Source: Centroscyllium fabricii (Eukaryota). Taken from it: a DNA stretch of 64,000 nt. Every line of letters starts with the position of its first letter. Position 1 is the first letter of the stretch. Of this stretch, positions 1 to 64,000 are shown piece by piece. A program made the position numbers and the translations under genes. The stretch lies in the NCBI GenBank assembly GCA_051313645.2, contig JBNRSN020000002.1:219666001-219730000 (forward strand), written 5' to 3'. Under the pieces are notes generated by a model that was given only the letters and a program-made list of their open reading frames with translations, did no database searches and was not told the DNA's origin.

Positions 1-369
1 GCTAACCACTATGCCACCCTCTGTTCTCTGATGCTAAAGATCAGCCATTCTACACGTGTTTCAAGAGCTTAAATGTCTTCTCTATGTTTCAGTGAGCAGA
101 AGTGGACAAAGGTACAGTTTGACCAGAAGTCTATATAGTTTTAGCATATCATCTCCAACTTGTATTCTACTGATTTGGCTATTTAAATCAGTGGTCTAGT
201 TGCTTTTGCTGATTGTTGTTTTGCAGTGACTGGACAAATAAAGGGAATGAGTCCACTTATGCTCTTAGGAATTCTTTCAAAATCACCAGTAGCTATTTCC
301 TCATTATCCATGGACTTTTGTCAAGTTTTTTTCTCCCTACATGCAATACTCATCAATATGGAACTTCAT

Positions 370-570
370 TTGCCACTATTCCACCCAAATACGGCTTTCA
401 TCCAACTCCGTTTTAGGTCCTTGACAACCTCTTCAACTTCAGCTAGCCTCCTCCTAGTTCAATATCATCTGCAGATTTGACCAATTTGCTTTAGCTTCTG
501 AATTTAAGTCACTAATATAAATCAGAATCCGTAGGATACCAACACTAATCCCTGGGCACTCCACTCCACG
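370..570 (-). mobile_element. Old CR1 LINE RT fragment
   Basis: Minus strand gives degenerate SGVPQGxVLG / IYISDL / K.ADD motifs. Confidence 0.6.
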
Positions 571-1130
571 CAATGCTTTCTTCATTATATTACTGAACAA
601 GTATCCACTATTCCCCAACTTTCAAACCAAATGGATTCCCATGTTTTATCTTGACTTCCCGTTGCTTTAAACAATCAACAGGCTCAAATGCCTGGGAACG
701 AATGTTACCCAAAAGTTGTCAGGACTACCATACAGGATTATATGGAACATTATGCCAGCTGCTCTACCCAAATCAAAGAAACTCAGAAAGGTCCTCCAAC
801 CAATTTTAGAGAAAGAGGAAAAAGATGGTCAACATCTTTGCAGTACCTGTACTAGGGTGCACTGTACAAGACCAGAACAAGACTCTTTATGAATTCACTT
901 GAGAAGGGGAATACAGAAACAACATACAACCCAGATAAGTTTACAAGCATGAGCTGTCTTGGGCACAGCTGGAGTGTCTGTAACAAACTATCAATCGACC
1001 GCTATAAACTGCTTCACCTGCATCAGAACATAGGTTAAAACAAGATCTACAATATTGGACAGGTGATGTCATCACCAAATTTAAATTGAAATTATCTTAT
1101 GTGAGTTCAAGATTATTTAATACTCAGTAC

Positions 1131-1317
1131 CTTTCGTTGCATCCATTCCTCCAACTGCAAACAGAACACCTACGGTAGACTTCCTAGGTTTAGTGCGAGG
1201 ACTCTGCATCATGTTTCGTCGCTCTGGTAGCAGGTGATATTTCATTGCTTCCATGATGAGTTTTTGGCATTCAATATCATCTCTAAACAGCAGATTGTTC
1301 TCCATGTCTGCAAGAAA
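1131..1317 (-). CDS. KLHL5: Internal coding exon of kelch-like protein 5 (end of BACK region, linker and start of first Kelch repeat)
   Basis: Minus strand has acceptor TTCCTACTAG|TTT at 1318/1317 and donor AAAG|GTACTG at 1131/1130. The 187 nt are 62 codons plus 1 and read [62 protein letters not shown](G). From memory this is closer to KLHL5 ([25 protein letters not shown]) than to KLHL1/KLHL4. Confidence 0.88.
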
Positions 1318-2150
1318 CTAGTAGGAACAATTCACATTCAAACAAACATCCAGTATGAACTAAAAAAATGAAAAACATTTGCTCAACTTAAACTTCTTGG
1401 GGAAGTAAATAATTTGCACACAGTTACAAAACCACAGTTTCTTCAATTTCCCCAACATTTCCTTCTGTAAAAAGATACAGTCCTTGGTTATATATTTTAC
1501 ATTAATTTGGCCTACAGCGATTTTACTATGTCGTAAACTTAGCCACTGAAACCATTAAACTAAACATGCTTTAGTGAACTACTGTACTGTGTATTATATT
1601 TAGAATGAAAAACCAAGAGTGATATTACTCGAGTAGGTTACAAAAAATGTAAGATTACCTACAGTAGGTATCAGCTTCCTCATTTTTTCAAATAAGTTCA
1701 TCCTCCACATACAAACTGTAGGTTCCACTGTCCTGAGGGAAAGGCCACTTAGAAACACTGCCTCTAAGAAATTTGCATACGTATGGTCAAATGCGACAAT
1801 AAGGCTTCATTCTTGGTCACATCTTTAGTTCTTTGATGAGAGCCTTAAAGTAGCAAGGAGACCACAAGTAACTGAGAGAACGCTCAAATATCCACAGTAA
1901 ACACTCCAATAAGAATGAAAAGTAGGTCAGGAAAGAGCTTTGCATGAGGAGAATGAACTTCTTTCAAAGAAGGAGTAGTTAATTAAGGTTATTTACTCAT
2001 TTGTTCAAATTTCACAGGCTAATTGGGTATACCAGAGTAGTGCAGAAATTGGTGTGATTCAGGGGAATACAAGTTCAGGCCAGAACAAAGTGCTTATTGT
2101 CCTGAATCTTACTAAAAGGATATTCAGAATGTCCCAGGCAGCTGCCTTAT

Positions 2151-2450
2151 CATAGAATCATAGAATCCCTACAGTGCAGATAGAGGCCATTTCGGCCCAT
2201 CGAGCCTGCACCGACACATATCCCACCCTATCCCCACATATTTAATCCCCCTAACACTAAGGGTCAATTTATCCTGGCCAATCAACCTAACCCGCACATC
2301 TTTGGACTGTGGGAGGAAACCGGAGCACCCGGAGGAAACCCACGCAGACACGGGGAGAATGTGCAAACTCCACACAGATAGTACCCGAGGCTGGATTTGA
2401 ACCCGGGCCCCTAGCGCTGTGAGGCAACAGTGCTAACCACTATGCCGCCC
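2151..2450 (-). mobile_element. HE1-type V-SINE (tRNA-derived head, V domain, CR1-derived tail)
   Basis: Minus strand has a GGGCGGCATAGTGGTTAGCAC head, a GGTTCAAATCC B box, the V core TGTGTGGAGTTTGCACATTCTCCCCGTGTCTGCGTGGGTTTCCTCCGGGTGCTCCGG and an ATTCTATG-repeat tail. Confidence 0.85.
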
Positions 2451-2949
2451 ATAGATGACCTAAGGAAGAATCTCAGCAATTGTCCCAAAAGAAACGACTG
2501 CATCAATATAAAAAACAAATATGAAAATAACATTCGCATTCTGTGTTGCTCCTCACTTACAGGATAATGGCCCTGAAAATCTGTGACCATTCTGGTCGAC
2601 TCCCACTATAACGAGTGAGAAGCCTGGCATATCTCAGCGACAAGGAGGATGTGGGTGTCCACCTAGCGCAACGAGATGTCCGAACATAAGGGATTCATTT
2701 TTTCTTTCACAGTAATTACAAGCAGCCTCTTGAAACCTAGACACCAACCCCGCACCCACTCTCTCACCTTTTAAACTTCGGGTCAGTAACAGAGTCAGAT
2801 CCCAGCATTGAAGTTGTGATGTAACCACCACAAATTTTGAGGGTTAATACCTCGAGAAATGAGGAGAAAAGAGATATGGTGGACACCAAGCATGAGGATA
2901 GGGGAGGGGCATGAAGAAGCTTGGATTGAAAACCGAAAGCACAGTCGAA

Positions 2950-3540
2950 GAGAAGGGTTGTGAGGAGGTTTTTGGAAGCAGGGAGGGAGCTAATTAAGCA
3001 AAGCGGACTGGACAGAGAATACTAGCTGGCAAGAGTGAAGTGGCTAAACAAGCAGCTACCAATGTAGAAGGTAAGGAGCAAGGAGTGACGAGCAGTCTGA
3101 TGCTATAAAAGTGGAAATGTAAGGCGGAAGGAAATCAATAAGAGTGTGGGTGAGGCCATGGAATGATTTGAAAACAAATACCAGAATTTGGAAAACAACA
3201 CCTGGGGCACAGGCACCCACCCAATGGAGCTTGGAGATTGTGGGGTGATAGGAATATGGACCTTAGTGCAGGCAAGCGGTGGGCTGTTTTATGTTTTTGA
3301 AGAGTTGAAATTTATGATGATTTGGTGTGGGAATACTAGCCAGAAGAGTGCTGGAGAAGTCAAACCCTGAGGTGTTGAAGGCATGGACTAAGGTTTTGGC
3401 AGCAGAAGGGAGGAGATGGGAGTGGAGGCAGGCAATGCTGAGGAAGTGAGAGAAAATAGTTCTGGTAACAGCAGCAGTGAAACTGTGCTCAGGATCACGC
3501 AGCATGCCAAGGTTCCACACTTCCTGACTCAGTTTGAGTT
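2950..3540 (-). mobile_element. Degenerate L2 LINE 3' part
   Basis: ORF 3263-3520 (NLGML.DPE.SF ... AAKTLVHAFNTSGFDFSSTLLAS) resembles the L2 ORF2 C-terminus. Confidence 0.65.
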
Positions 3541-3555
3541 AGCAGCTAGGGAGGT

Positions 3556-3785
3556 TAGAATCATAGAATGATATAGCACAGAAGGTGGCTATTTGGCCCA
3601 TCGTGCCTGTGCCAGCTCTTTGAAAGAGCTATCCAATTAGTCCCACTCCCCTGCTCTTTGCTCATAGCCCAGCAAATTTTCCCTTTTCAAGTATTTATCC
3701 AATTCCCTTTTGAAGGATATTACTGAATCTGCTTCCAACCCTCTTTCAGGCAGTGCATTCCAGATCATAACAACTTGATGCCTAA
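3556..3785 (-). mobile_element. CR1 LINE 3' end
   Basis: Encodes VVMIWNALPER..EADS..SFKRELDKYL, followed by a CR1 3'UTR and ATTCTA tail. Confidence 0.75.
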
Positions 3786-3924
3786 GTTGTGTAAGTAAGT
3801 TTGAGGGCCTCAAAGCCAGAGAATCAGAGGTGCCGACTGGAGCAGAAGAGGATAGTTTCACTTCGTGACCCAATTTGCTAATATTTCTTTGACAACTGGG
3901 TTTATCTAAATCTTGAATCCCACC

Positions 3925-4145
3925 ACCCAAAGACATGCAGGTTAGGTGACTTGGAGATACAAAAAAAAAAATTGCCCATGAGTATGCGTGTGAGATATAG
4001 TTCTTAGAGTTGGGGGTGTCGGGGGATATGGGGAGAGGGTAGGAGTGGGGTGCTGGGTTTGGATGATCAGCCATGATCTCATCAATATGGCGGAGCAGGC
4101 TCGAAGGGCCGAATGGCCTACGCCAGCTTCTATCTTCTGTGTTTG
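3925..4145 (+). mobile_element. 5'-truncated V-SINE with CR1-derived tail
   Basis: CCAAAGACATGCAGGTTAGG V-domain end, then the CR1-type tail GATCAGCCATGATCTC..GGCGGAGCAGGCTCGAAGGGCCGAATGGCC. Confidence 0.65.
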
Positions 4146-4301
4146 TTTACAAAAGAAACAAACCACTTCCTAGATCAATTAAAGTCTTTTGTCCAGTCCA
4201 CACAAAAGGTTTGTGTTCTACGATTGTTTACCAAGTCAGTTTCTTTCAGTAGCAGAAATTCTAGAAAACAATTAAAGAAATTAGAGGCACTAAATGTGAA
4301 T

Positions 4302-5474
4302 GGGCTGCTTTTCCCGATGGCCCCGGGGCCCAACGCGTGAGTACGGAGCGGGTACTCACACGTGCGGCCCTTGGAATTGCAGGTAGACGCCATTTCCCGT
4401 GCATGCGTGGGATACCTGCAATTAGAAACATAGAAGATAGGAGCAGGAGTAGGCCATTCGGCCCTTCGAGCCTGCACCGCCATTCAATGAGATCATGGCT
4501 GATCATCCAAACCCAGTACCCTGTCCTTGCCTTGTCCCCATATCCCTCGATCCCTATCGAGCCTGCACCGACACACACCCCGTAACCCCACATATTCAAT
4601 CCCCCTAACACTAAGGGTCAATTTATCATGGCCAATCAACCTAACCTGCACATCTTTGGACTGTGGGAGGAAACCGGAGCACCCGGAGGAAACCCACGCA
4701 GACACGGGGAGAATGTGCAAACTCCACACAGATAGTACCCGAGGCTGGATTTGAACCAGGGTCTCTAGTGCTGTAAGGCAACAGTGCTACCCACTGTGCC
4801 ACCGTGCCGCCCAAGATTTAGATAAACCCACGAAGAAGGCTGGGGGGGGGGGGGGGGGGGGGGTGTGGTCGGGAGCTGAAGCGCGTTGGCCTGCGTGCAG
4901 TGCACTTCCGATTTTTTTCTGAGTTTTTCATCGGGGTAACTATCGGGAACGTTACGGCTGATCAGCCGTAATGACCCCTTTTTAGCAGGTAAGTCTTTAT
5001 TTTATTGAATTGAAATATTTTTTTAACAGGTTTTTAATTTTTTTAAACTTTAAAGATGGGTAAGTATTTTTTTAGGGCAGTTAAAAACTTAAAATATTTT
5101 TTCAATTTTTATTTTTTGTTTAAAATAGGTAATGTATGTTAGTTATAGTACTGTTAAAAAATGCGGTGTTTAAAAAAAAATTATTTTACTGTTTACCGTG
5201 TTTTTGGGGCTCTTCCATTTCATAACTTTAACAGATCTGTCAAAGTTATGAATGGAGGATTCTTTCCAGTGATTGGCTCCCCGCGGACACGTGGTCCCGC
5301 GCGGAGCTTCCCCACTAACTTCGACGCTGAGTTGCCTCAGCGCGGTGCGTGGGGCCTGGAGCAGTACCTGGAATCGGGATTTCAAATCCCAGAAGAGGAC
5401 AACGACAGGTGAATCCGTAAGTCTGGGTTGGAGGCTTGCACTCGCAGGAATCCTCCAACCCGAATTTCTGGGCC
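4302..5474 (+). mobile_element. Non-autonomous Harbinger-like DNA transposon (MITE family A), interrupted by a SINE
   Basis: Right terminus AATTTCTGGGCC, with AAT on both flanks (4299-4301, 5475-5477). Colinear with the copy at 25344-26102. Confidence 0.7.
4423..4812 (-). mobile_element. HE1-type V-SINE with a chimeric (extended) CR1 tail
   Basis: Head and V core as at 2151-2450. The tail matches the 3'UTR of the young CR1 at 6427-8083. Confidence 0.85.
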
Positions 5475-5477
5475 AAT

Positions 5478-6165
5478 AATTCGGGTCGGAGGCTTCCCGC
5501 GATTGCAAGCCTCCAACCTGCACTTACCTAGCACGCTGGCCGTTGAGCTGTGGGCCCGCGTGCAATTCCGATGCGGGGCCTGCTTCAACTGTCGGCGCGC
5601 CGCATTCACGGATCCCAGCGGCGAAGATAGTGCGAGGGATCACGTGGGCCACGGAGAGCCAATCGGAGCACAGAATGCTCCATTCATAAGTTTGACAGTA
5701 AGAGCTGTCAAAAGTATGAAAACTACAAGCCCCAAAACATCACTGAATCTTCAAATAAAAATTTTTTAAATCACATTTTTAAAATATCTATCAATCACAT
5801 TAAATAACTATTTTAAAAATAAACTTAACTTTCTTTAAAGTATTTAAAAATAATAAACCTGTGGAAAAAATGTTTTAATTTGAATTAATTCACCACTTAC
5901 CTTGTTAAAACCAGGCTTTGCACATTAAAATATCAGCTGTAACGTTTTCATACTTACCCAGACACAGAATCTTATAAAAAAAAAAAAAAGTGGAAGTGCA
6001 GTGCGCACGCGCTGCCGCGTTCCGACCCCTGAACCCTTCTGTCAGGAGATCAGAAGTGCTGGTTTCGTGCCCATGCGCTGTGCATGCACGAAACTGGTAC
6101 TTTGGATGGGCCTACGGGTGAGTACCTAGCCTGTGCTCACGCATTGGGACCCAAATTTCTGGGCC
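5478..6165 (-). mobile_element. Related MITE in opposite orientation, abutting family A tail-to-tail
   Basis: 5478-5527 is the reverse complement of 5417-5466. The outer end is CCAAATTTCTGGGCC, and its subterminal region matches the left end of the 4302 element. Confidence 0.65.
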
Positions 6166-6426
6166 ATTATTAATTTTCCATGTCAAAACAAGGGATAGTA
6201 TTAAGCAAGAGAAACATATGCCCACTGTCCATGCTCCTTTCATAAACTGAGATATGTTGTGGCTTTTGTTAAGTCCGTGCTGTGTGTCTCATAGAACAAT
6301 GGACTCGACTCCAGGGTGTAAAACAAATAGGTGTTTATTCATCAACTACAGAGTATGGAACTTCAATGAGACTCATTACTGGACTGACATCTTACATCAA
6401 TCTCCTGACGTCAACTGAACATATCA

Positions 6427-8083
6427 GACATGACAGATATCAGTATTTCTAAGGAGATGGTTTTGGGGAAGTTGAAGGGATTGAAGGCCGACAAATCCCC
6501 AGGGCCTGATAATCTATATCCTAGGGTACTTAAAGAGGTGGCCCTGGAAATAGCGGGTGCTTTAAGGATCATTTTCCAGAACTCGATAGACTCTGGATCA
6601 GTACCCACGGATTGGAGGGTGGCTAATGTTACCCCACTATTTAAAAAGGGGGGCAGAGAGAAAGCAGGGAATTATAGACCAGTAAGCCTTACATCAGTAG
6701 TGGGCAAAATACTCGAGTTCATTATCAAGGATGTAATCTCAGAGCATTTGACAATTAGGGATGAGATCGGACAGAGTCAACATGGATTTACAAAAGGTAA
6801 ATCATGTTTAACTAATCTATTGGAATTCTTTGAGGAAGTAACTCGGAAAATAGATGGGGGAGAGCCAGTAGATGTGGTGTACCTTGACTTCCAGAAAGCC
6901 TTCGATAAGGTTCCACATAAAAGATTAGCATGTAAAATTAAGGCTCATGGGATTGGGGGCAAAGTTTTGATGTGGATAGAGAACTGGTTGGCAGATAGAA
7001 AACAGAGAGTTGGAATTAACGGCTCGTTTTCTGAGTGGCAGCCGGTGACTAGTGGGGTACCGCAGGGGTCTGTCCTGGGACCCCAGCTGTTTACAATATA
7101 TATTAATGATCTGGATCAGGGAATTGAATGTAATATCTCCAAATTCGCGGATGACACCAAACTAGGAGGGGGGCGGGCTCTGAAGAGGGTGTCAGGAAGT
7201 TACAGGGCGATTTGGATAAGTTGGGGGACTGGGCAGATAGATGGCAGATGCACTATAATGTGGATAAATGTGAGGTTATCCACTTTGGGGGCAAAAACAG
7301 GAGGGTAGATTATTACTTAAATGGCAATAGATTGGGAGATGGGGAGGTGCAAAGAGACCTGGGTGTTCTTGTGCACCAGTCGCTGAAGGCGAGCACGCAG
7401 GTGCAGCAGGCGGTTAGGAAGGCAAATGGTGTGTTGGCCTTCATATCAAGAGGGTTCGAGTATAGGAATAAGGATACCTTACTACAGCTGTACAAGGCAC
7501 TGGTGAGACCACACCTCGAGTATTGTGTACAGTTCTGGTCGCCTTGCCTGAGGAAGGATGTTCTTGCCATGGAAGGAGTGCAGCGGCGTTTCACCAGGCT
7601 GGTTCCTGGAATGGCAGGAATGACCTACGAGGAGAGATTATGTAGTCTGGGCTTGTACTCATTGGAGTTTAGAAGATTGAGAGGCGATCTCATTGAGACA
7701 TATAAAATTCTGAAAGGTCTGGACAGGTTAGATACAGAGAGAATGTTTCCAATGGCGGGGGAGTCCAGAATCAGGGGCCACGGTCTAAGAATAAGGGGTA
7801 AGCCATTTAGGACAGACATGAGGAAGAATTTCTTCACTCAGAGAGTGGTGGGCCTGTGGAATTCCTTGCCACAGAGGGCGGTGGAGGCCAGTTCATTAAA
7901 CATATTCAAGAGGGAATTAGATATATTTCTTCAAGCTAAAGGGATTAAAGGTTACGGAGAAAAGGCGGGGACGGGGTACTAGCTTACTAAAGATCAGCCA
8001 TGATCTCATTGAATGGCGGAGCAGGCTCGAAGGGCTGAATGGCCTACTCCTGCTCCTATCTTTTATGATTCTATGATTCTATG
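6427..8083 (+). mobile_element. Young 5'-truncated CR1 LINE (RT to 3'UTR) inserted in the 3' LTR of the Mag element
   Basis: ORFs 6430-7308 and 7212-7982 (one frameshift) carry [21 protein letters not shown] and KFADD. ATGATTCT tail repeats, ATCA on both flanks. Confidence 0.95.
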
Positions 8084-8864
8084 ATCACTACACACACAAA
8101 CTTATATACCCTAGTGGTTGGCCTAAGTACTGCAGTATTACTGCACCACAGAAAGGAGTGCCCAGCATAATAGGTTAAAGGCACATACACAACATTCCTC
8201 CCTTCTTAATTGAATCGTATAGGTACGATGATAAGTACTCAAGGGGGTACAACAGTAAACTATGCTTCACATACATTATTCGGTGCTAGTTTAGTCTCTT
8301 ACTACAATTTTCAATACCATTCTACTCATTATAACATTTTGCGTACAAGCAATATTTTTAACTCAAATGTTCCATGTTAACTTGTCTAAATCGAAAGAAC
8401 ATAATTACAACAATGGTTAACGTACATTTATCACATTGCTTACGAGTTCCGTTTCTTTCCAATCTTCATCTTACAGTACATTTCTTAGCAGCATTGTACA
8501 TCAACTCTATACATTTGAACATTTTAACATTTTAACGATTATTAGTTCTTCTATGAGGTTTTCTTGTCTTTCTCTTCACAGTCGGCTCTCTGACCGAATG
8601 GCCTGCATTTGCAATCTAGTCGCCTTGCATTTGAGCCTCAACCTTATCTTCCTCCAGTTGCACTTGCTCCTGTTCCATTACCGCCAGTCCTTCCGGTTGC
8701 GGAAGACTCTGCACTGTTAGCAGGTTCTTTTCAGTCTCTTATGGTTTAACTATTGCAACCAAACTCTTCTCTTCCATGTCCTTGGATGCACTGGCATTAT
8801 CCAAATACTCATCGGGGACTGAGCACTTTTCTACAGCCGCCGTACTCATAAATCGTATGAAGGT

Positions 8865-9858
8865 TGATGTAATAATGGAGTCTGATACATCAATAACTTA
8901 AAGCAAAGCTTTAATCCACTACATTATCACTATGTACAAAGACGGGTTTTACCATGCTTCCAGGTGAAGCTTTCTCCCCATACTGAGCAGTTCCAGTATT
9001 TATAGTAACAGGAAACAGGAAGTGACATGTACAGAGTTCACCCCTTAAGGGGCTGTCACACCTTGACGTTTTAGCCAGCGTATGCAAATTTGGCTAAAAC
9101 GCTGAACTATCGATGTTTTTTTCAGTTTTGGGCGTATAATAGCGTATTCATAACGAGTTGGACGTATGCATAACGTATTAGTAACGTACACAGAACGTTT
9201 CGATAAGTTACAGATAACTTATACCAACGAATGCTTAGCGTGTTGTCGGCGTTCACAACTTATGCCCAACGATAGTCTAACGTATGCATAGCGCGCGGCA
9301 GCGTATCGCCGACGTTTTAGATAAATTTTGATACGTCGGCATACGCTAGCTAAATTGTCAAGGTGTGACAGGGCATGACAGGGGCATAAGTTCTGTGGTC
9401 GTCCGGAAGACGTCAAATACGTCAATATGCGTTGGAGATACGTTACACATAGGTTCAAAGCACGTTACTCATAGGTTAGAAATAAGTTCCGGGTACGCTA
9501 GACATTATCTCGACGTATTTTGACTTATGACTAACTTACAAGTAACGTGTGTCGACGTGTGTGAACGATCGTCTAACGTGCTTACAACGTATGGCCAGCG
9601 TATGCGGAACGTGTGAATCATACGCAGGATACGTCGAGATTTTTTGTGCATGCTCAAAAATTCTCGACTTACTCGAAGTACAACGACGTATGCAACTTAT
9701 GGCCAGCGTATGCCAGCGTGCTCTTAACGTATACAAAACGTACCCATAACGTATCCGACGTAAACCAGCGTTTTAGCCAAATTTGCATACGCTGGCTAAA
9801 ACGTCAAGGTGTGACAGCCCCTTTAGTCTTCCCCAGAAGTCTGTTCAATATTACTACA
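8865..9858 (-). mobile_element. Solo LTR of an unrelated family (about 215 bp net), interrupted by a MITE
   Basis: Imperfect terminal inverted repeats TGATGTAATAAT..ATATTACTACA, 5-bp TSD AAGGT (8860-8864, 9859-9863). Minus strand has TATAAATA then ATTAAA. Confidence 0.8.
9048..9822. mobile_element. PIF/Harbinger MITE with perfect 57-bp TIRs
   Basis: AGGGGCTGTCACACCTTGACGTTTTAGCCAGCGTATGCAAATTTGGCTAAAACGCTG at both ends, inverted. TTA TSD at 9045-9047 and 9823-9825. No meaningful ORF. Confidence 0.92.
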
Positions 9859-9863
9859 AAGGT

Positions 9864-10423
9864 TATTTAGATCACTCTTTAGACCTTTCAAGTCCTCCTC
9901 AACCTCATTTTGCTGGTGTAACATAATGTTGATTTGGAGTTGCAGGGTTTGCATCTGGTGGTTGATCTGAAGCCGGTGTTGTCATAGCTTCTCTTCCACC
10001 AACCTTCTCTGTCGATCACTTTCTTCTCGACGTTCGCATTCCATAGCCTGAAATGCTGATTGATTGTTTTGTCTCATCTCATCGTTTTGAGATTGCCACT
10101 GACTTTGTGTAGTCTGGCACAACTTAATTTGGTCTCGTGCTTCCTGTAGTTCCTTAGTTAGATGAGAAATATTCCTCTGGTTTGTGTCTAGTCTGGCCGA
10201 AGTAATTGTATCCACTTTGGCAGCATCTGGGTTCCAACCGATTTTGATTCCTCTTATCCATTCCAGCCCCAAGAGTGGTGATTCCCCCGTTCTTTACAAC
10301 ATACAGGTTCAGTCCTGACACCATCCTAGATGTATATTGTATCATCACAGGCAACCTCCCCACTGCTTGGAATGCTTGTCCAGTGTACGTCCTGAAGACC
10401 ACTGGCGTCTCTTCTAAAGGAAT
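9864..10423 (-). pseudogene. C-terminal half of the Mag protease followed by a heptad coiled-coil region
   Basis: In frame with gag after removing the inner element and one ATGT: HIPLEETPVVFRTYTGQ..LYVVKNGG..(frameshift)LGLEWIRGIKIGW, then ISHLTKELQEARDQIKLC ... MQTLQLQINIMLHQQNEVEEDLKGL. Confidence 0.75.
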
Positions 10424-10427
10424 ATGT

Positions 10428-13400
10428 TGTGGCGGATCGCCGGCTGGCGAATCTGCTTCGGGAATACTGCGGGGCATAGCCCCGCCCACCGGGTGACGCG
10501 ATGATGTCACCACGTCTCAGCGTGATGACGTCAGAGGCGCGCGGGGGGTTTAAAAGAGCCTGCTCCTCATGGCTGTCTCTTTCTGTTTTAGCTCTGTGAA
10601 ATAAAGAAATGCTGACTGTCTCTCTTCGGCTCCTGCTTGATCCTTGGGTCCTGTAAGCACCACAGTGGTGACCCCGTCTTGGAACGTCTTCCGAGAAGAA
10701 AATAGCAGCTTAACAGGGTTTAAGCCAAGCAGTCTGTACAGCCTCAGGACAGTTTGAAAACGCAACCTGCAACGATGTCCACAACTAACAGAAACCAGCC
10801 TTCCCGTCAGCAAGGACGTGGCCAGAACCCCGGGCACTGACTGACTTTACCGGAGTTCTGGGAGCAACGCCCAGCAGCGTGGTTCATGTGCATCGAGACC
10901 AGCTGCCGCACCCATGGCATCCAGGGGGACGACCGCTATGACCTAGTCTTCATGGCTCTACCGCAGTCGACGATCGACCGGATGTGGTCAAAGTTACAGA
11001 GCGCGCCCGCAACAGGCAGGTACGACTTTATTAAGGCCGCGCTACTCAAAAAATTCACCCCGACCCAGTTCGAGCGCGACTGCCAACTTCTCAACCTCCC
11101 CGAACTCGGGGACGCAGACCCATCTGACCTTTGGGGCCAGATGCAGGCACTGACCACCGACCCTGCCTCCCTGTTCCGCACCATTTTCCTCCTTAAGCTG
11201 CCCCCCTCCATCAGACCGGCCCTGGCGGCTCTCAGGAACCTGAGCGGTGATGAGCTAGCCGAGGAAGCCGACAGGCTCATGGCAGCCGAGCGCACCCGCT
11301 CCGCCACGTGCGACTTGACCACTGCGGCAGTCGAGCCCGCCCACACGCCCCCCATGTCCACCCCGATGCCTGAACCAAGGCCCCCGCGCCCTCCCAAACA
11401 ACTGCGTGCTGAGCGCACCGGTTGGTGTTACTACCACGCGCGGTTCGGCGCCAAAGCGCACCGCTGCGTCCTGCCCTGCACGTTCAAGCCACAGCCTAGC
11501 CCAGCTCCCACCATGTCCGTAGGCCACACCGGAGCCCTGCTCTACGTTACAGACAGAGGCACGGGTCTCCGGTTCCTCTGCGACACGGGGGCGCACAACA
11601 CAGCATCGTGCCAGCCTCCCCCGCAGAAGCCAAACAAGGTACCCGGGGCCCGCCCCTCGCGGCGGCTAACGGCTCCGACATAAAAACATACGGGACCCGC
11701 AAGCTAACCATCCAGCTTGCCGGCCATACGTATGAATGGGAGTTCGTCACAGCCAAGGTCACTTCACCCCTCCTTGGGGCAGATTTCCTGTGCGCACACA
11801 GCCTCCTGGTCGACATGACCCGGCGCCGTCTGGTTGACATCAAAAACATGTCGCCCATCCCATGCTCCGTGGGGCCAGCACTACTAACCCACGCGGCGGC
11901 ACGATGCCGTGCCCGGAACTCCGACGTGTACAGTGCGCTCCTTTCCGAGTTCCCGACACTGACCAACCCCACCTTCACCGCCCGAACGGCCAAACACGGG
12001 GTGTAACATTTTATTCCCACCACCGGCCCTCCCGTACACGCCCGCAGGCTGGACCCGGCCAAGCTGGAGATTGCGCGCGCTGAGTTTGACACAATGGAGC
12101 AACTTGGCATAATCCACCGCTCCAGCAGCCCCTGGGCCTCTCCCCTCCACATTGCCCCCAAGCCGGGCGGAGGTTGGCGCCCCTGCGGCGACTACTGCCG
12201 CCTCAATAACGCCACCACCCCAGACAGGTACCCTGTACCCCACATTCAGGATTTCTCCGCCAGGCTAGCGGGCTGCACGGTCTTTTCCAAGATCGACCTG
12301 GTACGTGGCTACCACCAGGTCCCGGTGCACCCGGCGGATGTCCCTAAGACAGCCGTGATAACCCCCTTTGGCCTGTTCGAGTTCCTGAGAATGCCCTTTG
12401 GGCTCAAAAATGCGGTCCAGGCCTTCCAGCGCCTAATGGACTCAGTCCTACGGGACTTGCAGTTCATCTTCGTCTATCTAGACGACATCCTCGTGGCCAG
12501 CACCTCCCCCCAGGAGCACCTCCTGCATCTCAGGACCCTGTTCCAGCACCTGGCAGAACACGGCCTTATATTAAGCCCCTCAAAGTGTAAATTCGGCCTG
12601 GACATTATAGACTTCCTGGGCCACCGCATTTCCAAAACCGGGGCCATACCCCTGCCCTCCAAAGTGCAGGCGGTCCAGGAGTTCCCCCGCCCGCACACCG
12701 TCAAGGGCCTGCAGGAGTTCCTCGGGATGGTTAATTTTTATAACCGCTTCATCCCGGGAGTAGCCGCCCTCATGGCTCCCCTATACCAGGTCACACGCGG
12801 GCAGTCCGGCAAAGCCGCTGTCGAGTGGACGGCCGACGCCGCCACCGCGTTCACCGAAACTAAGACCGCCCTAGCTAACGCCACCCTCCTAGGCCACCCC
12901 AGGCCCAACGCCAGAGTGGCCCTCACCACTGACGCCTCCGACCACGCCGTCGGGGCCGTTTTTGAACAGTGGGTGGACAACTCTTGGCAGCCCCTGGCCT
13001 TTTTCAGCCGGCACCTACGGCTCCCGGAGGTCAAGTACAGCACCTTCGACAGGGAGCTCCTTGCTCTCTACCTCGCTGTGCGCCATTTTCGGTTCCTCCT
13101 TGAGGGCCGTCATTTCACAACCTTCGTGGATCATAAGCCGCTGACTTTTGCGATGGCTAAGATCACCGAACCCTGGTCGGCCAGGCAGCAGCGCCAGCTT
13201 GCGGCCGTGTCGGAATTTACGACCGACATACAGCATATCTCCGGCCGCGACAACGTGGTAGCCGACTGCCTGTCACGCCCCACCATCAACGCCGCCCAAA
13301 TGGCGGTGGATTATGCCAAACTGGCAGACCAGCTGGCGGACCCAGATCTTTGAGCCCCGGCAGAAAAGCTCCCCGGCTTACGCTTGGCCAGCATCCCCCA

Positions 13401-14863
13401 CGGCCCCCGTAGTGTGCTGCGACGTCTCACTGCAGCAGCCCAGGCCCGTCGTCCCCCAGGCATGGAGGCGGCGCATCTTTGAGACCCTCCACGGCCTGTC
13501 CCACCCCGGCACCCGCGCCTCCATCAAGCTCATCTCGGCCCGTTTTGTGTGGCGCGGCCTTCGTAGGGACGTCCGCACCTGGACCAACGCCTGCATCGCC
13601 TGTCAGCGGGCTAAAGTGCATAAACACGTCAAGGCCCCTCTAGAAAACTTTACCGTACCAGCCAGGCGCTTCGACCATGTCCACATCGATCTCGTCGGAC
13701 CACTGCCGCCGTCCCGGGGCCACACCCATCTGATGACGATGGTGGATCGCAACACTCGCTGGCCAGAAGCAGTCCCCCTGGCCGCAACCAATACTACGGA
13801 CTTAGCCAGGGCATTCATTGCAACTTGGGTCGCCCGTTTCGGCGTGCCCACCGACATCACGTCAGACAGAGGTCCCCAGTTCACGTCCGCACTATGGGCT
13901 GCCATCGCCCGCGACCTCGGGGTGACCCTGCACAGAACGACCGCGTACCACCCGCAGGCGAACGGGCTGTGCGAAAGGTTTCACCGTTCAATGAAAGCCT
14001 CCCTGTGGGCCAGCCTGGAAGACGCATCCTGGACAGACCGCCTACCGTGGGTATTGCTCGGACTCCGCTCGGCGGCCAAAGAGGACTTGCACGCCTCAGC
14101 AGCGGAACTCGTCTACGGCCAGACATTGAGAGTGCCGGGCGAGTTTCTCCCCGAATCGAACGCCACCTGGTCGGCCGACCAGTTCCTCAAAGACTTCGCC
14201 AACCCGGCACGAACTTTCGCCCCCTTACCGGTGACCCGGCACGGGGAGCCGGTGGCACATGTGCCGAACTCCATCCAGCAAGCCAAGTTCATTTTCGTCC
14301 GCCACGACGCTCATCGCACACCTCTACGGCCACCCTACGACGGCCCTTATAGAGTGCTTCGGGCGGGACCTAAAACTTTCGATTTACAGCTGGGCACCCG
14401 AACTGAAACTGTGTCAATCGACCGGCTGAAACCGGCTCACATGATAGCGGGCGACATGGCGGTCTCCGCCCAACCACCTCAACGCGGACGCCCTCCCGCA
14501 CCACCACCTGCCCACACTCCACCGCAGCACCAGGAGCAACGCAAGACCCGTGCCGGCCGCACCATACGGCCACCACGACGCCTCTTGTAGACTTTTTCCC
14601 TCGGACTGATTCTGGGGGGAGCTGTGTGGCAGATCGCCGGCTGGCGAATCCGCCTCGGGAATACTGCGGGGCATAGCCCCGCCCACCGGGTGACGCGATG
14701 ACGTCACCACGTCTCAGCGTGATGGCGTCAGAGGCGCGCGGGGGGTTTAAAAGAGCCTGCTCCTCGTGGCTCAGTCTCTTTCTGTTCTAGCTCTGTGAAA
14801 TAAAGAAGTGCTGACTGTCTCTCTTCGGCTCCTGCTTGATCCTTGGGTCCTGTAAGCACCACA
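10428..14863 (+). mobile_element. Full-length CsRn1-clade Ty3/Gypsy LTR retrotransposon
   Basis: LTRs at 10428-10664 and 14625-14863, 4-bp TSD ATGT, PBS TGGTGACCCCG (tRNA-Trp), PPT GGGGGGAG. Gag has the CHCC motif CYYHARFGAKAHRCVLPC. Confidence 0.92.
10775..14590 (+). pseudogene. Disrupted gag-pol polyprotein (Gag-PR-RT-RNaseH-IN)
   Basis: ATG at 10775, then LPEFW..P.AWF, LCDTGA, YLDD, TTDAS, HHCC zinc finger, DLVGP..SDRG..CERFHR and a GPY motif. Stops at about 10838 and 12004, frameshifts at about 11600 and 13320-13380. Confidence 0.9.
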
Positions 14864-15820
14864 ATGTCCCAAAAGCTTTTTATAGTAATTCTCATTAATT
14901 ACGGAGAGGGCTGAACCCGTGTCTAGCTCCATCTCCATGTTAACCCCAGCAACTTTTAGCGTTATCCATATGGGCTGACGGTCTGCGGTGATGTCTAAAC
15001 TGTGAATCCTGAGACTTCCCAGCCCCACCTCCTCTGGTGTGAAGGATTCTGCTGCATCATCCGAGCCATCCTCGGACAGGTTGTGTACCTCCCTGTCCTG
15101 TCTAAACCTGGTCTGTTTCTGAACTATTTTAGTTTGTTTCCCAGATTTGCACACTGCCACTATATGCCCTATCTTGCCACACTGTCGACAATCTTTGTTT
15201 CTGAACCAGCACTTGGTCTGGTCGTGTGTGGTCTTGCCGCAACGGTAACACCTATTAGTGTGGGTTGTAACTTCATGAGTGTCGCAATATATCCCCTTGT
15301 TTCTGATATCTGCTGCCCCCAAAGCAGCTGCCTCGTGTGCTGCTGCAATTTCGGTCGCCTGCTCTAGTGTGAGCATCTTTTTAGCTAACAGTCTCTTTTG
15401 GGTGGCTTCATCTTGGATTCCACACACGAATCTGTCCCTTAAGTAATGGGGCAGTTTGTCGCCAAAAACATAATTTTTAGACAACCTTCTGAGTTCTGTC
15501 AGGTATTCTGATTGTGACTCTCCTTTTTGTTGGTCACGTTTAAAGAACTTGAAGCGTTCTGCTATGAATGGTGGTTTGGGGTTCAAATTTTCTTTTAAAG
15601 TGTCTATAATTTCTTGTAGCGTTTTGTCAGCTGGCTTATCTGGGGACACCAGGGTTCTTAACAATCCATAAGTTTCAGACCCCATTGTGTTCAGCAGGGT
15701 GCTGGCTTTGTTTTCATCGGTTACTGCCTGTACTTTGCAATATATCTCAGAGCATTCTAGGTATGCCTCCCAGTCTTCTCTTTCTGTCTGGAAGACCCCA
15801 AAGGTGTTTACTTTTGCCAT
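14864..15820 (-). pseudogene. Mag-type Gag (two CCHC knuckles) and N-terminal half of aspartic protease
   Basis: Motifs ERFKFFKRDQ..GES..EY..ELRRL, LRDRFVCG, CYRCGKTTHDQTKC, CRQCGKIGHIVAVC and ELDTGSALS. Interrupted at 14863 by the CsRn1 element. Confidence 0.9.
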
Positions 15821-16867
15821 GATTCAAAATGGCATTCAAAATAGTGTTCAAAATGGCGTCTCTTCGCGCCCTTTTCCGTCTTTTCACGCCCTTTTTCATG
15901 CTTCTTCCCGCGAAGATGGCATTCAAGATGGCGTCTTCGCACCCTTTTTATGTGTTTTCGCGCCCTTAGCGATTCTTCGCGCCCTTTTTCCGCGTGTTTT
16001 CCGTACCATTAACGATTCTGTGCCCTCTTTTCCGCGATTGCCCATTTCTCTTATCTTTCTTACCCTCACCGGCCTCGATGTCTGAGGTCTGATGTGGTCC
16101 TGGGTAGAGCGATCTGTTTGTTAGGGCCTTGAGGTTGAGTGCTGCCACGCCCGCTGGCTGGGTTGCTCGCTAGCCTCCCCCCTTGTCTTAACCAGTGGTG
16201 GCTGCCTCCGTTGACTGTGGCTTCGATTGCCTCCCCGCCTTTCCTTTGCGGTGTCTGCGCCGTCGGCGTCGTGTCCCGGTGCAGGTCGAGATCATTCCTC
16301 GATGTCTGCCGATGCTGTGGCCTATCTCCTGCCGCGCCCGTAGCTGCTGCTCTCCGATGTTGGAGTGCTGGCTGTCTCCGGTCCCTCTTTTTCACTGGAG
16401 AATCGCTGCCGCTCCCTCTTTTGGAGTGCAGGGTGGGTCGTTGCAGTCGACGGTTGCCGATGAGAGAAAAAAATTTTTTTCAAATAAATTTTCCTTTTTC
16501 TTCTTGGCTTTGAGAAAAGCCTTTGTTTTTCTTCTAGACCACTGTGGATTCGACCGACCTCGTCGCCATTGTTAAGTCCGTGCTTTGTGTCTCATAGAAC
16601 AACGGACTCGACTCCAGGGTGTAAAACAAATAGGTGTTTATTCATCAACTACAGAGTATGGAACTTCAATGAGACTCATTACTGGACTGACATCTTGCAT
16701 CAATCTCCCGACGTCAACTGAACATATCACTACACACACGAACTTATATATTCTAGTGGTTGGCCTAAGTACTGAAGTATTACTGCACCACAGAAAGGAG
16801 TGCCCAGCATAATAGGTTAAAGGCACATACACAACAGTTTTCCCCAATTGCTTTTCCTGCGTGAAAA

Positions 16868-17255
16868 GAAAGACTTGCATTTATATAGCGCCTTTCACGA
16901 CCACCAAAACGCTTTACAGCCAATGAAGCACTTTGTGAAGTGCAGTCACTGTTGTAATGCAGGAAATACGGCAGCCAAATTGCACACAGCAAGGTCCCAC
17001 AAACAACAATGTGATAATGACCAGATAATCTGTTTTTGTTATGTTGATTGAGGGATAAATATTGGCCAGGACACTGGGGATAACTCCCCTGCACTTTGAA
17101 ATAATGCCACGAGATCTCTTACATCCACCTGAGAGTGCAGACGAGACCTCGGTTTAACGTCTTGTCTGAAAGATAGCACTCCGACAGTGCAGTACTCACT
17201 CAGTACTGCAATGGAATGTCAGCCTAGATTTTTTGTGCTCAAGTCTCTGAAGTGG
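16868..17255 (-). mobile_element. Deu-domain SINE (SacSINE1/AmnSINE-like) with L2-type tail
   Basis: Minus strand has the TGCAGTACTGAG..TGCACTGTCGGA..AGGTGGATGTAAGAGATC core and a GGCGCTATATAAATGCAAGT tail. Confidence 0.75.
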
Positions 17256-17707
17256 TAGCAGACAGAAATAGCAATTTGGAGTGATTCCCTCACCAAGTAA
17301 AATTTACAGATATGATCAAATTGCATCCCAATGGGTAGAAGTTGTGGTCTTGGCACAATTTCTTCCCCCAATTTGGCATTATGGCCCTTAAAAGTAGAGG
17401 TTTTCCTGAATACAAAGATACCTGGATAGCTACTGAGAACCCTTTGTCCTTTTAAATGAACTTTCTCAAAACCCATGGAAAGAATCCGATGTAGAAATAT
17501 ACATCCTTCTGGAGAATGGTAGCAGTCTCCTTGGAATATTACTTTCAAGATGTACTGGAGGACAAATTGATATTCAATGTCCTGAGGCCCAAAATTGGCC
17601 AAAAACCGCCTACTTTTTGGCACCACAAAATAACCTGATTTTTCATGGCTCAATAGAACTTCTTTTATAGCCCCATGAGAAGTAATGTCTGGATCTAATT
17701 AGTCACA

Positions 17708-19470
17708 GGGGGGAATTTTTGGGGGGGTCAGCGGGCGTCTTTGGTGGCGGGTCGGGTGGGGAATTTTTTTTTTGACAGCGGGTAGGGAACCCGCTGTCAA
17801 GCTGCCTCCACGCGAGTCTCCCAGATGTTGGGTCTTTCATCGCTGAACAAACCCGACACCAAGCGAGGCAATTTAGATCATTAGAGAGATTGTTAAGAGA
17901 CACTTAAATAGTATTTTAAATTTACCTTTCAATTTTACGTGTTCCCGCACAGCTTCCCCACTGCTCAGGGATCAACATCAGCTCCGCATGTCGTGAGTGG
18001 ATTCAACATTGAATTATCTCATTACCTGACAGCTGCAAAAGTTGTATAAAAGTTCCCATCTCACAGCTGTTCACCTTTCAAGCTCAGAAACTGTTACTTA
18101 CTGCATTTGGAAGACAGATTGAGCTTTATGCAGCTTGCAACTGTTTGGAGCCAACTCTCTATCCAGTGCCACCTCATTGGAACAACCTCTCTCAGCACTG
18201 ACAGATTTGCTTTTATCATCTCACCTTCACCTTCCATCTATTACATCAGAATGGGTATGGTTTACACTCTCTCAGCTTGGTCCTCAGAATCCCACCACGA
18301 TCAGCCCGAACACCAGCAGCACCAGGCACACCAGCAGCACCAACAACAACACCAACCTTTCCCCGCAGCCAACTGATGCTGCACAGGACATCAGCACCTG
18401 AGCATATTGCTGCCCGGGAGGCCAGCGATGGCCTCACCATAGCCAGATTTACTTCACTTGACGCTATACACTCTGGCTGCCACATGATGCACCAGGTTGG
18501 CACCACACCAACACCGAAAAGCATCTCTACAATGTTCAAGCCATTCCTTTCACACTCATCGCCATTGCGGGGGTACCGTTATGTCTCACCATTCACTGCA
18601 ACTCACTAAGCCACTTGCAAAGGTGCACACAAATTTGTCCAAGAACTCAAAATGTTCAAGATAAAGATTTCAATGTTCGACAGCAGATTAACCGAAACTT
18701 CACATGAACATTGGCTAAAACACCCAAGAGCCTACCCTTGTGTGTTGTTAGTTCGTATAATTGGACTAGGATGAGGGTGACTATGAGGGGTGGCTAGTGA
18801 GATGGGGAAGTGATAATGTAGATAGAGAGGGATGGGTGAAGGTATAATGAAAGTTGGTGTGAGTAAGGCTGTGCAGGAGTAGGGTAGGATGTACAGGAGT
18901 AGGTTGGGGAAGGCAGAGTGATTAGGATGTGATGAGAGGCACAGCAGGATGAGGTTGAGTGTGGTTTTGCAGTAATGTTTTGTGATCTACTGGGATCATT
19001 GAAAGGTTTGCACCACTGCAGCCTGGTCCTCCTAACAACATCCCCGCTTGTGTCCTGTGCAATGTGCAACCAGGCTGTGTTGATCTCCTGGGGAGGTCTC
19101 TTTCGCTCATTGGAAGGGAAGAGGACCTCCCTGCATGCTGTGACTCCCTCCATAAGCATATGGAGGGATTCATGGGAGAGCCTGGGTGTAGCCGTGCACC
19201 TCTGTGCAGTGCTCGTCAGTGTTTGCAGCACCTCAATGCTGTAGAACACTGACAGTAGGAACTGTCAAAATCAATTTGCGCATGGTCCCTTTTAAGGAAA
19301 CTGGCATCAGACCCGCTTCCTTCAATTGGCCGGGAAACGCGCTGGGCGGGTTTAACAAGCCCAATCATCGTAAAATCTTTTCACAGTGCAGGATGCAGCC
19401 AGCAATGGGGTCGCACCTCGCCACCGACCCCGGCCTCACCGGACCCGCCTTGGTAGGCGAAATCGCAGCC
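17708..19470. mobile_element. Internally deleted Harbinger derivative retaining transposase 5' stub (+) and Myb/SANT exon 1 (-)
   Basis: Ends GGGGGGAATTTT..AAATCGCAGCC. ORF 18794-19249 (PRLS.ESL..LMEGV..REVLFP..RKRPP..AW.HIA) matches the Myb exon of the 52285 element. CAG/CAC-rich stub at about 18300-18370. Confidence 0.75.
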
Positions 19471-19907
19471 AAAGAGTCGCTTGCCAATACCAAAAAACGT
19501 ACTCTCCTGTAGTTTGAAGGGGAAGTCACAGATTGGAGTGCATTGCTCATTTTCATGCATCTGATGAAACTGAATGTCACTCTTTGTGAAGCTGTCTGAT
19601 GCACTCCTTCCACTGCAGCATCCTTCTGGGAGGGAGGGAGGGGATGTCATAATTGGGTGTCCACCAGAGAATGCAAGGGCAGCCAAGATCCGTGGACTTT
19701 GATTTTTGCGGATGTTGCTAATCTTCTTGGTAAGAGGTGTATCCTTCCATGTCCCGAAAGGGCGACTGTTTCTGAGCTGACCAGTGGGAACATAAATTAT
19801 TTAAAGACCAATGTCCCAGCTGATTTTGCTCTGTGGGTTAATGGCAATATTCTACTTGCAAGTGGATATTAAATGAATGAGAGAGAATTACATTTATTAG
19901 ACCCTGA

Positions 19908-20675
19908 GGGGGTAATTTTTACTTCCCAACACACTGGGAGTAGGGGGGAGGGGGCGGGGGATGGGTCCGGTAGCGCATGGGAAAACCCAGAAGTCTGGAT
20001 TTCTCTGCAAGCTGTGGAGATTTAACTCATCATCTGTCAGTGCCAGATTCCCCAACCGGCGATTAGCCTGATTGACAGGCTTGGCTTTCGGTCGGGCAGG
20101 GAGCGCCCTGCAGGAGGCCACAGGACGAGGTAGGCCCGATCCCCGACACTGGGGAGGTGGGGAGTTCGATCCCTGACCCCTTGGAGTGGGGGGGTGGGCG
20201 GGGCTGGGGTTGGTGCAGTGTTGAGGAGGGTTCGATCCCCGACCTTGGGGGGAGGATCCGGCCGATCCCTGACACCGGGGTGGGGAGGGGTCCGATCCCA
20301 GGGGAGGGGGAAGCAGGGATTTGTATGGTACGGGACTTTAGAGGGCTAGGAGGAAGCACTCCTGTTCCTCTTGGCCCACAAGGATCACTCCGTGAGGGTG
20401 TCCTCACCTTGCTGCAACCGCCAGGTTTCCTGAGGCCTGGGAAACCCGGCCGGCCACAGTAAAACCTGTAAAGCAGTTTAAACCAGAGGCTTCCAGCCTC
20501 ATTAACGTATTTAAAATACTAACCCGCCTCCTGGGAGCGGGTTGTCTGCCCGCCCCCTGTCCCGCCTCAGTAAAACCCAGAAGTCAGCGAGTTGGAGCCA
20601 GTTTCCTGACACTCTTCGATTTTTTGCCCATTTAACCCCTCACTCCCACCCGTTCACCCATGTTAAAATTCCCCC
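19908..20675. mobile_element. GC-rich MITE of Harbinger-like type
   Basis: Inverted termini GGGGGTAATTTT..AAAATTCCCCC, with inverted subterminal CCCGCC/GGCGGG motifs. Confidence 0.65.
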
Positions 20676-22545
20676 GAATCTCCTTGGACTTTCAGTCCTT
20701 GTGCCAGCATAATAGAAAATTCTGAAAACAGAGCAAACAGAAAATTCTGAAAACAGAGCAAGTATATCAGTATTTGAAATTAAAAAATACCAGTTAACAT
20801 TTTTGAAAGATTTCTTTTTATATGAAAAGTGAACCCATCTTTTCTGTTTCAGATTCTGGTGGATTTTAAGCATTTTAGAATTGTGTTCCATAACACCTAT
20901 GTGTTCCCTAATAATTATTTGCAGATAATGATGCAAATTCTCTCAACCTATTTAATCACTTGTGATGATAGATATATTACACTTTAAATATGAAACCAAC
21001 TGAATGTAAAAAGATCTCATCACTTTCCAAGGTCCTACAGATGAACGTTAAGCACCATATAAGCTGTATTAAGTGAGGAAGATAGTATCCAGTTTGTACA
21101 ACTCGTAAGGATTTGGATTATAAACGCATATTATCAGATCTTCCTTTTCACGTCTCTCTCGTAATACTTGGTCACTTTTTTTCGCCCTGAAATCTAAATT
21201 GAACAAAGTTGATATTTTTTAGAATATTGTAAATAACTAAACCAATAACTTTTAATTGATATGTCTTTAAAATAATGAAATACAGTCCTGAAGCTAGTGG
21301 TAGGGTTATTCTTTGTAATTATAGAGAGGATAAACTGAAACTTAGCTTTATTTTAAAGGATACATGAGTTTTACTTTCCCAACATTAATTAATCTTTAAT
21401 GGATGGCTGAAATTGGCAGTGGCCAGTGGACCATTACCAAAGCTTCCAGCAGTTAATGAACCAGATCAATGCATATAGTATAAAGGCCTGATCCGTCACA
21501 GAACGCATTATAGTGGGGAATGTCAAAGTGATGGATTTCTAAAAATAAATGAAAATTAAAGGAAATCTTCAAACAGAATTCTAAATCTGCCTTCATGGAT
21601 CCAAAGAACAGTGTGAAGTGTGATGGATGATTTTTGTCACTTCTCATCGTGGGTGTAATAAATCAAATATACACAGTGGTCATGCCCTACAGAGTTTTAG
21701 TATATGCTTCTGTTAATTACTTTAGAAATATGTGTTGAAAACGATGAAAATATAACCCTAAGTCATTAGGAAAAAAATCACCTTAGATTTACAACAGGAT
21801 CTGAAGAACATGGATCTATTAACTTTGTCTCCCAATTATTCTTGCAGATAAATGATCAAAAAAAAGCACTAGAAATGTTCAGTTTTGGCTTCTCCCCACA
21901 CAAAGGCCACTCTCTATATGTATCAAAGTAAAAATAGTTTGTTGATAGATGAAAAAAGTATTTCTGGCTTCATACTGAAACACTGATTTTTTTTTTACTG
22001 TAAGAAGTAACTGCGAGAAATAACGAAGTACAAGGATTTGGAAGCCTTTCCAGGTCTCTGCTTAAAGTGGTACTGGGAAATACAAGGTTACTTCAGAATA
22101 GTGTACAATACAACAGGGGAGAGCTGAGAATAAAGAGTGTAAAACAGATAGCATGGAAGGGAAAGAATATAAATGGGGCACTGGAGGTGGGAAGTTTAAC
22201 AGAAGTTATGAAAGGAGGCAAATTAACAGAGGTAAATGATCAGCAGATGGGAGACCAGAGAGGGAGAACATGGTCAACTGAACAAGGAACCTTTATACCA
22301 ATGCTGGTCTATTACACATAAAATAGAGGAACTAGCAACTCAGCTCAAGGGGTATGATGTGGTTGCAACTACAGATGCCTGGTTGCAGCTTGAGGAAGAA
22401 TTGCAGTTAAATTTACCATAATGTAGTATTTTCAATAAGGTTAGGGAACATTGGCAAGGAAAGGGATGGACAGTATCAATAAAGGACATATGTAACTTAC
22501 ATGCACAGCAACAGGAAGTTTCCATAAGCAGACTGAGTTGACTAT

Positions 22546-23325
22546 TGTTGGAGTGAATTTTTGGTCAGCTATCTGCTGACATAAACTTTGTAATGGAAGC
22601 AAGTGACTGACTCATGGCCAAGTGCAAACTGCCGTTACATATAGATAGCTTCGCAAACGGAATGGCTGACCACAGAAGAAGGAAAAGAGGAAGAACTACA
22701 ATCCACGTGTAACACCGAGCACACCATGGCTAAAGAATATGTATAACGTATGTCAATGAACTTATCCTCAACAGGAGGAACGGTTGTGACAAATAATTAT
22801 ATAACTTAAGACAGCAACATAATGAATTATGAAAATGTGTGTAAGAAATGAAGCTTGTACATAAGGGACACAGATACATGACAAGATGGTCTGGCTAATA
22901 TATGGTTGATGAGTAATACCCATTATTTCGAAATAGCACAACGGTTGCATCTAAGAACCAATCACAATGCGACACCTCAGGACCACCAGACAAATGTGAC
23001 ATAACGGCTTTGTATGTTTATAGTTTCGGAGGGGAAGTAAAGGTAAAACTCAGCTTAAAGCATAAATATAATTAGGTCAGTGTTAGAGATGTAGGATTGG
23101 GTAAGGGGCTTGTTGCTAAGGGAGTGCGATTGGATGACATTTGTATGTAATAAACTGCTTATCCGGCATCTTGAAGTGTATAAAAGAAGCCCGGTTACCA
23201 TTGTTAAACTGAGAAAGTGGTTTTGCCGACGCGGGGTCTCAAACCTTTCTCCCAGAGCTCTGTTAGCAATAAAGTGTGTCTCTTGCTTTTACTCGGAGTC
23301 ATGTGAATCTATTCTTTCACCAACA
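22546..23325 (+). mobile_element. 780-bp solo LTR (retrovirus-like layout)
   Basis: Termini TGTTGGAGTGAA..TTCACCAACA, exact 5-bp TSD ACTAT, TATAAAAG at about 23179 and AATAAA at about 23268. Confidence 0.85.
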
Positions 23326-23963
23326 ACTATGAAGCAAAATCTGTATCCTTATGCATGGTGTGAATGGGTTAGCATGCCACAAGACAAACAATTATTCCTT
23401 AAAGTATAACAGAGTGCAAACCATGCAAATAAGAAAGATTAAACATCAAATAAGACATGCCAAGAAACTACAAAGTACAGTACTAGACTTATAAACTATT
23501 TAAATTGTTGCAAAGAGATGAGAAAATTTGTGGTTGATATCAGCAGCCTCTGACTGGGAGATGACTCCAAGGGCCTTATTTAGCAACCTCAAATGGTATA
23601 GGCAATGCAAAGCAAGGGATATACTGAATGACCTTCCTTTGATGGAATCTGTGTAATCAGCAGGGTTAATTGCTAAAGAATTAGGAAACAAGAAAAGATG
23701 CAAAACACTGGTGGGACTATTTTACAGCCCACCTGCCTGTGATGATTTAATTGAAGAATGTTTGTATATGGAGATCTGGGAGAAAAGAAGAAAAATGTGG
23801 TACAAATGGAAAATGTTAATTTCCATATTAATTGGAGAGGAGTAGCCGTACAAGAAAAGAACAGATTTATTAAATATATTTGATAATTTTGAAAATATTT
23901 ATGTGTTGTGCTGTATTATTATTCAATTCTATTTAACTCAACAGGAGGTTAGGCGATACTCAA

Positions 23964-24065
23964 ATCCTGTGTCTGTTTGAACTGACTCTCTCTACTCTCT
24001 GTCCTGTGACTGTTTGAACTGACTCTCCACTCTCTGTCCTGTGACTGTTTGAACTGACTCTGTGG
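23964..24065 (+). repeat. About 35-bp tandem repeat, 3 copies, in the CR1 5' region
   Basis: Units of TCCTGTG(A/T)CTGTTTGAACTGACTCT. Confidence 0.85.
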
Positions 24066-25343
24066 TTTATGGTTTTTAAGGTCTCTGTGGTGTAGTGGAG
24101 ACTGTTGGTAAACCAGGGCCCTTAAATATATCATTTACTGTAGTGTAATTGGTGGGATTGATTTAATTTAATTTAATTTGAATTAATTAAAGGGTAAGTC
24201 ATGGCAGGAGAGCCCAACCCCGTAGTGTACTCCTCCTGCGCTATGTGGGAAATCAGGGATACTTCTTATGTCCCTGACAACCATGTGTGCAGGAAGTGTG
24301 TCCAGCTTCAGCTACTGGCAGACCGCATTGCGGCGTTGGAGCTGCAATTGGATAGATACTGGAGCATTTGCGATGCTGAGGACGTCATGGATATCACGCT
24401 TAATCAGTTGGTCACACCGCAGGCAAAGGCTGGACAGGCAGAAAGGGAAGGGGTGACCACCAGGCAGTGTAGTAGGTGCAGGCAGGTAGCGCAGGAGTCC
24501 CCTGTGGTCATCCCCCTCTCAAACAGATATAACACTTTTGAATACTGTTGAGGGGAACGGCTTATCAGAGGAAGGCAGCAGCAGCCAACTTCCTGGCACC
24601 AAGGGTGGCTCTGCTGCACAGGACGGGAGGTAAAAGAGGGGTAGAGCTATCGTAATAGGGGATTCTGTTGCAAGGGGAATAGATAGGCGTTTCTGCAGCC
24701 GCAAACGAGACTCCATGATGGTATGTTGCCTTCCTGGGTCAAGGATGTCTCAGATTGAAGGCCGATAAATCCCCAGGGCCTGATAATCTACATCCTAGGG
24801 TACTTAAGGAAGTGGCCCTAGGAATAGTAGATACATTGCTGATCATCTTCCAACATTCGATAGACTCTGGAATAGTACTGATGGATTGGAGGGTAGCTAA
24901 TGTTACCCCACTATTAAAAAAAGGTGGTAGAGAGAAAACGGGGAATTATAGACCGGTAAGGCTGACATCGGTAGTAGGGAAAATATGTAATAGCAGAGCA
25001 CTTGGAAAACAGTGACAGGATCGTAATCTACTGGAATTTTTTGAGGATGAAACTGGTAAAATAGGTAAGGGAGAACCAGTGGATGTGGTATATTTGGACT
25101 TTCAGAAGGCTTTTGATAAGGTCCCGCTTAGGAGATTAGCATGCAAAGTTAAGGCACATGGGATTGGGGGCAAGGTATTGACTTGGATAGAGAACTGGTT
25201 GGCAGACAGAAAGGATAGAGAACTGGTTGGCAAACAGAAAGCAAAGAGTTGGAATAAACAGGTCTTTTTCCGAGTGGCAGGCAGTGACTAGTGAGGTATC
25301 GCAGGGATTGGTCCTTGGACCCCAGCTATTCACAATATATATT

Positions 25344-26102
25344 GGGGCAGAAATTCCGATGACCGCGGGGCCGCAGTGCGTGTGTACGGAGCGGGTACTC
25401 ATGCGTACGGCCCTGGAATTGCAGGTAGATGCCATTTCTCTGGGATGCCTGCAATTCCGAAGAAGAGCAGTGGGGGTTCGCGAGCTGAATCGCGTTGGCC
25501 TGCGCACCACGAGGTGCGCAGTGCACTTACGATTTTTTTCAGAGATTTTTATCGGGGTAAGTATTGAAGATTTTACGCCTGAAAATATCAGCTGTAACAA
25601 CCCGTTTTAGCAGGTAAGTCTTTATTTTATAGAATTCAAGTATTTTTTTAACAGGTTTTTAATTTTTTTAAACTTTAAAGACAGGTAAGTATTTTTTAGG
25701 GCAGTTAAAAACTTTGAAAAAAATTTAATTTGTTATTTTTTGTTTAAAATAGGTAATTTATGTTAGTTATAGTAATGTTTAAAAATGTGGTGTTTAAAAA
25801 AAAATTATTTTACTGTTTAATGTGTTTTTGAGGCTCTTCCTTTTCATAACTTACACTGAGCTCTCTGTTAAAGTTATGAATGGAGGATTCCTTCCATTCA
25901 TTGGCTCCCCGCGGACCACGTGGTCCCGCGCGAGCTCTCCCACTAACTCCGTCGCTGAGTTGCCTCAGCACGGCGCCTGTGGCCTGGAGCAGCACTACAA
26001 ATCGGGATTTCAAATCCCAGAATTGGAGAACGGCAGGAGCGCAGGTAAGTGGACCTTGGAGGCTTACACTCGCAGGAAGCCTCCGAGGCAAATTTTTGGG
26101 CC
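25344..26102 (+). mobile_element. MITE family A copy inserted in CR1 RT
   Basis: GGGGCAGAAATT..AATTTTTGGGCC splits the IYINDL codons. Flanks are ATT/AAT. Confidence 0.85.
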
Positions 26103-28039
26103 AATAATGATCTAGACAAGGGAACTAGATGTAATATCTCCAAGTTTGCAGATGACACAAAGCTGGGTGGGTGCGTGTGCTTTGAGGAGGATGCCGAGAA
26201 ACTCCAGTATGATTTGGACAGGTTGGGTGATTGGGCAGAAGCATGGCAGATGCAATATAACATGGATAAATGTGAGGTTATCCACTCTGGTGACAAAAAA
26301 CAGGACGGCAGATTATTATCTAAATGGCAATGGATTGGGAGAAAGGGAAGTGCAGCGAGACCTGGGTGTCCTTGTGCACCAGTCGGTGAAGATAAGCATG
26401 CAGGTGCAGAAAGCGTAGGGAGAGGGTTTGAGTATAGGAACAAGGATGGCTTGCTGCAGTTGAACAGGGCCTTGGTGAGACCATATTTTGAGTATTGTGT
26501 GCTGTTTTGGTCACCTTATCTGAGGAAGGATGTTCTTGCCATGGAAGGAGTTCAGCGAAGATTCATCAGGCTGATACCTGGGATGGCAGGAATGACGTGT
26601 GAGGAGAGATTGGGTTGATTGGGCTTATACTTGCTGGAGTTTAGAAGAATGAGAGGGGATCTCATTGAGACTTATAAAATTCTGACAGGACTGGACAGAC
26701 TAGATGCAGGAAGGATGTTCCCAATGGTCGGGGAGTCCAGAACCAGGGGTCATAGCCTAAGGGTAAGGGGTAAGCCTTTTAGGAGAGAAATGAGGAGGAA
26801 TTTCTTCACCCAGAGAGTGGTGAACCTGTGGAATTCTCTACCACAGAAGACAGTAGAGGCCAATTCATTAAATATATTCAAGAAGGAGTTGGATATATTT
26901 CTTAAGGCTAAAGGGATCAAGGGGTATGGGGAGAAAGCAGGGACAGGGTACTGAGTTTGGATGATCAGCCATGATTGCATTGAATGGCCGAGCAGTCTCG
27001 AGTGGCCGAATGGCCTACTCCTGCTCCTATCTTCTATGTTTCTATGTTTAACTAGGATAATGAATCAAAAACAGCAACTTGGTAGTAAGGGAGTATCTTT
27101 GGAATAGTGACCACAATATGATTCAATTCAGTGTCAGTGGAGAAAGAAGGTTCACAAACCAAGGTTTTGGATGTGAACAAAATTAACTATGAAGAATAAA
27201 TTTGACTAGAACAGGGTGAATGAAACTGTTAGTTAGTCATTTATGGACCAAAAGATAAATCAATTTCAGAAGGTAATTAGTGGATTACAAAACAAGCACA
27301 ACTTAAATTGCAAGGCAGGTCATTGTGGAGTGATACAACCATGGTGCACAAGAATGGTTCGGATCAAATTAAATCAAAGGAGAAGGCTTATGCAAAGAAA
27401 ACCAAAGTGGCAAGAATGAGGACTGGAAGGATCACAAAAAGGTAACAAAAGTTCAAGAAAATAATATCGAGGGTAAAGAGGGAATATGTAAAAATACTTG
27501 CAGATGGTGTCAAGCATTTGTAATAATACTTAAAGGTACATCAAAAGAGAGTGCTAAAACAAGAGGTGGACCCACTAAATGAGATTTAGATAGCACATTA
27601 GTAGAGGAGAAGCATGGTATAACTGCTAAATTAATATATTGCTTCAATCTTCACAATGGAAAAGGTGAATATGATACCGAGGGACAGGGAAAGCTGGAGA
27701 TTAGGGACAGGGAGAAATGTACAAGTGTTAGTATAAACAGAAAAACTGCAATGGATAAACTGATCAAATTGTAGCCACAAAAACCTCCTGGCCCAGATGG
27801 TTGCCACTCAAGGATATTAAGTGAAGAAATTAATTTAAATGGATCAAAAATAGGGCGGGCTCCCTTATGGGCATATGCTCTTCCTAGCACAGTGCCCAGG
27901 CAATGCAATAGCTCCAGGCACATGAAAAGGAAAATCTTGATTGGAAGAATTGATTGCCAAAATGTAGTTCCAGCCACTACATGCAAATGTTATAATCTAC
28001 ATTGTTGGCTAAAGGTGACATTTTCTGTGTATGTTCATT

Positions 28040-31000
28040 TTCATAGAAAGAATAGAAATTAATGACACAGGAGGCCGCCATTCAGTCCATCGTGTCTGTG
28101 CCAGCCTAATCCTACTTTCCAGCTCTTGGTCCGTAGCCTTGTAGGTTACGGCACTTCAAGTGCATCTCCAAGTACTTTTTAAATGTGATTGTTTCTGCCT
28201 CTTCCACCCTTTCAGGCAGTGAGTTCCAGACACCTACCACCCTCACCACCCTCTGGGTGAAAAAAGGTTCTCCTCAACTCGCCTGTAGTAGTGCCCGACC
28301 ACCTACTATGGGCGCTACAACCGAATATCAGCGGTAACGGCGCCAGCGGCAGGCAGGCGCTAAAAGTAGCGCTGCGCCGAGGTTACCGCCAGAAAACGTG
28401 CGTGACAGAATTCATCCCCCTATGACTCTATGTATCCCATATGCCTTCTTAACCACCTGACCTGCTACCTTCAGGGATCTGTGGACATGCACTCTAAAGT
28501 CTCTCTGTTCCTCTACACTTCTCAGTGTCCTACCATTTATTGTTTATTCCCTTGTTTTGTTAGCCTTCCCCAAATATATTACCTCACACTTCTCCAGATT
28601 GAATTTCATTTGTCTCTTTTCTGCCCACCTGATCAGTCCACTGATACCTTCCTGCAATCTAAAGCTTTCTGCCTCACTATCAATGACACGGCCAATTTTT
28701 GTATCGCCTTCAACCATCTTAATCATGTCCTCTACATTGAAGTCTAAATCACTGATATATACCACAAAAAGCAAGGGATCTAGTACTGCACCGTGCGCAA
28801 CCCCATTGGAAACAGCCTTCCAGTCACAAAAACACCCGTCGACCGTTACCCTTTGCTTCCTGCCACTGAGTCAAATTTGGAATTGCCACTGTCTCTTGGA
28901 TCATATTTGCTCTGAACCCTCACTATCTCCTCCTTGAATACCTCCCACTGCTCTCCCACGGCTGTTTCCAGTCCAATTTTGCTAAATTCATGTCTTAGCT
29001 TAGTAAAATTGGCTTTTCCCCAATTGAGAAGTTTTACTCCTGGTCCATCCTTGTCCTTTTCCATAACTAAATCTAACTGAATTATGATCACAACCACCAA
29101 ATGCTCTCCCACTGATAGCCCTGCCACCTGCCCAGCTTCATTCCCTAAAACCAAGTCCAGAACCATCCCCTCTCTTGTTGGGCTTGCTATGTACTGGCTA
29201 AAAAAGTTCTCCTGAATGCATTTGAAGAATTCTGCACCTTTTATACTTTTTACACTGATTCTATCCCAGTTAATATTAGGGTAGTTGAAATCCCCCACTA
29301 TTACTGCCCTATTGTTTTTGCACTTGTCAGACATTTGCCTACATATTTGCTTTTCTATCTCACTCTGACTATTTGGGGGTCTGTAGTACACTCCCAGTTC
29401 AACCCATATGGCGTTATTTGATGATCCATTTAACACCTCACAGCTGTAATTGTCTCTTTAACCAATATTGCGACCTCCACCTTTTTTTATCCCCCTCTCT
29501 ATCGCGGCTGAAAACCCTGTAAACCAGGAATGTTGAGCTGCCATTCCTGCTCTTCCTTATGCCATGTTTCAGTAATAGCTGATATCATACTTCCATGTGT
29601 CTATCTGTGCCCTCAGCTCATCTGCCTTATTCACTAAACTCCTTGCTTTGATGTATATACCATTAATTGCTGCTAAACCCCATTGCTGTCTATTTTCTAG
29701 CCTTTGTTTCCTCTGTCTTCCAAACTCACTTATTAATTTTCTGCCTTTCATTTCCAGCTTTTCTTCTCTCCTTTTCTGAATCTATGCTCAAATTCCCATC
29801 CCCCTGCCAAGCTAGTTTAAACACCCCACAACAGCGCTAGCAACCCCCAACCCCAACCCTCCCGCCCCCCCCCCTTTCATCTTCAGCTGCTTCATCAATG
29901 ACCTTCCCTCCAACATAAGGTCAGAAATGGGGATGTTCACTGATGACTGCACAGTGTTCAGCGCCATTCACAACTCCTCAGATAATGAAGCAGTCCATGC
30001 CGGCATGCAACAGGACCTGGACGATGTTTCGGCTTGGGCTGATAAGTGGCAGGTAACATTCGCGCTACAGAAGTGCCAGGCAATGACTATCTCCAACAAA
30101 TGAGAGTCTAACCACCACCCCTTGACATTCAACGGCATTACCATCGTCTAATCCCCTACCATCAACATCCTGGGGGTCACCATTGACCAGAAATTTAACT
30201 GGAGCAGCCACATAAATACTGTGGCAACAAGAGCAGGTCAGAAGCTGAGTATTCTGCAGCGAGTGTCTCACCTCCTGACTCCCCAAAGCCTTTCCACCAT
30301 CTACAAGGCACAAGTCAGGAGTGTGATGGAATACTCTCCACTTACCTGGATGAGTGCAGCTCCAACAACACTCAAGAAGCTCTACACCATCCAGGACAAA
30401 GTAGCCTGCTTGATTGGCAGTCCATCCACCACCTTAAACATTCACACCCTCCACCACCGTGGCTGCAGTGTGTACCAGATGCACTGCAGCAACTTGCCAA
30501 GGCTTCTTCGGCCGCATCTCACAAACCCGCGACCTCTTCCACCTAGAAGGACAAGGGCAGTAGGTGTATGGGAGCACCACCACCTCCAAGTTCCCCTCTA
30601 AGTCGCATACTTTCCTGACTTGGAAATATATCGCCGTTCCTTCATCGTTGCTAAGTCAAACTCCTGGAACTCCCTCCCTAACAGCACTGTGGGAGTACGT
30701 TCACCACACTGACTGCAGCGGTTCAAGAAGGCAGCTCACCACCATCTTCTCAAGGGCAATTAGGGATGGGTAATAAATGCTGGCCTTGCCAGCGACGCCC
30801 AAATTCCATGAACAAATTTTAAAAAACCCATCTGGCTCCTGCCGTATTCCCCAGAGGAACTATCGTCCTCACCAGTACCAGTCAGGGATTGAGGCGCACT
30901 CAGGGGACTCCTGCACTACCTGCCTGGTCCTCATCTGTTTAGTGGTCACCCATTCCCCATCTACCTGCAACTCTTAAGCTGCGGGGTGACCACCTCGCAA

Positions 31001-31210
31001 ATGTGCTGTCCACGGAGCTCTCTGCCTTGCAGATGCATTGAAGTGATGCCAGCCGCTACTCAAGCTCTGAAACCTGGAGCTCGAGCTCCTCCAGCTGACG
31101 ACACTTCATGCATATGTGGTTGTCCAGACACGAGAAGCATCCTGGATTTCTCACATGGCACAGGATGTGCATTTGAAGGGGCTGAGGTGTCCTGCCATGC
31201 CTCTATTTAT
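28040..31210 (-). mobile_element. Fragmented CR1 LINE (ORF1, EN, RT, 3'UTR)
   Basis: ORF1 start at about 31198 (MAGHLSP..CTSCAM), EN motifs YYRPP/VGDFNYP at 28846-29436, RT piece 28544-28774, tail at about 28045. Confidence 0.8.
29875..30825 (+). mobile_element. 3' fragment of a distinct CR1-group non-LTR retrotransposon
   Basis: Motifs FINDL..MFTDDC, ILGVTIDQK.NW..HI and IYKAQVRSVMEYSP. A second, more decayed piece lies at about 40830-41180. Confidence 0.7.
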
Positions 31211-31975
31211 TAGACTTCTAACTAAACTTCTTAGTTTAACCCACTGCTCTAACTTAGAGAGACAAAAGACAAAATTAGTTCCTCAAGTTTAACAAGAACC
31301 ACTGAGATACTTAAAACATAGAACCTAAATATTAGAAATTTAGATACTTAACTTATAGCGTTCTCTGGTTCTGTGGCTCCACTCCTCCTTTTGAGTTGGA
31401 CGTGAGAAACTGCCGTCCTCCTCCACCGTATTCCCACTATCCTTTCTTAAACAGTGACATCCGTATCTCTGTTTGGCTATTCTGCTGAGACGTTACTTTC
31501 TAATTGCAGATATTCGCTGTGTCAATGTTGTCGAAGTTTTCCAGATACACTGTTGCTTAAGGAAATGAGTCAAAGCCAATGCAGAGTCTTCCCAAAGCCT
31601 CTATTGTTTATTCAATGATGGCAAATAGCTATTGGAAAAAGATGGAGTTCTAGATTTTGACTGATGCCTGCACTCTGTCTGTCTTCTAAAACAGTAGCAT
31701 CTGTATCTCTGCTAGACATTTTGCCTACTTGAAAAGGAATAACAATGAACATGGCCACTGGCGTCGGTAAAATAAAATCCAAAGTTTGGACTTGACGGGA
31801 ACTGAAATCCCTGGAAACTCAAAAACGTTGAGACAATTTCAATGTGCATGGACATCTGGGAATGGAAATGCCCTCCCATTTGCTGGTTCATCCTTTTGTT
31901 ACCTACATGATTTGATTCCAGTTTACTAGAATAAAAATAAAATAACACTTTCCCACCAAGTTAGGTGGCTGCAGT

Positions 31976-32690
31976 TGATTCAAGATTCAAGATAATTTTA
32001 TTGCCATATGTAACTGGTACAATGGAATGGAATGCACACCCGATGATTTTTTCTGCTGTACTCACGACCGTCTGAATGGCTTTCCTGTCCTGAGCAGTGG
32101 TGTTACCATACCACACAGTGACGCCACCCGTCAGGACGCTCTCTATGGTGCCGCGGTAAAAGTTCATAAGCCACTGTGTGCTTATGCCGCATTTCGTCAG
32201 GCACCCTAGAGGCGTTGGTGTGCCTTCTTCAGCATTGCCTCGGTGTTATAGTTCCAGGTCAGGTCATCAGAAATCTGCAGACCCAGGAATCGGAAGCAAC
32301 TGATTACTTCTACCGGTGTCCCGTCTATGATAATTGGTCGGTGGTTCCCTTGATGGCATCTGAAGTCCACGATGAGTTCCTTAGTCTTGCTGATGTTCAG
32401 GGCAAGGTTGTTATCATTACACCGTCTCATCAGCTGAACTATCTCATCCCTGTACTCCGTCTCATCCTCGTTGCTAATCATGGTGATTACCGTGGTGTCA
32501 TCGGCAAACTTTATTATCCGGTTGTTACTGTGTCGGGCTGTACAATCGTTTGTAAACAGAGAGTACAACCGAGGACTGAGGCAGCAGCCTTGTGGCGCTC
32601 CGGTATTGAGGACCAGTGTGGATGAGGTGTTGTTGCCTATTTTCACCACTTGAGGCCTACCAGTCAGGAAGTCCAGAATCCAGTTGCAGA
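31976..32690 (-). mobile_element. Rex1/Babar-type LINE RT fragment
   Basis: Motifs [44 protein letters not shown] and NFYRGTIESVL, with a (TTGAATC)n tail. Confidence 0.8.
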
Positions 32691-33194
32691 TACAGTTTTG
32701 AGCACAGAATCATGGTTTTTGAGTGAAATCTCACAGGAATATAAAATGGAACAGCTCTGTTATACCCCGCTTTCACTGAGAGCTAAGAATATCTCGAATT
32801 CCCGAATTGCCCCGAATCTAAATTTTTGGTGTTTCGGGAAAAAAAGTCAAATTTCGTGGTGATTTCTTGGCGATTCGGGAGATGGTACGAAGGTGTAACG
32901 AAAGATTCGTGGAGATTCGGCTTGAAAGATATGCCGAATGTCAAGAATGGTTTAAGAAACAAGTACGAAGTCAAAGAATCAGGTAAGAAGTGCACGAATA
33001 AGGTACGACCCACTTACGAATGTGCCGAATGATTGTACGAATCCACTACGACCTCCACGACGAAGTTACGACTACTACGAATTAGCTACGAATAGTTTAC
33101 GATATTCGGCATCGTTCTTGACATTCGGGCATATTCATGGTGGCCGAAAGGTATAAAAAAACCCTGACCCCAGGTTGAGCAGGTCATTTGCACA

Positions 33195-34505
33195 ATGGAT
33201 TTTGAACGGATAGCATGTCTTGCTCTTGTCATGGAAATGGAGTACCAACATCGAGACCAACTGCTGGTAGCTCTGAACAGCAGAAGAAGGGATCCCACAG
33301 GAAGACAGAGAAGACGCAAGCGCTGGTGGGTTCGACCATGGATGACACCTGCTAGAAGGCTACAACATGGGCACTACAACAGACTGCTGCAGGAGCTGAG
33401 GCTGGAGGATGTGAACTCCTTCACCAACTATGTAAGAATGCCACCCCAGATGTTTGATGAGCTCCTCCAAAGGATCACCCCTGTCATCCAGAGGCAGCAC
33501 ACCCGCCTGAGACCACCCCTAGAAGCTGGACTGAAGCTGGCCCTCACCCTCAGACACCTGGCTACAGGAGACGGGTACCCGACCCTCCACTACGACTTCA
33601 GATGTGGCAGGAGCACCGTGGGAGTGATCGTCAAGGAGGTATGCTACGCCATCATTCAAGCGCTAAAGGATGAGGTCATGCCACTGCCCCGGACCCAGGA
33701 GGACTGGAAAGCCATTGCCCAGCAGTTCCAAGACCGGTGGAATGTCCCTCATGCCCTGGGGGCCTTGGATGGCAAACACATTGCCCTCAAGAAACCACCC
33801 AAGTCCGGCAGTCTGTATTACAATTACAAGAGCTTCTTCTCCGTGGTTCTGCTGGCCATGGTGGATGCTGATTATAAGTTTATCTGGATTGGCACTGGTG
33901 GACAAGGTCATCAATCTGATGGACAGATATTTGGGGCCTCAGAACTGAGGGAATGCATCGATGACCACACCATCCACTTCCCTGACGACGACCCTCTGCC
34001 TAATGATGACAGAGACACGCCCTACTTCATCCTGGGAGACGATGCTTTTGGCCTCAGAACTTTCCTCATGAAACCCTACTCCAGGAGGGGTCTCAGTGAT
34101 GAGATGATGGTGGCCAACTACCGAATCTCAAGGGGCAGACGCGTGGTGGAGAATGGCTTTGGCATCATGGCCAGCAGATGGAGATGTTTCCTTGGAACCC
34201 TGGAACAACATCCAGATACGGTGCGCACCATGGTGGAAACAGCTGTCCTCCTTCACAACCTCATGAGGATCAGGTTCCCTGCCATTGGAAACGCAGAGGT
34301 GGACCACGAGGATGACAACCACAACATCATCCCTGGAGCCTGGAGGGACGGCATGCAGATGCCCGCGGTTCCCTACCCCTATGCACGCAACCGAGACCAT
34401 CAGGTGGCCAAGAGCCAGAGGGAGTACCTCACGGCTTACTTCAACAGTCCTGCAGGATCTGTTCCGTGGCAGGAGAGAGCGGCAGGACTGAACAAGCAAG
34501 TGTGA
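33195..34505 (+). CDS. Harbinger transposase (DDE_Tnp_4 family), 436 aa
   Basis: Motifs LALTLRHLATG, GALDGKH, YYNYK.FFS, SDG, LGDDAF, LMKPY and RRVVENGFG, with no stops. TATAAAA about 40 bp upstream. Confidence 0.93.
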   Translation: MDFERIACLALVMEMEYQHRDQLLVALNSRRRDPTGRQRRRKRWWVRPWMTPARRLQHGHYNRLLQELRLEDVNSFTNYVRMPPQMFDELLQRITPVIQRQHTRLRPPLEAGLKLALTLRHLATGDGYPTLHYDFRCGRSTVGVIVKEVCYAIIQALKDEVMPLPRTQEDWKAIAQQFQDRWNVPHALGALDGKHIALKKPPKSGSLYYNYKSFFSVVLLAMVDADYKFIWIGTGGQGHQSDGQIFGASELRECIDDHTIHFPDDDPLPNDDRDTPYFILGDDAFGLRTFLMKPYSRRGLSDEMMVANYRISRGRRVVENGFGIMASRWRCFLGTLEQHPDTVRTMVETAVLLHNLMRIRFPAIGNAEVDHEDDNHNIIPGAWRDGMQMPAVPYPYARNRDHQVAKSQREYLTAYFNSPAGSVPWQERAAGLNKQV

Positions 34506-34629
34506 ATTACACAATGACAGTGATTGGACATTTCCTGTGATTATGGTTAAATTGTGAATAAATGGATAAATATGGATAAAAGACTGAGGTGTTAAAATAT
34601 GCTAATTTACATTTGTGTTCTCAAACATG

Positions 34630-34780
34630 TATAAGTTCAGATTTCTCCCCTCCCCCATGTGTGATCTTTGACGTTAGTCTCTCTGTCTTACCTGACTAAG
34701 GGGCAAAAGCTCCGAAAGCTTGTAATTTTAAATAAAACCGTTGGACTTTGAAACTGGTGGTGTGTGACTTTTTTGATAAA
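34630..34780 (+). mobile_element. Penelope-like element 3' fragment with a hammerhead-like motif (34692-34724)
   Basis: CTGACTAA-GGGGC AAAA GCTCC-GAAAGCTTGTA, followed by AATAAAACCGTTGGACT..CTGGTG..GTGTGACTT. The same terminal sequence recurs at about 41950-41995. Confidence 0.65.
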
Positions 34781-35046
34781 TTGAGACAGTATTAATTTGA
34801 AAGTTATGTTTATTGCGATAAATAAAGTGTTAAGCAAAAAAAGGAAACCAGGATTAAAGCAACATTTAAACAGCAAACAAGGATTAATTTTTGTAAAAAT
34901 TTTTAAAACAAACATATAACAACATATTTGTAGAACTATTATTAAAACAACAATTTATTAAAACTCACATGTAACAACAAATTTTAAGAACTATTATTAA
35001 AACACCAAATTTTTAAAACTCACATGTAATTAAAATGTAACAAATT

Positions 35047-36534
35047 TTACATCAGAGGTAAAGTCTCATCACTGCTAAACTCAGAGAGGCTGACAACTAC
35101 ATCCTCCACTGGATTACCCGTGTCTGGCTGTTGGCTTTCTGCTGGTGGAATGAGGTTCCTGACCGTGGCGGCTTCACTGTGCCCGGAGGTTCCTGTCTGC
35201 TGATACATCCACGGCGTTTCCACTGGCTGCCAAGCAGGATGAACCACAGGCCTTGGCTGCCACTGCGACTGATGCAACGGCCACTGGCCTTGCTGCTGGT
35301 AGGGTTGATTCCATGGAGGAGGAGGAGGAGGAGGAGGATACATGGGCAGGGTGGTTGAGTTGAATGGTCTCTGTCGATAGCCAGCTGGTTCTGGTGGAGG
35401 TGCTCCTAGCGATGCTGCCTGGCGGGAATGCAGCATTTCATCCAAATCCCTATCTGCGGTCGATATGATCTGCCACATTTTGTCCCTCACCTCCATGTAC
35501 ATAGTGCTGGGCAGTCGCTGAAATGCATGCCCCATATATTCGGCGTACTTGAGGCGCTCCGGAAAGGGAACAGCATGAAGAGGGTGTGACTTCAGGATAT
35601 CCAGCAGCTCTATCTGCCTCTCCCTTGACTTGCGAATATCCCCTGCAAAGTCCTCCTCTTCCTCCGTTGCTGACACTCCCCCCTTTCCTCCTCCACCTCT
35701 GCAGCTGCTGGCGGTGGTGATGCAGGAGGTTGGGGTGATGGGGAACGGTGGCGTGGTGACATTAGCCTCCTGCAGGTCCACCTCATGATCCCTGTTCTGT
35801 GGATCTCCAGGAGCCGGCTGTGTGGTAGGAGGCTTCAGGCTCTGCACGTTCCGCCTGATGACCTTGCTGATGTGTGGTACCAGGAACTGGAAGCGGTTCC
35901 AGATCCACTCCTGCCTCTCTGTCAGCTCCATCGTTCCCTGGCCACTCTTTGTACTCCTCATCTTCCCCACCTGCGTCCGCATGCTTTCAAAAAAAGTGGT
36001 CAGTGCCTTGACCTGCTTGCCCATCCTTTTGGCCAGTTCCTCCCACGCCTTGTTTTTACGGTCAACGAAGCAGTGGTCCTCACGCCTCTTGTTATAGATG
36101 AAGTCATGGGCTTCCAGAAAGAGGGCCACCTAGAATAAAATTAATATAGTTGTATACAAAATCAAATTGAAGATAGTGATTATTAATAAAGGTATATCAC
36201 TTATAAATATATCAGTTACCTCCTCCTGTTCTGCAGAAGTCAGGTTAGACTGGAGCCTCGCCTTCTTTTGCTTTGACCCCAGGGACACAGGGGATGGAGG
36301 AGCTTCCACCTCGGCAGCATGGTCGGCCTCGTTCTCGACCACGCCCGGCTGGTCTTCAAACTCCAGCGGGCGCTCCTCCTCTGTCGAGGGGAGATCTGGT
36401 TCGGCCACATGTGGTGGAGTGATGTGTGGAGGTACAGCTGCTTCCCTCGGGCTGTCAAAAATCAGCTCTGGGGCGAGCTTGGTGGCTTTGCCGCGTCCCT
36501 TGGTCTTGTTAGGCTGTCCTGCTCTCCTCCTCAT
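35047..36534 (-). CDS. Harbinger MADF/Myb-SANT DNA-binding protein, 2 exons (36220-36534, 35047-36129), about 465 aa
   Basis: A 90-nt AT-rich GT..AG phase-0 intron at 36130-36219. Splicing gives LTSAEQEE|VALFLEAHDFIYNKR..KNKAWEELAKRMG..FESMRTQ, a MADF pattern. Confidence 0.85.
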
Positions 36535-37257
36535 TTTTCGAAATAGTGAAATGCGTCCCTCAGTGACCTCTGACCTGATCAATTAGGCGCGAATACGCTC
36601 GAATGCAGAAAAAGCGAGTACGATGCAGCTCCGAACGATTAGAATCGTTCCCGAGGTTGGAACTTCGTTGGAAAGTTTTTGACAAGCAAAAACTTTCCTG
36701 GAGGTAAGACGAACTCACGCGAAATGTACGAATGTTTAGGAATCGACTAAGATTCATTTAAGAACTGCAAGAAACCGGGCAAATTTTGCATTCTGGACGA
36801 TTCTGGATATTCCTGGCACCAGTGAAAGCGGGGTATTACAATCAATAGCAGCAGTTTGAATGCTGGATTACTACCTTAAGAAGGGGCAAGATGTAATTTC
36901 TCTTTTAATCAAAACCATGTAATGAGAAACAGGAAAAAAGCCTACTTACAAAACTGCAAGAACATGTGGCTTTGAAAAGTGATTTTTTTCAGAATCCAAT
37001 TTTGTTACTTAGATTAAAACAGGCTTTCTCCTGTTTTTATTAAAACGGAATTTAATCCCTGTCCTTTTTGATATTTTTTTTTACCAAGCATAAATCATTT
37101 CCATGATATATAGTGCCTGATCGCATACACGAGGGAGAAGGGAATAGTGGAGTATGGGGCAGGGTTGGAAGAGGTAATCAGAGTGGAAGGAGGTTTGTGT
37201 GGAGTTTAGAGTGGCATAGACCGGTTGGGCCGAATAGCATGTTTTTGCTGTGTAGAT

Positions 37258-37470
37258 TCATAGAAACATAGAAGATAGGAGCAGGAGTAGGCCATTCGGC
37301 CCTTCGAGCCTGCTCCGCCATTCAATGAGATCATGGCTGATCTTTCAAGTTCAGTACCCCGTCCCCGCCTTCTCTCCATAACCCTTAATCCCTTTAGCCT
37401 GAAGAAATATATCCAATTCCCTCTTAAATATATTTAATGAACTGGCCTCCACTGCCCTCTGTGGCACTGA
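37258..37470 (-). mobile_element. Short 3' fragment of the young CR1 family
   Basis: Closely matches the reverse complement of about 7868-8080. Confidence 0.85.
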
Positions 37471-38311
37471 CTATGTAATTCTATGTGATGCATCGTTGGA
37501 TGCAAAAAGGAGTAAAATATTCTTTCTTCAACCATGACCTTGACTACATGCATGCAAAAAACCAAAATTAAAACAGAGTTTTTGTTAAACTATTTCACAT
37601 GCACAACCAAAGTGCCATTTGTCTTGGGCATTCCTTTAAACTGATTTGTTTGATCCTCAACTTGCTGAAATATGCAATATGCTAAACCAAAAGCCGTTGC
37701 TTCTGCTCATTAGGCAGTTGATTACTGTCACATTTAGGAAAACCTCAGGGATTAATTTTGGAATAAATGAAACTAGTTGACACAAAGGTTGCATTCAGAG
37801 CTTTAATTATCTGCCAAGCTGAAGTTTAGCAACAACTAACCTATCATTTTGTCATTCTCACTTCAAGTACTGAATGATCTGTGATGACTGAAGCAGCATG
37901 GTTTTTGTCATACATCAGCAAAAAAAGTTTTCTGTAACTTTCAATTGCTGAGCACTGTAATGCAGTATGTCCGGGAGTGGAATACTTTCCATTTCAGGCA
38001 CCGAGTGTCAGCATCAAGCACTCTCTGATCAGTAATATGGCAAAATACTGTGTCCCAAGATTCTTTGGGTCAGAGAGGGCGGAAGGGAGGTTGTCAGGAA
38101 TTTGGGGCAGAACCTAGTTAAGCCACAATTCCACATCGTTTACACTGCCCTTTTACATTCCGGTCTAGAGGGAGGAATGGGCAGATCTACCGTCACCTCC
38201 TGCCAAGGGGCATGCCTGGAGTGTTCTTGGGCTTCCTCAGGAATTACAGCTATTACACATTCGGTAGGCATGGTCCCATTCAGGTCTTTGGAAAGACAAA
38301 CAATTAATTAT

Positions 38312-38804
38312 TGGACTAAGGTCCAGTAAAAGAGAAAAGCTAAGTTCCCGTAGTTTCTGATCCCTATGGGTGTGCCCGTAGGGACCTCGCAAGTGCCGGT
38401 TTCAGGCATGCAAAGCAAATTCTCTTGACAGATCCTCTGCCTGCCCCGGAGAGAGGTCTCTGCGGGTGGAGAGTTCTGCTTTCTGTAGAACCTCTGCCCG
38501 CTGAAATCCCTTAAAAATCTTATGTCCAAGAGTTTAAAAATGTAAAAAAATACTTTTTTTCCCCCACTCATTTATAATTTAAAAATACTTTAATAAAAGG
38601 CAAGTTTATTTTTAGCCCCATAAAACACCAGGGATGCTTGCGAACCGCATTCGCCCCTGGGATACCTGGACCCTGTGTATTTCGTAGAGCAGAGGCCCAG
38701 GAACGGAAATGTCTGAACCTCCAGAGCGCTCGGGTAAGGGCGAAGATTTTTTCCAGATCAGAGGCCTCCGCATGCAGGAAGCCTCCGATCGGAAAATAGG
38801 GGCC
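38312..38804 (+). mobile_element. MITE related to family A (left boundary approximate)
   Basis: Right end GCAGGAAGCCTCCGA..AAAATAGGGGCC. The left part resembles the reverse complement of 6040-6130. Confidence 0.55.
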
Positions 38805-39151
38805 AATGTTTTTAATGGGGCTTCTTCTCAGATGCCAACAGACATGCAATTTCTGCTCTTTTCCAAATTTTCAGCTCTTGGCCAGATGTTTTTTAAAATG
38901 ACATCACCAAGCTGGCCTATAGCTAGACTGGCTGAAGAATTTACCAATGTCAAGAACAAGGATTCCTATGAATCAGGTTGATCTTCAGAAAACTTGAATA
39001 GTGGAACCACTATTCTATTGGAGATAATAGATTGACAAATTATGCTAACTGGACAATTTAGATAGACTATTTATATCTATTCGAAAACAAACTTCCTCCA
39101 ACTTAAAACCAGTACCATGAACTGGGATTTGCAAGATGCATTAATAACTAT

Positions 39152-40668
39152 GGGTTGAATTTTGCCGGCGCTCAGAGTGTGAGTTTGGAGGCGGGTCCAC
39201 TGTCAAAATCATGTCAGGTAAGTAGGTTGGGTTCTCTATGTCTTCCCATTGCTGTGAATAAGTGACAGCTCCAAAAATGGTATGAAAGATACCTTTTCAC
39301 AGCTGTTCACTTTCCAATGTCAGAAGCTTGAGCCTTCAGGACTTGGAAGACACTTTTGAGCTGTATGCAGTTTGAGTGTGTTTGGAGTAAACTCTAGCCA
39401 CTGTCACCACCTGGGAGCAAGCTCTCTCACCATTGACAGATCGCTTCTGTCATCTATTCCAGCAACATCGGTGCCCTTGAAAAAATCTCACCTTGGTCCT
39501 TTGAATCCCTCCACGATCAGCCCTAACACCAACATCACCAGGCACACCAACATTACCAACAACACCACCAACCTTCTCCGCAATCACCTGATGCTGCACA
39601 GGACAGAGGGCACCAGCACCCGAGCACATTGCTGCCCGGGAGGCCAGTGATGGCCTAACCATAGCCAGATTTATTTCACTTGACGCTGTACACCCTGGTT
39701 GCCACATGATGTGCCAGGTTGACACCACACCACGCCACACCAACACCATAAAGCATCCCTAGAATGTCCAAGCCATTTCTTTCACACTCATCACAATTGG
39801 GGGGGATTATGTCTCAACATTCACTGGAACTCACTAAGACACTTCCAAAGGTGAGCACTGATCCTTCCAATAAGGTAAAGTGGTGAAAATATAGATTTCA
39901 ATGTTTGTCAACACATTAACAGAAAATGTACATGAGCATTGCATAAAACACCCAAGTGCCTACCCTTGGTATGATTGTACTAGGATGAGGGTGAGTGTGA
40001 GGGGTGGTTACTGAGATGGGGAAGTGATAATGTAGATAGAGAGGGATGGGTGGAGGTGCAAGGTAAGTTGGTCTGAGTAAAGATGTGCAGGAGTAGGGTA
40101 GGGAAGGCAGAGTGATGGAGATGTGATGAGTAGCACAGTAGGGTGAGGATGAGTGTGGCTTTGCAGTAACGTTTCGTGATCTACTGAGATCATTGAAAGG
40201 TTGGCGTCACTGCAGGCTAGTCCTCCTGACAACATCCCTGTTTGTGCCCTCCTGTGCAATGTGCAACCAGGCTGCATTGGTATCCTGGGGAGGTATCTTC
40301 TGTCCATTGGAAGGAAAGAGAACCTCCCTGCTTGCTGTGACTCCCTCCATAGCATGTAGTCATGCGAGAGTCTGGGTGCAGCCATGCACCTTTGTGCAGT
40401 GCTTGCAGCACCTCAATGCTTCAGAACACTGACAGCACAAAATGAATGTAGATGTGGCCCCTTTAAGGAAACCGGCTGATGACGCGTCATCCAATGATGT
40501 CATCAGACCCGCTTCCTTTTAATTGGCCAGGAACCTCACAGGGCGGGCGCAACAAGCTCAATCTGGGCAAAATCACTTGGAGGAGGACTGATGAAGACGG
40601 GTGTCGGGTTTGTGGCCGCTGTTTGCTCCGGCCGCACCAGACTCACCACAGCTGACGAAATTGCGGCC
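39152..40668. mobile_element. Second copy of the internally deleted Harbinger derivative
   Basis: Colinear with 17708-19470. Myb stub is ORF 40008-40385 and the CAC-rich transposase stub is at about 39515-39600. Confidence 0.75.
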
Positions 40669-41519
40669 TCAGTGTAGGTTCTGCCAGAGCCACTCAGCTT
40701 CAGACTTCACCATCACCTTGATCCTGACATGGAGAGAAGCTGAATGCCATAGGAGGGACAAGAATCGCTGTCCTCTATATCAAGCAAATATTCAACCAAG
40801 TATGGCACCAAGAAGCCCAGGCAAAATTAGGTCAATGGGGGAGGGTCAAGGGGAAAACCCTTCAGTGATTGAAGGTGGTTATGATTGTCGGAGGCCAAAC
40901 ATCACAGCCCCAGGACAAAGTTACAGGAGTTCCTGTATCCTTGGCCCAACCATCTTTAGCTGCTTTATTAATGATTAACCTTTGTTCATAAGGCAAGGAG
41001 TGGGGCTGTTCACTTAAGATCCAGAATGTACAGCTCCTCTGATAAAGAAGCAGCCCATGCCAGCCTGCAGCAGGACACGGACAACATTCATGGCTTGGGC
41101 TGATATGTGGCAAGTAACATTTGCGGCACATAAATGCCGAGCAATGAGCATTTCAAAGAGAAAGCTCAGGCACCTTCACTTGACCTTACTAAACTTATTC
41201 CTCATTGGCAAGGTCAGATGCAAGAGAGCAAGGTGACTGCATGTATTCAGCTGGTGCTTTCTTCGATGTATTTTTTGCCTGTGCTTTTACTTGATGGTGG
41301 CATTCAGCCTCAAAAAGAACTACCCTCCTTTGGTGCACTTTCTGCAGCAGAACCCCCTACTCTACAGCATTAAAGGGTACAGTGTTGCCCACATGTCTCC
41401 ACTTTGCCACTATAAGTCAATCACTCCACTTTTCTGCCCCCACCATGACTTCCTCTTCAGCCGAAACCCCGGAAAAACGCCGCCGAAGTTACAGCAGACA
41501 AGAGGGAGAATCCCTGTGG

Positions 41520-41948
41520 ATATTCAGCCGTATAATTTAGACTGACACCTCAATGTAGAACTGAGAGTGTTGCATTGTCAGCTGAGATAGTGAATTGAGG
41601 CCCCATCTGCCTGATCAGGTGGACATAAAAGATCCTATGGCACTATTTGAAGAAGAGCAGTGAGTTCTCTCTGTATCCCGGCCGACATTCCATCCTCAAA
41701 CACCACCAGAAAAAATAACCAGATTATCCACTGATCTGTAGGGCTATGGGGAAAGGGCAGGGGAGTGGGACTAGCCGAGAGTCGGCATGTGCTCGAAGGG
41801 CCGAATGGCCTTCTTCCGTTCTGTAACCATTCCATGATTCTATGAATCATTCATTTTCTGTTTGTGAGACCCTGTTGTGTGAGAACTGACAACTGTGTGC
41901 ATCTACAAAACAAAAGTAACTGCACTTCAAAAGTAATCCATTGGGTGT
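41520..41948 (+). mobile_element. Decayed Deu-domain SINE with an internal CR1-tail insertion (about 41735-41847)
   Basis: Deu core GGCCCCATCTGCC..AGGTGGACATAAAAGATCC..GCACTATTTGAAGAAGAGCAG. Confidence 0.65.
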
Positions 41949-42602
41949 AAAATAAAACTGTTGGACTGTAACCTGGTGTTGTGTGACTTCTTAGTTTAAA
42001 TGCGGCATTGGTCTGAGGAAATTAATAATTAAATTACTAATCCCGGCTCACGAGAGTGTAATACCGATTAACTAATCAAAAAAAGTCTATCAGAACGTAT
42101 CAGAATTTATTTGATGTATAGTTGTGTACATGGGGAAAACATAAAAATGATCAGCTGCAGTAATCAACTTCGTCACTGGGGAAGACCCGGCGTTACCTTA
42201 GGTTTAAATGGCTCAATAATATGAATTGATACTCGTAAGAAATTGGACTCGGCATCCCAAATCAATTTATATCGAATCAAATTGCCTTTAGAAATCTGGG
42301 CTGAGATCAAAAGATTCACTATTCAGAACTTGCTGGAGAATCAAATCTCTATCAAATCATCCAAGAGCCTTATTTTACCTGCAGTTGGAGCAACAGTGTT
42401 TCAAACGGCGACTTCTCATCTATCGACACTGACAGCTATAGAATTAATACATTTTTCATTCATTCAAGTTCTGATCTTTAAATTAATTTATAATTAATCC
42501 AAAATTATTTAGGAAACTATCAATCTTGTTTTCCCTATAACGATGCTGATTCTCAGTTTGACAGTTGCAAAAATTCATTACTGCGACTTTTAGATTTATC
42601 AG

Positions 42603-45600
42603 AGAAACAGAAGATAGGAGCAGGAGTAGGCCATTCGGCCCCTCGAGCCTGCTCCGCCATTCAATGAGATTATGGCTGATCATCCAAATTCAGTACCCTG
42701 TACCTGCCTTGTCCCCATATTCCTTGATCCATTTAGCCTCAAGAAATATATCTAACTCCTTCTTGAATATATCTAATTAATTGGCCTCAACGGCCTTCTG
42801 TGATAGAGAATTCCACAGGTTCACCACTCTGGGTGAAGAAATTGCTGCTCATCTCTGTCCTAAATGGCTTACCCCTTATCTTTAGACTGTGATCTGTGGT
42901 TCTGGACTCCCCACCATTAGGAACATCCTTCCTGCATCTAGTCTGTCCAGTCCTGTTAGAATTTTATAAGTTTCAATGAGATTTCCTCTCATTCTTCTAA
43001 GCTCGAGCGAATATAAGCCCAATTGACCCAATCTCTCTTCATACATCATTCCTGCCATCCCAGGTATCAGTCTGGTGAAACTTCGCTGCACTCCTTCCAT
43101 GGCAAGAACATCCTTCCTCAGATAAAGCGACCAAAACTGCACACAATATTCAAGATGTGGTCTCACCAAGGCCCTGTACAACTGCAGCAAGACATCCTTG
43201 CTCCTGTACTCAAATCCTCTCGCTATGAAGGCCAACATACCATTTGCCTTCTCAACCGCCTGCTGCACCTGCATGCTTACCTTCAGTGACTGGTGCACAA
43301 GGACACCCAGGTTTCATTGCACTTCCCCTTCTCCCAATCTATTGCCGTTCAGATAATAAGCTGCTTTCCTGTTTTTGCCACCAAAGTGGATAACCTCACA
43401 TTTATGCACATTTTACTGCATCTGCCATGCTTCTGCCCAATCACCCAACCTGTCCAAATCATCCTGGAGTTTCTCGGTATCCTCCTCACAGCACACACGC
43501 CCACCCAGCTTTGTGTCGTCTGCAAACTTGGAGATATTACATCTAATCCCCTCGTCTAGATCATTAATATATATTGTGAATAGCTGGGGTCCTAGCACCG
43601 ATCCCTGCGGTACCTCACTAGTCACTGCCTGCCACTCGGTCACTGCCAGCCACTCGGAAAAAGACCAGTTTATTCCAACTCTTTGCTTCCTGTCTGCCAA
43701 CCAGTTCTCTATCCAAGTCAGTACCTTACCTCCAATCTCATGTGCTTTAACTTTACACGCTAATCTCTTATCGAAAGACTTCTGAATGTCCAAATACACT
43801 ACATCCACTGGCTCTCCTTAAACTATTTTACCAGTTACATCCTCAAAAAATTCCAGCAGATTAGTCAAGTATGATTTACCTTTTGTAACTCCATGTTGAC
43901 TTTGTCCAATCCTGTCACTGCTTTCCAAGTGCTCTGCTATTACATCTTTTATAATGGACTCTAGCATTTTCCCCACTGCCGATGTCAGGCTTCCCCATTT
44001 TCTCTCTACCACCTTTTTTGAATAGTGGGGTTACATTAGTTACCCTCCAATTCATGGGAACTGTTCCAGAGTTTATAGAATTTTGGAAGATGCCCAGCAA
44101 TGCTTCTACTATTTCTAGGGCCGCTTCCTTAAGTACCCTAGGATGTAGATTATCAGGCCCATGGGATTTATCGGCCTTCAATCCCATCAATTTCCCTAAC
44201 AGCATTTCCCTACAAATACTGATCTCATTCAGTTCCTCCCTCTCATTAGAACCCCATGTTCCGCAACATCTCTGGGAGGTTATTTGTGTCCTCCTTTGTG
44301 AAGACAGAACCAAAGTATGTATTTAATTGGTCTGCCATTGCTTTGTTCCCCATTATAAATTCCCCTGATTCTGACTGCAAGGGATCTATGCTTGACTTCA
44401 CCAATCTTTTTCTCTTCACATATCTATAGAAGCTTTTACAGTCAGTTTTTATGTTCCCAGCAAGCTTACTCTCAAACTCTATTTTCCCCCTCTTAATTAA
44501 TCGCTTTGTCCTCCTTTGCTGAATCCTAAACTGCTCCTAATCCTCAGGTTTGCTGCTTTTTCTGGCCAATTTATATGTCCTCTCCTTGGATCTTATGCTG
44601 TCCCTAATTTCCCTTGTTAGCCACAGTTGAGTCACCCTTTTTGTTTTATTTTCATGCCAAACAAGGATGAACAAATTCTGTAGTTCATCTATGCGATCTT
44701 TAAATGTTTGCCATTGCCTATCCACCGTCAACCCTTTAAGTAATGTTCCGCAATCAATCCTAGCCAACTCGCACCTCATACCATCATAGTTTCCTTTATT
44801 TAAATTCAGGACCCTAGTCTCTGAGTCAACTACTTCACTCTCCATCTTAATGAAGAATTCTATCATATTATGATCGCTCCGCCCCAAAGGGCCTTGCACA
44901 ACAAGATTGCTAATTAATCCTCTCATATTACATAATACCCAGTCTAAGATGGCCTGAACTCTAGCTGGTTCCTTGACATACTGGTCCAGGAAACCATCCC
45001 GTATACACTCCAGGAGGTCCTCCTCCAAAGTATTGTTACTAATTTGGTTAGCCCAATCTATATGTAGATTAAAGTCACCCATGATAACTGCTGTGCCCTT
45101 ATTGCACGTGTCTCTAATTCGCGTTTAATGCCATCCCAACCTCAGCATTACTGTTTGGGGGGTCTGTATACAACTCCCACTAACATTTTCTGCCCCTTGG
45201 TATTTCTCAGCTCTACCCATCCAGGTTCCACATCATCAGAGCTAATATCCTTCCTTACTATTGTGTTAATCACCTCTTTAACCAGCAATGTTACCCCACC
45301 TCCTTTTCCTTTTTGCCTGTCTATCCTGAATATTGAATACCACTGGATGTTGAACTCCCAGCCTTGCTTAGCCTGGAGCCATGTTTCCGTAATCCCAATC
45401 ACATCATATCCGTTTACATCTATTTGCGCAGCTAATTCATCCACCTTATTATGAATGCCCCTCGCATTAAGACACAAATCCTTCAGGCTTGTTTTTTTAA
45501 ACTCTATTAGACCTTTTAGAATTATTATTTACTGTGGCCATGTTTGAATTAAACCCTTGATTTCTCTGACTGCCACTTTTGCTTTTCTCCCTCCTGTCTT

Positions 45601-47100
45601 TTACTTCTATCCTTGCTTCCCTTTCCTTTGTCTCCCTGCACAGGTTCCCAACTCCCTGCCATTTTAGTTTAATCCCGCCTCAACAGCATTTGCAAACACT
45701 CCCCCTAGGACATCGGTCCCAGTCCTGTCCAGGTGCAAACCGTCCATTTTGTACTGGTCCCACCTCCCCCAGACCCTGTTCCAATGTCCAAGGAATTTGA
45801 ATCCCTCTCCCTTGCACCATTTATATAGCCACGTGTTCATCTGAAATATCCTTCTATTTCTACTCTGAATAGCACGTGGCACTGGTAGCAATCCTGAGAT
45901 TACTACCTTTGAGGTCCTATTTTTAAAATTTACCTCCTAACTCCCTATATTCAGCTTTTAGGACCGCATCCCAGTTTTTACCTATATCGTTGGTACCTAT
46001 ATGCACCACAACTGGCTGTTCACCCTCTCCCTCCAAAATGCCCTGCAGCCGCTCTGAGACATCCTTGACCCTTGCACCAGGGAGGCAACATACCATCCTG
46101 GAGTCTTGTTTGCAGCTGCAGAAACGCCTATCTATTCTCCTTACAATAGAATCCCCTATCGCTATAGCTATCCTGTTCTTTTTCCTCCCGTCCTGTGCAG
46201 CAGAACCACCCACGGTGCCAGGAAGTTGGCTGCTGCTGCCTTCCTCTGATAAGCCATCTCCCTCAACAATATCCAAATTGGTATATATGTTTGAGAGGGG
46301 GATGGCCACAGGGGGCTCCTGCGCTACCCGCCTGTGCCTACTACTCTGCCTGGCGGTCAGCCATTCCCTTCCTGCCTGTACACCCTTTACCTGCGGTGTA
46401 ACCAATTCTCTAAACATGTTATCCACGATGTCCTCAGCATCACAAATGCTCCAGTATGTATCCATTCGCAGCTTCAGTGCCGCAATGCGGTCTGTCAGTA
46501 GCTGCAGCTGGATACACTTCCCGCACACATTGTCATCAGGGACACAGGAAGTGTCCCTGATTTCCCACATGGCGCAGGAGGAGCATGCCACGGGGCCGAG
46601 CTGTCCTGCCATGAACTACCCTTTAATTAATTTAAATTAAATCAAATCAAATCAATACCACTAATTACACTACAATTAAATGATATACTCAAGGGCCCTT
46701 GGTTACTAGCACTCCCCGATAAACAGAGACTGTAGAAAGTATAACCCCAAAAAGTAAGACCGTCTAAACTTTATAAACTATTAACCTTAACTGTCAAACT
46801 ATAGAGTAGTATAAATACCCACCTGTCCGTACTCACCTAAATCAACTGCTTCCTCTTGCCCATGTCACTTTTTGAATCGTGGCGTGGCTCTGGAACGCTG
46901 CTGCCGGCCTATGAGATTGACCGGCCTTTGAGAAAAAGCCTGCGAAAGTGAATTTAAATACTCACTCTACTCTCCTGCTGCTCCCGACACTGTCCTCTTC
47001 CTACAGGGTGAAAAGTTAGGAAAAACAAAGGCGAAGCAAGGGAGCTCCTCCTTCCACTCCTCATAAGACTCCCTGACTCACCCAACTCTTAGCACTCTGT
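42603..47100 (-). mobile_element. Near full-length CR1 LINE (ORF1 zinc finger plus SGNH esterase, APE endonuclease, RT), disrupted
   Basis: ORF1 45923-46612 (CSSC..CGKC, IGDS, HIGTND), EN 44537-45477 (GITETW, MGDFN, SDH), RT 42882-44313, tail at about 42605. The 5' boundary is approximate. Confidence 0.9.
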
Positions 47101-48060
47101 TGAAACTGCACTCAGTTGCCCATCCACAGGCACCAGAGGCTGACTTATCGCCATTTGAAAAAACTGGTTCTCATATTGCCACAGGAAACATTTAAATTAT
47201 TGTAAATTCACACCTCAATGCTCTGCCCATCAAATATCCTCTTGTCTCATTCACCTGTCTTGGTACCTGGGCATCATTTTGTCACTAATTCACCCAACCA
47301 TTAACTTTATCAGACCTCTGACTTTACATCTAGTTCTTCTAACATGTTGTCTCCTCTCTGCTCCCTGTGCTCTTGAATTATCAAGTAACCACGTCGATGT
47401 AACTTTGCTTCCAAGTGTCCATTCACATGCTTGTTTTGGCTGCTGTTTTGGACCCAGCACATCATTTCTATTTCCTCTTTTCTCTCCCTTTTTTCTTTCT
47501 TTCTCTTTACCCCTTCTGACATGATGCCTCATTTCTTTGGATACTCTACTCTCACAAACCCCAATTCTTCAGTATTCATCGTCTTTAATACTCTCCTGAT
47601 GTCTCCCTCGGCATCCTCCGAAAGGTCCACCGAGGCACTCATCGCTGCCTCCTAACGAGTAGAAACTCGAATTGTCCCATCCTATTTTCTCTGTGCGCAT
47701 CCCACCCTGCGCACCTGCTGGTGGTTAATCTTACCAACCTTCTTCCAGTCACTCCCAGTTCTGACCCTTTGGACTCTGCCAGTAGATCGGCTATCATCGC
47801 TCATCTCCGCATTTCCCTTCAAAATGTACGTTCACTTGTGACTAAGGGCCTTGCTATCAATGAGCTCATTGTGGATGATCACACTGACATCATGGCCTGG
47901 ACGGAGGCCTGGTTGAGGGGTGATTATACCTTTCCCTTTCCCTTTAATGACAGAGGCCTGGTTGAGCGGTGATTATACCTTTCCCTTTAATGATGTTTCC
48001 CCGCCTGGCTATACCTTCCACCATTTGTCCCGCTCAAACCGCCGCGGTAGTGGTGTAGCA

Positions 48061-48487
48061 CAGTGGTCCCCAACCTTTGTGCATTCGCGGCCCGTTTTGG
48101 CCTTGTGAATTTCTTCGCGGACTGGTGGGGGGGGTTCTGAAGGCGATTTTTACGCTCAGCGGGGGAGAACGACTATTTTTAATCTCAGCGGGGGGGAGGG
48201 GGAACAAGGATTTTTTTGTCTCATCGGGGGGGGGGCGATCGACGATTTTTAATCTCAGCGGGGGGGGGGGGGGGGGGGAGGCTGACGAGGATATTTAGTC
48301 TCAGCGGGGGGGGAGAACGATCAATTTTCATCGCAGCGGGGGGGGCAGCCGAGTCACTTGCCAGCGTGCCGCGGCTGGGTCATTAACCGACGTTCCGCGA
48401 AAAGGTCGATGCTCAGAACCTCCGCGGACCGGTAAATCTGTCCCGCGGCCTGGTACCGGTCCGGGGACCGCCGGTTGGAGACCGCTG
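48061..48487. mobile_element. hAT (Charlie-like) MITE
   Basis: TIRs CAGTGGTCCCCAACC / CAGCGGTCTCCAACC and an exact 8-bp TSD GTGTAGCA. Confidence 0.92.
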
Positions 48488-49147
48488 GTGTAGCACATAT
48501 CTCTAAATCACATCTTGGTCGGTCTCCCTACTCCTCTGACAAATTCTCCTCCTTTGAGCATCTCATGTCTCTCTTTTAAAATCCTTGTTCCGGATCACCC
48601 ACCCAAGTATCACGCTGAGTTTCTCACTGAGATATTGTCTCTGCTTTCCTCCCTCTGCACCGAGCGACTTCTCATCCTCGGTGATTTCAACCTCCACCTC
48701 AACTCTTCTTGTTCTCTCTCTACTGAATTCACCGCCTTCCTTTACTTCCTTAATCTCTCCCTCCATATAAACTCTCCTACCCATATATACGGCCACCCGC
48801 TCGATCTTGCCATCTCATGTGGCCTCGCTACTCCCACCGTACCTATCACTGAAAAGGAAATCTGCTGATTTCCTTATATCCCTCTCCACCCCTATTTCCC
48901 CTCCCAACCCTACTTCTTTCTGTGTCTGCCCCTGGGAAAAAACTCTCCCTCAAGTCACTTACCACTGCACTTTCACATTCCCAATTATACAGTCTTTGGC
49001 CTACAATTCTTCAGGACATTTCTGCAGCTACTGATTTGCTAAATCACACCCTCTCCACCACCTTTGATGCCCTTGTCCCCATTAAAACCATTACACTCTC
49101 TCACCCTAGTCGTTCCCTGTGTTATACCCCTCATTTGCACTCCCTTA

Positions 49148-49824
49148 TGCCCCGCTTTCACTGGAGGCTACGAATTCCCGATTTCTCCCGAATCTGAAAT
49201 TTGTCCGATTCGTGGGTAATTCTTGCAATTCGTAAACGATTCGTGGTTGATTCGTAGAGGATTCGTAGAGTTCGCGTAAGTTCGCGTGATTTCTTTGATT
49301 TTTCAAGAAAGTTTTTGTTTGTCAAAAAATTTCGTGGGAGGGTTAACGAATGTCCAATTCGTGATAGATTCCTAAACAATTCGTGACCCTTTCTTATCGT
49401 TCTTAACCCTTTCTTATCCTTCTTAACCGTTTCTTAATCGCTTCTTCTGCATTCTTGTCTATTCTTGGGCATTCTTGACTCCCTCAAATTCGTGGACCCA
49501 CGCCGAATACATCACGAAACAGGCACGAATGTCCACGAATCAGGTACGAATCAAGTACGAATCGGTCGTAGTGGATTCGTACAGTAATTCGGCACATTCG
49601 TAAGTGAGTTCGTTAAATTCTTACCTGATTCTTTGAATTCGTACTTGTTTCTTAAACCATTCTTGACATTCGGCACGAATAATTCGTAATCAATTCGTAG
49701 TGGATTCGTAGCTCCTCCCGAATCCACCACGAATTTTCACATTTTTTGCCGAATCGCCACGAATTTCGATACGTGACGATTCTTGATATTCTTGATATTC
49801 TTAGCCTCCAGTGAAAGCGGGGCA
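49148..49824. mobile_element. Harbinger MITE cognate to the 32763-36835 element
   Basis: 23-bp TIR TGCCCCGCTTTCACTGGAGGCTA and TTA TSD. 49565-49676 is a close reverse complement of 32932-33053. Confidence 0.93.
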
Positions 49825-51164
49825 TTAGTCCAAGGGATGTAGATTTGAACGTTTTGGCGGACAACTGGTTTAACCATCCATCACCAGATATGACTGGATC
49901 ACAAAGCAATATCGGGTCCTGCTCTCTCGCTAAAACTGTCCACTATTCTAAGATGATCCAGGAAGGCAAAGGTAACACCCAGCTTCTCTTTTCCACCAGA
50001 AACCGTCTTCTCAAACCACCCTCGCCTGCCTCCTCCTCCCTCACCTCCAACAATAAATCTGAGGGGCTCATGGACATTTTTGTTATAAAGATCGAGACCA
50101 TCCATTCAGCTGTCTCTGCTACTTCCCTTCCTTCCTCTAGCCCACTGGGCCTAACTTCCTCTCAGGTTCCCACCTGCCCTAAACCTGAATTTACATATTT
50201 CTCCAGTTTCTCTCATATCTCCCCTCATGACCTCTCAAAGCTCATCTTGTCGATGAGACCCAGCTCCTGCTCTCTCATGCTTATTACCACTAAACTAGTG
50301 ACCACCCAACTTCTCTTCCTGGCTCTCCATTGTTAGCTGATATTGTTAACAGTTCTCTCTCCTCGGGGACTGTCGCCCTCTCCTTCAAATCTGCCGTCAT
50401 CACCCCTCTCCCCACAAAACCAACCCTTGATCCCATCGTCCTCGCAAACTATCGCCCTAGCTCCAACTTCCCTTTCCTCTCCAAAGTCCTTGAATGTGTT
50501 GTCGCCTCCCAAATGAGTGTTCACCTTTCCTGGAACGCCTTGTTTGAATCCCTCCAATCAGGTTTCCGCCCCTGCCACAGCACTGAAACGGCTCTTACCA
50601 AAGTCATAAATGACATCCTTTATTGCTGTGACAAAGATAAACTATCCCTCCTCGTCCTACTTGCCCTGTCTGTAGCCTTTGTCACGGTTGACCACTCCAT
50701 CCTCGTCCTACTTGCCCTGTCTGTGGCCTCTGTCACAGTTGACCACTCCATCCTCCAACGCCTCGCCACTGTCGTCTAGTTGGGTGGGACTGCACTCGCC
50801 TGGTTCCATTCTTAACTATCTATTCATAGCCAGAGAATCACCTGCAACAGTTTCTCTTCCTGCTCCTGCACTGTTACCTCTGGTGTCCCCCCCAAGGGTC
50901 TATCCTCCTATTTCTCGTCAACATGCTGCCCCTTGGCACCATCATCCGACGATACAGAGTCAGTTTCCATATGTACGCTGACGATACCCAGGTCTACTTC
51001 TCCTCCAACCTTTCTCAACCTCTTCAAGGTCTCTAAATTGTCAGACTGCTTTTCCGACATCCGGCACTGGATGAGCAGAAATTGCCTCCACTTAAATATC
51101 GGGAAGACCGAAGCTATTGTCTTCGGTCCACAAAACAAACTCCATTCCTCTCCCTAGCAACTGT

Positions 51165-51498
51165 GGGCTGAATTTTCTGTGGTGGTAGCGGGTATGATTG
51201 GGGGCAGGTCGGGTGGGAAAGTTGTATTTTTTGACAGTGGGTCAGGTACCCGCTGTCAACTTGCTCCCACGCGCCTTTCCCACAGGTGCATCTGTCAGCG
51301 TTGAGCTGACCCGACTGGCAGTGGCGGGGACCCAATTGAAATCATTATGAGGTACTTTACAGGCACTTAAGAGCCTTTTTCCCCATACTTTGTAAATTTC
51401 CCTGCATAGCCACGGGATTTACAACACTTGGGAACCACGTCTATCAACCTGAGGCATGAGTTCCGTGGCCATTGCTCCAGCTGATTACTTGACAGCAC
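51165..51498 (+). mobile_element. Left end of the Harbinger derivative family, truncated
   Basis: Matches 17708-18030 (TTTTTGACAG.GGGT..CCCGCTGTCAA). Confidence 0.65.
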
Positions 51499-51499
51499 A

Positions 51500-51850
51500 G
51501 AAAACATAGAAACATAGAAGATAGGAGCAGGAGTAGGCCATTCGGCCCTTCGAGCCTGCTCCACCATTCAATGAGATCATGGCTGATCATCCAAACCCAG
51601 CACCCTGTCCCTGCCTTGTCCCAATATCCCTCGATCCCGCACCGACACATATCCCACCCTATACCCGTAACCCCACATATTCAATCCCCCTAACACTAAG
51701 GGTCAATTTATCGTGGCCAATCAACATTTTTGGACTGTGGGAGGAAACCGGAGCAGCCGGAGGAAACCCACGCAGACACGGGGAGAATGTGCAAACTCCA
51801 CACAGATAGTACCCGAGGCTGGATTTGAACCCGGGTCTCCAGTGCTGTAA
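51500..51850 (-). mobile_element. HE1-type V-SINE with chimeric CR1 tail
   Basis: Same structure as 4423-4812. Confidence 0.85.
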
Positions 51851-52540
51851 AACAAACCAAAATAAAAACATGTTGAATACATCAGCTAACAGATTGATGG
51901 AGATTCTGTTCTACTTGAAAAGCTACTGGTAAAGGTTAATTTTTCACTGGCCATTCACGGCTGTTGCCTTCCAACTGAACAATAATTGCAGTGAATTGAT
52001 CTGCACTATAAAAAATGACATATACCATTTAAATACATTTGTGTGTTGTTTCTGGTCAGGTTTTTCTCACAGTATACTGTGATTGTCCAGTTAAACGTTA
52101 AATCAAGTCATCAGCCGTAACAATTTCATTCTCATCACTCATTCCATTGGTCCAATTTGCTTTCAGTCTCTGAATATAACTAATTAAATTTTTCAGTCTG
52201 AGACATTAGGATGAATTTCTGTGGCGGTTCTCTCACTTGTCCATTGTTAACTTCAATGGAAGAGCTGCAGAAATCCCAGAAACAGGGGGGGTGATTTTCG
52301 CAAAGGTGTGGGAAACTGGCGGGTTTTGGGCGGATCAGGTTTCTGTCCCGAATGTCTAAGGGCCTGGGAGCCGCACGCAATGTGGCTCAATTGGTCAATT
52401 AATTCCCCGCGTGTCAGAGCCCCTGCCAATTGACTGTTTCCAGTCAGAAAGTCGCACAGTATGACGTCATCGTGTCTGTTGCTTTTTAGGCACACAGCAA
52501 GCCTTCCTCGCTCTGCAGGCTTCTCATTACAGCACAGAGA

Positions 52541-55500
52541 ATGGAGCAGGAGCCTGCAGCAGCTGGTGTCCGCGGTAGGGCCCGACCCTCCCCAAGGTTT
52601 GACGAAGGCTCACTACAGGCATTGGTAGAGGGGGCAAGAGCCCACAGGGAGGTTCTCTTCCCTGCGTCAGGGAGGAAGAGACCTCCCTGTCAGACAAAGG
52701 CTGCTTGACAGCAGATCTCTGAAGCAGTGAACTACATAGCCCTGACACCTCGTTCGTGGATCCAGTGCTGGAAGTGATTCCATGACCTGCATCGATCTGG
52801 AAAAGTAAGTATGAAGTTCCCATCACCCTCAATCTGATCCCTATTGCCTTTCCTCACCAGCACTTGGCTTCATCAATCTCTTCCTCCACATCCCACTTCA
52901 CACTCACATCCATGCACCCTTACCCATTCCCTTTCTCTCTATGCTCACAAACACTTAACTATTCCACTGAGCAGCCCTCACACTCCCTCTCACTCTGATG
53001 CTTGGAGCACAACTGACAGCACACAGGGAGGGACCTTGGTCTTGCAACCTCACTGCATCTTTCTGTATCCCTCCAACTATCTATGCCTGGCACTCTCTGC
53101 ACTCACTCCTTCATTCTCACTGAACCTCCATTTGTCTCCCTCATTGCAGGGAAAGAGAGCTCACAATAGACACGAGCAAGCAGTGACAGGAGTGGGCCCA
53201 CCCTCCATTGCACACCTGACCACCTGGGAGGTAGCAGCAGTGGAGATAGTGGGGGATGAAGCGGCGACGCCAGTTGGGGACAGAGCAACAGGGGCATCAT
53301 TGCAAGCTGGTGACAGAATCGTTTCCCATCTCTCACTTGACATTGCAATAGAGGCAGATAATGATGCTGAATCTACATCATATCGACTTATAAACATCTG
53401 CAAGATGCAATGTGCATGTAACCTTGCCATGACATCTGTAACTCTTTCCTTTACTCCCCCACAGGACCATCGACAGCCTCCGTCCCCACTGTGCAGGAGG
53501 AAGAGGCTGAGGCTGAAGATTCTGCGCACCCAGCACCAGTGCAGATACTCATACCTCAGTGGGACCTTCAGGACATAGTGTACTGTTGTCACCTGGTGAA
53601 TCACAGCTCACAAGTAAACCTCAGCAGATTGTGGAGACAGGGACAGCAGTGGAGAGTCCTAGTCAGAGGGCGCAGGACTCTGCCAGCTCAGCTCAGCTGC
53701 ATGTCGACCCTCAGCCTCCGGGTCCATCCACTACAGTGATGGAACTCCTTGAGCAGATGCAGGAGTCGCTGGCAGGTTTTGTCTCCAGGGTCATTGCGAG
53801 TGTGGAGCGAATGGAGGAGTCATAGAGTAATACAGCACAGAAAGAGGCCCTTCGGCCCATCAAACCCAGTCTATACTATTCCCATTTTCCCGCATTTGGT
53901 CCGTAGCCTTGTATGCTGCGGCATTTCAAGTGCTCATCCAAATGCTTTTTGAATGTTGTGAGGGTTCCCGCCTCTACCACCCTCTCAGGCAGTGAGTTCC
54001 AGACTCCAACCACCCTCTGGGTGAAAAAGTTCTTCCTCACATCCCCACAATACCTCCTGTCCCTTACCCTGAAATTATGCCCCCTCGTTATTGACCCCTC
54101 AACCAAGGGAAAAAGTTCCACTCCATCCACCCTATTTATTCCCCTCATAATTTTGTACACCTCAATCAGGTCTCCCCTCAGCCTCCTCTGCTCCAAGGAA
54201 AACAACCCCAGCCTCTTCAGTCTCTCTTCATAGCTGAAGTTCCCCAGCCCAGGCAGCATCCTGGTGAATCTCCTCTGCACCCTCTCCAAAGCTATTACAT
54301 CCTTCCTATAGTGTGGCGACCAGAACTGCACACAGTACTCCAGCTGTGGTCTTACCAGCGTTTTGTACAGCTCCATCATAACCTCCCTGCTCTTATATTC
54401 TATGCCTCGGCTAATGAAGGCAAGTATCCCATATGCCTTTTTAACCACCTTATCCACCTGCCCTGCTGCCTTCAGGGACCTATGTACCTGCACACCAAGG
54501 TCCCTCTGATCCTCTGTCCTCCCTAGCGTCCTACCATTCATGGTGTACTCCCTTGCCATGTTAGACCTACCGAAATGCATCACCTCACACTTTTCAGGAT
54601 TAAATTCCATTTGCCACTGTTCCGCCCATCTGACCAACTCATCTATGTCGTCCTGCATGTTGCGGATTTCCTCCTCGTTATTTACCAACCCCCCAAATTT
54701 TATGTCATCTGCAAACTTACTGATCATGCCTTTTACATTCATATCTAAATCATTAATATAGACTACAAACAGCAAGGGACCCAACACCGATCCCTGCGGT
54801 ACCCCACTGGACACAGGCTTTCAGTCACAAAAACAACCTTCAACCATCACCCTCTGCCTCCTGTCACTAAGCCAGTTTTGGATCCACTGTGCCAAGGTGC
54901 CCTGGATCCCATGGGCTCTTACCTTCTTGGCCAGTGTCCTATGCAGGACCTTATCAAAAGCCTTACTAAAATCCATGTATACCACATCCACTGCACTACC
55001 CTCATCCACACACCTGGTCACCCCTTCAAAAAATTCAATCAAATTAGTCAGACATGATCTTCCCTTGACAAAGCCATGTTGACTATCCTTAATTAATCCT
55101 TGCCTCTCCAAGTGGAGACTAATTCTGTCTCAGGATATTTTCTGGTAATTTCCCCAATACTGATGTCAGGCTCACCGGCCTGTAATTCCCTGGTTTATCC
55201 CTACTACCTTTCTTGAACAATGGCACTACATTGGCCATTCTCCAGTCCTCCGGCACATCCCCTGTGGCCAGAGAGGTTCTGAAAATTTGTGTCAGAGCCC
55301 CTGCAATCTCTTCCTTAGCCTCACCCAGCAGCCTGGGATACATCTCGTCAGGGCCTGGAGACTTATCCACTTTTAAGCCTGCTAAAACCACTAGTACCTT
55401 CTCCCTGTCAGTACTAATATGATCAAGTGTATCGCATTCCTCCTGTCTTATTTCTATGTCCACATCGCCCTTCTCCACATGAACACAGATGCAAAAAATT

Positions 55501-56283
55501 AATTCAAAACCCCACCTACATCCTCTGGCTCTACACACAGATTTCCACGCTGGTCCCCACCCTTTCCCTCGTTATCCTCTTGCCCTTAATATGCTTATAA
55601 AACATCTTAGGATTTTCTTTTATTTTGCCCGCCAGGCTAAATAGTCCATAGCTAACATGAGCAGAGTCTTTGTGGAGTCACAGGTGCATGAACGCAGTAC
55701 CGTGGAAAGGATGGCTACCTCCGTGGAAAGGCTGGTTACAGCAATGGAGGCAGTAAGTCGCCGGGGTGATGAAACCATGGTGAGTGTTCAGAATCGACTG
55801 ACATCTCTGGAGGAGTGATGGGCAGCTATTGAACACTGAAACCAGACCTTCATGGAAGTCCTTCTGAGAAGGACTGCCATTGCAGATGCGGGTCCCCATA
55901 GCCCCCCTGATGTGCAGCAAGTTGCTCTCCAGCCACTTGCAGGCGCTGAGGGGGAGCTGACCCATGAGAGGGAGGTTGCTGGCACACCTCAAGGAAGTGG
56001 GGGCTCCTCTCCACGCGCGCACACTTCCATGCCACTGCCGAGCCCTCGGTCAGAGCCCCACCGGAGTCCACACCCAAGCGAGATAGGCGTCCTAACCCCT
56101 GCACAGCCGTAGGAGCAGCAGACTGCTGGCAAGTCCTCACATGCTCGCCACCCCAGAGGATGCCCGCCTAAAGTATCGAGACAGGAGCAGCAGGGAAGTG
56201 AGCAAGGGGCCTCCACATCTACTGAAGCCACAGGGGAACCACTACGTAGGAGCACGCATAAGAGAAAGATACTGCACAAATAA
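52541..56283 (+). pseudogene. Three-exon Myb/SANT-like Harbinger accessory gene (exons about 52541-52804, 53150-53309, 53465-56283), disrupted
   Basis: MEQE..PRFDEGSLQALVEG..REVLF..RSWIQC.K.F.DL with in-frame TGA stops and a GTAAGT donor at 52805. Exon 3 is split by a CR1. Confidence 0.75.
53821..55640 (-). mobile_element. 5'-truncated CR1 LINE (second family)
   Basis: ORFs 53876-54814, 54821-55111 and 55119-55538 carry [21 protein letters not shown] and KFADD. Confidence 0.92.
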
Positions 56284-56523
56284 TCACAAGGGTAGTCACT
56301 TGGGTGAAGTGTTGTCATCAGTTATGTAATTTGTATTAAAAATCTGATGGCAACTGTTGGAGTTGTGGCGTGTGTAATTTAGCGCATAGAGATTTCACAT
56401 TGAGGGCTTATGAGTACTTGCAATTATCAGTATTATGGAGAACTAGCTAGGAATCCGCTGGGTTTTGGCCATGGCCGATGCTCAGTTAGGAAGCTGTGAG
56501 TCAAAATTGTTTCATTGAGTAGG

Positions 56524-57915
56524 CTAAGCAAATCTGCCCAGGATGATTGTGTTCCTTGCAGCCCGGACAGCAATGGTCTCTTGTAATACTCGCGCTGGTT
56601 GACGGGCTTCTGCAGGATGCTTGTTTGCGGTCTCCTCATCCTTCTCCTTATTCTCCTCCTCATCATCATCATAGGAGGGTATGCGAGGAGCCTCTTGGTC
56701 GTCAGGCATCTGCAAGCCATGACGTTGTGCCATGTTGTGCAGTGCACAGCAGACCACGACCATTCTGGAGACCCTGTCTGCTGAGTACTGGAGGGCTCCA
56801 CCTAATCTATCCAGGCATCTGAAGCGCATCTTCAGCAAACCAATGGTTTGCTCTATAATGCATCTGGTGGAAATGTGGCTGGAGTTGTAGCGCTCCTCAG
56901 CCTCATTGGCTGGCTTCCTCAATAGCGTCATTAGCCAAGTCCTCAGGGGATAGTCCTGGTCTCCAAGTAGCCATTCCTCAAGTTTGTGTGGCAGGCTGAA
57001 GAGCGAAGGCACAGTAGACTGGCGCAGGATGAAGGAGTCATGGCAGCTGCCAGGGTACCTGGCACAAACATGCAAAATCTCCTTCTTGTGGTCACACACC
57101 AGCTGAACATTGAGGGAGTGGAAGCCCTTGTGGTTGACAAAAGCCCCTGGGTTGGCATGGGGTGCCTTAAGGGCCACACATGTGCAATCAATGACACCCT
57201 GCACCCTTGGGAAGCCTGCCAGACGAGCTAAGCCAATCGCTCGCGTCCTCACATTTGCGCGATCCCTGGTGAAATGGATGTGATTGTGCGCGAGGGCAAA
57301 GAGGGCATCAGTTACCTGCGTGATACAAGTGTGTGCGGCCGACTGGGAAATGCCGCTGATGTCTGCTGCTGATCCGTGGAATGAGCCTGAGGAAAAAAGT
57401 TGAGTGCGGTGGTGACTTTGATGGCCACTGGTAAGGAGTGTCCAACAGGTGCTCTGGGCTCCAGGGCTTTCTGCAGCATGGGGAGAGGGTAGGAGTGGGG
57501 TGCTGGGTTTGGATGGTCAGCCATGATCTCATCAAAAATGGCGGAGCAGGCTCGAAGGGCCGAATGGCCTACTCCTGCTCCTATCTTCGATGTTTCTGCA
57601 TTGCGCACATGTCAATCACCGCCTGTCGCGAAAGTCGGAGCTGCCTTTGGCACTGCCGCTCAGTCATATTGAGATAGCTGACCCTGCGTCTGTAGACCCT
57701 GTTTGGGGTGTATCTCCTGCGCCGATGGGCTTCCAAGCGTTGTCCCCTTCTGGCCTATGCTGCCTCCGGAGGGTGAGCAGGAGCTTGTCGCTCCTGGTTC
57801 TGCTGCTGTTGCTGTATCCGCTGCTGTATCTGCTGTTATTGTTGTATCTGCTGCTGCCACCTCCACTGCTGGAGATCCTCTAATGCCAGGAAGGGAAGGA
57901 AAAAAGGCCTCCCAT
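56524..57915 (-). pseudogene. HARBI1-like Harbinger transposase, disrupted
   Basis: Motifs [39 protein letters not shown] and [16 protein letters not shown]-rich N-terminus with stops, SINE/CR1 tail inserted at about 57478-57598. Confidence 0.88.
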
Positions 57916-58632
57916 GCTTCTGGTGCCTGCCTCCGCTGAGGTAGCACTGACTGAGGGTGTAGCACTGAGTGAGGGTGGACAGAGGGCTTTCCCAGGAGGT
58001 CACACTGCAGAAGTGTGTGGGGCTGGAGCCTTCCGGGGGACTGGTGAAGCCTGCAACAAGTTGCCCCAGGCCTGAGACTGACTGTCCTACCAGTTGCCAA
58101 TGAAGGCAGCTTAAATGTGGATCGTAATGATGGACCTGCTGCTGATAATCAGGTAGCCGATTATGTTCCCGCTAGGTTTCACCGGCGGGATTTCAGGATG
58201 GCGGGTTTTGGGTGGGAAACGCTTTAAAATAGCCGGGGGCCCTTAAAATGGGATTATCCATAGCAACTAAGGGCCCTTAATGAGGATTACGACCATTCCC
58301 ACTGGTGGTGAGCGGGAAAGATTCGGGTTGCTTAGACGCGCCGTCCGAAAATTGCAAAGAGGCGGGGATCCAGCGGGAGGGCTCGGGACTCCCCGGTTTT
58401 GCGATTTTAAGCCCCGCCCTGCCGGAAATCCGCCTTCACGGCCCTCCGAAAATCCCACCATTGTAAGCACCACTTACACTGTTTGTCAGGGTTTCCGCAG
58501 CTCTTCCACTGAACTTGCATAAGATTGTAAAACCACTCCTTTACAATTACATTTAAAATTGGCTTAATTTTATGTATTACCTATATACACACACATCTTT
58601 TATTTGTACCAGTTACTGATACAAAAGTCTAT

Positions 58633-59385
58633 GGGGGAAATATTGGATGGCTTGCGCCAGCTGCTAGTGCCCTAGGAGAACTGCTAATAGGACGTAAGGC
58701 ACCTCGCGCTTGCGCTGGCACCTCCCGTGATATTCAGCGGGGCGCTGGCGGCAGCGGTTGGTGCCCCGTGGCGCTGTGCCACTGGCAATGACGTCATCGC
58801 CGTGCGCAGCGCCTCGCTTGCGCCCCAGCCGCGAACTTCAGTCGCGCCCCCTGACTTAGCGCCGGATGCTGTCTCCGACAGGGTCAGGGGGACGCAGTTG
58901 CAGCCGGGGCAGCGCTATTTAAAGGGGGGGGGGGAGCCGGGCGGCCATTTTTCTTGCTGGCCGCCTGCCAGCACCTGCCCCCTCTGCCGTCCCCGATGCC
59001 CCTCCGCGGAGTGCTGGCTGTGCTCCGTGAGCCCGGCACTTCCCTCGAGTGCCGGGCTCCTTTTCCGGCACTCCGGTCCCCAGCGGTCCAGCGGGGCTCC
59101 GGGCCGTGCCGTGCTAGGCCACTCCCCTTTAAGATGGGGAGAGAGGCCTGCAGTACCGCAGCGCGGCGCGCTGCAGAGCGTGGTGCAGTGACACAGTGGC
59201 CCGAACATCAGTCATTGCGCCCAAGGAACGAGGTGGGCACCTGCAGTAGCGCTCCACCTCCTACTTGGGGCGCGAAAACCCAATTTACGGCAGAACGGCA
59301 CTAACTTTTTCGGGGCGCTAACTTTTTCGGGGCACTACTTTCCAAGGTTAGCGCCCCAAACGGGGTGCAACCCAATTTTTCCCCC
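58633..59385. mobile_element. CpG-rich Harbinger-like MITE
   Basis: Ends GGGGGAAATATTGG..CCAATTTTTCCCCC with a 3-bp TAT TSD. A related fragment lies at about 28285-28420. Confidence 0.8.
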
Positions 59386-59669
59386 TATAGATTTATGCCT
59401 AAAGCACCAATAACTTCCCAATTAATGTACTCTTTAAATTATGTTCTTGATTGTATTTATAGATAGTCATATTACTTAATAATTATTAAAATATTTGTCA
59501 ATCATATATAACTTATTATATTATTGTACAGTAAAGATTCAACACCTACTATGTTTGATTAAAATAAAAATATAATGTGGCTAGGGTTCCTTTCAGGATC
59601 CCAGCTTAAAATGTGTCATTAATGACATCACCAGACCCGCTCCATCTAATTGGTCCGGGTAACGTGCTG

Positions 59670-60105
59670 ACCTACATTGGCTCCCAGTTAAGTAATGCCT
59701 CGGTTTTAAAATTCTCATTTTTGTTTTCAAAACCCTCTATGGCCTCGCCCCGCCCTATCTTTGTAATCTTCTCCAGCCGTACAATTCCGACAGATCCCTG
59801 CGCTCCACTAACTCTGGCCTCTTGAGCATTCCCGATTTTAATCACTCAACTATTGGTGGCCGTGCCTTCATCTGCCGAGATCCTAAACTCTGGAATTCCC
59901 TTCCTAAACCTCTCCACTTCTCTTTCCTCCTTTAAGATGCTCCTTAAAGCCGACCTCTTTGACCAAGCTTGCGGTCATCTGTCCTAATAGCCTCTCATGT
60001 GGTGCGGTGTCAAATTTTGATAACGCTCCACATGAGCGCCTTGGGATATTTTGGGATATTTTGCTACATTAAAGGCACTATATAAATGCAAGTTGTTGCT
60101 GTTGC
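59670..60105 (+). mobile_element. L2 LINE 3' end
   Basis: LHWLPV..FKIL, GGRAF..P.LWNSLP, then the tail TAAAGGCACTATATAAATGCAAGTTGTTG. Confidence 0.8.
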
Positions 60106-61095
60106 TGATTATGTTCTAATGTGTTCCAAAATCTTAGGTCTTTGAATCCTTTTGCTCCCATTGAATTTTGTCTTACCACGTGATGTGGAAAGAAATGGTG
60201 TTAACCAGTGAAAAGCCACCACCCAATCAGGTTTCACCTCTCAATGTCAAAACAGCAGCATGTGGATGTGGATAGCATTCCCATCACTGCCTGGAGATAT
60301 GTTTACTATGTCAGGCTAAAAAACAAAGGCCTAAATATGACATCATTGCATCTGTTTAATGAGCCTAAAATGGACACAACAATAACCAATTTAACTGTGA
60401 ATAGGCCCGCAAACGATCAGCACAGGAGTTCGGCCACTACTACAGGTCCTTAAAGGGAACCGCTGGAGGATGCTCAAAAATAGACCCCAAAACTTCCAAA
60501 ATTTTGTTTTTTGTGGAGTCAGAAGGAACAAGAGTGCTCCTATTGACTCCACAAAACAACAGGATACTGGCAGCCTGCCTATCCTCCCCCCGCCCCTCCT
60601 TCCAACTCACCACCATCCAGCCCCTTCCCCAGACTTACCTCTGGACCTCAATGCAGGGCAGACATTTTTAAGGCCCCAACAGGCGAGCTGTGTCGGGGCG
60701 CCTGATTAGCGCTCGTAGATCACTTGATTTATATTGATATGGCCCAAGGATGAATTTACTTCAGCCCTTGAGCCTCTCCATTCCAGTGCACCATTACTGC
60801 ATGCCACCGGAATCACACCCGGTTTGGGGCACTTAAACATTTAGGCCCAAAAGCCTTTGGAACTTCTACCTATCTTGACATCCCCTTAATATTATTGGTA
60901 ATCACAGATTATGTGTTCCATTCCCTCTCACAGTGCCAAACTTGCCTAAATTATTTTTTCACAATCTGAGACAGTAGCCAGACAACATTGAACAGATTAG
61001 GTTTTGTTTATGGCAATATCACTGAGATTAGGTGCCTTTCCCTAAAACTAGGCTGATTCCAGTGCAGTGCCGAGGGATTTTGCACTGTTGGAGAT

Positions 61096-64000
61096 TGTAG
61101 AGGCATGCAGGGCCGAAGAACCACACTGGACACAGATGAGTCGGAAGGTTAACATTTATTGTTACTGCAGCTAGGGCTAGGTGGAAAAGAGACTGAGCCA
61201 CCTGGAGCCCAGGTATTTAAAGGTCCCGCCGTAGGTGACGTCACTGCCGGGTCTCCACCTGGCGACGTCATCACGCCGGAAGTCGCGGTGACGTCAGCAC
61301 GCCGCCCGGTGGGCGGGACCGCCTTGCAGCGCTCCCGATGCGGGTTCGATGTTGCTGGTGGGCGTGTCGCCACACAGCTCCCCCCCAGAATCCGTGAGGG
61401 AGAGCGAGGCTAGACCTAGAGGAGAAGGAGACATAAAGGAGAGCACACACAAATTTCGAGTATAACATGGAATGTCCGGCGGTTTGCCGAGGTGGCCTGA
61501 TGGTGTGGCCCGCACGTGTCGTGCGCTGTTCCATGTTCCGAATGCGATGTTGAGGCGGGCTGATGATGTGGCCTGCACGTGTCGTCTCAGGCGAGGCGCT
61601 GAGGTGGCCTGATGATGCGGCCAGTACGTGTCGTGCACTGCTCCTTGTTCTGCGTAGGAGTGTGGGCGGGGTTTGGTGCGGTAGGGCGTCCGCGCTTTGG
61701 TGGCTGTGCGGGGACTGTTGTCTCGCCCGCCATTACGTGTGCCGGTTTGAGCCGGTCAATTGAGACAGTCTCGGCTCTATTGCCCATTTTAATTTGAAAA
61801 GTTTTGGGTCCCGCCCGAAGCACCCTGAATGGTCTGTCGTACGGTGGTTGTAGTGGTGTTCGATGTGCGTCGTGGCGGACAAACACATACTTGGCATTTT
61901 GGATGCTGTCTGGAACACGTGCTGCCGGCTGTCCGTGCCGGGCCACTGGAAGTGGTTTAAATGCGGCTGCCTGATTATTAAAGTCTTTGAGGCAGCGCTC
62001 GGCTGACCAGGGTTCGTTGGTTTCTGCCACAAACTCGCCCGGTACAGTTAATGGTTGGCCATAGACCAGTTCAGCTGCTGAGGCGTGCAGGTCTTCCTTG
62101 GCCGCTGAACGCAGGCCGAGCATTACCCAGGGTAGGCGGTCGGTCCAGGTCGCGTCTTGGAGGCTGGCTCGCAAGGAAGCTTTGAAGGATCGGTGGAACC
62201 GTTCGCAGAGGCCGTTGGCCTGAGGGTGGTAGGCGGTGGTTCGGTGCAGGGTTGCCCCGAGGTCGTGGGCAATGGTTGCCCATAGGGTTGAGGTAAATTG
62301 GGGGCCCCTGTCTGATGTGATGTCGGTGGGGACGCCAAAACGGGCGACCCAGGTGGCAATGAAGGCCCTGGCCAGGTCGGCGGTGGTGGTAGCGGTGAGG
62401 GGGACCGCTTCTGGCCAGCGGGTGGTGCGGTCGACCATCATTAAGATGTGTGAATGTCCACGTGATGGTGGTAGTGGTCCGACCAGGTCGACGTGTACAT
62501 GGCTGAAGCGTCTAGCTGGGATGGCGATGGTTTCGAGCGGTGCCTTGATGTGGGTGTGCACCTTGGCGCGCTGGCAGGCATTGCACGAGTTGGTCCAGGC
62601 GCGGACATCTTTGCGTAGGCCGCGCCAAACGAATCGCGCAGAGATGAGTTTGGTGGACGCGCGGACACTGGGCTGGGACAGGTCATGGAGGGTCTGGAAG
62701 ATGTGTCGCCTCCATGTGTGGGGGACGACGGGTCTGGGCTGGGGGAGGGAGATGTCGCAGCGGATCTCTGTGGCTGTGGGTCCGTGTGCTACGGTGGCCA
62801 AGAGCAGGCCGGGGAGGTTGGTGGTAGGGTCGAGCAGGTCAGGGTCGGTTAGTTGATCAGCCGCCATTTTGGCATAGTCGACGGCCGTTTGGACGGAGTT
62901 GATGGTGGGGCGTGAGAGGCAGTCAGCGACCACGTTGTCGCGGCCGGCGATGTGCTGGATGTCGGTCGTGAATTCCGACACAGCCGCGAGCTGGCGCTGC
63001 TGCCTGGCCGACCAGGGTTCAGAGATCTTGGCCATTGCGGACACAAGTGGCTTGTGATCCACGAAGGCTGTGAAGTGGCGGCCCTCTAGGAGGAAGCGGA
63101 AGTGGCACACCGCGAGGTAGAGAGCGAGTAGCTCCCTATCGAAGACGCTGTACTTGACCTCCGGGGGCCGGAGTTGTCGGCTGAAGAAGGCCAGGGGCTG
63201 CCAGGAGTCGCCCGTCCACTGCTGAAAGACTGCTCCGACAGCGTGGTCGGAGGCGTCGGTGGTGAGGGCTACTCTGGCGTTGGGCCTAGGGTGGCTGAGG
63301 AGCGTGGCGTTGGCCAGGGCAGTTTTGGTTGCGGTAAAGGCGGTGGAGGCTTCGGCCGTCCACTCGACCGCGGCCTTGTTGGACTGCCCGCGGGTGGCGT
63401 GGTAGAGGGGGGCCATGAGAGCGGCTGCTCGGGGGATGAAACGGTTGTAAAAGTTAACCATCCCAAGGAATTCCTGCAGCCCCTTGATGGAGTGCGGGCG
63501 GGGAAATTCCTGGACCGCCTGCACCTTGGAGGGCAGGGGTATGGCCCCGGTCTGGGAGATGTGGTGGCCGAGGAAGTCGATAGCCTCGAGGCCGAATCGA
63601 CACTTGGAGGGGCTTAATATCAGGCCGTGTTCGGCCAGACGGTTGAAAAGGGCCCTGAGATGGACGAGGTGTTCCTGGGGGGAGGCGCTGGCCACGAGGA
63701 TGTCGTCGAGATCGACGAACGTGAACTGCAAGTCCCGTAGGACCGAGTCCATGAGGCGCTGGAAGGCCTGGGCCGCGTTTTTGAGTCCGAAGGGCATTCG
63801 GAGGAATTCGAACAGGCCGAATGGGGTAATGACGGCTGTCTTAGGGACGTCCGCCGGGTGCACCGGTACCTGGTGGTAGCCCCGTACCAGGTCGATCTTG
63901 GAAAAGACCGTGCAGCCGGCTAGCCTGGCTGAGAAATCTTGGATGTGGGGGACGGGGTACCTGTCCGGGGTGGTGGCGTTGTTGAGGCGGCAGTAGTCTC
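61096..64000 (-). mobile_element. Second CsRn1-clade Gypsy element, 3' half (3' LTR 61096-61374), continuing past the window
   Basis: PPT junction GGGGGGGAGCTG|TGTGGC matches that of the first copy. TG..CA LTR with AATAAA on the minus strand. Confidence 0.88.
61587..64000 (-). CDS. Gypsy pol (RT-RNaseH-integrase), open frame to the window edge
   Basis: ORF of at least 758 aa, clearly homologous to 12094-14590. The RT motif reads DLDD instead of YLDD. Confidence 0.85.
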   Translation of the reverse strand, partial: DYCRLNNATTPDRYPVPHIQDFSARLAGCTVFSKIDLVRGYHQVPVHPADVPKTAVITPFGLFEFLRMPFGLKNAAQAFQRLMDSVLRDLQFTFVDLDDILVASASPQEHLVHLRALFNRLAEHGLILSPSKCRFGLEAIDFLGHHISQTGAIPLPSKVQAVQEFPRPHSIKGLQEFLGMVNFYNRFIPRAAALMAPLYHATRGQSNKAAVEWTAEASTAFTATKTALANATLLSHPRPNARVALTTDASDHAVGAVFQQWTGDSWQPLAFFSRQLRPPEVKYSVFDRELLALYLAVCHFRFLLEGRHFTAFVDHKPLVSAMAKISEPWSARQQRQLAAVSEFTTDIQHIAGRDNVVADCLSRPTINSVQTAVDYAKMAADQLTDPDLLDPTTNLPGLLLATVAHGPTATEIRCDISLPQPRPVVPHTWRRHIFQTLHDLSQPSVRASTKLISARFVWRGLRKDVRAWTNSCNACQRAKVHTHIKAPLETIAIPARRFSHVHVDLVGPLPPSRGHSHILMMVDRTTRWPEAVPLTATTTADLARAFIATWVARFGVPTDITSDRGPQFTSTLWATIAHDLGATLHRTTAYHPQANGLCERFHRSFKASLRASLQDATWTDRLPWVMLGLRSAAKEDLHASAAELVYGQPLTVPGEFVAETNEPWSAERCLKDFNNQAAAFKPLPVARHGQPAARVPDSIQNAKYVFVRHDAHRTPLQPPYDRPFRVLRAGPKTFQIKMGNRAETVSIDRLKPAHVMAGETTVPAQPPKRGRPTAPNPAHTPTQNKEQCTTRTGRIIRPPQRLA

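Follow-up and report, generated by a model that had tools for sequence, protein, structure and literature searches.

Retrotransposons of the Mag clade, as described in the excerpts of the papers cited throughout by PMC number, carry a single gag-pol frame with two knuckles (PMC5408684), and have short LTRs, a primer-binding site (PBS) for tRNA-Ser or -Leu and a 5-nt target duplication (PMC3286476). Helper-dependent LTR elements that encode only Gag are already known. The plant elements called TR-GAG measure less than 4 kb, retain LTRs, PBS and polypurine tract (PPT), and have one Gag ORF mobilised in trans; in the available part of that report they were selected as protease-free and show no extra coding module (PMC4350172). 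A first-pass annotation of the locus studied here regarded Gag-only elements as occurring mainly in plants, an incomplete picture given the vertebrate non-autonomous families Bik-1 and Bik-2 (BHIKHARI) of zebrafish and ENS-1/ERNI of chicken, which are pol-less, depend on a partner and encode Gags of ~600 aa with an N-terminal coiled coil (PMC12067270). According to the same excerpt, these are derived from retroviruses, lack a protease, and have the coil as an ancestral feature. Finally, LTR elements of rotifers have captured coding modules unrelated to them, which in some cases contain coiled coils, as a separate ORF3 past an intact pol, while TelKA2n is pol-less but retains an env-like ORF (PMC5408684). 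Here we describe a Mag-type element in which a predicted coding helix occupies the place of reverse transcriptase (RT).

Structure of the element and its nested insertions

The element lies on the minus strand of the 64,000-nt stretch of DNA that was analysed (the window) and measures 3,470 nt once four nested insertions are taken out. Its parts, in window coordinates, are:

6267..6426, minus strand: 3' LTR, outer part, from LTR comparison
6427..8087, plus strand: CR1-type LINE, 5'-truncated, inside the 3' LTR, with a 4-nt duplication or microhomology
8088..8194, minus strand: 3' LTR, inner part, from LTR comparison
8195..8207, minus strand: PPT, just inside the 3' LTR, from sequence
8532..8864, minus strand: acidic E/Q/K-rich tail with a basic C-terminal stretch, end stop at 8532-8534
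8865..9858, minus strand: solo LTR of a different family, 5-nt duplication
9048..9822, no strand assigned: MITE inside the solo LTR, terminal inverted repeats, 3-nt duplication
9862..10230, minus strand: long helix / coiled coil (predicted) that continues the frame of the protease end and is interrupted by a stop at 9982-9984
10234..10427, minus strand: second protease half, frame break within ~10275-10293
10428..14863, plus strand: LTR element nested here that encodes gag, PR, RT, RNase H and integrase, 4-nt duplication
14867..15820, minus strand: gag and first protease half with D-T-G, open over 318 aa, with capsid and two CCHC knuckles
16506..16524, minus strand: histone-mRNA-type stem-loop in the leader, ~35 nt past the PBS
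16558..16568, minus strand: PBS, 1 nt inside the LTR, from sequence
16570..16836, minus strand: 5' LTR, TG...CA, 267 nt, 8/267 differences from the two 3' LTR parts

The anatomy proposed by the first-pass annotation held for both LTRs (each of 267 nt, with 8 differing sites), the PBS, the PPT and the four insertions with their flanking duplications, but the outer target duplication matches at only 4/5 positions. We take the PBS to be of the tRNA-Ser type and the LINE to be a CR1, named by its translation features. The nested element at 10428..14863, whose own LTRs are 95.8% identical, is presumably of the CsRn1 type.

The leader stem-loop is an exact match to the histone-mRNA consensus, and even a match at one mismatch appeared in only 2/100 shuffles. 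It scores 28.3 bits against Rfam RF00032 (gathering threshold 34; E 6.7e-4, with the whole window searched), and is paired in the centroid fold and unpaired in the MFE fold. The combination of a PBS with such a stem-loop was absent from the viral contigs searched; its single match elsewhere (L001) lies inside a bacterial recA and was rejected as a chance occurrence.

Gag and protease

From the ATG at 15820, gag runs into the protease in one open frame through D-T-G. The protein has matches to the PNMA and zf-CCHC domains, begins directly with the capsid-like region, as do Mag-like relatives, and contains the two adjacent CCHC knuckles that are a trait of the Mag clade. The best relative of Gag-protease is 47% identical, and the named top matches are K02A2.6-like, a database name that we take to denote the Mag clade. 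No close locus to Gag was found among viral contigs.

The protease had been described as complete. Its D-T-G site and length are indeed preserved, as are the two knuckles upstream, but its frame is broken where the tblastn alignment of relatives passes from frame -2 to frame -3 (~10275-10293), and one conserved residue of the closing motif differs from 135/137 relatives.

A helix and an acidic tail in the place of pol

About 230 codons follow the protease and encode neither RT nor RNase H nor integrase, in agreement with the earlier claim that pol has left no trace. When 120 Mag-like relatives were compared with the tail pieces by tblastn, the best match to post-protease positions remained below 25 bits. 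A linker plus RT-start profile gave 2.1 bits for the tail vs at least 20 bits in 119/119 relatives (those with 80+ residues beyond the protease motif, all of which carry RT there). Two possible pol remnants were considered and gained no support: the tail end as a Mag integrase C-terminus (2.8 bits vs shuffles up to 7.0), and the first helix as an old protease-RT linker helix (1.5 bits vs a shuffle 95th percentile of 2.7).

AlphaFold predicts helices at residues 24-102 and 106-143 of the helix region (pLDDT 86) and a mostly disordered acidic tail (pLDDT 57.7). The ordered coiled coil of the first-pass annotation is supported by this predicted helix and by the second heptad run, which only 14/2000 shuffles equalled, but the first run is not significant (189/2000) and the E/Q/K tail has no heptads (1971/2000). 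Likewise, the direct continuation out of the protease applies to the helix, which is in frame with the protease end, but not beyond the stop at 9982-9984 nor to the acidic tail, which lies in a different frame after a break near 8847-8850 and has further stops at 8739-8741 and 8616-8618. Beyond gag, the window copy therefore has two frame breaks and three stops, hence no single frame. The stop-free frames of 123 and 104 codons have chance probabilities of 5e-4 and 2e-3 at local composition, and GC by codon position in helix and tail resembles the gag pattern, while the UTRs are flat. An open frame would also be expected after recent capture of any coding piece.

No relative or donor of the tail was found. 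The acidic tail was searched against Pfam, the window and custom profiles, and the large protein searches were run without it. We obtained no match for the tail in Pfam, among PDB folds, in viral and metagenome contigs or elsewhere within the window, no homologue among 217 candidate longer proteins, and nothing among PDB sequences (best E 0.61, a flagellin). The sole match among 1.84 billion representatives (P0122) was summed over six repeats of a fungal protein without Gag similarity and was rejected. The counter-case named with the original claim, that the tail could be a known transposon or host gene, finds no match in Pfam, PDB, the representatives or the window.

Related copies in two other organisms

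Contigs were compared from 4 of 22 listed runs, over 8088-10470, and their summed depth is not equivalent to copy number. All 30/30 bins of this interval are covered in X1 (organism A) and X7 (organism B). Protease, helix and tail have similar summed depth in both (4,400-19,700 in X1, 3' UTR included), with helix/protease ratios of 1.5 in X1 and 2.7 in X7 and an LTR/helix ratio of ~5 in each; for comparison, single X1 pieces have depths of 7.6-12.4 in five of the eight cases listed, far below these sums. The solo LTR belongs to a far more abundant family, at 105-144x the summed depth of the helix region. Joints without the MITE occur in 14 contigs of X1 and 6 of X7, and the MITE is present in X10 and X13 too, both of which cover it alone (11/30 bins), a gap in cover that is no evidence of absence.

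Because the entire depth differs from the window at many sites, X1 and X7 contain other copies and not that of the window. At the first base of the stops 9982-9984, 8739-8741 and 8616-8618, a letter other than that of the window accounts for 95, 100 and 100% of the X1 depth (18, 15 and 23 contigs) and for 100, 99 and 100% of the X7 depth (4, 10 and 15 contigs). Length differences at 8847/8849 make up ~98% of a low X1 depth (3 contigs). Since depth is even and high over protease, helix and tail, and 95-100% of it is free of the window's three stops, these comparisons support the tail being a multi-copy coding feature at the level of the family, and not private to the window locus. The earlier proposal of a family gains from this even depth and from stop letters at 5% of depth or less, but none of the 32 listed pieces, of ~73,700, spans the protease/helix junction or shows a complete further copy.

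A single diverged X1 contig joins the 3' UTR to the LTR (23 other letters, 18 gap letters). Just inside the PPT, at 8212-8220, X1 depth reaches 47,000-83,000, several-fold above the tail, which hints at sister elements sharing this 3' end, among which a partner may be found.

Comparison with known elements

The element shares with Mag relatives from fish and marine invertebrates the two CCHC knuckles that precede a D-T-G protease in one frame, an identity of 33-50% in Gag-protease to the relatives listed, and short LTRs; its PBS is putatively of the Ser/Leu type and its target duplication matches at 4/5 nt. It differs from an autonomous Mag in that ~230 codons of predicted helix and disordered tail take the place of RT, RNase H and integrase. 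Its size, LTRs, PBS and PPT are those of a TR-GAG, but it codes for a protease and tail in addition to Gag. Where Bik/ERNI-type Gags have their coil at the N-terminus, here the predicted coil is C-terminal, behind the protease at the place of RT. Unlike the modules of rotifer elements, this one replaces pol in frame, and there is no transmembrane segment behind the protease (top 19-residue hydropathy 0.26), in contrast to an env-like ORF3. In the literature searched (most subscription papers, supplements and Repbase/Dfam being outside its scope), we found neither a Mag element lacking pol and carrying a coiled coil nor an SLBP site beside a PBS, nor any precedent for a new coding helix at the place of RT.

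Possible origin and function of the tail

Our main interpretation, to which we assign a probability of roughly 0.5, is that the window holds a decayed member of a multi-copy Mag-type family, whose members would encode a Gag-protease-coil-tail polyprotein, depend on a helper for Pol, and use the coil to pair the protease. Its members likely produce a single Gag-protease-tail polyprotein from one continuous frame, and a helper element likely supplies the Pol that copies them, with mobilisation in trans through PBS, PPT and LTR ends. Such an element would assemble a capsid of its own, with its own RNA inside and a little helper Gag-Pol let in, and would mature this capsid itself. The coiled coil could stand in for RT as the pairing module that unites two protease halves, because in Mag gag and pol share one frame and RT normally sits behind the protease. 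A distant analogy is offered by HIV-1, where the activation of the protease relies on dimerisation of Gag-Pol, a step that involves RT, and is enhanced by a fused leucine zipper (PMC11998509, PMC5899837, in the parts available). By this model, pairing the protease is the predicted most likely role of the helix. A bolder version remains tentative and rather unlikely: a retrotransposon parasite that swapped its copying machinery for a protease-pairing coil, forming its own capsids with helper enzymes, and whose leader stem-loop could recruit SLBP.

Alternatively, the helper-dependent family may be real but its tail a mere passenger, a coding piece of another transposon or of a host gene that recombined into the place behind the protease not long before the family burst. 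Such a piece would be open only through its coding origin, and it would take no great luck to land in frame. ORF1 proteins of transposons and the N-termini of Gag often contain long helices, and this group of animals seems sparsely represented in the databases, because the best Gag relative is no closer than 47%. We nevertheless judge this unlikely, as no donor emerged from the protein representatives (the one repeat match being spurious), Pfam, PDB or the window, and as tail depth is close to protease depth, so that X1 and X7 show no large separate donor family sharing at least 80% identity.

A tail protein kept for another job, as a dominant-negative or competing Gag that would poison or divert helper particles, or as a host-facing coil of the Bik-1 and ERNI sort, possibly with a dead protease, is likewise improbable. 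The altered protease motif, the frame break at ~10275-10293 and the basic stretch at the tail end would fit, and Bik and ERNI Gags with long coiled coils influence development, but in the excerpt describing them that coil is an N-terminal, ancestral part of Gag (PMC12067270), and here the protease retains both its D-T-G site and its length.

We consider very unlikely a TR-GAG-like, Gag-only family in which the protease break is shared and the region of helix and tail is a relic, either without translation or translated on its own. The protease frame break may be family-wide, and no length difference is listed within 10275-10293 despite 3 X1 contigs counted at 10290. However, the three tail stops are private to the window copy and the codon pattern is coding-like. 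The X1 depth of 616 at 10290 is also compatible with a private break, since the private break at 8847 shows a similar drop (~520).

Lastly, an ordinary Mag copy that lost pol and received unrelated sequence in the gap would suit an insertion hot spot with four nested elements and a protease/helix junction spanned by none of the listed pieces, but it is highly improbable in view of the even depth from protease to 3' UTR in two organisms, the diverged contig linking 3' UTR and LTR, and the other copies in X1/X7.

Implications

Non-autonomous LTR elements are usually viewed as deletion products. In the family proposed here, a coding module without known relative would instead stand at the place of pol and would have multiplied, its frame open, in two organisms or more, as a gypsy-type addition to the vertebrate Gag-only families, some of which affect development. 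If selection keeps the tail, it would show what single-frame gag-pol elements need behind the protease beyond enzymes, and would provide a natural test of RT as a pairing module for protease activation.

Structure of the outer element

The Mag-type LTR element on the minus strand (6267-16836) is interrupted by four insertions, each carrying its own duplication, and their removal leaves 3,470 nt; both the insertions and the size of about 3.5 kb had been read correctly in the first-pass annotation.

16570-16836, minus strand: 5' LTR (sequence comparison)
6267-6426 and 8088-8194, minus strand: 3' LTR in two pieces (sequence comparison)
16506-16524, minus strand, sense of the element: histone-mRNA-type stem-loop, about 35 nt past the PBS
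Inside the outer 3' LTR: LINE truncated on the 5' side, labelled CR1-type, with own duplication
8865-9858: solo LTR containing a MITE, with own duplication
9048-9822: MITE within the solo LTR, with own duplication
10428-14863: full LTR element, with own duplication; Pfam recognises RT, RNase H and integrase

The outer LTRs differ at 8 of 267 positions, the PBS begins 1 base inside the 5' LTR, and a purine tract (PPT) adjoins the 3' LTR. These features had all been claimed, together with a target site duplication, of which only four of five bases are identical. The stem-loop has the exact consensus (2 of 100 shuffles give a match when one mismatch is allowed) and hits Rfam RF00032 at E 6.7e-4 on the window, with a score below gathering. 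It was not found together with a PBS in viral or metagenome contigs, and may be a binding site for SLBP, a hairpin used in packaging or a chance match.

We take the truncated LINE to be CR1-type and the full nested element to be CsRn1, both labels being given without a tree. The latter is nearly complete with several frame breaks, and a relative (LTR about 75% alike, minus strand) lies at about 61260-64000, at the window end. The nested MITE is also present in two further organisms (C and D). A palindromic MITE-like element of nested inverted repeats (5008-5880) sits beside the outer 3' LTR. Elsewhere, a 445-codon transposase-like frame (plus strand) faces a 360-codon frame (minus strand) at 33168-36129, presumably resembling a two-gene Harbinger element, with a second such transposase piece at 56524-57516. 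Judged by its repeat features alone, the host has the look of a cartilaginous fish.

Gag-protease without pol

A capsid-like region and two CCHC knuckles are encoded in a frame of 318 codons from the ATG at 15820, along with the D-T-G-bearing half of a protease. Just upstream (15826-15990), the sequence has short tandem units, degenerate in sequence, and recurring motifs, which we take to resemble YY1 sites. The closest relatives of the gag-protease are K02A2.6-like polyproteins (identity up to 47-50%; 240 of 560 matches listed). The protease picks up again at 10427, with a frame shift within about 10275-10293, and homology stops near 10234. Contig depth at 10290 is 616, with no length difference there among the differences listed, and this break may be common to the whole family. 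The closing motif is recognisable in 137 of the 240 listed relatives, and a residue common to 135 of these is changed in the window copy. Together with two frame breaks and three stops, this change marks the copy as decayed. The knuckles and D-T-G of the annotated Gag-protease stand, but the frame break and altered motif speak against a complete protease here.

At least 80 residues follow the motif in 119 of the 137 relatives. A linker-plus-RT profile, built from 40 of the 119 relatives scored with it, gives at least 20 bits in all 119, against 2.1 bits for the window tail (helix region 9862-10230 and acidic tail 8532-8864, about 230 codons). Neither Pfam nor comparison with relatives picked up RT, RNase H or integrase in the tail pieces, in agreement with the annotated lack of RT and integrase.

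In the structural check proposed earlier, AlphaFold (single sequence, X in place of the stop) predicts long helices in the helix region at residues 24-102 and 106-143 (pLDDT 86, pTM 0.45), then 110 mostly disordered codons (pLDDT 57.7). Heptad enrichment is significant in the second helix (14/2000 shuffles as good) but weak in the first (189/2000), so the "clear heptads" hold for one helix only; the same test finds none in the acidic tail. The tail has no membrane segment. Searches of proteins, Pfam, PDB sequences and folds, and viral or metagenome contigs gave no homologue of the helix region; its sole match, protein P0122, was a repeat artefact.

The tail in other copies

Contigs from 4 of 22 listed runs were aligned to 8088-10470 at 80% likeness. 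Cover is complete (30/30 bins) in X1, from organism A, and in X7, from organism B, and confined to the MITE in X10 and X13. Summed X1 depth is 4,400-19,700 across protease, helix, tail and 3' UTR (individual depth 7.6-12.4 in five of eight pieces listed), with helix/protease ratios of 1.5 (X1) and 2.7 (X7) and LTR/helix ratios of about 5 in both; such depth is not copy number, and we read from it no more than the presence of numerous copies in similar proportion. Sites where 100% of depth differs from the window are many, and X1 and X7 therefore contain other copies. One diverged X1 contig bridges 3' UTR and LTR. The solo LTR family reaches about 100-140 times the helix depth in both runs.

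The first bases of the three stops, all among the 40 shown of 146 differences, carry a non-window letter in 95, 100 and 100% of depth (X1) and 100, 99 and 100% (X7). Length differences at 8847/8849 make up about 98% of a low X1 depth (3 contigs) and occur in one X7 contig, as expected if this frame break is private to the window copy. At local composition, runs of 123 and 104 codons free of stops would arise with chances of 5e-4 and 2e-3, and codon-position GC of helix and tail is like that of gag, the UTRs being flat. Because the stops are not common to other copies, the frames are improbably open and the GC is gag-like, the tail is coding at the family level. Of the proposed mobilised family, the many copies and the open tail are supported, although none of 32 listed pieces (of about 73,700) spans the protease/helix junction. 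Taken alone, this family-level part is very probable.

Just inside the PPT (8212-8220), depth reaches 47,000-83,000 (X1) and 1,800-2,600 (X7), several times that of the tail. This excess (8195-8245) hints that there are sister elements which share the LTR and 3' end but differ in their interior, possibly including the helper, a pol-bearing partner.

A possible substitute for RT

TR-GAG elements are shorter than 4 kb, encode Gag alone in their ORF and were chosen for lack of protease (PMC4350172, PMC9784723); the window element is also under 4 kb but has protease and tail. Zebrafish Bik-1/2 and chicken ENS-1, vertebrate Gag families without pol, have an N-terminal coil (PMC12067270, in part), whereas here it lies behind the protease. 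Mosquito Mag elements have a Ser/Leu PBS and mostly 5-nt duplications (excerpts of PMC3286476). The portions available of PMC4079200 and PMC5381603 contain no design of this kind, and in the literature searched, Repbase, Dfam and supplements apart, no Mag element turned up that lacks pol and has a coil following its protease.

The observed set is LTRs, PBS, PPT, gag-protease, no pol, and a multi-copy open tail. Two explanations of the tail are unlikely to a similar degree: a captured passenger, and another function, with a protease possibly dead, as the changed closing motif might suggest. A Gag-only family is improbable; a one-off at this locus, given the other copies in X1 and X7, is scarcely credible.

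The pol-less design is real at this locus and very probably present at more than one. In Mag elements gag runs into pol without a frameshift (PMC5408684), and the region behind the protease is therefore present on every subunit. Activation of the HIV-1 protease requires dimerisation of Gag-Pol, with RT involved, and is enhanced by a fused leucine zipper (PMC11998509, PMC5899837). On these two grounds the predicted helix would most likely take over RT's place as pairing module, in a family that would make a single polyprotein (about 600 residues) and be copied in trans. We give this whole account, a helper-dependent multi-copy family in which a helix may replace RT, a probability of about 0.5.
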